Positions 1 to 64,000 of a stretch of DNA of 64,000 bases are shown one piece after another. The position numbers were made by a program, and so were the translations under genes. Where the stretch lies: the NCBI RefSeq assembly GCF_006345805.1, contig NC_042997.1, positions 27,094,001 to 27,158,000 of the forward strand, read 5' to 3'. The notes beneath the pieces are model-generated. The model saw nothing but the letters and a program-made list of their open reading frames with translations, made no database searches and was not told where the DNA came from. Within the stretch, counting starts at the first letter, position 1. The number at the start of each line of letters is the position of its first letter. This DNA is from Octopus sinensis. Its lineage: Eukaryota.

Positions 1-250
1 ATCCCATCAATGGAACATTCTGCTCGTGAAATTAACGTACAAGTAGCTGAGCGCTCCACGAGCACGCATAACCTTAACGTAGTTTTCAGGGAGAATCAAC
101 GTGTCAAACAGTGTGACAAGGCTGGCCCTTTGAAAACCAGGTACTAGTCATTCTCGCCAGCTGAGTGAACTGGGGCAACCTGAAATACAGTGTCTGGCTC
201 AAGGACACCACCATGCAATCGTAAACCGAATATCTTAACCACTAAGCTTT
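1..250 (-). mobile_element. tRNA-derived SINE, partial (body type 2 with tail type 3); runs off window start
   Basis: Minus strand reads AAGCTTAGTGGTTAAG (A-box-like head), then GTGTCCTTGAGCCAGACAC...CCAGTTCACTCAGCTGG, then a tail shared with the element at 1027-1327 (GTGAAATTAACGT...CCCTTTGAAA on +). Confidence 0.75.
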
Positions 251-275
251 CATAACGTTAAATGTGCAGTGGTAA

Positions 276-421
276 TCTAATCTATAAAATGAAGAAGGTA
301 AAGGTTGATACAAATCGGATTTTTATGTAAAAGGGGTCTAAATGGGGCTGGAAGGGGATTAAAATTTACAGGAGGGGTTAACTTAAGGTGACCGCGCGTA
401 GAGCGGGTCACCTTAAGCTAG
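276..421 (+). mobile_element. Miniature non-autonomous Helitron-like element (~146 bp)
   Basis: Starts A|TCTAATCTATAAAATG and ends CTAG|T (418-422). A subterminal hairpin with 12-bp perfect arms CTTAAGGTGACC/GGTCACCTTAAG lies at 382-417. These match canonical Helitron termini and the A|T target. Confidence 0.6.
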
Positions 422-442
422 TTGTAATAAAAAAATTCGCTA

Positions 443-590
443 AGGTTGCAACCCGGCAGAAACGTTAGCACGCCGGGCGAAATACTTAGCGGTATTTTGC
501 CTGTCATTACGTTCTGAGTTCGAATTCCGTCGAGGTGGACTTTGCCTTTCATCCTTTTAGGATAAATAAATTAAGTACCAGTTGTGTACT
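443..590 (+). mobile_element. tRNA-derived SINE family C, truncated or interrupted at ~590
   Basis: GGCAGAAACGTTAGCACGCCGGGCGAAAT head and TTTGCCTTTCATCCTTT...AAGTACCAGTT core, as in copies at 43.7-44.5 kb, 49.5 kb and 56 kb. A probable continuation GGTCGATTTAATCGACTGG sits at ~860. Confidence 0.75.
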
Positions 591-2783
591 TATATGTCAT
601 TTTTATCACTACAACGATTTCCTCCTCGTGCTGACAAGAGAATCCGTACATGGTCGCTGGATATTATTTCTTTTAGAAATAGAAACCAACTTGGTGCCAT
701 TCTAGTAGTAGTTGGTAAAATTTCTAGTAATCTAGTACAATTACTACTATGTGGTCATGTCAAATGCTAGAGAATATAGCCAAATACAGATTGTATATGT
801 ATAGAGATTTGATTCCTTATTGCTTCAAGTTTGCTTTCAAGTTTTTATTAAATCAACTACGGTCGATTTAATCGACTGGAACCTTCCTCAAAAATTAGAA
901 TAAAAGATATCGTGTAAATGAATTTTAGACGTACCTCTAAAATTAGTAATCCATGACAGCTAAATTGCTTTAGATAATTAGTCTGCAATTGGAATTAACA
1001 ATAATACAATCTACAGAAATTCGGAAGCACTCCGTCTGTTACGACGACGAGGGCTCCGGTTGATCCGATCAAATTAACGGAACAGCCTGCTTGTGAAATT
1101 AACGTGTAAGTGACTGAGCACTCCACAGACAAGTGTACCCTTAACGTAGTTCTCGGGGATATTCAGCGTGACGCAGAGAGTGACAAGGCCGGCCCTTTGA
1201 AATACAGGTACAACAGAAACAGGAAGTAAGAGTGAGAGAAAGTTGTGGTGAAAGAGTACAGCAGGGATCACCACCATCCCCTGCCGGAGCCTCGTGGAGC
1301 TTTAGGTGTTTTCGCTCAATAAACACTCGGAATACTTATATTCTGATACTTATATTCTGATACATGACCAGGAAAAGTCTATATCCGCTGGGCAAACCGC
1401 ACACGTTTCCGAAAAGAAGTTGGGAAGTAGGAATAAATGACATAGAAATGCCTCTCAGCTAATATAACAAATTTAGGCTGACAAAAAGTAAAAATAACTA
1501 GCTATATACAAACTATTCTAGTCGAAGGAATAAATACAACTCTACTCACATTAGATAAACCATTCGATTATAAAGGAAGAAAACCCAATAGTATTCAAAG
1601 TTCAAAGTATAAAGATGGAAACACATAAGGTCTATGACAGTATAACTCCACCGAATATAATTGATGCATTGCTTTATCAAAAACCATACGACGGATCATA
1701 ATTCTACACACAACTTAAAAATTTGGGGTGATATTGCTAATTTCATACATGGCATTTTCTTGTACCCAGTACTACAAACAACTGGACACACGCGCGCGCG
1801 TATTGTGTGTGTTCATATATATGAACTTATATATGTAAGTACATATATAGACATACATGCATGCATACATACATATTTTTATATATATTCATATTCATAG
1901 TAGCATTCCTATGAATAAACAAATACGCAGGCCAGCAAGTTTAAGGTATGACTTCAACTTATGCCCCTCAGAAGTGCAAATCTTGGATTTGGACTGCACA
2001 CAGCACGCATATTTGCCGAGGAAGCTCTTCACACCGTATTTAACACAAGATCTTATCATCTGGCCTCAGTGTTTTAGATTCTAGTTTGTGTGGAGTGAAT
2101 AGAAATATTTGTCATCATATGGATGAATTAGTTGATTACGCTCGGTCATTATTAAACAGACAGTGCAAAATTTTGGCAGGGAGAAATGAATTTACATCGT
2201 AAGAAAATAGGGATAAATGATAAGAGAAATAACACACATATAACTAACTCATTCCACGTATGTGTGGTGGGAGCGTGCATGCGTGTGGTGTGTGTGTGTG
2301 TATGCCCGTCTGGGTTTGTGCGTGTGTGTATATGTGTGTGTATGTATGTGTTTCTGTGAGTGTGTGTGTCTTGTATGTATGGGTATGCATATGTAAGGCG
2401 GTGTTTTCTTGTGGTTTAGAACACTGTTTCTTCGTGTGTTAAACTTCGTCTTAATTTCTCCTCTCTTTATTACTATTCTTTTCATTTCTTATACCATAGT
2501 TTATATGTTGGACAATATAAATCGGTGGTTCGCCAAACTTGAAGCAATAAGGAATCAAATCTCTATACACATACAATCTGTATTTGGCTATATTCTCTAG
2601 CGTTTGACACGACCACGTAGTAGTAATTGTACTACATTGCCAGAAATTTTACCAGCTACTACTAGAAATGGTTACAAGTTGGTTTCTATTTCTAAAAGAA
2701 ATAATATCCAGCGACCATGTACGAACTCTCTTGTCAGCACGAGGAGGAAATCGTTGTAGTGATGCGTGTAAAAAGGACTTATA
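591..2783. repeat. Inverted pair of ~245-bp repeats (591-835 and 2533-2783) with TA at both outer ends
   Basis: ATCACTACAACGATTTCCTCCTCGTGCTGACAAGAG...TTGCTTCAAGTTTG is matched by its reverse complement at 2533-2765. Outer ends are TATATGTCATTTTTA and TAAAAAGGACTTATA. Confidence 0.85.
1027..1327 (-). mobile_element. SINE (body type 1 with tail type 3), head missing
   Basis: Minus strand TTGAGCGAAAACACCTAAAGCTCCACGAGGCTCCGGCAGG matches the bodies of the SINEs at 3825, 54138 and 62241. The tail matches 1-140. Confidence 0.8.
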
Positions 2784-3824
2784 TTGATTTCAACCAATAA
2801 GCATCTTAAAGGCGAGACCAAAAGACTAACTTTAAGTTGGTATATCCTCAATAAAAAACACCATTGGCATACATGTCCTTTTAAAACTGCAGTACTTTCT
2901 TTTAATCCTGATTTGAAAGACGATATTGCTATTGATTTAAGATTGCTGGCAAATAATTGGTTGAAATAAGTTTAGAACAGTGGCATTAACCATCCAATGG
3001 AATCGCAAAATGAATTCCGGTTTTCTTCATGCGTGAATTCTTAAAAAGAGAGAATGAAAAGAAATAGGTTTCAAAATTACCATATCGGTTTCTTTCAAAG
3101 TAACATTCTGTTGTTTACTAAGTGACAACTATATACATAGATTTAATTGGTTGGTTCTGTGTTTACTTAGTTGATTCGTTGCGTTAATTTCTTTATCGAT
3201 TTTGTAGATCATAAGAAGGAAATAGATTCCGAAATCAAAATGAAGAAAAATCATAGAAGAAACTCTGAAGATATTAATGGACGTAAAAGACTGGAATTGA
3301 TTTTAAAAAATATGAAATATATATATTAGATTCATTTGTATAGGACAGGCAAGCTTGGATAATGTTATAAAGGTCAGCTAACTGATTCATTTTGAATTCA
3401 TTCCATTTGCTTATGGCTATATAACTCTCCGTGAATAGCATTCATCTCTTATGAAACTTGTGCAGAAGTTTGTATAGAAGGTGAAGAAAAACACGCAGAA
3501 TAGAATATACTCTTTACTTCAGAGTTTGACTCCAGTAAAGGTTATTATCAACAACCCATGATAAACCAATAAGGCAGTCTCACTTTATCAGCTAGAAAGA
3601 GCAGTTATATATACCTTATATCACGTACTATCGACTTAAAAATCGGCGGTGAAATTATGTAGCCATAGATGTATTTTGTCAGAAAAGAAGATGGGATGGT
3701 CGAGAATGGAATGCCTGTCATCAAAGTTTTTATTTCCGAATTAGTGTTGATTTAAGTAAAATATTAATAAGAACGGACATTATAGACTAAAAAAAAGAAC
3801 ATTAATGTGGTTATATCACCTATA

Positions 3825-4144
3825 GTGGAGGCGCATTGGCCAGTGGTTAGGGCAGCAGACTCGCGGTCGGAGGATCGCAGTTTCGATTCCCAGACCGGGA
3901 TATGTGTGTGTTTATTGAGCGAAAACATCTAAAGCTCCACGATGCTCCGGCAGAGGTGGTGGCGACCCCTGTTGTACTCTTTCGCCACAACTTTCTCTCC
4001 CTCTCTCTTCCTGTTTCTTGGGTAACGCTGCAATGGACTGGCGTCCAGTCCAGCTGGGGGGGGGGAACACATACGCCATAGAAACCAGGAAACCGGACCC
4101 ATGAGCCTGGCTAGGCTTGAAAAGGGCGCATAAAAAATAATAAA
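3825..4144 (+). mobile_element. Full-length tRNA-derived SINE family A (body 1 with tail 1)
   Basis: Head GTGGAGGCGCATTGGCCAGTGGTTAGGGCAG...GTTTCGATTCCC has A- and B-box-like motifs. It ends AAAAGGGCGCATAAAAAATAATAAAA. A near-identical copy is at 62241-62545. Confidence 0.85.
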
Positions 4145-6148
4145 ATATCACTTATAAGAAATAGTAGCCAAATCACGCTAAACTAACACAAATAAATATA
4201 ACGCAGATAAGCTAACCCTAGTCCTTAAAGTACAGAATTGTCACGCTGAGATACCTTTGAAGAGTTGGAATCTGCTTCACAAAGTTTGGATTTACTTAGA
4301 GCTAAACAATATCAACCACAGCGTCAATAAGAAGATATTCTTGAAACCTGCTGTCTAATCGCATGTTGCCAATGTTTTTGAGAGCAACATATGCTATATA
4401 ATTAGCAAATTATTTATCTTGTGTTGTCATAGTTAATTACCCACAAGTCATCTCTGATCTAGCGCATCCATAGTCAATGGTATCCCAACTGTGTATATTT
4501 GTGACTAAATTGTCCAGTAGGGTATAGTTTGAGGAAATTTGGCTGCTATTTCAGAACTTGGAACTATGAGGAAATTTTTTTTGGTATTTATTTTAGTTTA
4601 CTTTTAGATATGATTGCGGTCAAAAGCGTACCTTCGGTGCATATGCCTTTCCTGCAGTTGTCGACTTCCGATTATTTAAGCAGAACATTAAAGACTCAAT
4701 CTGACCACACTCGAAGACATGTGGATATCACCGAGCATTGACCATTCATCCAGATATAGTAAGTAAAATAATGATCGGGTAGGTCCTTCCACAACTGATT
4801 GGAGTCAGTTTGATATATGGCAAATTATATCTACTGAGTGGTCAGTTTCTTGTAGACATTATTACGACTATTTTGAAGTCAGTTTGTCGTATAAGAGTGA
4901 ATAGTGGAGGTAAAAAATACAGATGGACGCCTGTGACATGGAAAACATAGATTTGTTGGTGACGGCGTTCTTCATTTAGTGAGCCAATGAACCTTTCGCT
5001 TGCAGAGACAATACAAATATAATTAACTTAATGGAACAAGGGAAACAACGTTGGAATTTAAATGAATGACAATTAATAAAAAAAAAAATGATAAGCAGTA
5101 TGAAGTGATCCTGATTTTTTATCTCTATGCTGACAACTTTGAACATGTGCCAGTCGTATCAGACCTTCAATGAAGTTTAGCCGCATGAAAACTCCTACCA
5201 CTTACGACAGCCTCTGTTGAATCCAATCTACAGGAGAACTAACTTCTTCTGACACTCACTGATAGTCTCTCGCCTTTTCAAATATTAGACGAGCAATATC
5301 GTTGCATCAATAAAGGTTTTGAATCTGGCATGAAGGTTTTACTAGTCTGCTCACTTACGTGCTTTATTCGACTCATGTCTTTTGAATCAGAAGCTGACTG
5401 GTAGGGTATGTCGATGGAAAACTCTCTCTTATTCGCATTACATTTACTCTTGTTTTCATTCCCAGTGATCGTTTGCTTCGTTCAAATTATTCCCCCTTTA
5501 TCTCTTGCTCGAAAACATCCAAATGCGGCATAAATACCTCCAAGAAAAAAAAAAGTCAGTGAAGAGTTATGTCAGAAGATACACCAAAAAATAACTAAAT
5601 GTTATGGGAATCACAAACTATAGATTCAATGTTTATGTTCGACTTGCAAAGTGATAGGAGAATAAATGTAGAATTTTTTTTTTCACTAGTTTCAGCTCAG
5701 AGCTGCGGATATGCTGATGCACCGCCGTTTTGCTACACTGTTATTACTAAGAGCCTCCTCTAATATGTGGTGCTTGTTGAAGAATGGAGTTTGATATAGC
5801 TACCTTCATTTGCACCTCTTATTAAGAGTTCAATTCTTAGTCACAACCTTCCTGGTTATATACCACTGGGTGACGCATTAAGGATTGGCCTTAGTTATGC
5901 CAATGGAAGTGGGTAGACAGAAAATATGTGGTAACTCGTCAGGTAGACTATATACATAATCCTAGAGGCCAGTCTTATTATATAGTGTGTGGCGCTGTGT
6001 CAGTTTTGTGTACTATATATTGGCATGTGTGTCTAGAATATTCCCAGCCATATGGTTTAATCTCCGCCCGTCGAACAATTGTACTCATCGACAAACCGAC
6101 GAGACATCCTATTTATTTCTTCTTGTATTCTCTCACCTCTCTCTCTTA

Positions 6149-6199
<51 letters not shown>

Positions 6200-7592
6200 C
6201 TCCCTCGTGCTCTCTCTGTATTTGAAAAGCGAGAGAAGGTAAGAGCCGAAAATAAATAAATTTAAACATTCACGGAAAAAGATAATTCACAGTTTATTTT
6301 TTTTATTCGTAATCTACTTTTATTTTATTTTAAATAATTCCAAATTTACTCTATATTCCAAAACAAATTATCATTTCCGAAGAACATAATGGAGAACAGC
6401 TCATTGTTGAAGTGCTTCGTTTTTGTTTGTTTTTCAACTTATTCACATAACGCATAAACGCAAACACACACGGACACTCTTTCACAAACGTGAGAACGTA
6501 CACGGGCACAGGCGCTCATACAGATACACGGGCACAGGCGCTCATACAGATACACGCTCAATTACAATAATATGAAACGAATGAGTTTATATATAAAATA
6601 TTAATAATAAAAGAGATAACGTAAATGAATTGACAGCAATTATGAATCCTTAATAAATATCATATAATCTCCAATAAAACTTTTCCATTAATCAATGGTA
6701 ATAAATAGATGGAGTTATTAATGGAGTTAATAAAGATATTAAAACAGCGCCAATCATTATACAGTTCGAAGCTAGTTTGTTTATGTGTTTGAGTGGCAAG
6801 AAACCAAATAAAAACATCAGTTATTCAAGAGTTTGATAACTTACCCGTTCGTCATTTATTCCTGTTTTGCCGATCACGACATGGAAAAAACTTTTGGAAA
6901 AAAAAAAAAAGATATTTGACGCCGAAAATGACTGGAATAGAAAGAAAACTTTGGAAAAAAATGTTTAATAAAACTGTGCAAATTATATTCAATATTGACC
7001 TGAATTCGATTTATTTTTAGCATATCTCTTTTTTTCTCAAATATGAGTTTTCATCTTTTTAACACTCAGATAAATTATTCTCTTTTGGCTTTCAAATGAC
7101 AACTAATTGCTTATTTTGTTTCCCCTCTAGTACGTGCAAATCTGCGCAAATGCCACTTGTTTTGGTTTTCATTATTTAATCTGTTTCTTTTGTTTTCAGC
7201 AAATAATTGTTTTATATACTTTTCGATTATCTCCAATGTAATTATTAAAGTTGTGATTTCACTTCACTTTTTTTTTTTTTTGTATTTTAGCTCATATTCA
7301 TAAACGAAACAAAATTGTTTTATACTTTCCATTATTTTTCTGGATTTATCTATAATAACTCGTACTGATTTTATTTCTATGTTACACCATAACTGGAATC
7401 GTATATTAGAATTTATCTATACATATATTTCATTTCAATTTTCATTTTAGATTTTATTCATAAACGAAATAAAATGTCTCTTTATTCCATTATGTTTCCA
7501 GTTTTATCTATAATAATTGGTATCAATACTCTTTCGATATTTTCTCGTGGCTGATACGTTGTATAAGATTTGATATATCATATATATACATA

Positions 7593-8589
7593 TTGGGTCA
7601 TCCCATATATAATGCGTTTTTTTTTTCAATTACATAAACTAGAATTCGGAGGGGGACTGGATAAACTATCAGCATCAATTTACTATAAAAGCGGATAGTC
7701 ATTTTACCATGTACTTATTCTCAGTGCAAGGTCTGAAGATTATAATTCGATTTTAACAGTTATTTTTTCAAAACTATAAGGGAAGTGACAAAAAGCATAT
7801 TCGGCATATTTTGCTTCATGAGTTCAATAAAGGCAACAACGCAACAGAAAGTGCGAGGAATATTCATGTATTATATGGGGATCGGACAATATGCGTAAGC
7901 CAGTGTTAACAGTAGTTTCAGAAATTCCGAGCCAGAAACTACAGCATAGAAGACGAATCTCTTCCTGGAAGATTTGTAAAGCTCGACGAAGACGTTCTGC
8001 AAACCCCGGTGGAACGAAATCCCATCATAACTGTTGAGGGACTAGCAGAGAAGCTTGAATTTGATCATTCATCGATGCCTACATGCCATCGGAAAAGTCG
8101 GCAAATTAGTCCAATGGGTTCCTCACAAACATTCCGAGTCTAATTGCGCGCAGAGAGTGAATGTGTACTTCCCTTCGCTGTTGCGTTTCCCGAATGAACC
8201 CTTTTTGGACCGAATAGTGACTGGTGACGACAAATGTGCTCTCGATAATAATACCAAACACTGAAGACAGTGGGTAGGGAAAGGAGAAACACCGGCACCC
8301 CAGGCTAAAGAAGGTTTTCACCCACGTAAAGTGTTGTTATCCTTTTGATGGGATATGAAAGGTTTAATCCACTTTGAAATTTTAAATCCAAACGAAACGA
8401 TAACAAACGAGATCTGCTGTGAGCAGCTTGAGCGGCTTACGTCAGCACTAGAAGAAAAAACGACCATCTTTGCTTTCAAGGCGAAAAGTGCTCTTCCATC
8501 GGAATAATACTCGGCCACATACAGCGAGGATGACATTCCAAATGCTGGAGGATTTTGGAACGTAATACCCGCGATAGTCAAGGGATTAC

Positions 8590-8590
<1 letters not shown>
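7593..8590 (+). pseudogene. Decayed mariner DNA transposon: left TIR plus transposase with stops and frameshifts, truncated at (TA)n
   Basis: TA|TTGGGTCATCCCATATATAATGCG TIR-like start. Translation gives HIRHILLHEFNKGNNATESARNI (HTH), GKLVQWVPHK (WVPHEL motif), FLDRIVTGDDK (first catalytic D) and HPRKVLLSF.WDMKGLIHFE. No right end is seen. Confidence 0.9.
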
Positions 8591-8653
<63 letters not shown>

Positions 8654-8731
8654 TTAGTTAATACGAGACCCCAATATACTTATGCTTTGGAACGAAGACT
8701 TAATCGAGTACAGAGCGGTAATAATAAAATA

Positions 8732-9193
8732 AGATGACAAAGGAATAAGTGATTAACATATGAATGACATTAGGTTACAGCTGTTACTGCTATAAGACGT
8801 AGTGTACTCATAGTTAAGTTGTTGAGTGTAGCTTCATCAGAGCCTCGAATATGAAGTGCAGTATATTGGGAAAAGAATTATAACTAAGTATCCTATAAGA
8901 ATAGGAAAAACATTACCAATGTGAAAGCCAATACGTACGTTGGAGAAGCCTTTGACTTTCTTCCCCACGTATGTGTTGTCTTTCACATTGGTAATGCATT
9001 TTCCTATATATATATATATAGGATGCATAAATGCAGATCTTTTCCCAAATAAAATGCATTTCATATTCGAGGTTCTGATGAAGCTGTAAGGTATCACTCA
9101 ACCACCCAACTAGGAGACTTTACGTCTTACAGCAGAAGCAGGTGTAAGCTATTGAAGTTCATAACTTCATAATAGTTTATTCCTTTGCCATCT
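8732..9193. mobile_element. Fully palindromic MITE-like element (~460 bp)
   Basis: Arms 8732-8948 and 8957-9193 are reverse-complementary along their length: AGATGACAAAGGAATAA/TTATTCCTTTGCCATCT, CTTCATCAGAGCCTCGAATATGAA/TTCATATTCGAGGTTCTGATGAAG, CATTACCAATGTGAAAG/CTTTCACATTGGTAATG. Spacer is ~8 nt. Confidence 0.85.
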
Positions 9194-9929
9194 CAATTTC
9201 TTATATAAATATGTGTGTGTGTGTATGTGTGCGTGTGTGTGCGAATATGTGTGTATAATTTATGCATGTGTATATATTTATGTGTCTGCATGTCTTTGTA
9301 TTATTGTGTATTAATTATACTATAACAATTATCGCTATTATCACCGATATCATCAATAGATGAATTTAACTTTGGAAAATATTTGATAGTTTCTGAAGTA
9401 TTGTATTAAATATTCTATAATTTTTCGTGAAATCTTGTTCTTACGAAAAACCACACGAAACACGAATTTATTTATACGTACGCGCATACACACACACACA
9501 TATATATATATATATGCATCCATACGTAGGCACACACTCACTATCCTTTTAGGTTAGATATTGTTGCATTTAATGAAATATTTTTGATTATCATGAAGTC
9601 TATTTGAACATATTTAATATTATAATTGCTTTATTACACCGGAGACTGATGACGTGACATAAATGGAAAAACATCGAGTGCGCCCTCGCTTATTTGTAAT
9701 TGCTTGAAATAAATGAAATGCGAGTCCCAAAACATTAATTAAATCTCTAGGGCAGCACCAGCAGACTTCTTTTCATATTAGAATAATTTAAGCAAATTTG
9801 GCGTTATGGAGACCATTTATCATCCCACAACCACCAGTATCATTTCTAATATTTTGGTACATCGGTTTTTGAGCCAGTGTGCAGTTGTATACTGTTGCGT
9901 TCATTATATATTAGGCATTTTATTAGTTA

Positions 9930-10406
9930 CTAGCAGCATAGCCCGACATTGCCCGTGTATGTAAAAGCCCCTAGTAGGCAACGACTAATCCCAATCTAGT
10001 CCTTTCCCTCTTGGGAACGAAGGCGCATGTGCAGGTTGCAATGTCTCCTCTTCACTCGAATACTTCTGTGTATACGATGATCCTAGCTGTCCCTTTGGGC
10101 GAAAACATGAAAACATCATTGCGCCTCCCAACGCGTGAACAGCCCACGTACAGCCCAGAAGTTGTGTTGCATATGATAAGCTTAGATTCTCGACCCCATG
10201 TCGAATTTATCGATTTTTTCAGAACTGGGGGAACTTTTCAAAGTTTTCGCTGCGTTAGTTTTGAATTATGACATTGGGCTATGTGTGTGTCAAGTTTCAT
10301 CAGAATCGGTTGAAAGCCGTGGTCAGGGTGAGGGTACAACCTGACAGACACACAGACACACAGACACACAGACAGACAAACTGCCGTTTATATAGAGAGA
10401 GATAGA
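9930..10406 (-). mobile_element. Non-autonomous Helitron/Helentron-associated element (HINE/DINE-like)
   Basis: Minus strand starts A|TCTATCTCTC...AAACGGCAG and ends CGGG...GCTGCTAG|T. It has a subterminal (GACA)n-type microsatellite and the AAGTTTCATCAGAATCGGTTG motif typical of such elements. Confidence 0.7.
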
Positions 10407-10984
10407 TTACCCGCCTCTGTAAGAAATGCTTAATCAGATAAATAAACAATGTGTTAATATTATAAAAATTGTCATTCTGTTAGATATTATGTTGATGATT
10501 CCTGGCTATTGGCGAAGATTGGTGATTACATTAACTTTTGATCAGATAATACTTTATGTAAGTTAGTATGAAAACGGTAAATTTCTTTTAGAATATTTAG
10601 ACCAGTTTTAATGGAGCAGTACTTAAATTGACTGTATTAGGTGTCAAAAGCAATTAATGTTGATATTTAAAATACAGAACAGCAAGGGAAAGAAATAAAT
10701 ATTTTAAAACATTTAATGCAACGATTTATTGCAAATTAGCTTTATTTCATCAATATTTTGTAATTATAAAAATATCCTAAACTTAGTGGAAACAGAATTA
10801 GAGAGATTATGATGTTAATAAGCATCTCTAATAACATAATATAAAATGACCGAGAGGTCAAACTGTAGTTTTTGAGTACCTAAGATTTTCTAATAAATAT
10901 TATCACCTACATTCACTATACACGTGTATATCGATCAATCTCCATTTGTCTATCTATCTATCTATTCATAGATAGATAAAAATA

Positions 10985-11009
10985 AAGTTACATAGATAGA
11001 TAGATATAC

Positions 11010-11070
<61 letters not shown>

Positions 11071-11075
11071 CAGAT
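10985..11075. repeat. (GATA)n microsatellite
   Basis: Direct reading. Confidence 0.95.
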
Positions 11076-11261
11076 AGGTGAGCTTGTGTATCTTTGCATC
11101 TGTGTTTCCCTCCAGTCATCTATTGATAACCAGTGCAGGTTTGTTTATGTCCCCGAACTTAGCAGTTCCCCAAGAAGGTACAATTAGTCGATGCAGTAAG
11201 TTAGAAATAGCATTGAATAAGTCATAGGTGTGTGTTAAAACGTGTGGGGGAAGCGTGGCCT

Positions 11262-11490
11262 AGTGGTTAGCGTATTGCACTCAAGATCGTAAGATTGTTG
11301 TTTCAGTTATTAGACTGTGTAGTATGTTGTGTTCTTGAGCAAAACACATCATCTCACGTTAGTTTGCGATCATTTCTACACCTGACTTGTAGCACACTGT
11401 GCACTGTACATGCAACGTTGATTTGCTGGAGAGAGTGTGCTAATGTACGGCTTATACATTTTGTCATTGTAAAAAAATCATTTAGTGCAG
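11262..11490 (+). mobile_element. Degenerate tRNA-derived SINE
   Basis: GGAAGCGTGGCCTAGTGGTTAGCG head followed by GTGTTCTTGAGCAAAACAC body (type 2). Confidence 0.65.
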
Positions 11491-11660
11491 GTTATTCGAC
11501 AAAAGATAAACGCAAAAGATATAGAAAACAAAAGATGAAGAGAGGTGAGGGGAACAACAAGCAGGTATATTAGCTTATTGCTGGAGAAAATAGATAAATC
11601 GTTGACGTTTCGTGCCTACGTTCTTCGACAGGAAGAGTTGAGAGGAAAAAAAGGAGATAG
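11490..11660 (-). mobile_element. Dispersed ~170-bp element with hammerhead-like motif (degenerate copy)
   Basis: Minus strand CCTGTCGAAGAACGTAGGCACGAAACGTC followed by a pyrimidine-rich tail, homologous to copies at 20.7, 23.0, 46.2 and 53.9 kb. Confidence 0.55.
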
Positions 11661-11704
11661 AACAAAATGTGTAGGGAATAACGGTTCAACATCATGAATG
11701 TATG

Positions 11705-11749
<45 letters not shown>

Positions 11750-12419
11750 AGGAAAGGAATGGGAGAGACTAAATTGTACTATGTACTTTTATGTATTTAT
11801 GTAAACTACCTCTAACAAAATCAGAATACAATATTTGTAGATTCGTAGAGAAAATTTACTGTAAGAATCTGAACATTAAATGCTTCGAGTCACTAATAAC
11901 TACATTCAGCGCTGAGAATCTTTAAAATAGTGAAAAATCGGAAGTGGATGTACTTACATGAAGTGGCATTGGTTTCAGGTCGTACAGATGTGTTTGTAAC
12001 GCATCTCTATTTTATTTATTTGTTGTCCTTTTTTTCTGTTCAGGCATGGTGTGTTTGTATAGGTGTGTCAAGATATAATTTATAAAACTGGTATGTTGAA
12101 ATCATATTTAGATGAATTTCTGTTTGCCGCAATTTCTTAAGGAGGAAATTAACAATTATGATTTGGTTACTAATAGGAGACTCTTTGAGGGTAGATGGAA
12201 TTTAACCTTTAACGGAATAGTAATTTTTTTTTAAAGTATATTTTGTGTAAAAGTCAGTATATGTCTGGTATATTTTACTGGAAATTCATGATGGTTTTTG
12301 ACTCGTTTGTTGAAGTACAATGGAGAGGAGATGAGTGAGGTTTTCACTTTTTTATAGTGCAGAAGCGATTCTGATGTGAAGGGACATGGCTTTTTTCTAA
12401 AAGATTGATGTCATTGCAA

Positions 12420-15400
12420 TAGGCAGAGAAATATGTAGAAAGAATGGTTAGGGCAATCGATGCCTTCATATAAATGAGCTTTGTTAAGATCAAAAATATG
12501 TATAAGGAAATATGCCGTCATACATAATCAAACGTAGGCACATTATGATAGTATGGCTGCGGAAAAATACGTTTTCTAAACCTTGATAAAAAAAAATCAA
12601 GCCTGGCTTTTACTACGTTGAACAAGTGCATTGAATAATTCTTGCCAGTTTGGCTTCATCTCAGCTATTTGTGCTGTGTCATCTGAATATAGGAGAATAT
12701 TAATATTTAGTACATCAGTATTTATTTCAATATCATTTCATTAGATTTTGACTTTGTGAGGCTCTCCATTGAAAATTAATAAATGTGGCGATAAAACGTA
12801 CTTCGGCCTGACACCTTTACCAGTTTCAAAGGACTCTCTTTCGAGATAGTGTTCTAACTAGGTTTATGGTGATCTTAAAGTTGATTTAAGAGATGTGGCG
12901 AAAGGGTTGATGTCTTTATTTCTTTGGAAATCAACCCTTTTGCTACATCTCTTAAATCAACTTTATGATCACCATAAAACCACAGCTAGAAGAGTATCTC
13001 GGGATATGTCTATGTCTTTCAAAATATCCCATACCTTGTAGCAAGCAATACAGTCAAACGTTTTAATTTAATCAACAAAAGTGATAGCTACACCTATCTG
13101 AAACTCGTGTGATTCCATCAAAATTATAATCATATTAAAAACATGCGAGCAAGAGAAATGATATTCTTATGATTATGAACCTGGAAAATTACAGGACAAG
13201 TTTTTACACTTGGAAAAGTTCAAGACAACTTATTACATCTGGTAAAGTTCAGAACGAGAAAATGTTTACTTAAAAATATTACAGCTAAGGACAAAATTTC
13301 AAATAAAATATTTAGAATTAGAAAATATTAGCTTTCATTAAAACTATAACTTTTATAGTTATTACTTCTATTTGTTATTACTTGCTACTTATATTAAAAA
13401 TAAAGAATAGCTCAAAATATTTTGTACATTTTAAAAAATACCTTTTTAAATTATCAATTAATAATTTGGAAATTCAAAATAGGTTATAAAAAATACATGT
13501 AGTACATAATTAGTAGAATAAATAGAATAATACAAATATTAGTTATATATTACAGTAAAATCTACCTATAACAACAAATTCACAGTAACATTTGCTTGAG
13601 TTACTGCCTACGTTATTGTAAAGTCTTCAGATTTTTAGTTTTGACCCAATGCCTATTTTTTACATAATGAATTTTCCTACCATATATACTATTCTACTTT
13701 GCATAATACTTAAGCTATATTGGTACTTCTAACCCTCACGTTTTAAGTATTCTAGCGTGTCAATATTTTAACAAAAGGATGATACATTTTTTAAAATTAT
13801 AATGTTGCTTTGTAAATTAAAATCAAATAGTCTTTAATATTCAAATTTTATTCTTAGCTGAAATATTTTAAGTCACAATTTTCTTGTACTGTACATTACC
13901 AGATGTAATAAGATGTCCTGGACTTTTCCAAGTGTAATAACTTGTCCTGTAATTTTCCTGGTTTATAATCTTAAGAATATTATTTCTCTTGCTCGTATTT
14001 TTTCATGTAACCCATATTTTTTCCAGGCTATGCTATTATGCTAATTAATAACGTGTCAAATATGTTACTTAGCGGTGGCATTGATCATTTTTCCTTACCT
14101 CAATGATGCCGTAACATATATTAAAAGTCACCTTATAGAACTATATTCATAAAAAAGTATAGAACTATATTATCACTCTCAAGTTTTTGAGAAACAAACA
14201 CTCATAACCTTTTTCTTTTAAAACTTCAGTGTATGAAATTGATACCATGAAAGTTTTCGAATTGAGCTCTATCATTTAAGATTAAAATATAGTTTACTTT
14301 TAAAATAAAAAAGTTAATTGTACTTAAACCCAATTTTTTGCCTTTATATTTTTCATTATATTTTCATTATATATTTTACCTCACAACTTTTTTAAACAAA
14401 TTTTTGTTGCATAGGAACAAAGCTATGAAATTGGTCGTGTTTTCTTCTATCATTGAAGGGAAGATAAGTATATTTTCCTTTTAAAATAAAAAAAGTTATC
14501 TAGATTTAAACTTGACTACCTATAACGTTGCTACAAAATTTGATGTAACCTTTTTTCTACCGGATCAAATTATTGCTAGGGACTAGTCCTCTTCAAAAAA
14601 TTTAACAGGTTTTAATTTGGCTATGAGCTGAATTAGCAACAAGCTCTGAAAGATGCTGCGTGTGAGTAAATCGCGGCCTTAAGAATATTATTCGACTACA
14701 ACCGTAGTTGAATGATACCATATCTTGTGTCTCTGCCATTATAGAATCTATTGTTTTCTTGAAGAAATTTTTGTCAACACCTGAGAAAATTTTCTAATCG
14801 GTTTTCTTGATTTAAAGCATAAATTTTCTTGTCCAAGAAATAAATGTTATAGTTCAATATTTTCTGTCTCATATCCTGAAGATTAGAATATAAATGGACT
14901 TTTCCAGTCAGCTGGCTATTGGTTCTATGTCCAGTGCATTTGGAGTAGCTTTATTCATATTTCTACGCATTGATTGCATGTATTGAACATTTCAATTTGA
15001 ATTTCATCTACTCCGTAGGCTTTTCAAATTTCATAGCATTTAGTGCTCTTTCATATTCTGATTCCATTATTTGAGGTTCATTTGCATATTTAGTTATATT
15101 ATGTTTTCTTGATTTGATTAGAATTTTTGCATGACTGTATAATATACTCTTTCCATTGTGATTTTATTTCATTTTCTATATTTGAATATTATTAATTTAT
15201 TTCCTTACGGTTGAAATTCAGGATTGAATCCTTTGATGAACAACTAAATACTGTGATATAGATCTTAAGCTTTGTGTTTATTAAAATCTAATTCAAATTC
15301 ATTCCAGATTTCGGATATGTATTAATGTATTAATTTTTTTTCTTTTCTTCACTATCATTCAGAATCAAAGTTTATTTGCCTTAATATCTGTCCATTTTAT

Positions 15401-16110
15401 TTTGGATTCTTCATTTAAATTCCTTCCCTAGCTTTGCAATAGTTAATTGCCTTTTTTTTTTTGAAAACCAACAACAGGTTTTTGCCATATGAAATCTTGT
15501 AATATTTTTCCCCTTTGCATTTATAATGTACTATACTTCGTTCCAAATATTTTAGATTCATCGGTGAAAGTTAACTTGATATAAAGGTGACATAGCCTTA
15601 ACAAAAAAATAATTTGTAGAATTTATATAAAAGTATAAAATCATCGGTATCTTTTGTGCTTCTTTAATTTTTATTTTCCAAGAAGATATCAAGATCCACT
15701 TATTAACAGTCGTATTTGGTAAGATGTTTATTGAATGAACCAATCTTTTTCTGCCTTTATTTGAATAATCATATGATCAAAGTGATTTTCGTGTAATCTC
15801 ATTTCATGAAATTGTAGGAATATATTCATTATTCCCGGATCATTGGCTGAACCCGAATCGAGAAATCTCTAGCCAATTTCATTTCTGTATCTAAGACAGA
15901 CGGATTTTCCAGTTATAGGATGCGTTGCTTTATCTTTTGAGTCTAAATCGCCTACTATCCATTTGATGTCTGTCTTTGGAATCGCATCAATGATCTTTGG
16001 AAATTTTCGTCCAGTCAATTCATTTTATTTTCAGTGGTCGATGTTGTTAGTCTATATATTTGTATCAGTTTCGTATTATTAATTTTCTCTTGGGTTATTC
16101 AAGAGAGTAT
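12420..16110 (-). pseudogene. Heavily decayed RTE-clade LINE ORF2 (APE endonuclease plus RT), interrupted by insertions
   Basis: Minus-strand motifs appear in correct order: PKIIDAIPKTDIKWIVGDLD (~16000-15941, APE GDFN-like), EPQIMESEYERALN (~15080), KTFDCIACYKVWDILKDI (~13060), ETGKGVRPKYVLSPHL (~12830) and ILLYSDDTAQIAE (~12700). These parallel RTE/BovB motifs KAFDCV, GKGVRQGCILSP and YADD. Confidence 0.8.
13136..14003. mobile_element. Foldback/MITE with ~170-bp TIRs nested in the RTE relic
   Basis: 13136-13305 and 13838-14003 are reverse complements at roughly 80% identity by eye (GAGCAAGAGAAAT.ATATTCTTA, GGAAAATTACAGGACAAGTT, CTTATTACATCTGGTAA). Interior is AT-rich and non-coding. Confidence 0.8.
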
Positions 16111-16732
16111 TCTTATATTATTTGCTTTGTACTTTCTACCCTGTAACATATTTGAATATATGTTTGACAAAAATAAACGTCTTTCACTTTAATTTTAATT
16201 TTGCAATTAAAGTCGATATCAAGTTAGTTCGAGAAAAATCAACCTTTTTTGTCATTATTTTCATTGATCATACAATCAATTTAAATTCAGTATCGCACAA
16301 GGAAACAAGATAATGAATAACCTTCTAAGATAAATGACTATACAGCAGCATCACTGACAATAAACTGAAAACATTTTACGTGTTTAAATAACTCCTTTTC
16401 ATGTATTATATATTGATTTCAACTTTGCTTCATCATTTCATTTCTCACAATATTCACATCAAATTTCCATATATGCATCAATAAATATTCCAATATTATG
16501 TGTGTGTATGAAGCGGCCAGATGGAAACATAATTATTACACCGGGCGAAATGTTTACAAGCATACTGTCTTTTGCGTTGGGAGATCAAATTCCGCAGAGG
16601 TCCCCATTGGTTTACAACATATTGCGTTCGATAATTGTAAAAACTAATTGAGCAATTGGGATGTTTTAATTAATTTACTTACACCATCACCCAAAATTTC
16701 TGGTCTTGTCCCAAAATTTGAAATAAATGTTG

Positions 16733-16890
16733 TGTAGGAATGGCTGTGTGGTAAGTAGCTTGCTTACCAGCCACATGGTTCCGGGTTCAGTTCCACTGCA
16801 TGCCATCCTGGGCAAGTGTCTGCTACTATAGCCTCGGGCCGTCCAAAGTCTTGTGAGTGGATTTGGTAGACGGAAACTGAAAGAAACATG
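16733..16890 (+). mobile_element. SINE family B, 5' half
   Basis: GGAATGGCTGTGTGGTAAGTAGCTTGCTTACCAGCCACATGGTTCCGGGTTCAG...GGATTTGGTAGACGGAAACTGAAAGAA. Confidence 0.85.
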
Positions 16891-16937
16891 GCCGCAGCTC
16901 TGAGCTGAAACTAGAAAAAAAAACAATATATATATAT

Positions 16938-16991
<54 letters not shown>

Positions 16992-17276
16992 TGAGGGAGA
17001 TAAATTAATATTAATTTTAATATCATTTTAAAACCAGTAGTCTAGCATACAAAAAATCTGAAAAGTCAGAGAAAATTCTAATATATGTGTATATTGGCAG
17101 GGCAAGACTGCTAGGTAGTCATCAACGATCAAACTACAAAGAAAATTCTCTAGAGGAAAAATTCAGCGAACACCAGAACCAAATTTGGCGGGCAGGACAG
17201 ATGAAAATTTATATAAAAAACAGAATTAAATGCATACCTCGGTTTCGGCCTTTAACAAGAGAATTACATATATTTA

Positions 17277-17685
17277 CTCTTTTACTATTTTACTTGTTTC
17301 AGTCAATTGACTGCGGCCATGCTGGAGCACCGACTTTAAACGAGCAACTCGACCCCGGGGCTTATTCTTTTGTAAGCCCAGTACTTATTTTATCAGTTTC
17401 TTTTGCCGAACCGCTAAGTAACGGGGACATAAACACACCAGCATCGGTTGTCAAGCAATGCTAGGGGGACAAATACAGACACACAAACACACACACGCAC
17501 ATATATATATACATATATACGACGGGCTTCTTTCAGTTTCCGTCTACCAAATACATTCACAAGGTTTGGTCGGCTCGAGGCTATAGTAGAAGACACTTGT
17601 CCAAGGTGCCACGCAGTGGGACTGAACCCGGAACCATGTGGCTGGTAAACAAGCTACTTACCACATAGCCACTCCTGCCCCTATA
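17277..17685 (-). mobile_element. SINE family B, full length
   Basis: Same consensus as 49800-50280, 52510-52935 and 54760-55165: tRNA-like head, internal TA/CA microsatellite, GGTGCTCCAGCATGGCCGCAGTC tail, A-rich end. Confidence 0.9.
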
Positions 17686-17689
<4 letters not shown>

Positions 17690-17750
<61 letters not shown>

Positions 17751-18014
17751 TATATGTATATATGTATGTATGTGTGTGTATATATTTGTATGTCTGTGTT
17801 TCCCCCTCCCCACCAACATCGCTTGACAACCGGTTCGGCAAAAGAGAACGATAGAATAAGTACTAGGCTTGCAAAGAATGAATAAGTCCTGGGGTCCATT
17901 TGCTCGACTAAAAGCGGTGCTCCAGCATGGCCACAGTCACATGACTGAAACAAGTAAAAGAGTAAAAGAATGTATGTATGTATGTATTTTTAAACACACA
18001 CATACAGACATACC

Positions 18015-18052
<38 letters not shown>

Positions 18053-18395
18053 TATACGCATATAATATATATATATACATATACATATATATGTATGTAT
18101 ATGTGTATGTACGTATGTAGGTATGTCTGTATGTGTGTGTTTAAAAATACATACATACATACATTCTTTTACTCTTTTACTTGTTTCAGTCATGTGACTG
18201 TGGCCATGCTGGAGCACCGCTTTTAGTCGAGCAAATGGACCCCAAGACTTATTCATTCTTTGCAAGCCTAGTACTTATTCTATCGTTCTCTTTTGCCGAA
18301 CCGGTTGTCAAGCGATGTTGGTGGGGAGGGGGGAAACACAGACATACAAATATATACACACACATACATACATATATACATATATACATACATAT

Positions 18396-18437
<42 letters not shown>

Positions 18438-18450
18438 TATATATATATGT
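17690..18450. repeat. Near-perfect inverted duplication (~330-bp arms, centre ~18067) of a family-B SINE 3' half plus flank
   Basis: Mirror ORFs 17869-18120(+)/18014-18265(-) and 17908-18156(-)/17978-18226(+). Both arms share a private deletion (ACAACCGGTTCGGC) and a private insertion (AAGAATGAATAAG). Confidence 0.95.
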
Positions 18451-18775
18451 ATCTATATTTATTTATCTATTTAGTTATCTGCGTGTAGTGTATCTGCGTA
18501 CACACACACACACATATATAATTTAGAGAAAACCCTCTATTACACAATTCAATAATAAAAGATGTTATTCACACCATATAGAAAAACTAATAATATAAAA
18601 ACCTTATTCTAAAAATCAATAACATCTTTTTTCTATTGAATTGTTTAATAGAGGTTTTTCTCTAAATTATATACATATATTATGTATTGTGAAATTTGAT
18701 TTAAAATTGTTAAATTGAATGTTTCCCTGTAAGTTTCGGAGTTACTACTATTATATCTATCTATCTATCTATCTA

Positions 18776-18812
<37 letters not shown>

Positions 18813-19078
18813 GTAGGTTTGGAAATTCAATTTCTTAAGTACTCTCTTAAATACTTTCTTGTAAACTGTATTTTAATACTTGTAGCTGTATTTTAATGCT
18901 TTTGCGATAACCAGTAATTGACACATCAAAGCTTATACACACCTTTATATTTAACTTTTGACAATCTTTTTCGAAAAAAGTGAAACCGGTCAAGTCAATA
19001 AACATCTTTAAAATTGCTTTTTCAAACTTTCTTTCATATATAGTTCCACTCGTACGGTAACTTACAACTTTACTTTGT

Positions 19079-19300
<222 letters not shown>

Positions 19301-19679
19301 TGACACTGTATTTCAGTCGAAATTTCAATACAATTCAGAAATGCACTATATAATTATAGCTAACAATAATTATAAATATCATCATCATGCCATTGGTCTA
19401 AAATTAATGAAAACTAAAACGCCAGACGGAAAAAATAGGAAAAGCAAACAATAGACATTACAAAAATGTAACAATACTTCCTTCTAATTTGTAAGTGTGA
19501 CGTCAATGCTATATAAAGCAATATGTGTTTGTATTTGGGTGTATATGCGCATGTTTGTATACAGACGCGAGCACGTGTACACACACAACCTCTCATGCAC
19601 ATAGACACGCACATGTATACATATACACATATGTATATGTATGTACGCATATATGTATATATATATGTATATATATATA

Positions 19680-19728
<49 letters not shown>

Positions 19729-19789
19729 GTGTGTGTATATATATACATATATACATACATATATATATATATACGTATAGATAAAGATA

Positions 19790-19796
19790 GATAGAG

Positions 19797-19870
<74 letters not shown>
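19790..19870. repeat. (GATA)n/(GATT)n compound microsatellite
   Basis: Direct reading. Confidence 0.9.
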
Positions 19871-19871
<1 letters not shown>

Positions 19872-20189
19872 CTGGCAGACACATAGGGAGACAGACATGT
19901 AAGCAGACAGACACAGAGGCAGATATGAGACAGATAGTCAAACTGAAAGCTAAATAGATAGATAGATTAATCGATAGATAAATAGATAGGTAGATAGATA
20001 GATCGATAGAGAGAGAGGGTGAGGTGAGCCTGAGAGAGCGAGCGAGAGATATAGATATGGATATGGAGATACTTGTCTCTGTAAATGTGTATATTTGTGC
20101 GTAGCGTACAATATGAACGAAACACAAACAGCACCAATCAAAAGAGAGATGTTGTCATCATCGTACTCACCATGAAACGCATCAATATT

Positions 20190-20410
20190 ATCTTCTTCAT
20201 CATCATCATCATCATCATCATCATTATGACTACCACCACCACCAACATCATCCTCGGCATCATCATTATTTTCATAATTGTAGCTATTCCCAACACCTCC
20301 ATCACCACCACGACCACAAAAGCCACCACAACCACCACAACCACCACAACCACCACAACCACCACAACCACCACCATCAGCATCATCATCATCATCATCA
20401 TCATCATAAA
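20190..20410. repeat. Compound (CAT)n/(ACC/ACA)n trinucleotide repeat
   Basis: Direct reading; it is the source of the poly-I/T and poly-M/V ORFs. Confidence 0.9.
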
Positions 20411-20689
20411 CGTCATCAACTTAACATCGATATCATAGCCATTGTCAGTAAAAATAAAATGCAATGATTCAAATATGCATGACTTTTATGAATCGAACTG
20501 TTATTGATTTCCATTGTATATGTCCATTGATCAGTCTTGTAGGTTATTCATGTGGATTTGCGTACTTGAAAATATGAATGTAAATTTGAGTTTGTGAATA
20601 TGTGCATCTCTGGATATGTATATGTATATGTATGTGTATGTTTGATTGCTAGCCACTAAACATTTTTTTTTATTTATTTTCTCTCCCTG

Positions 20690-20849
20690 TTTATTTCTGT
20701 GTTCCTTTCTGTTGAAGAGCGTAGGCTCGAAACGTAAAATACTTTTTTCACTTCCAGAGCGTTAAGCTAATACATCTGTATGTTGTTTACACACCCGTCT
20801 TCGTCTTTTGCTTTCTTAGTTTTTTTTATTGTCTTTCTTTGTAAATTCC

Positions 20850-20855
<6 letters not shown>
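20690..20855 (+). mobile_element. Dispersed element with hammerhead-like motif, ending in (TA)n
   Basis: CTTT-CTGTTGA-A-GAGC-GTAG-GCTC-GAAAC-GTA-AAAT at 20705-20740, then the shared tail GAGCGTTAAGCTAATACATCTG...GTAAATTCC and (TA)n. Confidence 0.65.
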
Positions 20856-20911
<56 letters not shown>

Positions 20912-20929
20912 TATATGTAAGTATATATA

Positions 20930-21200
<271 letters not shown>

Positions 21201-21915
21201 TACATACATACATATACATGTATATACATATATGTATATTTGTATGTATACTTATATATATACATACATACACCCCCCCACACACACACACAAGTATTTA
21301 TCTATCTATTTATATTGATATATATACCCAGGTATGTATATATATAGAGGAAGACATGGTTGTGCGTATGTCTAACGGAAACTGACACATCTTTCAATTA
21401 AGCTCTCATATACATATAAACACACCACTATTCACATACTAACATCTGACTTTGGCGCTCCTGTACACACACCGGTACACGGGCACTAACATCCCTATAG
21501 AATTCTTCCTCTCATTTTTTCTTTCTCTGTCCCTCACTCTATTACAGGCTAATATGTCAACCCTTAAAGTATATACTCACAGACATATATATTTATGTAT
21601 GTATGGATGTATGTATGTATGTATGTATGTATGTATGTATGTACGTATGTATGTATGTATGTATGTGTACAAAAAGACGGAGGGAGATAGCGAAAGTCAA
21701 ATAATGTGAGAAGTATGCAAAAATACATATTCAACATTTTATAGATATATTGATTTAATTTTATTGTTTTCAAAGTTCTTTGAGATTTGAAAGCATATTT
21801 TGCCATGAAAACATGGATTACTACTTCCGAACAGCTTTATTTTTATGAATATCAGATAAATGTATAAAGCATGAAATCATCATATCTTGATGTACAGATT
21901 GACGCATAAAAATGA

Positions 21916-21963
<48 letters not shown>

Positions 21964-22553
21964 GACCACATGTGTGCATATATATATGTACGTATGTACT
22001 TATGGGTATGTATATTGTATGTATATATGTATATGTATGAGTAAGAATTACCTATAGACATCTCACACTCAAACTGTAATATACATACATAAATATACAT
22101 ACACATATGAATGAATACATACATATATACGCCCACATGTGTGCATATATGTATGTATGTATGTGTGTATGTACTTATGAGTATTTATATTGTGTATATA
22201 TATGCGTTTAAGATATCTTAGTTTGAATAAGAAACCTTATGCAAAAATAAATATCTCAAATATTTAAATTTGAAAATTATTTCGTTAGAATGATATATTC
22301 AGTTTGACTTTTGTTGCTTTCTGTGAGATTCATGATTAGATAACTTAATCTTACGTATGTACATAAACTTTTTTTGACTATTTATACTTGTCTTAATTTT
22401 TGAAACTGTTCTTCTTAAAAAGCACTAATTCTCTTACGAAGATATATTAGATATAATTACGTTTCTGATGTTATTGATTCTGGGCGGGGCAGAATCAATG
22501 CGTCATCCGAGAAATGACGTCTGCTCGAATGCTGCCACCTTCCTTTCCATTAC

Positions 22554-22586
<33 letters not shown>

Positions 22587-22999
22587 CATGTATTTATCCC
22601 CCCTCTCTCTCTGTATATATGTATATATATATATAAATGTATGTGTGCGCGCGCGTGTGTATAAAATAAGAATACAAATGTTTTAAATGTTAACTGCAGG
22701 TGTTTCAAATTGGTGTTTTATTGATTAATATTTTATTTACATCCTGAAAAGAAAAGCATTTTCTTTAGATGAATTAAAAATTTGGTATTTGGTTTGGAAT
22801 TTACATTCGATCATGAAACTGCATGCCGCTGTGTATGGGAATATATAGATTTGCTTGTATATGGCATATACACCGATGTGCTGATTTTGCCCCTCGCTTT
22901 GTGTCATTAATAGCAAGATACCTTGATTTTAACGAATCCTGCAGTTATAACCGTTTATATATATATGTGTATTTCTCTCTTCGTTTTATTTCTTTATCT

Positions 23000-23165
23000 C
23001 TCCGTTTTTTCGCCTCTCAATTCTTTCTGTCGAAGAGCGTAGATTTGAAGTGTCAAAGACTTTTCAATCTTCCAGCGCGTTAAACCAATACTATTGCTTC
23101 TTCCTTCACCTGTCTTCGTCTTCGTGACCAGTTTTTGAGACAAGACCCTAGTCACATTTAGTGAT
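23000..23165 (+). mobile_element. Dispersed element with hammerhead-like motif (degenerate copy)
   Basis: TCTTT-CTGTCGA-A-GAGC-GTAG-ATTT-GAAGT-GTC-AAAGA at 23022-23059, with the same tail, followed by (TA)n. Confidence 0.55.
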
Positions 23166-23187
23166 GCATATGCATATATATACATAT

Positions 23188-23290
<103 letters not shown>

Positions 23291-23355
23291 TGTATGTATG
23301 TATGTATGTATGTATTAGAAGGTTTGGAGGTGATGTACAGGTATTATATATTAGA

Positions 23356-23672
23356 AAGAATAAGGTACTCAGAAATCAGGATAGTTGTACATTTACAGAT
23401 TTTTATTAATATCTCACATGCTTTTATAAATCATATATAATAGCGCTTGCATCTACTCGAGTATATTCTTCAGGTTTTAATATTTGTTATGGGGATTCCT
23501 CTCATTTTATAGTATTATTGAGTGTGTAGAGGTGGAGAGATATATAATATACAAAAAAGAGGGTGAGAAACAGGGAGAAAGTGAGAGAAAGTGTGTGTGT
23601 GAGTGTGTATCTCTATATACATATACATACATACGTACATATGTATATATATAAACACATATATATATATAT

Positions 23673-23769
<97 letters not shown>

Positions 23770-24304
23770 GTATATAAATATTACCTAAAATGCTAGCGAT
23801 TTAACGATAATTTCTCTGCAAACCTCAAAGAATTTAAAGTGAGATCTTGCAGAAAAGACGAAAGCACTGTGTTTATAACGAATGCACGCTTCCAAATACA
23901 AGTAACCTGCATCACGCTAGATCAGACCTGTTTTTGCAAGTTCAACTTCAACGTAAGACAAATACAAAAATTACTATCATCTATACTTTTATATGTATGT
24001 GTGTATGAAGAAACCCTCAATAACACACACATAAACATATACATACACACAGACACAGAAATACTCACACACATATATGTATGTATGTACGTATGTATAA
24101 CCGTTCCATTCAGCATCTCTCGGCCTGCGGCTTGGACTCTGGCATCGTTTTTCCTAAACTCACTTCCAAGGGAAAAGAATAAGGTACTCAGAAATCAGGA
24201 TGGTTGTACATTTACAGATTTTTATTAATATGTCACATGCTTTTATAAATCATATATAATAGCGCTTGCATCTACTCGGGTAGATTCTTCAGGTTTGAAT
24301 ATTT
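23356..24304. repeat. 130-bp direct repeat (23356-23485 and 24175-24304)
   Basis: AAGAATAAGGTACTCAGAAATCAGGAT...AGCGCTTGCATCTACTCG..TA.ATTCTTCAGGTTT is present twice, 819 bp apart. Confidence 0.9.
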
Positions 24305-25941
24305 TCTTCTTTAAAGCTTAACTTTCAGTTGAGATTATCTCCTCAATTTTTTAAATTGCACTTTCATCCCAACCTGATCTAGAGTTTGACACTTTACTCC
24401 ACTGACTCCCCTCTCTTTCCCACTAATTTACAGCAGCACTCAGCCCACTCTGCTCTTTTCCTCTATTATCCACACCTCAGACAACCCAACACCTACACTC
24501 ACATCATCCGCAAACTTTAAATCCTAGCCTCTGAATATACATCCCTATACCCAACTCCCTTCAGTGACACCGCCTACAACAGAGACTCCCTTCACTTGTA
24601 TCATGTCGTCCGCCGGAGCGACGATGACTATCATGTAATCTTAGAACGATTGAAGACTTGCGCGAGAACTTTAATGAGAAGAGTTGCATACCATCCTCAC
24701 TCTTTTGCCTACGCTTGTCTTTATTCCTGTGATAAGACCAGGTCAAGACGACTAGAGATGGAGAAGGCTGCCTTGAATAACCAAGCTGCGTTTACATGTC
24801 TCATCTTACTCTCTGCACTCCATGATCCGTTGTTGCCTCCCGCTTCCCTTTCGTTGAATCACAAAGGTTACTTCCACATTGTCCTGCTACTTTGGACTCA
24901 GGGATGTGCTCTACTCTGTCTCAAAAAAGACCCGAGGAAAATTGTGTCTAAGAGGTGTTTTCGCACTTCTCAATATCCTGGAGATCCCTAACTAGGGTCT
25001 CGCAAGCCGATACACTTGAAAGCACTACTCAGAACAAAATTTCCCATTAGCAAATATAAATATTTTAAAGATATGAGTATTTTTAAGAGTATAATATATT
25101 AGTATGTATATACGCATATGTGTGTGAGAGTGTGTGAACTAGGGACGGCTGATGAATGGGAGTCTTCCTTGTGTAGTTGTCTCGTACTCTGTTTTTTCGT
25201 TGTTCCGAAAATGCATAAATAACGGGCTTTTTACATTATTTGTGCATTGAGCACTTACAGCTGTGTCTGATATACATTTTGGGTGAGTTCATGGTTTAAC
25301 TTACCTGCTCGTTCGAGTGATCGATTGAAAATATTGTGAACAACTGTTAGAATTCTATCGTGAACAGAGTCCAACACATCCACTTAAAAAGTAAAGGAAG
25401 ATAGAAAGATAGAAAAGAAAAGATTGAAAGAAAGAAATAGGTAGGACAGAGGAGGCATTTTGCTGATTGCTGAATCTATATGGAACTACGTCGTCTGTTT
25501 CGGGCTATCGGCCTTAAGCTATTATTGTCCCTTACAATGGTTGAAAACTATTAGCATCCGGTATCGAAATTTGATACCCAAAAACTTCTTTCGAGGTTGA
25601 TGTTTGGCGAATTCCACAATGCCTTCGACGATGATGGCGATTACTACTATAATTCGGACATTATTGTTTGGTCGTTGCTTGGTTATGCAAACCGGAGGTA
25701 GTTTAGATATTTCTAGTAATAGCATTCTGATGGCTCAATAGCACTCTATTGGCTCAAGAAAACAGAGAAGAGAGAGAATAACAGATATTCATATTATATA
25801 TATATTTATATTTTATATGTGTATGTATATACATAAATATATATACTTTTAACGAATATATATATATACATATATATACACACACACTCGCACATACACA
25901 CACATATATATATACATATATCTGTGTGTATGAATATATTT

Positions 25942-25944
<3 letters not shown>

Positions 25945-25999
<55 letters not shown>

Positions 26000-26041
26000 G
26001 GATCGATCGATCGATAGATCGATAGATAGATATATATAGAG

Positions 26042-26080
<39 letters not shown>

Positions 26081-26095
26081 CAGATAGATATAGAT
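25945..26095. repeat. (GATA)n microsatellite
   Basis: Direct reading. Confidence 0.95.
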
Positions 26096-26720
26096 ATATT
26101 CATATATGTATGTATGAGTGTATGTATATGTGTATATATGTATGTATGTATGTATGTGTGTATGTATGTATATATGTGTGTACGTGTGTGTATGTATAAA
26201 TTGTAATAGGCTATCCGTTATATTACGTTGACAGTTACTTCGTATACTCATCGGAATTTGCTTTATTCAGACTCTTTTAGTACGGCTTGAATTAATGCTT
26301 CACAATGTTTCTACTATAAATAAATAGATGTATAAATATATGCGCGTGTATGTGTGTGCAAATGTATGTGTGTGTGTTTGTTCGTGCACGCGTGTATAAG
26401 TGAATATATGACCGGGTAGACAAGGAATGAGCGATAAATATATTGGGAACTGATCAAAAGAGCAACCATGCAGATAGACAGATCGAAAGATGGATAGGTA
26501 CGCATGCGCGAATATATGCCTTGGCATATCTCTTCGATTCATCGACGTGTCTATCCATCTTCATATATTTATGTTGAATCCGTTTAAACAAACGAGTTAT
26601 ATGGCGAAATGGCCAAAAGAGTAATTAGATAGATAGATGGATACATAGATAGATGGAGAGATAGATAGTTAGATAGATAGATGGATATATAGATAGATAG
26701 ATATATAGATAGATAGATAT

Positions 26721-28633
26721 GTTTCTTTATTAGCCACACAGGGCTGCACACAGATAGAACAAATTACAAGGTAGAGCTTTTCTTTTGAAGGTAAAAAAAA
26801 ATAAAAAATTAAAATTAAAATTTAAAAAAAGGGGGGTCGATCAAAAGGGATCGTAAAAGGAGAGAAAGAGGACAAAAAAGGGGGGGTTAAAAAAAGGGGG
26901 GAGGAAAAAAAATTGATCAATAGGGATCGTTATCACAGAAATGTCAATATGAAGTGTAAAGGGGAGGACAGGTGAGGTTTACCCGTGGAAAGAAAAGCCT
27001 ACGGAAAAGACCACGGTAACCTCGCAAATAAGCAACTCTCTGTATTAATTTTTACGGTTCATAGAATCATAGTCAAGGTGGCTTCGTCATTCATACGTGC
27101 CATCCTTGCTACATTCACCCATCTTTTATTAAAACATTCACTAGACAAAACTTGCCTCTCTACTCTCACTTTTTTCTTCAAGTGATACTTGAAGAAGTTG
27201 ATGAGAGATTGACCAGAGAGGAAAGTGTTTGTCTCTAATCCTTTCAGGCGCGTCCACCAGATACATTCTTTCGCCATAGCCACAAGTATGATAAAAATAG
27301 CCCTTCCTTCCCGTTTGAAGGAAGGAGGCGTGACGATATTAACGATAGACTCGGCTGATAAACCGACACGTCCCACACGTGACAGCAGTCGTTCGACATA
27401 AGTCCACAGGTGGGAAATTGCCGGACACTGCACGAGTGCGTGCAGAACGGTTTCGTCGCTCTGACCGCATCTCGGGCAGGTCGGCCCCGTGTTTCTCGAG
27501 CCGTGTCTGTAGAGCTTATCCCGAACGGGTAGCGCTTCTCTGTAGCACTGCCAGGCCAGGGATCTCTGGAAGTTGTCCATGGGCCCTGGCCCGAAGTCGT
27601 CCCGAACAGGCGGGTCAGATATTCCACGTCGACGTCCAGGTTCGCCTCGAGCTCGTCGTCGTACCTCTCCCCTCCACTAATCCCCTATAGAATGCTTTGG
27701 TTGTGTTGAAGTCACTCAAGGTCGACCCGGGACGGCAGAGTTGCTTGAGAGCAACGCGACACTCGCGGTGCCATTCGCCCTTCCTCGGCCTCTTTTTGAT
27801 CCACGACTGTAGTTCGGTCATGGAGACGAGTTGCGGGAATGCGTGCCTCACAAACGGCAACCACACCTGTTCACCGTCGTCTACATAGAGCCGGAGATGT
27901 CGCAGTCTCAGCGCGTGTCTGCGCATCATCAACCACGGCATGCCCAGCCCTCCTTTTAACGGGTGTTGACAGCAAATGGATCGCCTGACCATCGGGACGC
28001 ATCCTTTCCACAAGAAGCGGAAGAGGATGCGTTCTAGTTTGGTGATGGTAGGGTCGGGACAAGGTACGACGGTCAGGCGGTAGTAGATGATGTACGCGTT
28101 CACCACCTCCGCCCGACCTTTTAGGGACAGTTTCCTCTCGGCACATTGCTGGGCGAGAGTGACCACCCTACTCGTTATCTCGTTCCAGTTCTTCTCCATT
28201 TGGAGGTCCAGACCGAACCAGACCCCGAGCAACTCAAAGGGCCGTCGCCGCGTCCACGACGGGTCCACGACGGAGGTACTGGTGGACGGCATGGGCTTGC
28301 TTCTCCAGGTGCCGAGCCGCAAGCCCACTGATTTTCCCGGTTGATTTTTGCTCCTGTCACCGCTTCGTAGTCTTTCAGTGTCTCGCCGACCCGCTCGATG
28401 TGCTCGTGGCTTGACACTATGATGGTGACGTCGTCCGCGTATGCAGACACGCTCGTCCCGCATCCCAATACTCGCGGGATGCCCTTTAGAGTCGCCAGCT
28501 TCCGCAGTAGTGGATCAAGAGTCAATACGTATAGAAGCGCCAAGAGGGGGCATCCCTGACGGACCGAACGTGCAATGTCGAAAGGTCTCGATAGATGTTC
28601 ATTTACGCAAATTTCCGAACGGATGCCTCTGTA
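26721..28633 (-). mobile_element. 5'-truncated Tx1/L1-clade non-LTR retrotransposon: frameshifted ORF2 (RT C-half to CCHC) plus 3' UTR
   Basis: YRGIRSEICVNEHLSRPFDIARSVRQGCP (28633-~28547), ALLYVLTLDPLLRKL and SVSAYADDVTII (ORF 28175-28543), GRAEVVNAY...HPLKGGLGMP (ORF 27615-28463), CPRCGQSDETVLHALVQCP (ORF 27059-27580). The 3' UTR ends AATAAAGAAAC and runs into (TATC)n. Confidence 0.9.
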
Positions 28634-31600
28634 ATTAGTTGCTGTTCAATTTTTAGTTTATTTGTTCTATTTTTAGTTGCTGTTCTATTTTTAGTTTATT
28701 TGTTCTATTTTTAGTTGCTGTTCTATTTTTAGTTTATTTGTTCTATTTTTAGTTGCTGTTCTATTTTTAGTTTATTTGTCCTATTTTTAGTTGCTGTTCT
28801 ATTTTTAGTTTATTTGTTCTATTTTTAGTTTATTTGTTCTATTTTTAGTTGCTGTTCTATTTTTAGTTTATTTGTTCTATTTTTAGTTGCTGCTCGATTT
28901 TTAGTTGCTGTTCTACTTTTAGTTTATTTGTTCTATTTTTAGTTGTTGTTCTATTTTTAGTTTATTTGTTCTATTTTTAGTTGCTGTTCTATTTTTAGTT
29001 GCTTTTCTATTTTTAGTTGCTGTTCTATTTTTACTTTATTTGTTCAATTTTTAGTTGCTGTTCTATTTTTAGTTTATTTGTTCTATTTTTAGTTTATTTG
29101 TCATATTTTTAGTTGCTGTTCTATTTTTAGTTTATTTGTTCTATTTTTAGTTGCTGCTCTATTTTTAGTTGCTGTTCTACTTTTAGTTTATTTGTTCTAT
29201 TTTTAGTTGCTGTTCTCTTTTTAGTTTATTTGTTCTATTTTTAGTTGCTGTTCTATTTTTAGTTGCTGTTCTATTTTTAGTTGCTGTTCTATTTTTACTT
29301 TATTTGTTCTATTTTTAGTTGCTGTTCTATTTTTAGTTTATTTGTTCTATTTTTAGTTTATTTGTCCTATTTTTAGTTGCTGTTCTATTTTTAGTTTATT
29401 TGTTCTATTTTTAGTTGCTGTTCTATTTTTAGTTATTTTTTTCTATTTTTAGTTGCTGTTCCATTTTTAGTTGCTGTTCTATTTTTAGGTTATTGTTCTA
29501 TTTTTAGTTGCTGTCTCTTTTAAGTTTATTTGTCCTATTTTTAGTTGCTGTTCTATTTTTAGTTTATTTGTTCTATTTTTAGTTGCTGTTCTATTTTTAG
29601 TTTATTTGTTCTATTTTTAGTTGCTGTTCTAATTTTAGTTTATTTGTCCTATTTTTAGTTGCTGTTTTATTTTTAGTTTATTTGTTCTAATGTTAGTTGT
29701 TGTCCTATTTTTAGTTTATTTGTCCTATTTTTACTTGCTGTTCTATTTTTAGTTTATTTGTTCTATTTTTAGTTGCTGTTCTATTTTTAGTTTATTTGTT
29801 CTATTTTTACTTGCTGTTCAATTTTTAGTATATTTGTCCTATTTTTAGTTGCTGTTCTATTTTTAGTTAATTTGTTCTATTTTTAGTTGCTGTTCTATTT
29901 TCAGTTTATTTGTCCTATTTTTGGTTGCTGTTCTATTTTTAGTTGCTGTTCTAATTTAAGTTTATTTGTTCTATTTTTAGTTGCTGTTCTATTTTTAGTT
30001 TATTTGTCCTATTTTTAGTTGCTGTTCTATTTTTAGTTTATTTGTTCTATTTTTAGTTGCTGTTCTATTTTTAGTTGCAGTTCTATTTTTAGTTTCTTTG
30101 ATCTATTTTTAGTTGCTGTTATATTTTTAGTTGCTGTTCTATTTTTAGTTTATTTGTTCTAGTTTTAGTTGTGTCTATTTTTTAGTTTATTTGTTCTATT
30201 TTTAGTTGCTGCTGTTATTTGTAGTTTATTTGTTCTTTTTTAGTTGCTGTTCTATTTTAGTTTATTTGTTGTATTTTTAGTTTCTGTTCTATTTTTAGTT
30301 GCTGTTCTATTTTTAGTTGGCTGTTCTATTTTTAGTTTATTTGTTCTATATTTTAGTTGCTGTTCTATTTTTAGTTGCTGTCTATTTTTAGTCTATTTTC
30401 CTATTTTAGTTGCTGTGTTCTATTTTTAGGTTGCTGTCTATTTTTAGTTGTTGTTCTATTTTAGTTTATTTGTTCTATTTTACCTTGCTGTTCTATTTTT
30501 AGTTGCTGTTCTATTTTTAGTTTATTTGTTCTATTTTTAGTTGCTGTTCTATTTTTAGTTTATTTGTTCTATTTTTAGTTTATTTGTCCTATTTTTAGTT
30601 GCTGTTCTATTTTTAGTTTATTTGTTCTATTTTTAGTTGCTGTTCTATTTTTAGTTATTTTTCTTCTATTTTTAGTTGCTGTTCCATTTTTAGTTGCTGT
30701 TCTATTTTTAGTTTATTTGTTCTATTTTTAGTTGCTGTTCTATTTTAAGTTTATTTGTCCTATTTTTAGTTGCTGTTCTATTTTTAGTTTATTTGTTCTA
30801 TTTTTAGTTGCTGTTCTATTTTTAGTTTATTTGTTCTATTTTTAGTTGCTGTTCTATTTTAGTTTATTGTCCTATTTTTAGTTGCTGTTTTATTTTTAGT
30901 TTATTGTTCTAATTTTAGTTGTTGTTATATTTTAGTTTATTTGTCCTATTTTTACTTGCTGTTCTTTTTTAGTTTATTTGTTCTATTTTTAGTTGCTGTT
31001 CTATTTTTAGTTTATTTGTTCTATTTTTACTTGCTGTTCAATTTTTAGTATATTTGTCCTATTTTTAGTTGTGTTCTATTTTTAGTTAATTTGTTCTATT
31101 TTTAGTTGCTGTTCTATTTTCAGTTTATTTGTCCTATTTTTGGTGTGTTCTATTTTTAGTTGCTGTTCTAATTTAAGTTTATTTGTTCTATTTTTAGTTG
31201 CTGTTCTATTTTAGTTTATTTGTGTCTATTTTTAGTTGCTGTTCTATTTTTAGTTTATGTGTTCTATTTTTAGTTGCTGTTCTATTTTTAGTTGCAGTTC
31301 TATTTTTAGTTTCTTTGATCTATTTTTAGTTGCTGTTATATTTTTAGTTGCTGTTCTATTTTTAGTTTATTTGTTCTATTTTTAGTTGCTGTTCTATTTT
31401 TAGTTTATTTGTTCTATTTTTAGTTGCTGTTCTTTTTGTAGTTATTTGTTCTATTTTTGTTGCTGTTCTATTTTTAGTTTATTTGTTGTATTTTTAGTTT
31501 CTGTTCTATTTTAGTTGCTGTTCTATTTTTAGTTGGTGTTCTATTTTTAGTTTATTTGTTTATTTTAGTTGCTGTTCTATTTTTAGTTGCTGTCCTATTT

Positions 31601-34600
31601 TTAGTCTATTTGTCTATTTTTAGTGATGTTCTATTTTTAGTTGCTGTCCTATTTTTAGTTGTTGTTCTTTTTTAGTTTATTTGTTCTATTTTTACTTGCT
31701 GTTCTATTTTTAGTTGCTGTTCTATTTTAGTTTATTTGTTCTATTTTAGTTGCTGTTCTATTTTTAGTTTATTTGTTCTATTTTTAGTTGCTGTTCTATT
31801 TTTACTTGCTGTTCTATTTTTAGTGCTGTTCTATTTTAGTTGCTGTTCTATTTGTAGTTATTGTTCTATTTTTAGTTACTGTTCTATTTTTAGTTTTATG
31901 TTGTTCTATTTTTAGTTGCTGTTCTATTTTTAGTTATTTCTTCTATTTTTAGTTCGTTCTATTTTAGTTGCTGTCTATTTTTTAGTTTATTTGTTTATTT
32001 TTAGTTGCTGTTCTATTTTTAGTTTATTTGTTCTATTTTTACTTGCTGTTCAATTTTAGTTATTTGTCCTATTTTTAGTTGCTGTCTATTTTTGTAATTT
32101 GTTTTATTTTAGTTGCGTTCTATTTTAGTTTATTTGTCCTATTTTTGGTTGCTGTTCTATTTTTAGTTGCTGTTCTAATTTAAGTTTATTTGTTCTATTT
32201 TTAGTTGCTGTTCTATTTTTAGTTTATTTGTCCTATTTTTAGTTGCTGTTCTATTTTTAGTTTATTTGTTCTATTTTTAGTTGCTGTTCTATTTTTAGTT
32301 GCAGTTCTATTTTTAGTTTCTTTGATCTATTTTTAGTTGCTGTTATATTTTTAGTTGCTGTTCTATTTTTAGTTTATTTGTTCTATTTTTAGTTGCTGTT
32401 CTATTTTTTAGTTTATTTGTTCTATTTTTAGTTGCTGTTCTATTTGTAGTTTATTTGTTCTATTTTTAGTTGCTGTTCTATTTTTAGTTTATTTGTTGTA
32501 TTTTTAGTTTCTGTTCTATTTTTAGTTGCTGTTCTATTTTTAGTTGGTGTTCTATTTTTAGTTTATTTGTTCTATTTTTAGTTGCTGTTCTATTTTTAGT
32601 TGCTGTCCTATTTTTAGTCTATTTGTCCTATTTTTAGTTGCTGTTCTATTTTTAGTTGCTGTCCTATTTTTAGTTGTTGTTCTATTTTTAGTTTATTTGT
32701 TCTATTTTTACTTGCTGTTCTATTTTTAGTTGCTGTTCTATTTTTAGTTTATTTGTTCTATTTTTAGTTGCTGTTCTATTTTTAGTTTATTTGTTCTATT
32801 TTTAGTTGCTGTTCTATTTTTACTTGCTGTTCTATTTTTAGTTGCTGTTCTATTTTAGTTGCTGTTCTATTTGTAGTTTATTTGTTCTATTTTTAGTTAC
32901 TGTTCTATTTTTAGTTTATTTGTTCTATTTTAGTTGCTGTTCTATTTTGTTTATTTTTCTTCTATTTTTAGTTGCTGTTCCATTTTTAGTTGCTGTTTTC
33001 TTTTTTTTAGTTTATTTGTTCTATTTTTTAGTTGCTGTTCTATTTTAAGTTTATTTGTCCTATTTTTAGTTGCTGTTCTATTTTTAGTTTATTTGTTCTA
33101 TTTTTAGTTGCTGTTCTATTTTTAGTTTATTTGTTCTATTTTTAGTTGCTGTTCTATTTTTAGTTTATTTGTCCTATTTTTAGTTGCTGTTTTATTTTTA
33201 GTTTATTTGTTCTAATTTTAGTTGTTGTTCTATTTTTAGTTTATTTGTCCTATTTTTACTTGCTGTTCTATTTTTAGTTTATTTGTTCTATTTTTAGTTG
33301 CTGTTCTATTTTTAGTTTATTTGTTCTATTTTTACTTGCTGTTCAATTTTTAGTATATTTGTCCTATTTTTAGTTGCTGTTCTATTTTTAGTTAATTTGT
33401 TCTATTTTTAGTTGCTGTTCTATTTTCAGTTATTTGTCCTATTTTTGGTTCTGTTCTATTTTAGTTGCTGTTCTAATTTAAGTTTATTTGTTCTATTTTT
33501 AGTTGCTGTCTATTTTTTAGTTTATTTGTCCTATTTTTAGTTGCTGTTCTATTTTTAGTTATTTGTTCTATTTTTAGTTGCTGTTCTATTTTTAGTTGCA
33601 GTTCTCTTTTAGTTTCTTCTGATCTATTTTTAGTTGCTGTTATATTTTTAGTTGCTGTTCTATTTTTAGTTTATTTGTTCTATTTTTAGTTGCTGTTCTA
33701 TTTTTTAGTTTATTTGTTCTATTTTTAGTTGCTGTTCTATTTGTAGTTTATTTGTTCTATTTTTAGTTGCTGTTCTATTTTTAGTTTATTTGTTGTATTT
33801 TTAGTTTCTGTTCTATTTTTTAGTTGCTGTTCTATTTTTAGTTGGTGTTCTATTTTTAGTTTATTTGTTCTATTTTGTTGCTGTTCTATTTTTAGTTGCC
33901 TGTCCTATTTTTAGTCTATTTGTCCTATTTTTAGTTGCTGTTCTATTTTTAGTTGCTGTCCTATTTTTAGTTGTTGTTCTATTTTTAGTTTATTTGTTCT
34001 ATTTTTACTTGCTGTTCTATTTTTAGTTGCTGTTCTATTTTTTAGTTGCTGTTCTATTTTTTGTTGCTGTTCTATTTTTAGTTTATTTGTTCTATTTTTA
34101 GTTGCTGTTCTATTTTTTTACTTGCTGTTCTATTTTTAGTTGCTGTTCTATTTTAGTTGCTGTTCTATTTGTAGTTTATTTGTTCTATTTTTAGTTACTG
34201 TTCTATTTTTAGTTTATTTGTTCTATTTTTAGATGCTGTTCTATATTTCGTTGCTGTTCTATTTTTAGTTTATTTGTTCTATTTTTAGTTGCTGTTCTAT
34301 TTTTAGTTGCTGTCCTATTTTTAGTCTATTTGTCCTATTTTTAGTTGCTGTTCTATTTTTAGTTACTGTCCTATATTTAGTTGTTGTTCTATTTTTAGTT
34401 TATTTGTTCTATTTTTACTTGCTGTTCTATTTTTAGTTGCTGTTCTATTTTTAGTTTATTTGTTCTATTTTTAGTTGCTGTTCTATTTTTAGTTTATTTG
34501 TTCTATTTTTAGTTGCTGTTCTATTTTTACTTGCTGTTCTATTTTTAGTTGCTGTTCTATTTTAGTTGCTGTTCTATTTGTAGTTTATTTGTTCTATTTT

Positions 34601-37600
34601 TAGTTACTGTTCTATTTTTAGTTTATTTGTTCTATTTTTAGTTGCTGTTCTATATTTCGTTGCTGTTCTATTTTTAGTTTATTTGTTCTATTTTTAGTTG
34701 CTGTTCTATTTTTAGTTGCTGTCCTATTTTTAGTCTATTTGTCCTATTTTTAGTTGCTGTTCTATTTTTAGTTACTGTCCTATATTTAGTTGTTGTTCTA
34801 TTTTTAGTTTATTTGTTCTATTTTTACTTGCTGTTCTACTTTTAGTTGCTGTTATATTTTTAGTTTATTTGTTCTATTTTTAGTTGCTGTTCTATTTTTA
34901 CTTGCTGTTCTATTTTTAGTTGCAGTTCTATTTTTAGTTTAATTGTTCTATTTTTAGTTGCTGTTCTATTTTTAGTTTATTTGTTCTATTTTTAGTTGCT
35001 GTTCTATTTTTAGTTTATTTGTTCTATTTTTAGTTTCTGTTCAATTTTTACTTGCTGTTCTATTTTTAGTTTATTTGTTCTATTTTTAATTGCAGTTCTA
35101 TTTTTAGTTGCTGTTCTATTTTTAGATTATTTGTTCTATTTTTAGTTGCTGTTCTATTTTTAGTTGCTGTTCTATAGTTAGTTTATATGTTCTATTATTT
35201 GTTGCTGTTTTATTTTTTAGTTTATTTGTTCTATTTTTAGTTTCTGTTCAATTTTTACTTGCTGTTCTATTTTTAATTGCTGTTCTATTTTTAGTTTATT
35301 TGTTCTATTTTTACTTGCTGTTCTATTTGTAGTTGCTGTTCTATTTTTAGTTTATTTGTTCTATTTTTAGTTGCTGTTCTATTTTTAGTTGCTTTTCTAT
35401 TTTTAGTTTATTTGTTCTATTTTTAGAATCTATAAGTAACTAAATAAATAAATAAATAAATAGAATCTATAAATAGAATCTATTAATAGAATATATAAAT
35501 AGAATCTAGAAATAGAATCTAGAAATAGAATCTAGAAATAGAATCTAGAAATAGAATCTATAAATAAATAAATAAATACATAAATAAATAGTATCTATAA
35601 ATAAATCTATAAATAGAATCTATAAATATAATCTTTAAATAGAATCTATAAATAGTATCTATAAATAGAATCTATAAATAAATAAATAAATAAATAAATA
35701 GAATCTTTAAATAGTATCGATAAATAGAATCTATAAATAGAATCTATAAATAGAATCTATAAATAGAATCTATAAATAGTATCTATAAATAGAATCTATA
35801 AATAAATAAATAAATAAATAGAATCTATAAATAGAATTTATAAATAAATAAATAAAGAGTATCTATAAATAGATTCTATAAATAGAACCCATAAACAGAA
35901 TCTATAAATAGAATCTATAAATAGAATCAATAAATAGAATCTATAAAGAGAATCTATAAGTAGTATCTATAAATAGAATCTATAAATAGAATCTATAAAT
36001 AAATAAATAAATAAATAGAATCTATAAATAGAATCTATAAATAGAATCTATAAATAGAATCTATAAATAGTAGCTATAAATAGAAGCTATAAATAGAAGC
36101 TATAAATAGAAGCTATAAAAATAGAACACCAGCTAAAAATAGGACAAATAACTAAAAAAAGAACAGCAACTAAAATTAGGACAAATAAACTAAATTAGAA
36201 GAAATAAACTAAAAATAGAACAGCAACTAAGAATAGGACAAATAAACTAACAATAGAACAAATAAAGTAAAAATAGGACAAATAAACTTAAAATAGGAGA
36301 AATTAGCTAAAAATTAGGACAAATAAACTAAAAATAGGACAAATAAACTAAAAATAGAACAGCAACTAAAAATAGTACAAATAAACTAAAAATAGAAAAG
36401 CAACTAAAAATAGAACAAATAATCTAAAAATAGAACAGCAACAAAAATAGAACAGCAACTAAGAATAGAACAAATAAACTAAAAATAGAACAGCAACTAA
36501 AAATAGAACAAATAAACTAAAAATAGAACAGCAACAAAAATAGAACAAATAAACTAAAAATAGAACAGCAACTAAAATTAGGACAAATAAACTTAAAATA
36601 GAACAAATAAATTAAAAATAGGACAAATAAACTAAAAATAGGACAAATAACTTAAAAATTGGACAAATAAACTAAAAATAGAGCAGCAACTAAAAATAGA
36701 ACAAATAAACTAAAAATAGAACAGCAACTAAAAATAGAACGAATAAACTAAAAATAGAACAGCAACTAAAAATAGGACAAATAAACTAAAAATAGAACAA
36801 ATAAACTAAAAATAGGGCAAATAAACAAAAATAGAACAAATAAACTAAAAATAGGGCAAATAAACTAAAGATAGAACAAATAAACTAAAAATAGGATAAA
36901 TAAACTAAAAATAGAACAAATAAACTAAAAAAAGGAAACAGCAACTAAAAATAGAACAGCAAGTAAATATAGAACAAATAAACAAATAATAGAACAGCAA
37001 CTAAAACTAGAACAAATAAACTGAAAATAGAACAGCAACTAAAAATAGAACAAATAAACTAAAAATAGAACAGCAACTAAAAATAGAACCAATAGACTAA
37101 AAATAAAACAGCAACTAAAAATAGAACAGCAACTAAAAATAGAACAAATAAACTAAAAATAGAACAAATAAACAAAAAGTAGGACAAAAAACTAAAAATA
37201 GGATAAATAAACTAAAAATAGGACAAATAAACTAAATAATAGTACAAATATTTTTAGTTTATTTGTTCTATTTTTAGTTGCTGTTCTATTTTTAGTTTAC
37301 TCGTCCTATTTTTAGTTGCTGTTCTATTTTTAGTTGCTGTTATATTTTTAGTTTATTTGACCTATTTTTAGTTGCTGTTCTATTTTATTTTATTTGTTCT
37401 ATTTTTAGTTGCTTTTCTATTTTTAGTTGCTGTTCTATTTTTAGTTTAATTGTCCTATTTTTAGTTGCTGTTCTATCTTTAGTTGCTGTTCTATTTTTAG
37501 TTAATTTGTCCTATATTTAGTTGCTTTTGTATTTTTAGTTTATTTGTCCTATTTTTAGTTGCTGTTATATTTTTAGTTTATTTGTCCTATTTTTAGTTGC

Positions 37601-40600
37601 TGTTCTATTAGTTTATTTGTTCTATTTTAGTTTATTTGTCGTATTTTTAGTTGCTGTTCTATTTTTAGTTGCTGTTCTCCTTTTAGTTTATTTGTCCTAT
37701 TTTTAGTTGCTGTTCTATTTCTAGTTGCTGTTCTATTTTTAGTTGCTGTTCTATTTTTAGTTACAGTTCTATTTTTAGTTTATTTGTTCTATTTTTAGTT
37801 GCTGGTCTATTTTTAGTTGCTGTTCTATATTTAGTTTATTTGTTCTATTATTATTTGCTGTTCTATTTTTAGTTGTTGTTCTATTTTTAGTTTATTTGTT
37901 CTATTTTAGTTTCTGTTCAATTTTTACTCACTGTTCTATTTTTAGTTGCTGTTCTATATTTAGTTTATTTCTCCTATTATTAGTTGCTGTTCTATTTTAG
38001 TTTATTTGTTCTATTTTTAGTTTCTGTTCAATTTTTACTTGCTGTTCTATTTTTCGTTGCTGTTCTATTTTTAGTTTATTTGTTCTATTTTTAGTTGCTG
38101 TTCTATTTTTAGTTGCTGTTCTATTTTTAGTTTACTCGTCCTATTTTTAGTTGCTGTTCTATTTTTAGTTGCTGTTATATTTTTAGTTTATTTGACCTAT
38201 TTTTAGTTGCTTTTCTATTTTATTTTATTTGTTCTATTTTTAGTTGCTTTTCTATTTTTAGTTGCTGTTCTATTTTTTAGTTTAATTGTCCTATTTTTAG
38301 TTGCTGTTCTATCTTTAGTTGCTGTTCTATTTTTAGTTAATTTGTCCTATATTTAGTTGCTTTTGTATTTTTAGTTTATTTGTCCTATTTTTAGTTGCTG
38401 TTCAATTTTTAGTTTATTTGTCCTATTTTAGTTGCTGTTCTATTTTTAGTTTATTTGTCGTATTTTTAGTTGCTGTTCTATTTTTAGTTGCTGTTCTCCT
38501 TTTAGTTTATTTGTCCTATTTTTAGTTGCTGTTCTATTTCTAGTTGCTGTTCTATTTTTAGTTGCTGTTCTATTTTTAGTTACAGTTCTATTTTTAGTTT
38601 ATTTGTTCTATTTTTAGTTGCTGGTCTATTTTTAGTTGCTGTTCTATATTTAGTTTATTTGTTCTATTATTATTGCTGTTCTATTTTTAGTTTTGTTGTT
38701 CTATTTTTAGTTTATTTTTTCTATTTTTAGTTTCTGTTCAATTTTTACTCACTGTTCTATTTTTAGTTGCTGTTCTATATTTAGTTTATTTCTCCTATTA
38801 TTAGTTGCTGTTCTATTTTTAGTTTATTTGTTCTATTTTTAGTTTCTGTTCAATTTTTACTTGCTGTTCTATTTTTCGTTGCTGTTCTATTTTTAGTTTA
38901 TTTGTTCTATTTTTAGTTGCTGTTCTATTTTTAGTTGCTGTTCTATTTTTAGTTTACTCGTCCTATTTTTAGTTGCTGTTCTATTTTTAGTTGCTGTTAT
39001 ATTTTTAGTTTATTTGACCTATTTTTAGTTGCTGTTCTATTTTATTTTATTTGTTCTATTTTTAGTTGCTTTTCTATTTTTAGTTGCTGTTCTATTTTTA
39101 GTTTAATTGTCCTATTTTTAGTTGCTGTTCTATCTTTAGTTGCTGTTCTATTTTTAGTTAATTTGTCCTATATTTAGTTGCTTTTGTATTTTTAGTTTAT
39201 TTGTCCTATTTTTAGTTGCTGTTCAATTTTTAGTTTATTTGTCCTATTTTAGTTGCTGTTCTATTTTTAGTTTATTTGTCGTATTTTTAGTTGCTGTTCT
39301 ATTTTTAGTTGCTGTTCTCCTTTTAGTTTATTTGTCCTATTTTTAGTTGCTGTTCTATTTCTAGTTGCTGTTCTATTTTTAGTTGCTGTTCTATTTTTAG
39401 TTACAGTTCTATTTTTAGTTTATTTGTTCTATTTTTAGTTGCTGGTCTATTTTTAGTTGCTGTTCTATATTTAGTTTATTTGTTCTATTATTATTTGCTG
39501 TTCTATTTTTAGTTGTTGTTCTATTTTTAGTTTATTTGTTCTATTTTTAGTTTCTGTTCAATTTTTACTCACTGTTCTATTTTTAGTTGCTGTTCTATAT
39601 TTAGTTTTATTTCTCCTATTATTAGTTGCTGTTCTATTTTTAGTTTATTTGTTCTATTTTAGTTTCTGTTCAATTTTTACTTGCTGTTCTATTTTTCGTT
39701 GCTGTGTCTATTTTTAGTTTATTTGTTCTATTTTTAGTTGCTGTTCTATTTTTAGTTGCTGTTCTATTTTTAGTTTATTTGTTCTATTTTTAGATGCTGT
39801 TCTATTTTTAGTTTATTTGTCCTATTTTTTGTTGCTGTTCTATTTTTACTTGCTGTTCTATTTTTAGTTTATTTGTTCTATTTTTAGTTGCTGTTCTATT
39901 TTTAGTTGCTGTTCTCCTTTTAGTTTATTTGTCCTATTTTTAGTTGCTGTTCTATTTCTAGTTGCTGTTCTATTTTTAGTTGCTGTTCTATTTTTAGTTA
40001 CAGTTCTATTTTTAGTTTATTTGTTCTATTTTTAGTTGCTGGTCTATTTTTAGTTGCTGTTCTATATTTAGTTTATTTGTTCTATTATTATTTGCTGTTC
40101 TATTTTTAGTTGTTGTTCTATTTTTAGTTTATTTGTTCTATTTTTAGTTTCTGTTCAATTTTTACTCACTGTTCTATTTTTAGTTGCTGTTCTATATTTA
40201 GTTTATTTCTCCTATTATTAGTTGCTGTTCTATTTTTAGTTTATTTGTTCTATTTTTAGTTTCTGTTCAATTTTTACTTGCTGTTCTATTTTTCGTTGCT
40301 GTTCTATTTTTAGTTTATTTGTTCTATTTTTAGTTGCTGTTCTATTTTTAGTTGCTGTTCTATTTTTAGTTTATTTGTTCTATTTTTAGATGCTGTTCTA
40401 TTTTTAGTTTATTTGTCCTATTTTTTGTTGCTGTTCTATTTTTACTTGCTGTTCTATTTTTAGTTTATTTGTTCTATTTTTAGTTGCTGTTCTATTTTTA
40501 GGTGCTTTTCTATTTTTAGTTTATTTGTTCTATTTTTAGAATCTATAAGTAAGTAAATAAATAAATAAATAAATAAATAGAATCTATAAATAGAATCTAT

Positions 40601-41036
40601 AAATAGATTCTATAAATAGAATCTATAAATAGAATCTATAAATAGAATCTATAAATAGAATCTATGAATAAATAAATAAATAAATAAATAAATAGTATCT
40701 ATAAATAGAATCTATAAAAAGAATCTATAAATAGAATCTATAAATAGAATCTATAAATAGTATCTATAAATAGAATCTTTAAATAGTATCAATAAATAGA
40801 ATCTATAAATAAATAAATAAATAAATAAATAAATAGAATCTATAAATAGAATCTATAAATAGAATCTATAAATAGAATCTATAAATAGAATCTATAAATA
40901 GAATCTATAATAGAATCTATAAATAAATAAATAAAAAATAAATAATAAATAGAATCTATAAATAGAATCTATAAATAGAATCTATAAATAGAATCTATAA
41001 ATAGAATCTATAAATAGAATCTATAAATAGAATCTA

Positions 41037-41067
<31 letters not shown>

Positions 41068-41701
41068 AGAGTATCTATAAATAGAATCTATAAATAGAAT
41101 CTATAAATAGAATCTATAAATAGGATCTATAAATAAATAAATAAATAGAATCTATAAAGAGAATCTATAAATAGAAGCTATAAATAGGAGCTATAAATAG
41201 AAGCTATAAAAATAGAACAGCAGCTAAAAATAGGACAAATAAACTAAAAATAGAACAGCAACTAAAATTAGGACAAATAAACTAAAAATAGAATAAATAA
41301 ACTAAAAATAGAACAGCAACTAAGAATAGGACAAATAAACTAACAATAGAACAAATAAAATAAAATTAGGACAAATAAAATAAAAATAGTAGAAATAAGC
41401 TATTTTTAGTTTATTTGTCCTATTTTTAGTTGCTGTTCTATTTTTAGTTTATTTGCCCTATTTTTAGTTTGTGTTCTATTTTTAGTTTATTTGTCGTATT
41501 TTTAGGTGCTGTTCTATTTTTAGTTTTTTTGTCCTATTTTTAGTTGCTGTTCTATTTTTAGTTGCTGTTCTATTTTTAGTTGCTGTTCTATTTTTAGTTG
41601 CTGTTCTATTTTTAGTTTATTTGTTCTATTTTTAGTTGCTGTTCTATTTTTAGTTGCTGTTCTATTTTTAGTTTATTTGTCCTATTTTTAGTTGCTGTTC
41701 T
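28634..41701. repeat. 13-kb satellite of interspersed 18-bp (TTTTTAGTTGCTGTTCTA) and 20-bp (TTTTTAGTTTATTTGTTCTA) monomers with internal inversions and 13-bp sub-arrays
   Basis: T-rich 28634-35426; 13-mer (ATAGAATCTATAA)n plus (TAAA)n 35427-36117; A-rich reverse complement 36118-37250; T-rich 37251-40539; 13-mer 40540-41209; A-rich 41210-41401; T-rich 41402-41701. Confidence 0.97.
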
Positions 41702-41712
41702 GATAGATAGAT

Positions 41713-41784
<72 letters not shown>

Positions 41785-41944
41785 GTTTCTTTATTGGCCA
41801 CATAGGGCTGCACACAGATGGGACAATTTACAAGGTAGAGCTTTTCTTTTGGTGCATGAAAAAAACAAAAACAAAAGAAAAAATAGTTGGTGTAGGTTTT
41901 CGATCAAAAGGGATCGTAAAAGGGAAAAAGAAGAACAAAAAAAT

Positions 41945-42035
<91 letters not shown>

Positions 42036-42044
42036 GGATGGATG

Positions 42045-42140
<96 letters not shown>
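41702..42140. repeat. (GATA)n microsatellite interrupted by a Tx1 3'-end fragment
   Basis: GATA runs at 41702-41783 and 41945-42140. Confidence 0.95.
41785..41943 (-). mobile_element. 3'-terminal fragment (~160 bp) of the Tx1-like LINE
   Basis: GTTTCTTTATTGGCCACATAGGGCTGCACACAGATGGGACAATTTACAAGGTAGAGCTTTTCTTTT matches 26721-26790. Flanked by (GATA)n on both sides. Confidence 0.9.
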
Positions 42141-42670
42141 CACAGACAGACAGATAGATTTGAATGTACTCGTATGTATATCTCTTCAAATCATAAACAT
42201 GAAAATCCGTTCCCACAGACATAATTGTGAATCCATTTGAACAAATAAACATGCAAGTACGATGAGGAAGTGACTTTCAACAAGCGAATGTAAAGAGATG
42301 ACACAAAACGTTCTCACCATTTCTATCTTCCGTCTGAAAAGATGTTATCTCCGTAAAATTTTATGTTAATGATAAAGAGACTGAATATGTATCATTTTTC
42401 ATTTTATCATTTCTTCACAGTGTACTTATGGTGATAAGTTAGTCAGTATTTCTGAACCTGGGAAAGAGTCTTCAACCACAGCTCAATGGACGACCAAAGC
42501 CTCGCGAGCGAATTTGGTAGTGTGTGTGTGTGTGTGTGCGTGTACGTGTGAGTGTGTGTGTGTGCTCTTTCCATTCAACCTTTGAACTATATATATATAT
42601 ATATATACAGAGAGGGAGAGAGAGAGAGAGAGAATGAGAGAGAAAGGCAAATAAATTGATAGATAGATAA

Positions 42671-43020
42671 GTTTCTTTATTGGCCACACAGGGCTGCACA
42701 CAGATGGGACAAGTTACAAGGTAGAGCTTTTCTTTTCGGGGAGAAAAAAAAAAGGTGGCGTAGGTTTTCGATCAAAAGGAATCGTAAAAGGGAAAAAAAC
42801 GAAAAGAAACAAAAAAGAAAAAAAGAAAAGGAAAAAAGAAAAAAAAGGAAAAAGGGAAAAAAAGAAAAGAAAAATGAAAAGAGAAGAAAAAAGAGGAAAA
42901 AAGGGGGAGAGGAAAAAAAACGATCAATAGGGATCGTGTATCACAGTGTCATGATGTATGGTGTAAAGGGGAAAGCAAGTAAGGTTTATCTGTGGTAAGA
43001 AAAGCCTACGAAAATCATGG
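42671..43020 (-). mobile_element. 3'-terminal fragment (~350 bp) of the Tx1-like LINE
   Basis: Matches 26721-27015, including AGAAAAGCCTACG. Preceded by GATAGATAGATAA. Confidence 0.9.
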
Positions 43021-43355
43021 GACTGCGGCTATGCTGGGGCACCGCTTTGAAGTATTTAGTCGAATATATAGACGCCAGTAATTATCTGTTCTATCGTCAC
43101 TTTTTGCCGAAGCGCTAAGTTACAGGAGCGTAAGCCAATAGCGATGTTCAAGCGGTTTTGAGGTAAATACACATACAAAGACACATACACACATAAATAT
43201 GTATACGACAGGTTTTTTTCAGTTTTCACAACGAAACCTACTGGCCAGGCTTCGATCGTGTGGAAGCTCTAGTAGATGACACTTGCACTATGTGCGATTC
43301 AGTGAAACTGAACTGGGAACCATGTGGTTGGGAAGCAAGCTTTTTACCACACAGC
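43020..43355 (-). mobile_element. Degenerate SINE family B
   Basis: GACTGCGGCTATGCTGGGGCACCGC, TTTTGCCGAAGCGCTAAGTTAC and CCATGTGGTTGGGAAGCAAGC...ACCACACAGCCA. Confidence 0.7.
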
Positions 43356-43689
43356 CAAGCCTGAGTGTGTATGTGTGTATGTGTTTGTGTATGTGTGCGC
43401 GCATACTATCGCACGTCTTTGTATTTCTACTCTACCATTGCTTGATAACCAGCCTTGATTTGCTTACGTTATTGTACTATGACAAAAGAAACCGGTAGAA
43501 TTAGTACCAGGCTTTTAAGAATGGTTAAGTACTTGCGGTGATTTGTTTCTGACTAAATGCTTCAAGGCAGTGCTCTAGCATGAGCATAATCCAATATGAC
43601 CGCAGGCTGACGAATGAAACGTATAAAAGTAAGAAATAAAAGATATATTTACGTATCTGTTTACAATTCCTCACTAAAATTTGTTTTTA

Positions 43690-44480
43690 TTCTACTCTAG
43701 GCACAAGGCTCGAAATTTTGTGGGAGAGGACCAGTCGATGAGATCGACACCAGTATGCTACTGGTACTTAATTTATCGACTCGGAAAGTATAAAAGGCAA
43801 GGTCGACCTCGGCGGAATTTGAACTCATAACGTAAAGACAGACGAAATACCTATGAGCATTTCGGCCGGCGTGCAAGCGTTTCTTATTTCTTTATTGCCC
43901 AAAAGGGGCTAAACATAGAAGAGACAAACAAGGACAGACAAACGGATTAAGTCGATTACATCGACCCCAGTGCGTAACTGGTTCTTAATTTATCGACCCC
44001 GAAAGGATGAAAGGCAAAGTCGACCTCGGCGGAATTTGAACTCATAACGTAACGACAGACGAAATACCTATTTCTTTACTACCCACAAGGGGCTAAACAC
44101 AGAGGACAAACAAGGACAGACAAACGGATTAAGTCGATTACATCGACCCCAGTGCGTAACTGGTTCTTAATTTATCGACCCCGAAAGGATGAAAGGCAAA
44201 GTCGACCTCGGCGGAATTTAAACTCAGAACGTAACGGCAGACGAAATACTTATTTCTTTACTACCCACAAGGGGCTAAACACAGAGGACAAACAAGGACA
44301 GACAAACGGATTAAGTCGATTACATCGACCCCAGTGCGTAACTGGTTCTTAATTTATCGACCCCGAAGGTATGAAAAGCAAAGTCGAACTCGGCGGAATT
44401 TGAACTCAGAATGTAACGGCAGACGAAATACCGCTAAGCATTTCGCCCAGCGTGCTAACGTTTCTGCCAGCAAGCCGCCT
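43690..44480 (-). mobile_element. SINE family C cluster: a young head-to-tail trimer (182-bp period) inserted into an older copy
   Basis: GTCGATTACATCGACCCC recurs at 43951, 44133 and 44315. Only the last unit has the full head (to ~44480). An older copy with a different tail occupies 43690-43880. Confidence 0.9.
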
Positions 44481-45440
44481 TTCTCTACAGTTTGTTTCTG
44501 TGAATTTATTGGGTGTATAAAATTTCATCGTACAGCTTAGTTGAGTGGTAACGAGTTAATGAACTGGTTATCAAATTTGAAATGAAAGTAGAATTCCAAT
44601 GATGGATTTTTCACAAATCTGACAATCTTTGAGTTCAGGTGATGAAACGAAACTTCATCACATTCTGTAATTGCATTCCATTGCATTTATTTAGGTGTCC
44701 AATCATACTAGACAGTGGATTCCAACTGAGCACCTCCAAGACCAATTACTAACAATTATGTCGTTTAATGGTCCCAATAGACTTAAATTTATATAGATGA
44801 TGATGATGGTGTTGGGGGTGGTGGCAGCGGCGGTGCCGACGACAGCGACGATATTGATGTTGAAGAGAAAGAGGATTCACACATACATAAATGTGTGGGT
44901 GTGCACGTGTGTCAGAGTATTTGTGTGCGTGTAACACGAGGTAGTGTAGCGAAGATAACTAGCGTGAATGGAAATACTATAAACCAGCGCTTGCTTAGTT
45001 GTGATACCTCTTCCGACTCTTCGTGTTCTGAGTTCAATTTCCGACTCATTCATGTTTTCATTTCATCCCTCCGAGGTCGATAAAGAGTTGGCAATCTAGC
45101 AATGGCTTCGATGTTATTATTCTTATATCCTTTTACTTGTTTCAGTCATTTGACTGCAGCCATGCTGGAGCATCGCTTTACACATTTACCCACTTTTTTT
45201 ACACTGTTACTATTTTTTCAATTTTTTATCGTTTTTTTTTCCGTCGAATTGTTTAAATTTTAATTGCATTAATTTCTATTTTAATTATTTAATTTTTTAT
45301 CTTGTATCTGTTATTTTTGTAATTTTCAGTAATTTAAATTTTTAAAATTTTTTTACCGGTCGCCCCTTTCTCCACTATTTTTCGATCTTATGTTATATTC
45401 TATTTTATTTCTGTATACACGCACCCGTGTGTGCACACAC

Positions 45441-45494
<54 letters not shown>

Positions 45495-46229
45495 TATATA
45501 TATATATATATATATACGCACAAATGCATGCACGCGCACACATATGAGTGCACATATACCTCTCACACATATACACAACACATATACACGCACACACGCT
45601 CATACATACAAGCACACACACACATACACACACACTCACACACGTACACAAAACTACATGCGCACACACACAGGAAAACACATATAACTCCAACCCTACA
45701 CACCTCACGCACACACCACACACATACACACACGTACAAACACACTCACACACACACAGGCATACAAGCTACACACAAAACACACACACACACAAAATAT
45801 ACATACACGCACACACATACGTCCACACGCGCACACATACTTCAAAATGCCAGTCAAACACCTTTCTACTGACCATTCCTCTACGCACATGTGAAGCTAC
45901 ACACAACTACACAAAGGACCACCACTCCTGTTACCACGCTGCTGAATTCTTCCTACAACATTAAGAGACAATGTTCACTCACGCATACACATATAAACAG
46001 CCGGCACCACACACATAGCACAAACACACAAATACAGACTCACATATGCTATTACTCACACACACACACACAGACTTACGCGCATGCACATGCCCACACA
46101 TACACACACATACCTTCTCTTACACTCACGTGTCTTAGAAAGAACTTTTTCTTCACCTATTCCCTTCCTGTCATTTCAAAGTGTAACCACATGTGAATAG
46201 TAGCGATTTTTTTCCTTCGTCTTCCTTTC

Positions 46230-46400
46230 CTATTGGACTTAACTCTGTTTCTGAAGAAGAGCTTTACCAGAAACGTTAAACCACCTTTCTTTACTTCCCT
46301 GAGCGCCTGCTAATACTTTACATGTACCGCGTCCACGCGTTGTTTTTTTTGTGTTTGTTCTCCGTCTTTTTGTCTTTGTTGCCGTGCACATTCACTATCT
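46230..46400 (+). mobile_element. Element with hammerhead-like motif (canonical CTGAAGA core, damaged stem II)
   Basis: GTTT-CTGAAGA-A-GAGC-TTTACCA-GAAAC-GTT-AAAC at 46247-46281, followed by TTCCCTGAGCG..CTAATAC, homologous to the other copies. Confidence 0.5.
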
Positions 46401-46643
46401 TTCTTACAAAAGAGTCTAATGCTCTTAACATAGAACTTTGGGGAGGGGGGCAGCCTGATTCAGGTGTAACTGCTCAAAATGGTCGTGACTTCTTGAACAT
46501 CACTGAGGAAAGAAAGCCACGAGTGACTCGTCTTTTTTTTTGCCTGTCCTTCTAATTGTTGTTTCTCTTGTCAGTCTTTGTATTGTCTATCTGTCCGAAT
46601 GTTTTAATGTCCTGTATTGCGTTTTTGTTCCATTTTTCTATAT

Positions 46644-46684
<41 letters not shown>

Positions 46685-46699
46685 TATATATATTATATA

Positions 46700-46730
<31 letters not shown>

Positions 46731-47489
46731 GCGGCGTACGGACACCCTTGTGCTCACTTTATAGTAGGAATGCATCTCAATTTTGTACGACTGTTACTCT
46801 ATCTTTTATTCCCTCTCCATTTTTCTTCCTTTTTCTCGTTCCCGCTTTCTCACATTTCTTGGCCCTCTCTTTCTTTAACTCCAACTATTTCCCATTCGTT
46901 TATCTGCCCTGTACCGTTCTCTTTGTCTCTGATTTTTCTAATCCTTCAATCCCGCTGCCCCCTACCCATCTCTCCTCCTTCCACATGACCAGTGTCCAGC
47001 GAGCCATGATCTTTCTTTCTTGGCCTGACGCCGACCGCCAACACCTCTTATGACCACTCCTATGTTCTTGCCCTTTGATTTCATACACGCCAGCTCAATT
47101 TGATTCGTTCTCAGTCGAAAGACACCAGTTGTTATTTCTTGTTGTTTGCATTCTTAATTGTGTACCATGTTCTCCATTTTTTTTGTTTGGTTGTTTTGTT
47201 TTTTGTCTTTGTTGCCGTACACATTCGCTAGCTTTCTTACTAAGGGATCTAATGCTCTTAGCTTAGACTTTTTGGGAGCAACCAGATTCAAGTGTAACTG
47301 CCCGATATGATCGTGGCTTCCGGAACTTTACTAAGGAGAGAAAGCAGCTACGAATGACCCGTCTTTTTTTTTTTGCCTGTCCTTCTAATTTTTGTTTCTC
47401 TTGTCCGTCTTTGCAAGGTCTATCTGTCCGAATGCTTTAATGTCTTCTATTGCGTTTTTGTTCCATTTTTATATTATATATATATATAT

Positions 47490-47525
<36 letters not shown>

Positions 47526-47560
47526 CGGCGTACGTACATCCCTGTGCTCACTCTATAGTA
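46330..47560. repeat. Diverged direct repeat (~833-bp offset), units ~46330-46790 and ~47160-47560
   Basis: TCTAATGCTCTTA at 46415 and 47248. Both units share TTGCCTGTCCTTCTAATT...GTCTATCTGTCCGAATG, (TA)n and GCGGCGTACG. Confidence 0.8.
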
Positions 47561-47599
47561 GATTTATATATATATATATATAATATATATATATATATA

Positions 47600-47752
47600 T
47601 GGGGGGGCCTCTTAGTTTCCGACTACCAAATCCACTCACTGGGTGGCTCAACGCTATTGTAGAAGACTATTGCCTGAGGTTCCACGAAGTGGGACTAATC
47701 TGGAACCTTGAGGCTGGGAAGCAAGCTTCTTACCACACAGCCACGCTGGCGC
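47600..47752 (-). mobile_element. SINE family B, 5' half, degenerate
   Basis: GTTTCCGACTACCAAATCCACTCAC...AAGCAAGCTTCTTACCACACAGCCAC. Confidence 0.7.
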
Positions 47753-49499
47753 CTATTAAATAATTTTTTGATTCAAAATTGCTATCTTGCGCCTAAATCT
47801 GAAACCATTATTGTTGAAGTTGTTGTTTCTGGTACTGTTTTTGTTTGATGCTCTGCTTTTGTTCCTGTTGTTGTATTTTTCCTGAGCGGGCGTGTACTTT
47901 TTTACACTCGTTATTGATTTATGGAAACTTATTCTTTCTAAAGCTTTTCAAAAAGTTGATAATATTTTTCGCCTGTAAGCCTGTATACAAGGCAAGTCAG
48001 ATTTAATTTATTATTGACAAAAAATAAAAGGAATTCTATTGAATTTTATTTCTTTTTATGTTCCGACATGACATAGTATGGATATTCTGTCGAGTTTGAT
48101 ATTAATGTCTGGTTTACAAGAAACTGGATCAATATTATTAAGTTTTTGTCGTTCAGTCCTGTTTGATTAGGCAAGTCATTTTTATTTAATAGTTTTTATA
48201 AAAAGCGAACTTTATAGCAATTTTTGAGAACATTTTGGTTCGACTGCTTTCATAACAGCGGTGAATAAAAGAAACAACTTTCATTAAAAGTAAAAGAAAA
48301 ATAATTGCGCAAATTTGAATCAGAAAAGCGCTAACATACATTTCTTACTACATTGCACTCATTATTTGGGAAAAGTAAGATTGCGTTTTTTGAAAATCTC
48401 TTGTATATAAACTGATTTTGCGAATTCGTTAAGTGACACAGTTATTAATATGTCTAACAAAACCACACCCTGACAAAAACAAGAAGCAGGATATCATACA
48501 TCTTTACTAAGTTTTTCTTGCGTCCACTCTCTCACTTTCTACGCCATTTCGTTGAACATGCACAAAACAGAAGACAAAATGTACAAGAGACACAATTATC
48601 TGCATACAATCGCTATCATTTTGTCCGAAGAATAATGTCAGAAGTGGGTAAAGAAAGAACTAATTGTTTTATGGCAAGTAGTGATGGTTCTCCACGCCTT
48701 TAAAGGAGCACTTAAGTTAATCTCTGGCAGAATTCTTGACAAGCCTTTTGTATAAATAGAGGAGCAAAGTTATGGAATCATCTTAACTTCGGGACTAAGG
48801 ACAAAGCTCGGACACAGCTTGAGTCTGTGTATGAAAAATGGTTCTGCTCTAATTAATACGGTCAGTATAGCATAAGAGTTATGACGAGCCGGGGCATTGC
48901 TAGTGACATATCTCTTGGCTTGTAGTGACATTTATAAAGTAGTATGATCAGGTAATAAGAGAACAAACAGTGAGAAATGATATGCGGTCAGGAAGGGCCA
49001 CCGTGAACTTGAAATTGTCTATGGCAGTGCATAGTAGAATGTTCAGTACTTCAAGAATAAGAAATAAAAGCTATTCTTAACCAGGAAAGACTGTGTGAAA
49101 TAAAAATGTGGGAATACAACAACAGTTTGCTTATATATTTGGGAAAAGACACTCTGAACAATTGCTTCGTTTTCAGTTTTCGGAAGTCCTAATCACAGGT
49201 TCTCTGCATGTCAAATGCACATATCGAGAGAGGGTCTTTAGCTGGATATAACATAAGTAACTTAACTGACATCATCCATGAAATACGATTTCTTTAGATC
49301 ATTATCTTTAGCGGAAGTTCGCATTATATATATACATACATACTCCCACACGACAGATATAAATATTGCAAAGCTTTTTTACAATGGAAAAATGCCAAAG
49401 AAATTATATATATTGAGAGTCCTCCGAAGTAGGATCAAAGTCATAAACTCATGGCTGTGCACCAGTCTTCTTAAATACGGACAAATAGCTTGAACATCT

Positions 49500-49700
49500 T
49501 CAAATTTTGGTACAAGGCCAGCAGCTTCGGAGCGGAGCTAAGTTCATTATACCGACTCCAGTGATCAACTGATACTTATTTTATAGACCCGGAATAAAAC
49601 GAAAGGCAAAGTTGAGTTCGTTGGAATATGAACTCAGAACATTAAGATAGACGAATTGCCGCTAAATGTTTCGCTCGGCGTGTTAACGATTCTGCCACGC
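49500..49700 (-). mobile_element. SINE family C, old-tail type
   Basis: GAAAGGCAAAGTTGAGTTCGTTGGAATATGAACTCAGAAC...GCTCGGCGTGTTAACGATTCTGCCA. Confidence 0.7.
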
Positions 49701-49799
49701 ACTGCCGAGCTACTGCTGTGAATATATGTTTGTATGTATATTCATAACAGTTGACGATGATCTGCATAAAAAAATATTTGAAAACGTTTGGATTTGTGT

Positions 49800-49952
49800 C
49801 TGAGTGGTAGGTAGCTTGCTTACGAACCGCTTGGTTCCGGGTTCAGTCCCACTGAGTGGCATCTTGAGCAAGAGTCTTCTACTATAGCCTCGGGCCGACC
49901 AAAGCCTTGTGAGTGGATTTAGTAGGCGGAAACTGAAAGAATCTCATCGTAT

Positions 49953-50030
<78 letters not shown>

Positions 50031-50280
50031 ATATATGAGTGTGTGTGTGTGGTGTGTGTGTGTGTGTGTGTGTGTGTAGGTGTGTCTGTGTTTGTCCCCC
50101 CAACATCGCTTGTCAACCGATGCTGGTGTGCTACCTCCCCGTAACTTAGCGGTTCGGCAAAAGAGACCGATAGAATAAGTATTATGCTTACAATGAATAA
50201 GTCCTGATGTCGATTTTCTCGACTAGAGGCGGTGCTCCAGCATAGCCACAGACAAATGATTGAAACAAGTAAAAGAGTAA
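49800..50280 (+). mobile_element. SINE family B, near full length
   Basis: Matches the family consensus from the head (GTAGCTTGCTTAC) to the tail (GAAACAAGTAAAAGAGTAA). Confidence 0.85.
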
Positions 50281-51397
50281 TAGTGTAGCAATCATCACGC
50301 AAATATGAATTTAATTCTCCGAAATATTTTTCATCAGCCGGCTAGAAATATTTTACTTCACTTTGAATGGATATATCATCACGGTCGATTAGGATTTTAC
50401 CCTTCAGGGGCCGATGAAAGAAGCACTACTCAAGTACTCTTATCGATGTACTTAAGTATATATAACCTCCCGCCAAACGTTAGATATTGTCTGGGATAGA
50501 AACCATTGTCACTGTTCGCTATATCATAATTGTACACACTTGTTTATATATTCACTAATGTCACAAATGCATCCAGATATACGTATGCACAAACACACGC
50601 GTACACAACACATACACACACACACACACACACATACCCCCTTGGCGCGCGCGCACAGACACACTCACGCACACACAACAAAAGCCCACACGAGCATATT
50701 GAACACATTTACACTAACAAAGCATAACAAAACAAATATCTATTTTTTTCTTTGTATTTATTCAACATTTTGCCAGTATGTTCCAAGCGCCGTTACCTTG
50801 GCATCGGTAGCTAAATCAATTTTTAGAATCAATCCCAATATAGATCTTTCACACAGTATTGATCATTCATCAAAATATCCTGCATTATTTCATCAATGGA
50901 TCTGTTAGAAAAAAATAAATAGAGAAACAAATAAATAAGTAACCAATGTTTTATAAAACCAACCAACAAAAAAAAATCATAACGAATAAAGAAACGTACT
51001 GTATATAGTTAACAGTAAAAATATAAAGTATCCTTCTATGTGTACGTTTGCAATTTGTTAATGTCAATAAACTATACGTGTGTAGGAAGTAAACGTCGAC
51101 CAATGTAAACACCACACCATCTAACAATTAACAAAAGCGGTGTATGTCAATATATGTATACATCTAATTTTAGTGTCCGGGAAGAGATTCAATATGATGT
51201 GAGAAATCCTTGACTATCGCTTCCGTACGTTTGATCCTGTCCGTATATTAACACTAGCACATCCCTTGCAAAATATTTGTTAATTTTAGATACTTTTTGT
51301 TATGTGAGTCTGAACCTGGAATCATTTTAAAAATACAGTATCTCTTTATACACATGTGTATATATATACATAAACAACACAGACACACACGTATATA

Positions 51398-51447
<50 letters not shown>

Positions 51448-51537
51448 AGAGAGGAAAGAGGGAGAGAGAGAGAGAGAGAGAAGCATATGCGAAAGTAGAT
51501 ATAGCTCATCCATACATCCATATATATATATTATATA

Positions 51538-51580
<43 letters not shown>

Positions 51581-51829
51581 CAGAGAGATGGAGAGAGAGA
51601 GACAGAGACGCACATGGTTCCCCGTCAGTTTACCCTCTAAGAACATATTACTTAATTATTTATTTCTCTATTTGAATATTATTTTACCTGTAATTCAATT
51701 TTTATTGCTCCTCATTTTTTTTTTTATATCAAATCCGTCTCACGCTTCCATTTGATAAAGAGACTTTATGATGTAAATGGTGAGAGCGTGCGCTCAAGTT
51801 CCGAACGTATTAGGGCCTTACATATTATA

Positions 51830-51860
51830 TTTTGTGTGTGTGCGTTGTGTGTGTGTGTGG

Positions 51861-51899
<39 letters not shown>

Positions 51900-52125
51900 T
51901 GTGCTTGTGTGTTGTGGTGTGTGTGTGCGCGCGTGCGGGTGTGTGTGTGATTGTGTGGGGGTGTGTTTGTATGTGTGTGTGTGTGTGTGGTGTGTGTGTG
52001 TGTGCGTGTGTGTTGTGTGTGTGTGTGTGCGTGTGCGGTGTTGTGTGGTGTGTGGGTGTGTGTGTTGTGTGTGGGTGCGTGTTTGTGTGTGTGGGTGGGT
52101 GTGTGTGTGGGTGTGTGTGTGTGTG

Positions 52126-52165
<40 letters not shown>

Positions 52166-52240
52166 TGTGGTGTGTGTGTGTGTGTGTGTGTGCGTGGTGT
52201 GTGTGTGTGTGTGTTGTGTGTGTGTGTGTGTGTGTGCGTG
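51830..52240. repeat. Long imperfect (GT)n microsatellite
   Basis: Direct reading; it is the source of the poly-CV/TH ORFs. Confidence 0.95.
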
Positions 52241-52509
52241 TGAATGCAGGTGACAAGTTAATTTCAGGTTAATCTGGTAGTTTTGGTGAATGCTGGTGTG
52301 TATGTGCGGTGTGCAAATGTGCGTGAAATATTGAGAAGAGAGAAAGAAATAGAAAAAGAAAGAAAAGAAAAAAGAGAGAAAGAAAGAAGCACTGAGAGGT
52401 AAAAGCTGTTTAACTATGCGATTACAGTACACATACATTTTAACAACCAGAAAATAACCCAAACACATGAGGCCAAAACGATAGGGAACCATATTCTCTG
52501 ACTATACTC

Positions 52510-52935
52510 TTTTACTCTCTTTTACTTGTTTCAGTCATTTGACTGCGGCCATGCTGGAGCACCGCCTTTAGTCGAGCAAATCGACCCCGGGACTTATTCT
52601 TTTGTAAGCCCAGTACTTATTCTATCGGTCTCTTTTGCCGAACCGCTAAGTGACGGGGACGTAACACACCAGCATCGGTTGTCAAGCAATGCTAGGGGGA
52701 CAAACACAGCACACACACAAACACATAATATATATATATATATATACGACAGGCTTCTTTCATTTCCGTCTACCAAATCCACTCACAAGGCATTGGTCGG
52801 CCCGGGGCTATAGCAGAAGACACTTGCCCAAGATGCCACGCAGTGGGACTGAACCCGGAACCATGTGGTTGGTAAACAAGCTACTTACCACACAGCCACT
52901 CCTGCGCCTATACACAGCCACTCCTGCGCCTATAT
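52510..52935 (-). mobile_element. SINE family B, full length, with a 22-bp tandem duplication of its 5' end
   Basis: CACAGCCACTCCTGCGCCTATA occurs twice at 52891-52934. Confidence 0.9.
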
Positions 52936-53849
52936 GTTTTTTCGTTCTTATTCTTTTTACTTGTTTTCGGTTTCTTGTAATCGCTTCCTGCACGCACACG
53001 CACGTGCTCATACATATGCACAAATACCGACATTGGAACCTGACATCAATTATCCACAAAAAAAAATATATATATATATAATCTGCGATAAATGCATAGA
53101 TTCCGCAAAGTACGTGCAGTCGTTTGAGTTTCAGATATAAGAGAAAAATGTTGCTAGCATTTAACAAGAGTACACAAAACAGAATTCGTTTAGAAATCCG
53201 ATATATGCATGACTGCATGCACATGTAGGATGAAGAGAGCATTTTGTGATATAAAATACTCGTTGATTTCTTTGAGAAAATTAATGTATTTCTGATATAC
53301 GTGATGAATTGAATTTACACTTAAAATAGCTGCGTGTAGATCGTACAATTTTTTTTTTTAATATTCGGTCGGGGTAAAATTAATTATTAATTCATTGTTG
53401 ATATTATCTACAGTTAATGTACATATAAAGGTCTTTTTGTATCAGATTTCTGTTTCTCCATGATATATCCGTTTAGTGGAATCAATGAGATATAGGGAGG
53501 AAAAATATCACGTTCTTCCGGAGGATCAATTTTGATCTATTCATCCGTCCGTCCGTCCAGTCACCTACCTATGCATACATACACATTATATATGTGTGTG
53601 TATGTGTGTTTCTGTCAGTGCGTGCGTGCCTGTGTGTGCGTGCGCGTGAGTTAGTGCTTGTGCGTGGGTGTCTGTCTGTCTATGTATACTGAATCACACA
53701 GAAGCTTGCTTCCCAACCACATGGTTCTGGATTCAGTCTCACTGAGTGGCACCTTGGGTAAGCCTCGGCTATTGTAACCTCGGCGTGACCAAGGCCTTGC
53801 GAAAAGATTTGGTTGACGGAAATTGAAAGAAGTCCGTCGTATTATTTTA

Positions 53850-54004
53850 ACCGTATTTCCGTTGTTTCTTTCTGAGTTCCTTTCTGTGGAAGAGCGTACG
53901 CTCGAAACGTAAAAGACTTTTTCTATTCCCGAGCGTGATACTAATACATCTGTTTGTTTTCTACACCATCTGTCTTCGTCTTTTGTTTTTTCTCGTGAAT
54001 TCTC

Positions 54005-54008
<4 letters not shown>
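53850..54008 (+). mobile_element. Element with hammerhead-like motif, ending in (TA)n
   Basis: CCTTT-CTGTGGA-A-GAGC-GTAC-GCTC-GAAAC-GTA-AAAGA at 53879-53916, with the shared tail. Confidence 0.65.
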
Positions 54009-54092
<84 letters not shown>

Positions 54093-54137
54093 TATATACA
54101 TATACATATGTACAGTACCAATATATATATTGGTACT

Positions 54138-54445
54138 GTGGAGGCGCAATGGCCCAGTGGTTAGGGCAGCGGATTCGCGGTCGTAGGATCGCGGTTTCGA
54201 TTCCCAGACCAGGCGTTGTGAGTGTTTATTGAGCGAAAACACCTAATTCTCCACGAGGCTCCGACAGGAGGTGGTGGCAATCCTTGCTGTACTCTTTCGC
54301 CACAACTTTCTCTCTTTCTTCTGTTGGCCTGCTCGCTTAGCCAGCGAGGTGGCGTCATTTGAAGGCTAAAACAATGCGAAGCGCATTGTGACCAGCGATG
54401 TGTAACAACATCTGATAGCCTAGTCGGTCACGGTGATCACGGTGA
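54138..54445 (+). mobile_element. SINE family A (body 1 with tail 2)
   Basis: Same head and body as 3825 but a different tail (CTGCTCGCTTAGCCAGCG...GTCACGGTGATCACGGTGA). Confidence 0.85.
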
Positions 54446-54759
54446 TATATATATATACATATATATATAGGGCAACTAAGAAGGTGGAGAGAATGCAAAA
54501 TCGACAGACATCAGCCGGTAAACATTCTAGTATGTCTGTTTATTCCAGTGTATTACATGAATACATACACATGTATTAGTACAACAGAAATGGGCAAATG
54601 AACAGATTGTCTGTAGGAACAGGCATAGAAGTATTATTATAGAATAGCCTGCATTGCTAGCGAGAGTACATATAGCACTATATGGATCAAATATTATACA
54701 GAAGGTAGGCTGAAAGTGTGAGCCTGAATACTAAGAGACACACTTTCTCTTTTATTTTT

Positions 54760-55165
54760 TTCTCTTTTACTTGTTTCAGTCATTTGACTGCGGCCATGCT
54801 GGAGCACCGCCTTTAGTCGAGCAAATAGACCCCTTGACTTATTCTTTGTAAGCCCAGTACTTATTCTATCGGTCTCTTTTGCCGAACCGCTAGGTGACGG
54901 GGACGTAAACACACAGGCATCGGTTGTCAAGCAATGCTAGGGGGGCAAACACAGGCACACAATCATATACACACACACTTATATATATATACATATATAC
55001 GACAGGCTTCTTTCAGTTTCCGTCTACCTAATCCACTCACAAGGCATTGGTCGGCCCGGGGCTATAGCAGAAGACACTTGCCCAAGATTCCACGCAGTGG
55101 GACTGAACCCGGAACCATGTGGTTGGTTAGCAAGCTACTTACCACACAGCCACTCCTACGCCTAT
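54760..55165 (-). mobile_element. SINE family B, full length
   Basis: Near-identical to 52510-52912. Confidence 0.9.
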
Positions 55166-55459
55166 ACACTTGTATATAATTTATATTAGCATCGATGATG
55201 ATGATGTCGCACAAGCCCCCTGTAAGTAGTAATCTCTCCGGTGCAAGATCGAAAAGCCATCAGTGCAAATGCAACATTTGGGGACATGTGATCGAGTAGG
55301 ATCACCATGAACATACCAGTCTTCATGACAGCAAAATCACAAAACATTAACCAAAACTGTTTGTTTTTAATATGCGGCGGATGAGAGGAAGAACTTAAAA
55401 TTCAACCTCCAAGGTGAACGACAAATATGTTAGTAGTAGGAAATGGAGATGAAAAAGGA

Positions 55460-55533
55460 AGAGAAGAAGGAGGAGGAGGAGGAGGAGGAGGAAGAGGAGA
55501 TGATGATGATGATGGTGGTGGTGGTGGTGGTGG

Positions 55534-55572
<39 letters not shown>

Positions 55573-55690
55573 GGAGGAGGAGGAGGAGGAGGAGGAGGAA
55601 GAGAAGAAGAAGAAGAAGAAGAAGAAGAAGAAGAAGAAGAAGAAGAAGAAGAAGAAGAAGAAGAAGAAGAAGCAGAAGCAGAAGAAGAAC
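55460..55690. repeat. Compound trinucleotide repeat (GGA)(GAT)(GGT)(GAT)(GAG)(AAG)
   Basis: Direct reading. Confidence 0.95.
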
Positions 55691-55971
55691 GGATAAAGTG
55701 GTGGTGGCAGAGGTTTGGTGAAATCATAGCGTCTGATAAAATGCGTTGCTGAATACACATACGCCTCTTTATGTTCTGAGATCAATTACCGCTGAGATCA
55801 GCTTTGCATCGCATTCCTCTGGGACGAGTCAATTACTCGAATCGACTCTACTTTTTCATATCGTAATCTGTGTTTGGCAACAATTACAGAGATCAACATA
55901 ACTAGTGTTGTTGCAATCTTACCAAGATGTAACTTGACTTACATTCTTCTGAATCTAATATTATAGGCATT

Positions 55972-56185
55972 TGTGAAGGCGGCGAGTTGGTGGAATTATT
56001 AGCATGCTGAAAAAAATGATTAGCGTTATTTCGTCCGTCTTTACGTTCACAGTATAAATTCCGCTGAGGAAGACTTTGCCTTTTATCCTTTCGGGTCCAA
56101 TAAAAATAGAGTACTAGCTGAGCACTGGGGTCGATGTATTAAACTTACAAACATCCCCGACATTGGTGGCCCTGTGCCAAAATAA
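55972..56185 (+). mobile_element. SINE family C, old-tail type
   Basis: GAAGGCGGCGAGTTGGTGGAATTATTAGCATGC...GACTTTGCCTTTTATCCTTTCGGG...GCACTGGGGTCGATGTA. Confidence 0.7.
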
Positions 56186-56616
56186 GCGCGGGGGGTGGGT
56201 GGTTTGTTAACTAAACGATAGCCACACATAAAATGCGGCACCATATTAATCTAACAAATCAATGTTACTAATGCTGTAATCCCACCGGGTTCGTCTTTGT
56301 TTATTTGTACCTGATGAGTAACTAAAATACCAGCAAATTACCAGAGTAGACTTAATAGACAGCGCAATAAAAAAAAAATTAAAATAAGCATAAATTTTTA
56401 CCTGTGTAAGTAATCAATATTATGTTTCATGTAATATCGACTGTCCAATACAAAGATTATATAAACAATATATATTATGAAAACAAATTTCGATAAAACA
56501 TCTCAAGTCTGCAGACAAACACTCAGCTTCAGTTTTCAACAGAAAAAAAATTTTAGTCATACATATACCATACACACAACACACACACACACCACACACA
56601 CACACACACAACACAC

Positions 56617-56662
<46 letters not shown>

Positions 56663-56893
56663 AGAAAGAAATTTCAACTCTGTTTTTTTTATGTTTATTT
56701 ATATTCTTTATAATATTAATGTAGAATATAGAATATATAGTATAAATAATATATATATATGGTAAAATGAAATGAAGTATTGATTTCTTTATTGAATAGA
56801 TGAAATATTGAATAAAAAAATATTAAGGGACTAGTATACTTTCTTGCATTATAGCAGTCTTCAAGGTCCCAGGGTTGTGACAGGAGTGGTTTC

Positions 56894-56931
<38 letters not shown>

Positions 56932-56991
56932 TATATATATTATAATATATACTTATATATACTATACTATATATATATATATATATATATA

Positions 56992-57067
56992 CTATAAAAG
57001 GCTTCAGCAAAGATTTGCTTCTAACTTCGGTGTGTGGTGAAGCAAACTTTGCTGAACCCTTTATTAG
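56992..57067. other. 76-nt hairpin flanked by TA dinucleotides (mini-MITE or pre-miRNA-like)
   Basis: AAAGGCTTCAGCAAAGATTTGCTTC pairs with GAAGCAAACTTTGCTGAACCCTTT. The 17-nt loop contains C-TTCG-G. TA lies at 56990-91 and 57068-69. Confidence 0.7.
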
Positions 57068-58133
57068 TATTACTTAAGTGTGCCGTGAAAAGGTTTTTTT
57101 TTCATACCGAATTCTACTTGGTGAAATTATTGATTACTTCTTAATTAAATAATTTTACCCTTTGTTATTATTGATTATATATATATATACATATATGTAC
57201 ACATGTATTTATAAATTTTTATATATGCTTATGTATACATATACATACATGTATATTTATATATGTATGTATGTATATCTATTATCTTCTACTTGTTTCA
57301 CTCTTTGAACAACTACCAGGACAGGGCAACGCTTCGAAGGTTTAGACAAAACAATGATCACAATATCTGTTCGTAACCCTGGTACATGCTCGATCGAGTT
57401 CTTTTTGCTGAATTGCATATTTACGGGAACATACACAAATCAATACCGGCTGTCAAGCGCTCTGCTTTGGGACAAATACAAAAACACGCATTCCCATCGG
57501 CATACTTATATATATATATGTATAAGTATAGAGCAGTAAAATATTAAAATAATAAACTTAATGTATGGTCATTGACGTTAACTTTCCCACCCCACAAATA
57601 GCTTGTCATGGGGAGATAACCCGTCCTCACGGACATTATTTATTCTTTAATGACCAAATGACCAATGACTGTAGCAGATAACTGCCTCCCAGAGGTGAAG
57701 AGTTAAATTTGCCTTCGGACTAGAGTGTGATGAGTCGTCCGCGTAGCTACAGTCTTTGTGGATGCGAAACCACTGATAATTTTATGACCACTTATTTACT
57801 TAAATACATAATAGTATTAACCTACTAGCAGCAGGTATTTAAAAGGAAAAAAATTTGACAAGGCAGTCAGTCGCCCGCTGACACTCGTTGACGCTACATC
57901 TAAGAGGCCAGGGAACAGAAGAAAAGAGACGAAAGAAGACATGCACCAAACGCCAGAGCTGAAGACAACTTCCGAAAGGGCGGGGCCCGCCACGTCAAAA
58001 CGGTAGAGGAGTAGGGGCCGAAACCGGACTGTTGTTCCTCCTGATGATGTCTTGAGTTAACTGGATCCTATAAAGGAGCTGTTGTGGTAGCAGACCACGA
58101 AACACGGTTGAAATTCCTCATATGTGTGTTTTG

Positions 58134-58176
<43 letters not shown>

Positions 58177-58205
58177 TTGTGTGTGTGTGTTTGTGTGTGT
58201 GTGCT

Positions 58206-58239
<34 letters not shown>

Positions 58240-58671
58240 TGTGTTTGTTCTGCTTTCAATCATCTAAATCCTTCCTATCAAGAAGGAGTTAGTTACTAAC
58301 AAAAATACAAAGCACCATCTTTGGAATGTAGACAACGAAAACAATGTCAGAATTTAAACCTGAGAACTTACGTCTTCTTAGATAGTTTACTGGTGTTGTA
58401 GTGCTGTTTTCGTCAGTGATGGTGGTGGTGTTAGTTTCAGCCATAATCGCGTGAGTGAAATTCCACATGGTATAAGGTATATCTTTAAAATCCAGACTGA
58501 ATAACGCTACGCTGGTGAGTAAAAGGCGTTTCGCTTATTTATAATGGGAGAAATAAACCAGTTACTTATTTAGGCTGGTGGAGATGCCATAAATGTAGAA
58601 GGAAGCGTTCAAAACTATATTTTTTAAACGCCTCCCTACGACTGCAAGTCTGGTGATGAAGCCGCCATCTT

Positions 58672-59705
58672 GGTATGTATGTATGTCATTATTTAGTTTA
58701 ATTCCAAGATTTCATGACAATAGAGAAAGAGCTGGTTTCTAACCTAGATTGAAGGCTCTTTTTCTCTGGAATTTCAACATCAACAGGGTATTTTTTATGT
58801 ATGTCATTCAGTTTTATTTCAATGTTTGTCGCCAATATAGAAGGAACTTTTTTCTAGCCCAGATCCAAGGCTCTTTCACTGGAATTTCAACAACGTCAGC
58901 AGGGTATTATTGTATGTATGTATGTATGTATGTATGTATGTATGTATGTATGTATGTATGTATGTGTGCATTATGTATATATGTGTGCGTTATGTATGTA
59001 TTATTATGCATATAGTTGCATGTCCAGACATGTTTCTATATACTTAAATGATAAACTTCTTTAAAGTTTTACAGTTTTTTTATAGTTCCAGTGATGGCTT
59101 GGATCTGTAGTCTTCGTATCAACTTTCTCCTCTCTGGTTTTGAGAAGCCTAATTCTTCAAGCTTGGTACTCAGGCAGTATATTACACATCCCAGTGCTCC
59201 AACAATTACAAGTATAAACTTGAACTAGTAATCTGGATAGAGTGTAGATTTCTCAATAGTTCAGCGTAGGTATTTTCTTTATCGCTGATCTTTAGCTTTA
59301 TGTTAACATCCGCTTGACAGCTGACTTCCACAACTGTACACAGTTTCTCTTTTAAACCCAAATCATTATGTCAGGTCTGTTGTTCTTATATTATATTAAG
59401 GCTTTAACTGGGACATTCCACAAGTGCTCCATTTTATTATGAGTGGTTATGGCTTGCAGCATATTGTGAGTCCTTATTTCTTTTGCTTCAGGATTATCTT
59501 TCCGGTAGATCTCATACAGTGCCTTAGCCACAACATCTTATGTCATTGGTAGATAAAAACTGGTATATTTGAACGAGATGGTATATTTGAACGACTTCTT
59601 ATAATATGGTTGGTGTCTTCGGTGTTAACTCCACAGAGTCTGCATCGCTTGTCACATTTTGCTGCTCTTCATGCGCCACTGTCGTTTTGTGCATCAGGTA
59701 TTTGG
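58672..59705 (-). mobile_element. 3' part of an RLE-type non-LTR retrotransposon (R4/Dong- or NeSL-like), decayed
   Basis: KCDKRCRLCGVNTEDTNHIIRS (CCHC knuckle, ~59660), DVVAKALYEI, NNRPDIMIW...CTVVEVSCQADVNIKLKISDKENTYAELLRNL (PD-(D/E)xK nuclease), stop at ~59044. The 3' UTR has a duplicated ~110-bp terminal unit bounded by (CATA)n. Confidence 0.85.
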
Positions 59706-59860
59706 TCTTCTTTCAGTTTCCATCAACCAAACTCACTCACAAAAGCCGTGGACAACCTGAAGCTATACTGGAAGCCTCTTTCCGAAAGTGACACACAGTT
59801 GAACCGAACCTACACGACATGGTTGTTAAACAAACTGCATACGACACAGCCATGCCTCCA
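59700..59860 (-). mobile_element. SINE family B, 5' half, degenerate, abutting the RLE LINE
   Basis: CTTCTTTCAGTTTCCATCAACCAAACTCACTCACAAAAG...ACATGGTTGTTAAACAAACT...ACACAGCCA. Confidence 0.65.
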
Positions 59861-60264
59861 CCTACATACTGCACCAACATATTGCACCAGTGTATATGTA
59901 TATATATATATATATATATATACGCACATAGACATGTAAGTATAAATCCAGGTATGCATATGCAGAAGTATACACACACTCACATACACGGACGCACATA
60001 CACACAGAAACGTCTTTGTGCATCTGTATGTATGTATGTATGTATATTTGAAACTTTTTTTTTATCAAACTTTGTTTCCAAAATGAATTCTGTTTGCATA
60101 ATCTTTACATTAGACAACCAACGTTACATGAAATATTATATTGTTTACTGACAAATGCACAGGGTAAAGCATTACTCAAATAATAACTGCAGTCAATAAA
60201 TACACACATAGACACACACTTTCGCACACACACTCACACACCTATATATATATATACATATAAG

Positions 60265-60299
<35 letters not shown>

Positions 60300-60307
60300 T
60301 ATATGCC

Positions 60308-60364
<57 letters not shown>

Positions 60365-60758
60365 TATGCCTATATATAATATATATATATATATAATTAT
60401 ATATATATTGTACATATATTGTAACATTTTGTTCTGCTATTATTTTTTTCGATATATCCTTGCTTACTGATTACTCGAATGTTGTTGGTTTTCTTATTCT
60501 TTATTTGTTTACTGAGTGGGAAGAAAGAAGTGATTTGGTAGATGTAATATATAGAGGAACTTAGTTATGTTTATTTGTTTTAGTTTCAGTTTTTCCCTAT
60601 TTTATTCTTTTTCGAACTTTTTCTGCATTAAATCACATTTTACTATTAGTCCCATTATATGTATCACGCTTCATTGGTATTCATAAAATTGTCGCTGTTG
60701 TTGTTCTTGCTGATGGTGATGATATAACATGATGATGATGGTGATAATGATGATGATG

Positions 60759-60792
<34 letters not shown>

Positions 60793-61052
60793 GCATCAGC
60801 ATCAGCAGCAGCGTTACGTCGATGGTGATTGGCACTGTTTTGCAGTGCATTTGTGCAATGGAGGTGTCAATTTCAGTCAATTAGTTCTGCTTCACAGAAA
60901 CAACGGACATTTGATATTAATTTATGCGGCACATGTCTCTACAAAGGGGCGCGAACATGCTTCTATTTAAATATGCATGTACTTGTATACATACATACAC
61001 ACACACACGTATACATCATATATACAGATATATATAATGTACACATATATAC

Positions 61053-61096
<44 letters not shown>

Positions 61097-61118
61097 CATA
61101 TATACATATATATATATA

Positions 61119-61182
<64 letters not shown>

Positions 61183-62029
61183 ATATATATATATATATAT
61201 ACTATATTATATATATATACATCCATATATATATATATATGTATGCATGTATGTATATGAATATATGTATACATATAGATATATGAATTGAATAATATGT
61301 ATATATATATGTGTGTGTAGAAACATATATATGATGGTATCGACCAGACTATCGGATGTTGTTATACATCGCTGATCACAATATGTCTCACATTGTTTTA
61401 GCTTGCAATGATGCTACCCTAATGGCTATGCAGGCAGGCCTATATATGTACCTCTGTGTATGTGTGTATTGTATAAGTACACATTGATATATAGCCTTAC
61501 AACGTTCAGGGTTTGTTCTTAACAGTTTTACAAGCGATTGTAACTTACGTCTATACATCTTCCCTCCGTTGCAAGAATAGAATAGCTACTATTAAAAAAA
61601 AACTTATTATTCTGCCAGTTTCAGTATTAGTTTCAATGCGACTCGCTTCCTCCAGTGCCAATAAACGTGTATTTAGTTTAAATTTAATCATAACAAAATT
61701 ACCTTCACGAATCCCATAACAACCAATAACAGAAATTCTTCACTTCCAGATGTAAAGTTTACATTTGTGTATATGTTGTCACTTTAAAAACTTTCTTGCA
61801 GTTAACTAATTCAGTTCTGACAGCCTTTCGACCATACCAATATGAAATGTTCAGTTTCTCAAATAACCTGAAGTGTCATTTTTCCAATAAGACATAAGCT
61901 GCTGTGTATACTGTTTTAAACAACTGTTTCTATATCAATATCTACTATAATTTTCCCAACACTGGAAAGTGAAGTCATCCACAGCACAATGGAAAACGAT
62001 TGAAATAAACTCTTCTATATAGCAGCACC

Positions 62030-62545
62030 ATGATCGTATGATTGTGGTTTCGATTCCTGGGCCGGGCGACGCGTTTTGTTCTTGAGCAAAACACTTCATT
62101 TAACATTGCTCCAGTTCACTCAACTGGCATAAATTAGTAACGCTGCGATGGACTAGCGTCCCGTCCAGCTGGGGAACACATACGCCATAGGAACCGGGAA
62201 ACCGGGCCCACGAGCCTATCTAGGCTTTAAAAAGGGCGCAGTGGAGGCGCAATGGCCCAGTGGTTAGAGCAGCTGACTCGCGGTCAGAGGATTACGGTCT
62301 CGATTCCCAGACCGGGCGTTATGTGTGTTTATTGAGCGAAAACACCTAAAAGCTCCAGGAGGCTCCGGCAGTGGGTGGTGGCAACCACTGCTGTACTCTT
62401 TCGCCAAAACTTTCTCTCACTCTCTCTTCCTGTTTCTTGAGTAACGCTGCCATGGACTGGCGTCCCGTCCAGCTGTGGGGAACACATACACCATAGAAAC
62501 CAGGAAACCGGGCCCATGAGCCTGGCTAGGCTTGAAAAGGGCGGC
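62030..62545 (+). mobile_element. Head-to-tail SINE dimer: body 2 with tail 1 (62030-62240), then body 1 with tail 1 (62241-62545)
   Basis: The first unit ends AAAAGGGCGCA and is immediately followed by the head GTGGAGGCGCAATGG. Both carry GTAACGCTGC.ATGGACT.GCGTCCCGTCCAGCTG. Confidence 0.85.
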
Positions 62546-62681
62546 AAAAAAATATATTGCAAGTAAAATTACTAAAACTTACTACGCATTTTTACTTTCT
62601 GTGTGTAAATCACTACATCATATACACACAAACACTTATAAATGTATTTACTTAATAGGTCTTGTGTGTGTGTGTGTGTGT

Positions 62682-62736
<55 letters not shown>

Positions 62737-63419
62737 ATACAAACATGCTTACATGCATAAACTCCTACATGTACGTATTCTGAAATTCATATATATGTAT
62801 ATTCCTGCAAAGCATGGACACGTTCATACTAATACGTAGTGTTTATTACGTGTGTATTAGAATAATAGTTTCGAAATAAGTTCTTCTGATCTCCTCACCA
62901 CTGAATCCAGCGAAGAGTATATGCTATGCATTAAATACTATGTCTTAAAATTGATACTTTCCTGGCTGCTTTTAAGAGATTATGCAACAATTATACTGGG
63001 TGTTCGAACAAAATTTCATCCAGGAGTAAAAGTATTTCAAAACTGAAAAATTATCAACTGGTTTATGGCGAAGAGATAACAGTTTACCCGAAGTAGAAAC
63101 CCTCGTGTCCCCTCCTGTTCTATTTAATCTATAGAATGGACTAAACAAAAACAGGAGAAACGTGGGATGAATGAGTCGCTGAAAATGTTGCAGGGGTGTG
63201 GCAAAAGCTTTCCAGATAATTGACATAAAATAAAATAAGAACAATAAAAATAATTAACGAATGAAGAACAAACATATAGAGCGTATATTTACTTGATTAG
63301 TAAAAGAAATGACCGTCTCAAAATATAACAGCACATCAGGTGGAATGTTCGATTTTGAACCGAAAGTTTATTTTGCGTCGTGGAATGCATCCTAGACAGC
63401 TCAACAAAAAGCAATGCAG

Positions 63420-64000
63420 TTAATAAAAGTATGCACCATCTTGCAATCTTATCGATAGCATATTTATGCCGGCAGCGAAAACTTCTAGAGAGCGAGATGT
63501 GATGAAATCAAAAAAGGCTATTTTTGCATCTTCTTCAGATTTGAAGTTTTTTTACTTGCAAAATGTTGTCTAATGCCTGGAAAACGTGATAGTCAGTTGG
63601 TGCAAGGTTTGGTAAATATGGTGGGAGACAGAGTACTTCAAAGTTCAGTTCCTGTAACTTGAATAGCGTTCTTTGTGCAACACGTGGTCGAGCATTGTCT
63701 TGCAAGAGAATTGACCTGTCTCTATTGGCAAATCTTGGTTGTTTAATTGCACGTTTACTCATCATTTCATCCAATTAGTTGATGTATATATCCGCTGTAA
63801 TTTACTTACCAGGTCTCATGAAGCTGCAGTGGATGACACCAGCGCTGGACCATCAAACAGACACTATTACTTTTTGTGTGGTGAATATTCTTTTTTTTTA
63901 TTGTGATTTGGTACTTCGTATCTATCAAACCAGCGTACTGAACACTTGCCGTAACAGCAAAAAACAGCAAGTTTTCAAAGTGACGTGTAATTTGATGCTC
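63420..64000 (-). pseudogene. Decayed mariner transposase catalytic domain; continues beyond the window end
   Basis: VIVSV.WSSAGVIHCSFMRPGK.ITADIYIN.LDEMM, ILLQDNARPRVA (second D) and PPYLPNLAPTDYHVFQAL (YSPDLAPxD, third D). Confidence 0.9.

What the first reader, a model, noticed from the sequence alone, without database searches (positions are those of the whole stretch)
28634..41701. Fold-back satellite with a repeated three-part module: T-strand, palindromic 13-mer spacer, A-strand
Seen: four orientation switches of two distinct kinds. Both T-to-A switches pass through a ~680-bp 13-mer block, with essentially the same entry junction (GCTTTTCTATTTTTAGTTTATTTGTTCTATTTTTAG|AATCTATAAGTAA at 35426 and 40539) and the same first A-strand variants (AACTAAGAATAGG, AACTAACAATAG). 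Both A-to-T switches are abrupt at micro-palindromes (AAATA|TTT at 37250; AGCT at 41399-41402). The module was therefore copied as a unit and re-truncated by fold-back. Inference: growth by iterative snap-back/template-switch synthesis or breakage-fusion-bridge-like events, giving kb-scale hairpin or cruciform potential. This is unlike ordinary head-to-tail satellites.
Basis: partly seen in the sequence, partly recalled or inferred. Interest (0 to 1): 0.8.

Follow-up and report, generated by a model that had tools for sequence, protein, structure and literature searches.

The report
Octopod satellite array with inverted blocks
A 13-kb non-coding AT-rich tandem repeat in a cephalopod genome contains two related stretches that run backwards; the structure is real as described, but it shows no trace of fold-back copying, and backward-running blocks like these are already known from other satellite DNAs.

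Summary
Window 28635-41701 is one satellite array with a 38-bp unit made of an 18-mer plus a 20-mer. Its layout is T1 (6.8 kb), S1 (689-bp 13-mer block), A1 (1.1 kb, inverted), T2 (3.3 kb), S2 (667 bp), A2 (196 bp, inverted), T3 (299 bp).

The T-to-S-to-A junctions, the S blocks and the first 196 bp of A are colinear copies of each other, 88-94% identical, with private variants found nowhere else. So a cassette was duplicated as a unit.

The fold-back interpretation is not supported:
- The arms on either side of all four switches are no more alike than random satellite windows.
- The reverse complement of the 13-mer never occurs.
- The A blocks have their own monomer make-up, rich in 20-mers.
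- A1 is only 86-92% identical to anything, whereas T blocks carry 97-100% identical higher-order copies.
- The second cassette is a direct copy, not an inverted one.

All junctions lie at the CTA/TAG ends of the monomer core CTA-W5-TAG, so the micro-palindromes come with the repeat itself.

Most likely history: one old inversion, a daughter 13-mer repeat, unequal-exchange duplication, a microhomology deletion, and ongoing homogenisation of the T blocks. Inverted subarrays are documented in human, Tribolium and cichlid satellites. Read-level support could not be checked.

The parts
28635..35426 (+). T1: satellite in T-rich orientation. 363 monomers (220 18-mers TTGCTGTTCTATTTTTAG, 143 20-mers TTTATTTGTTCTATTTTTAG). 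Higher-order repeats of about 1.2-2.2 kb.
   Evidence: TRF; monomer parse; long exact repeats at offsets 1217-1228, 1297, 1707 and 2224; best same-strand partner 94-99% identical.
35427..36115 (+). S1: 13-mer sub-satellite (TAGAATCTATAAA, about 42 units) with six (ATAA)n islands. It is A-rich (AT skew +0.30) and has the same polarity as the A block.
   Evidence: Aligns with S2 at 88.7% over 673 columns.
36116..37250 (-). A1: the same satellite reverse-complemented. 59 monomers (20 a, 39 b). No higher-order repeats; the most diverged block.
   Evidence: Best match to anything is only 86-92%.
37251..40539 (+). T2: T-orientation satellite made of about four higher-order copies of about 821 bp, starting near 37264, 38099, 38921, 39743 and 40339. 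The fourth copy is 596 bp.
   Evidence: Exact repeats up to 401 bp at offsets 821/597/1657; 97-100% identity between copies.
40540..41206 (+). S2: second copy of the 13-mer block (about 38 units, six (ATAA)n islands), with the same entry and exit transitions as S1.
41207..41402 (-). A2: 10 inverted monomers. It matches the S-proximal 196 bp of A1 (36116-36309) at 93.9%, with the same monomer order (bbbbabbaba read as T strand).
41403..41701 (+). T3: terminal T-orientation block of 15 monomers, ending abruptly against a (GATA)n tract.
   Evidence: Its best match is the start of T1 (28650-28952, 92.7%).
26626..28634 (-). Left flank: 5'-truncated LINE with a reverse-transcriptase YADD region, a zf-RVT domain, a 3'UTR and a (TCTA)n tail. 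Its truncated 5' end abuts the first satellite monomer.
   Evidence: Frame translation; Pfam PF13966, E 2e-8; relatives include an Argonauta hians protein at 60% identity; sequence.
41702..41944 (-). Right flank: 240-bp fragment of the same LINE family's 3'UTR. Its (TATC)n tail abuts the last satellite monomer.
   Evidence: Pattern searches; alignment of three 3'-end copies.

Best explanation
This is a genuine non-coding satellite array in an octopod-type cephalopod genome. It carries an old inverted sub-array together with a 13-mer daughter repeat, and that cassette was later duplicated directly.

Proposed order of events (inferred):
1. A head-to-tail array of 18-mer plus 20-mer monomers existed.
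2. One segment became inverted. The breakpoints used the 2-3 bp CTA/TAG ends of the monomer core CTA-W5-TAG. The phases on all four sides fit a conservative two-break inversion.
3. A 13-mer repeat expanded by slippage at one breakpoint, possibly from the first inverted 18-mer after a 5-bp loss.
4. Unequal exchange between the same-orientation T arrays on either side duplicated the cassette (T-end, S, A).
5. The second A block was cut to 196 bp by a deletion joining the CTA of an A monomer to the CTA of a T monomer.
6. The T blocks kept homogenising by amplification of higher-order repeats. The short inverted blocks cannot exchange in register with their neighbours, so they drifted.

The array probably has no sequence-specific function. 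Its main consequence is local instability from imperfect inverted repeats.

Shown: the block map, the cassette homology, the lack of mirror arms, and the age contrast between blocks. Inferred: the order and mechanism of the events.
For: - Block map and motif polarity.
- Cassette homology: colinear alignment; A-start pair 93.9% over 196 bp and S pair 88.7% over 673 columns; 107 private shared 20-mers, mostly in colinear order from 35409 to 36266; junction 31-mer and 49-mer variants present only in the two modules; six (ATAA)n islands in each S block.
- No mirror arms at any switch.
- A blocks are compositionally distinct and only 86-92% identical to anything, whereas T1 windows reach 94-99% and T2 windows 97-100%.
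- Junction sequences all lie at CTA/TAG. T-left ends ...TAG and A1 ends CAAATA, which is the reverse complement of a 20-mer start minus 2 nt. S starts TAGAA, the reverse complement of ...TTCTA, and T2 starts TTTTTAG. These are reciprocal phases, as expected from two breaks.
- The last three 13-mers (TAGAAGCTATAAA) and the first A monomer share an AGCT variant in both modules.
Against: - No reads or second haplotype were available, so the two A-to-T junctions are each seen only once.
- The reciprocal-phase fit is weak evidence. My rough estimate of the chance probability is 0.1-0.3, and microhomology at CTA/TAG would favour these phases under several mechanisms.
- Derivation of the 13-mer from the 18-mer is not statistically supported on the consensus: 31% of composition-matched shuffles do as well, and 6% for the boundary variant.
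- The T flank left of S is no more alike between the modules (92.5%) than the T background, so the left limit of the duplicated unit is undefined.
- Array turnover could have erased the mirror arms of an ancient fold-back.
Confidence: 0.6

Rival explanations
1. One reading: the array grew by iterative fold-back. The mechanism would be snap-back priming, template switching to the complementary strand, or breakage-fusion-bridge cycles. Each switch would be a hairpin-primed inverted duplication.
For: - Every junction can be drawn as a short hairpin: TTCTA-TTTT-TAGAA at T|S, AAGCTA-TTTT-TAGTTT at A2|T3, and ACAAATA-loop-TATTTGT at A1|T2.
- There are 2-3 bp of microhomology at each junction.
- The regions fold as long hairpins: -175 kcal/mol for 600 nt (z -23) and -134 kcal/mol for 392 nt (z -26).
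Against: - The arms are not mirror copies. Mirror scores are at or below the background of random T windows.
- Private variants of the last A monomer are not mirrored in the first T monomer.
- There is no reverse-complement 13-mer anywhere, although T3 is longer than A2.
- A blocks have a different a/b monomer make-up.
- The second module is a direct copy of the first, not an inverted one.
- The hairpin energy is generic, because any A-orientation window pairs with any T-orientation window of the same satellite.
Confidence: 0.15
2. The T-S-A unit is a Foldback-type transposon (FB/Galileo/Tetris-like). Its long inverted arms would be built from short tandem repeats and its loop would be the 13-mer block, present here as two adjacent or nested copies whose arms then expanded into a satellite.
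For: - The architecture resembles foldback elements, whose terminal inverted repeats hold internal tandem repeats that can seed satellites (Tetris, PMC4079207).
- The two cassettes share junction sequences.
- Each S+A cassette is flanked by a direct TTTTTAG.
- A small foldback-like element with tandem 29-mers in its arms lies in the same window at 13138-14003.
Against: - The arms are grossly unequal: 6.8 versus 1.1 kb, and 3.3 versus 0.2 kb.
- There is no unique terminal domain. The outer ends of the array (T1 start, T3 end) have the same orientation.
- A2 ends at an internal position of A1, so at least one 'end' is a truncation.
- The flanking TTTTTAG is simply monomer sequence.
- No transposase ORF is present in the window.
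- No other copy could be found.
Confidence: 0.1
3. Assembly artefact: one or more switches come from chimeric fold-back reads or from a wrong join within a repetitive array.
For: Satellite arrays are error-prone in assembly. Each A-to-T junction is unique in the window, and reads could not be examined. T2 contains 100% identical copies over 287-401 bp, the kind of sequence in which assemblers make errors.
Against: - Chimeric fold-back reads give near-perfect palindromes. Here the arms are about 82-86% alike and not in mirror register.
- The T-to-S-to-A transition exists in two copies that differ by 6-12%, so it is not a single-read event.
- A1 has its own variant and monomer-type profile, so it is not a flipped copy of a neighbouring T stretch.
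Confidence: 0.08

Closest known systems
Macro-dyad satellite arrays of Tribolium (TmSat1/TmSat2 of T. madens; PMC13081366)
   Same: One array holds direct and inverted subarrays of the same satellite. The inversion-site sequences recur. A second, shorter satellite is embedded as a cassette with conserved transition zones. Kilobase-scale hairpin potential is predicted.
   Different: The Tribolium arrays are multi-megabase and (peri)centromeric, with thousands of near-identical inversion sites and roughly symmetric arms. Here there is one 13-kb array among LINE fragments and microsatellites, with two cassette copies 6-12% apart and very unequal arms. Genome-wide recurrence is untested.
Inversion breakpoints (strand switches) in human satellites: diverged alpha satellite, HSat3B5, beta satellite (bioRxiv 10.1101/2021.07.12.452052)
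   Same: Abrupt strand switches occur inside otherwise head-to-tail arrays. They accumulate in older, diverged layers alongside transposon insertions. That matches the diverged A blocks and the LINE-bounded edges seen here.
   Different: The monomers are different (171 bp and others) and the scale is different. No 13-mer spacer cassette is involved.
Cichlid centromeric satellite blocks of alternating orientation around inverted 'centroid' elements (PMC13652916)
   Same: Satellite blocks alternate in orientation and are separated by a non-satellite or different-repeat element that recurs.
   Different: The separators there are about 15-kb transposon-like sequences in inverted pairs. Here the two 13-mer blocks have the same orientation and are simple repeats.
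Foldback transposons with tandem-repeat arms (Drosophila FB, Galileo, Tetris; PMC4079207)
   Same: Inverted arms made of short tandem repeats around a central segment, and a known route from such arms to satellite arrays.
   Different: No terminal domains, no convincing target-site duplication, very asymmetric arms, and no evidence of mobility.

Membership tests
Satellite DNA (tandem array with higher-order repeats) | Head-to-tail monomers over kilobases | tested here: met
   About 620 monomers of 18 or 20 bp, with mean 0.9-1.8 edits from consensus.
Satellite DNA (tandem array with higher-order repeats) | Higher-order repeat units more alike than neighbouring monomers | tested here: met
   T2 has about four copies of about 821 bp at 97-100% identity. 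T1 has copies at 94-99%.
Satellite DNA (tandem array with higher-order repeats) | Many arrays or high genomic abundance | not testable with these tools
   No host genome was available. There are no copies elsewhere in the window and nothing relevant in the metagenome scans or papers.
Satellite array with inverted subarrays (macro-dyad type) | Subarrays of the same satellite in opposite orientation within one array | tested here: met
   A1 and A2 are the reverse complement of the T monomers, 87-94% identical to T windows.
Satellite array with inverted subarrays (macro-dyad type) | Conserved inversion-site or transition sequences that recur | tested here: inconclusive
   The T|S and S|A transitions are shared by the two cassettes in this array. 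The two A|T junctions differ. Recurrence in other arrays is unknown.
Satellite array with inverted subarrays (macro-dyad type) | Arms of roughly equal length (dyad symmetry) | tested here: not met
   6.8 kb against 1.1 kb, and 3.3 kb against 0.2 kb (block map).
Fold-back inversion / snap-back or breakage-fusion-bridge product | Sequence after the switch is the mirror image (reverse complement in order) of the sequence before it | tested here: not met
   Mirror scores against the background of T windows: fraction at or above the observed score is 0.95, 0.67, 0.69 and 0.13 at the A|T switches, and 0.56, 0.54, 0.14 and 0.42 across the S blocks. Monomer-type strings are not mirrored.
Fold-back inversion / snap-back or breakage-fusion-bridge product | Everything next to the switch, spacer included, reappears inverted | tested here: not met
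   The reverse complement of the 13-mer has 0 occurrences.
Fold-back inversion / snap-back or breakage-fusion-bridge product | Short microhomology or hairpin at the junction | tested here: met
   CTA/TAG ends at all junctions. The same feature is expected for end joining, so it does not discriminate.
Foldback-type transposon | Defined termini in inverted orientation, with a terminal domain | tested here: not met
   The ends are ordinary monomers, the array's outer ends have the same orientation, and A2 ends at an internal A1 position.
Foldback-type transposon | Target-site duplication | tested here: inconclusive
   TTTTTAG flanks each S+A cassette, but it is part of every monomer.
Foldback-type transposon | Dispersed copies or insertion polymorphism | not testable with these tools
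   No host genome was available.
Assembly artefact (chimeric fold-back read) | Near-perfect palindrome centred on the switch | tested here: not met
   Arms are 82-86% alike and not above background.
Assembly artefact (chimeric fold-back read) | Junction absent from independent reads | not testable with these tools
   No reads were available.

The most novel reading that the evidence does not exclude
The T / 13-mer / A cassette may be a conserved 'inversion cassette' that recurs in many arrays of this satellite across the cephalopod genome. That would be the first macro-dyad-type satellite organisation outside Tribolium, or a foldback-like mobile unit that seeds satellite arrays. It would have a structural role, or a role in promoting instability, in heterochromatin or at centromeres.
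Probability: 0.1. Interest if true: 0.55.

Novelty: new member of a known kind. Interest (0 to 1): 0.25.

Why it matters
As it stands this is a well-resolved small example of how a satellite array evolves. It shows an inversion, the birth of a daughter repeat at a breakpoint, cassette duplication, and faster homogenisation of the long same-orientation blocks than of the short inverted ones.

It matters mainly as a caution. Orientation switches and junction micro-palindromes in a satellite do not by themselves show fold-back synthesis. The mirror-arm test is the discriminating one, and here it is negative.

If the cassette proved to recur genome-wide, it would extend the Tribolium 'macro-dyad' organisation to molluscs. 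The authors of that work say it is so far known only from that genus.

Tried and rejected
- All-against-all blastn of the array timed out. I replaced it with k-mer diagonals and per-window blastn.
- Fuzzy-anchor monomer parsing missed many monomers. I replaced it with a dynamic-programming segmentation into 18-mer and 20-mer types.
- One Pfam call failed because a frame contained stops. I repeated it on clean ORFs.
- The idea that the 13-mer derives from the 18-mer by a 5-bp deletion was tested against shuffles. It is not significant for the consensus and marginal for the boundary variant, so I keep it only as a suggestion.
- The idea that the T flank left of S is part of the duplicated unit was tested. 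The flank pair is 92.5% identical, no better than background, so this stays undecided.
- The idea that the S+A cassette is a simple insertion with a target-site duplication was considered. The higher-order-repeat phase of the T1 end and the T2 start does not suggest contiguity, but the phase assignment is weak.
- The metagenome scan for the satellite found nothing. The scan for the 13-mer dimer found one unrelated contig with a chance match.
- Sequence strings were not found in any paper.
- No tRNA and no Rfam family was found in the window.
- Looking up the contig of the closest LINE protein gave no species name.
- A single 15-kb retrotransposed unit (LINE fragment + satellite + LINE) was considered and set aside as implausible in length. 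It was not tested.
Full report
**What is there**

The window is AT-rich, microsatellite-dense eukaryotic DNA. Between 28635 and 41701 lies one satellite array at about 23% GC. Its unit is a 38-bp dimer of an 18-mer 'a' (TTGCTGTTCTATTTTTAG) and a 20-mer 'b' (TTTATTTGTTCTATTTTTAG).

Motif polarity gives a clean block map (junctions read):

| Block | Coordinates | Content |
|---|---|---|
| T1 | 28635-35426 | satellite, T-rich orientation |
| S1 | 35427-36115 | 13-mer TAGAATCTATAAA plus six (ATAA)n islands |
| A1 | 36116-37250 | the satellite reverse-complemented |
| T2 | 37251-40539 | satellite, T-rich orientation |
| S2 | 40540-41206 | second 13-mer block |
| A2 | 41207-41402 | reverse-complemented satellite |
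| T3 | 41403-41701 | satellite, T-rich orientation |

None of the three motifs occurs elsewhere in the window, apart from one chance TATTTTTAG. The 13-mer never occurs in reverse complement.

**The cassette is duplicated**

Module 1 (about 35275-36309) aligns colinearly with module 2 (about 40388-41402).
- The first 196 bp of A1 and A2 are 93.9% identical, and each is the other's best match.
- S1 and S2 align at 88.7% over 673 columns.
- 107 20-mers occur exactly twice in the window, once in each module. Most are in colinear order from 35409 to 36266.
- The junction 31-mer, and the 49-mer carrying the AAG and AAC variants, occur exactly only in the two modules.
- Read as T strand from the outer end, A2 has the monomer order bbbbabbaba. 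This equals the ten S-proximal monomers of A1.

'Copied as a unit' is therefore supported for S plus the start of A. The T flank is undecided. The 200 bp left of S are 92.5% alike between the modules, which is no better than against other T windows.

**No signature of fold-back copying**

A fold-back, snap-back or breakage-fusion-bridge event makes the far side of a switch the mirror image of the near side. I aligned the reverse complement of one arm to the other arm and compared the score with the same arm against about 500 T windows.
- At A1|T2 the background matches or exceeds the mirror score in 95% (300 bp) and 67% (100 bp) of windows.
- At A2|T3 the figures are 69% and 13%.
- Across S1 and S2 they are 56%, 54%, 14% and 42%.

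Monomer-type strings are not mirrored either. Private variants of the last A monomers (GTAC/ATTATT at 37232-37250; AGCT/CTAC at 41380-41402) are absent from the first T monomers. T3 (299 bp) is longer than A2 (196 bp), yet it continues as ordinary T satellite rather than entering a reverse-complement 13-mer block.

The A blocks are also compositionally distinct: 39 b to 20 a, with b-runs of up to eight. T1 has 143 b to 220 a, T2 has 62 b to 114 a, and their b-runs never exceed two.

**Age contrast between blocks**

For 300-bp windows, the best other match is:
- 94-99% within T1 and 97-100% within T2;
- only 86-92% for A1, on either strand;
- about 90-92% between the S blocks.

T2 consists of about four higher-order copies of about 821 bp, with exact repeats up to 401 bp. 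The cassette duplication (6-12% divergence) therefore predates the current homogenisation of the T blocks. The inverted blocks behave as relics. I infer that a short inverted block cannot take part in in-register unequal exchange with its neighbours.

**The junctions**

All of them sit at the CTA or TAG end of the monomer core CTA-W5-TAG, whose two ends are reverse complements of each other.
- T|S: ...CTATTTTTAG|AATC shares TAG with the A-strand phase TAGAAC.
- A2|T3: ...AAGCTA|TTTTTAG shares CTA.
- A1|T2: ...CAAATA|TTTTTAG shares TA.

They show only that 2-3 bp of microhomology was used.

The phases are reciprocal, as a two-break inversion predicts. T-left ends at a monomer end, and A1 ends 2 nt short of the reverse complement of a monomer start. 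S/A begins TAGAA, the reverse complement of ...TTCTA, and T-right begins with the TTTTTAG that follows TTCTA. This is only modest evidence.

A2 ends at the position equivalent to 36309 of A1 (TTAGCTAAAAA there, AAGCTA|TTTTT here). This fits a deletion between two CTA triplets.

**The 13-mer**

It is A-rich (AT skew +0.30-0.32) and in phase with the A-strand 18-mer: ATAGAA-----GCTATAA against ATAGAACAGCAGCTAAAA. The last three 13-mers and the first A monomer share an AGCT variant in both modules. This suggests birth from the breakpoint-proximal monomer. However, composition-matched shuffles do as well in 31% of trials for the consensus and 6% for the boundary variant, so it remains a suggestion.

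**Hairpin potential**

As single-stranded DNA, 36951-37550 folds at -175 kcal/mol (shuffles -55 ± 5, z -23). 41207-41598 folds at -134 kcal/mol (z -26). This potential is real but generic, because any A window pairs with any T window of the same satellite. From general knowledge of palindrome behaviour, arms about 85% complementary and spacers of 0.7 kb make cruciform extrusion from duplex DNA unlikely. Hairpins on single-stranded replication intermediates are plausible.

**Context**

The left edge abuts the truncated 5' end of a minus-strand LINE. This LINE has an RT YADD motif, a zf-RVT domain (E 2e-8) and a (TCTA)n tail at 26626-26719. The right edge abuts the (TATC)n tail of a 240-bp 3'-end fragment of the same LINE family. 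A third 3' end lies at 42660-43040.

The LINE ORF's only named relative is from the octopod Argonauta hians, at 60% identity. The host is therefore probably a cephalopod, most likely an octopod; the species was not identified. There is no ORF, tRNA or Rfam family in the array.

**Comparison with known systems**

Strand switches within satellites are documented:
- Human satellites: more than 200 inversion breakpoints in HSat3B5 and beta satellite, and inversions in alpha-satellite arrays.
- Tribolium macro-dyad arrays, with conserved inversion sites and minor-satellite cassettes.
- Cichlid centromeres, with satellite blocks in alternating orientation.
- Foldback transposons with tandem-repeat arms can seed satellites. 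The defining termini and symmetry of such elements are missing here.

**Verdict**

The structure is real as far as the sequence can show, and the cassette duplication is real. The fold-back growth model is not supported. The best reading is an ordinary, though neatly resolved, satellite history: inversion, daughter repeat, unequal exchange, deletion and homogenisation.

- Confidence in the best reading: about 0.6.
- Rivals: ancient fold-back 0.15, foldback-type element 0.1, artefact 0.08.
- Interest: 0.25.
- Novelty: new member of a known kind.

Noticed in passing
26626-28634, 41702-41944, 42660-43040 (all minus strand): Three copies of the 3' end of one LINE family, each ending in a (TATC)n/(TCTA)n microsatellite tail next to GATA tracts. 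Both edges of the satellite coincide exactly with LINE junctions (a 5'-truncated end at the left, a tail at the right), and no satellite lies beyond either LINE. Why both edges are LINE-bounded is unexplained.
   Followed up: partly
13138-14003: Inverted arms of 138 nt (88% complementary) separated by 590 nt. The arms contain 29-bp tandem repeats, so this is a small foldback- or MITE-like element.
   Followed up: partly
43885-44432: Three tandem copies of a 182-bp unit at 95% identity, SINE-like in sequence. A diverged partial copy lies just upstream at about 43690-43880. There is no tRNA or Rfam match.
   Followed up: no
41403-41701 versus 28650-28952: The last block of the array (T3) has its best match at the very start of T1 (92.7% over 303 columns, against about 90-91% for other windows). 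The two ends of the array therefore resemble each other slightly more than background. The significance is unclear.
   Followed up: no
whole window, e.g. 10968-11077, 19739-20014, 20854-21214, 25942-26090, 41945-42159: There is an unusually high density of (ATAG/GATA)n, (AT)n and (TG)n microsatellites. Several GATA tracts may be LINE tails or LINE target sites.
   Followed up: no
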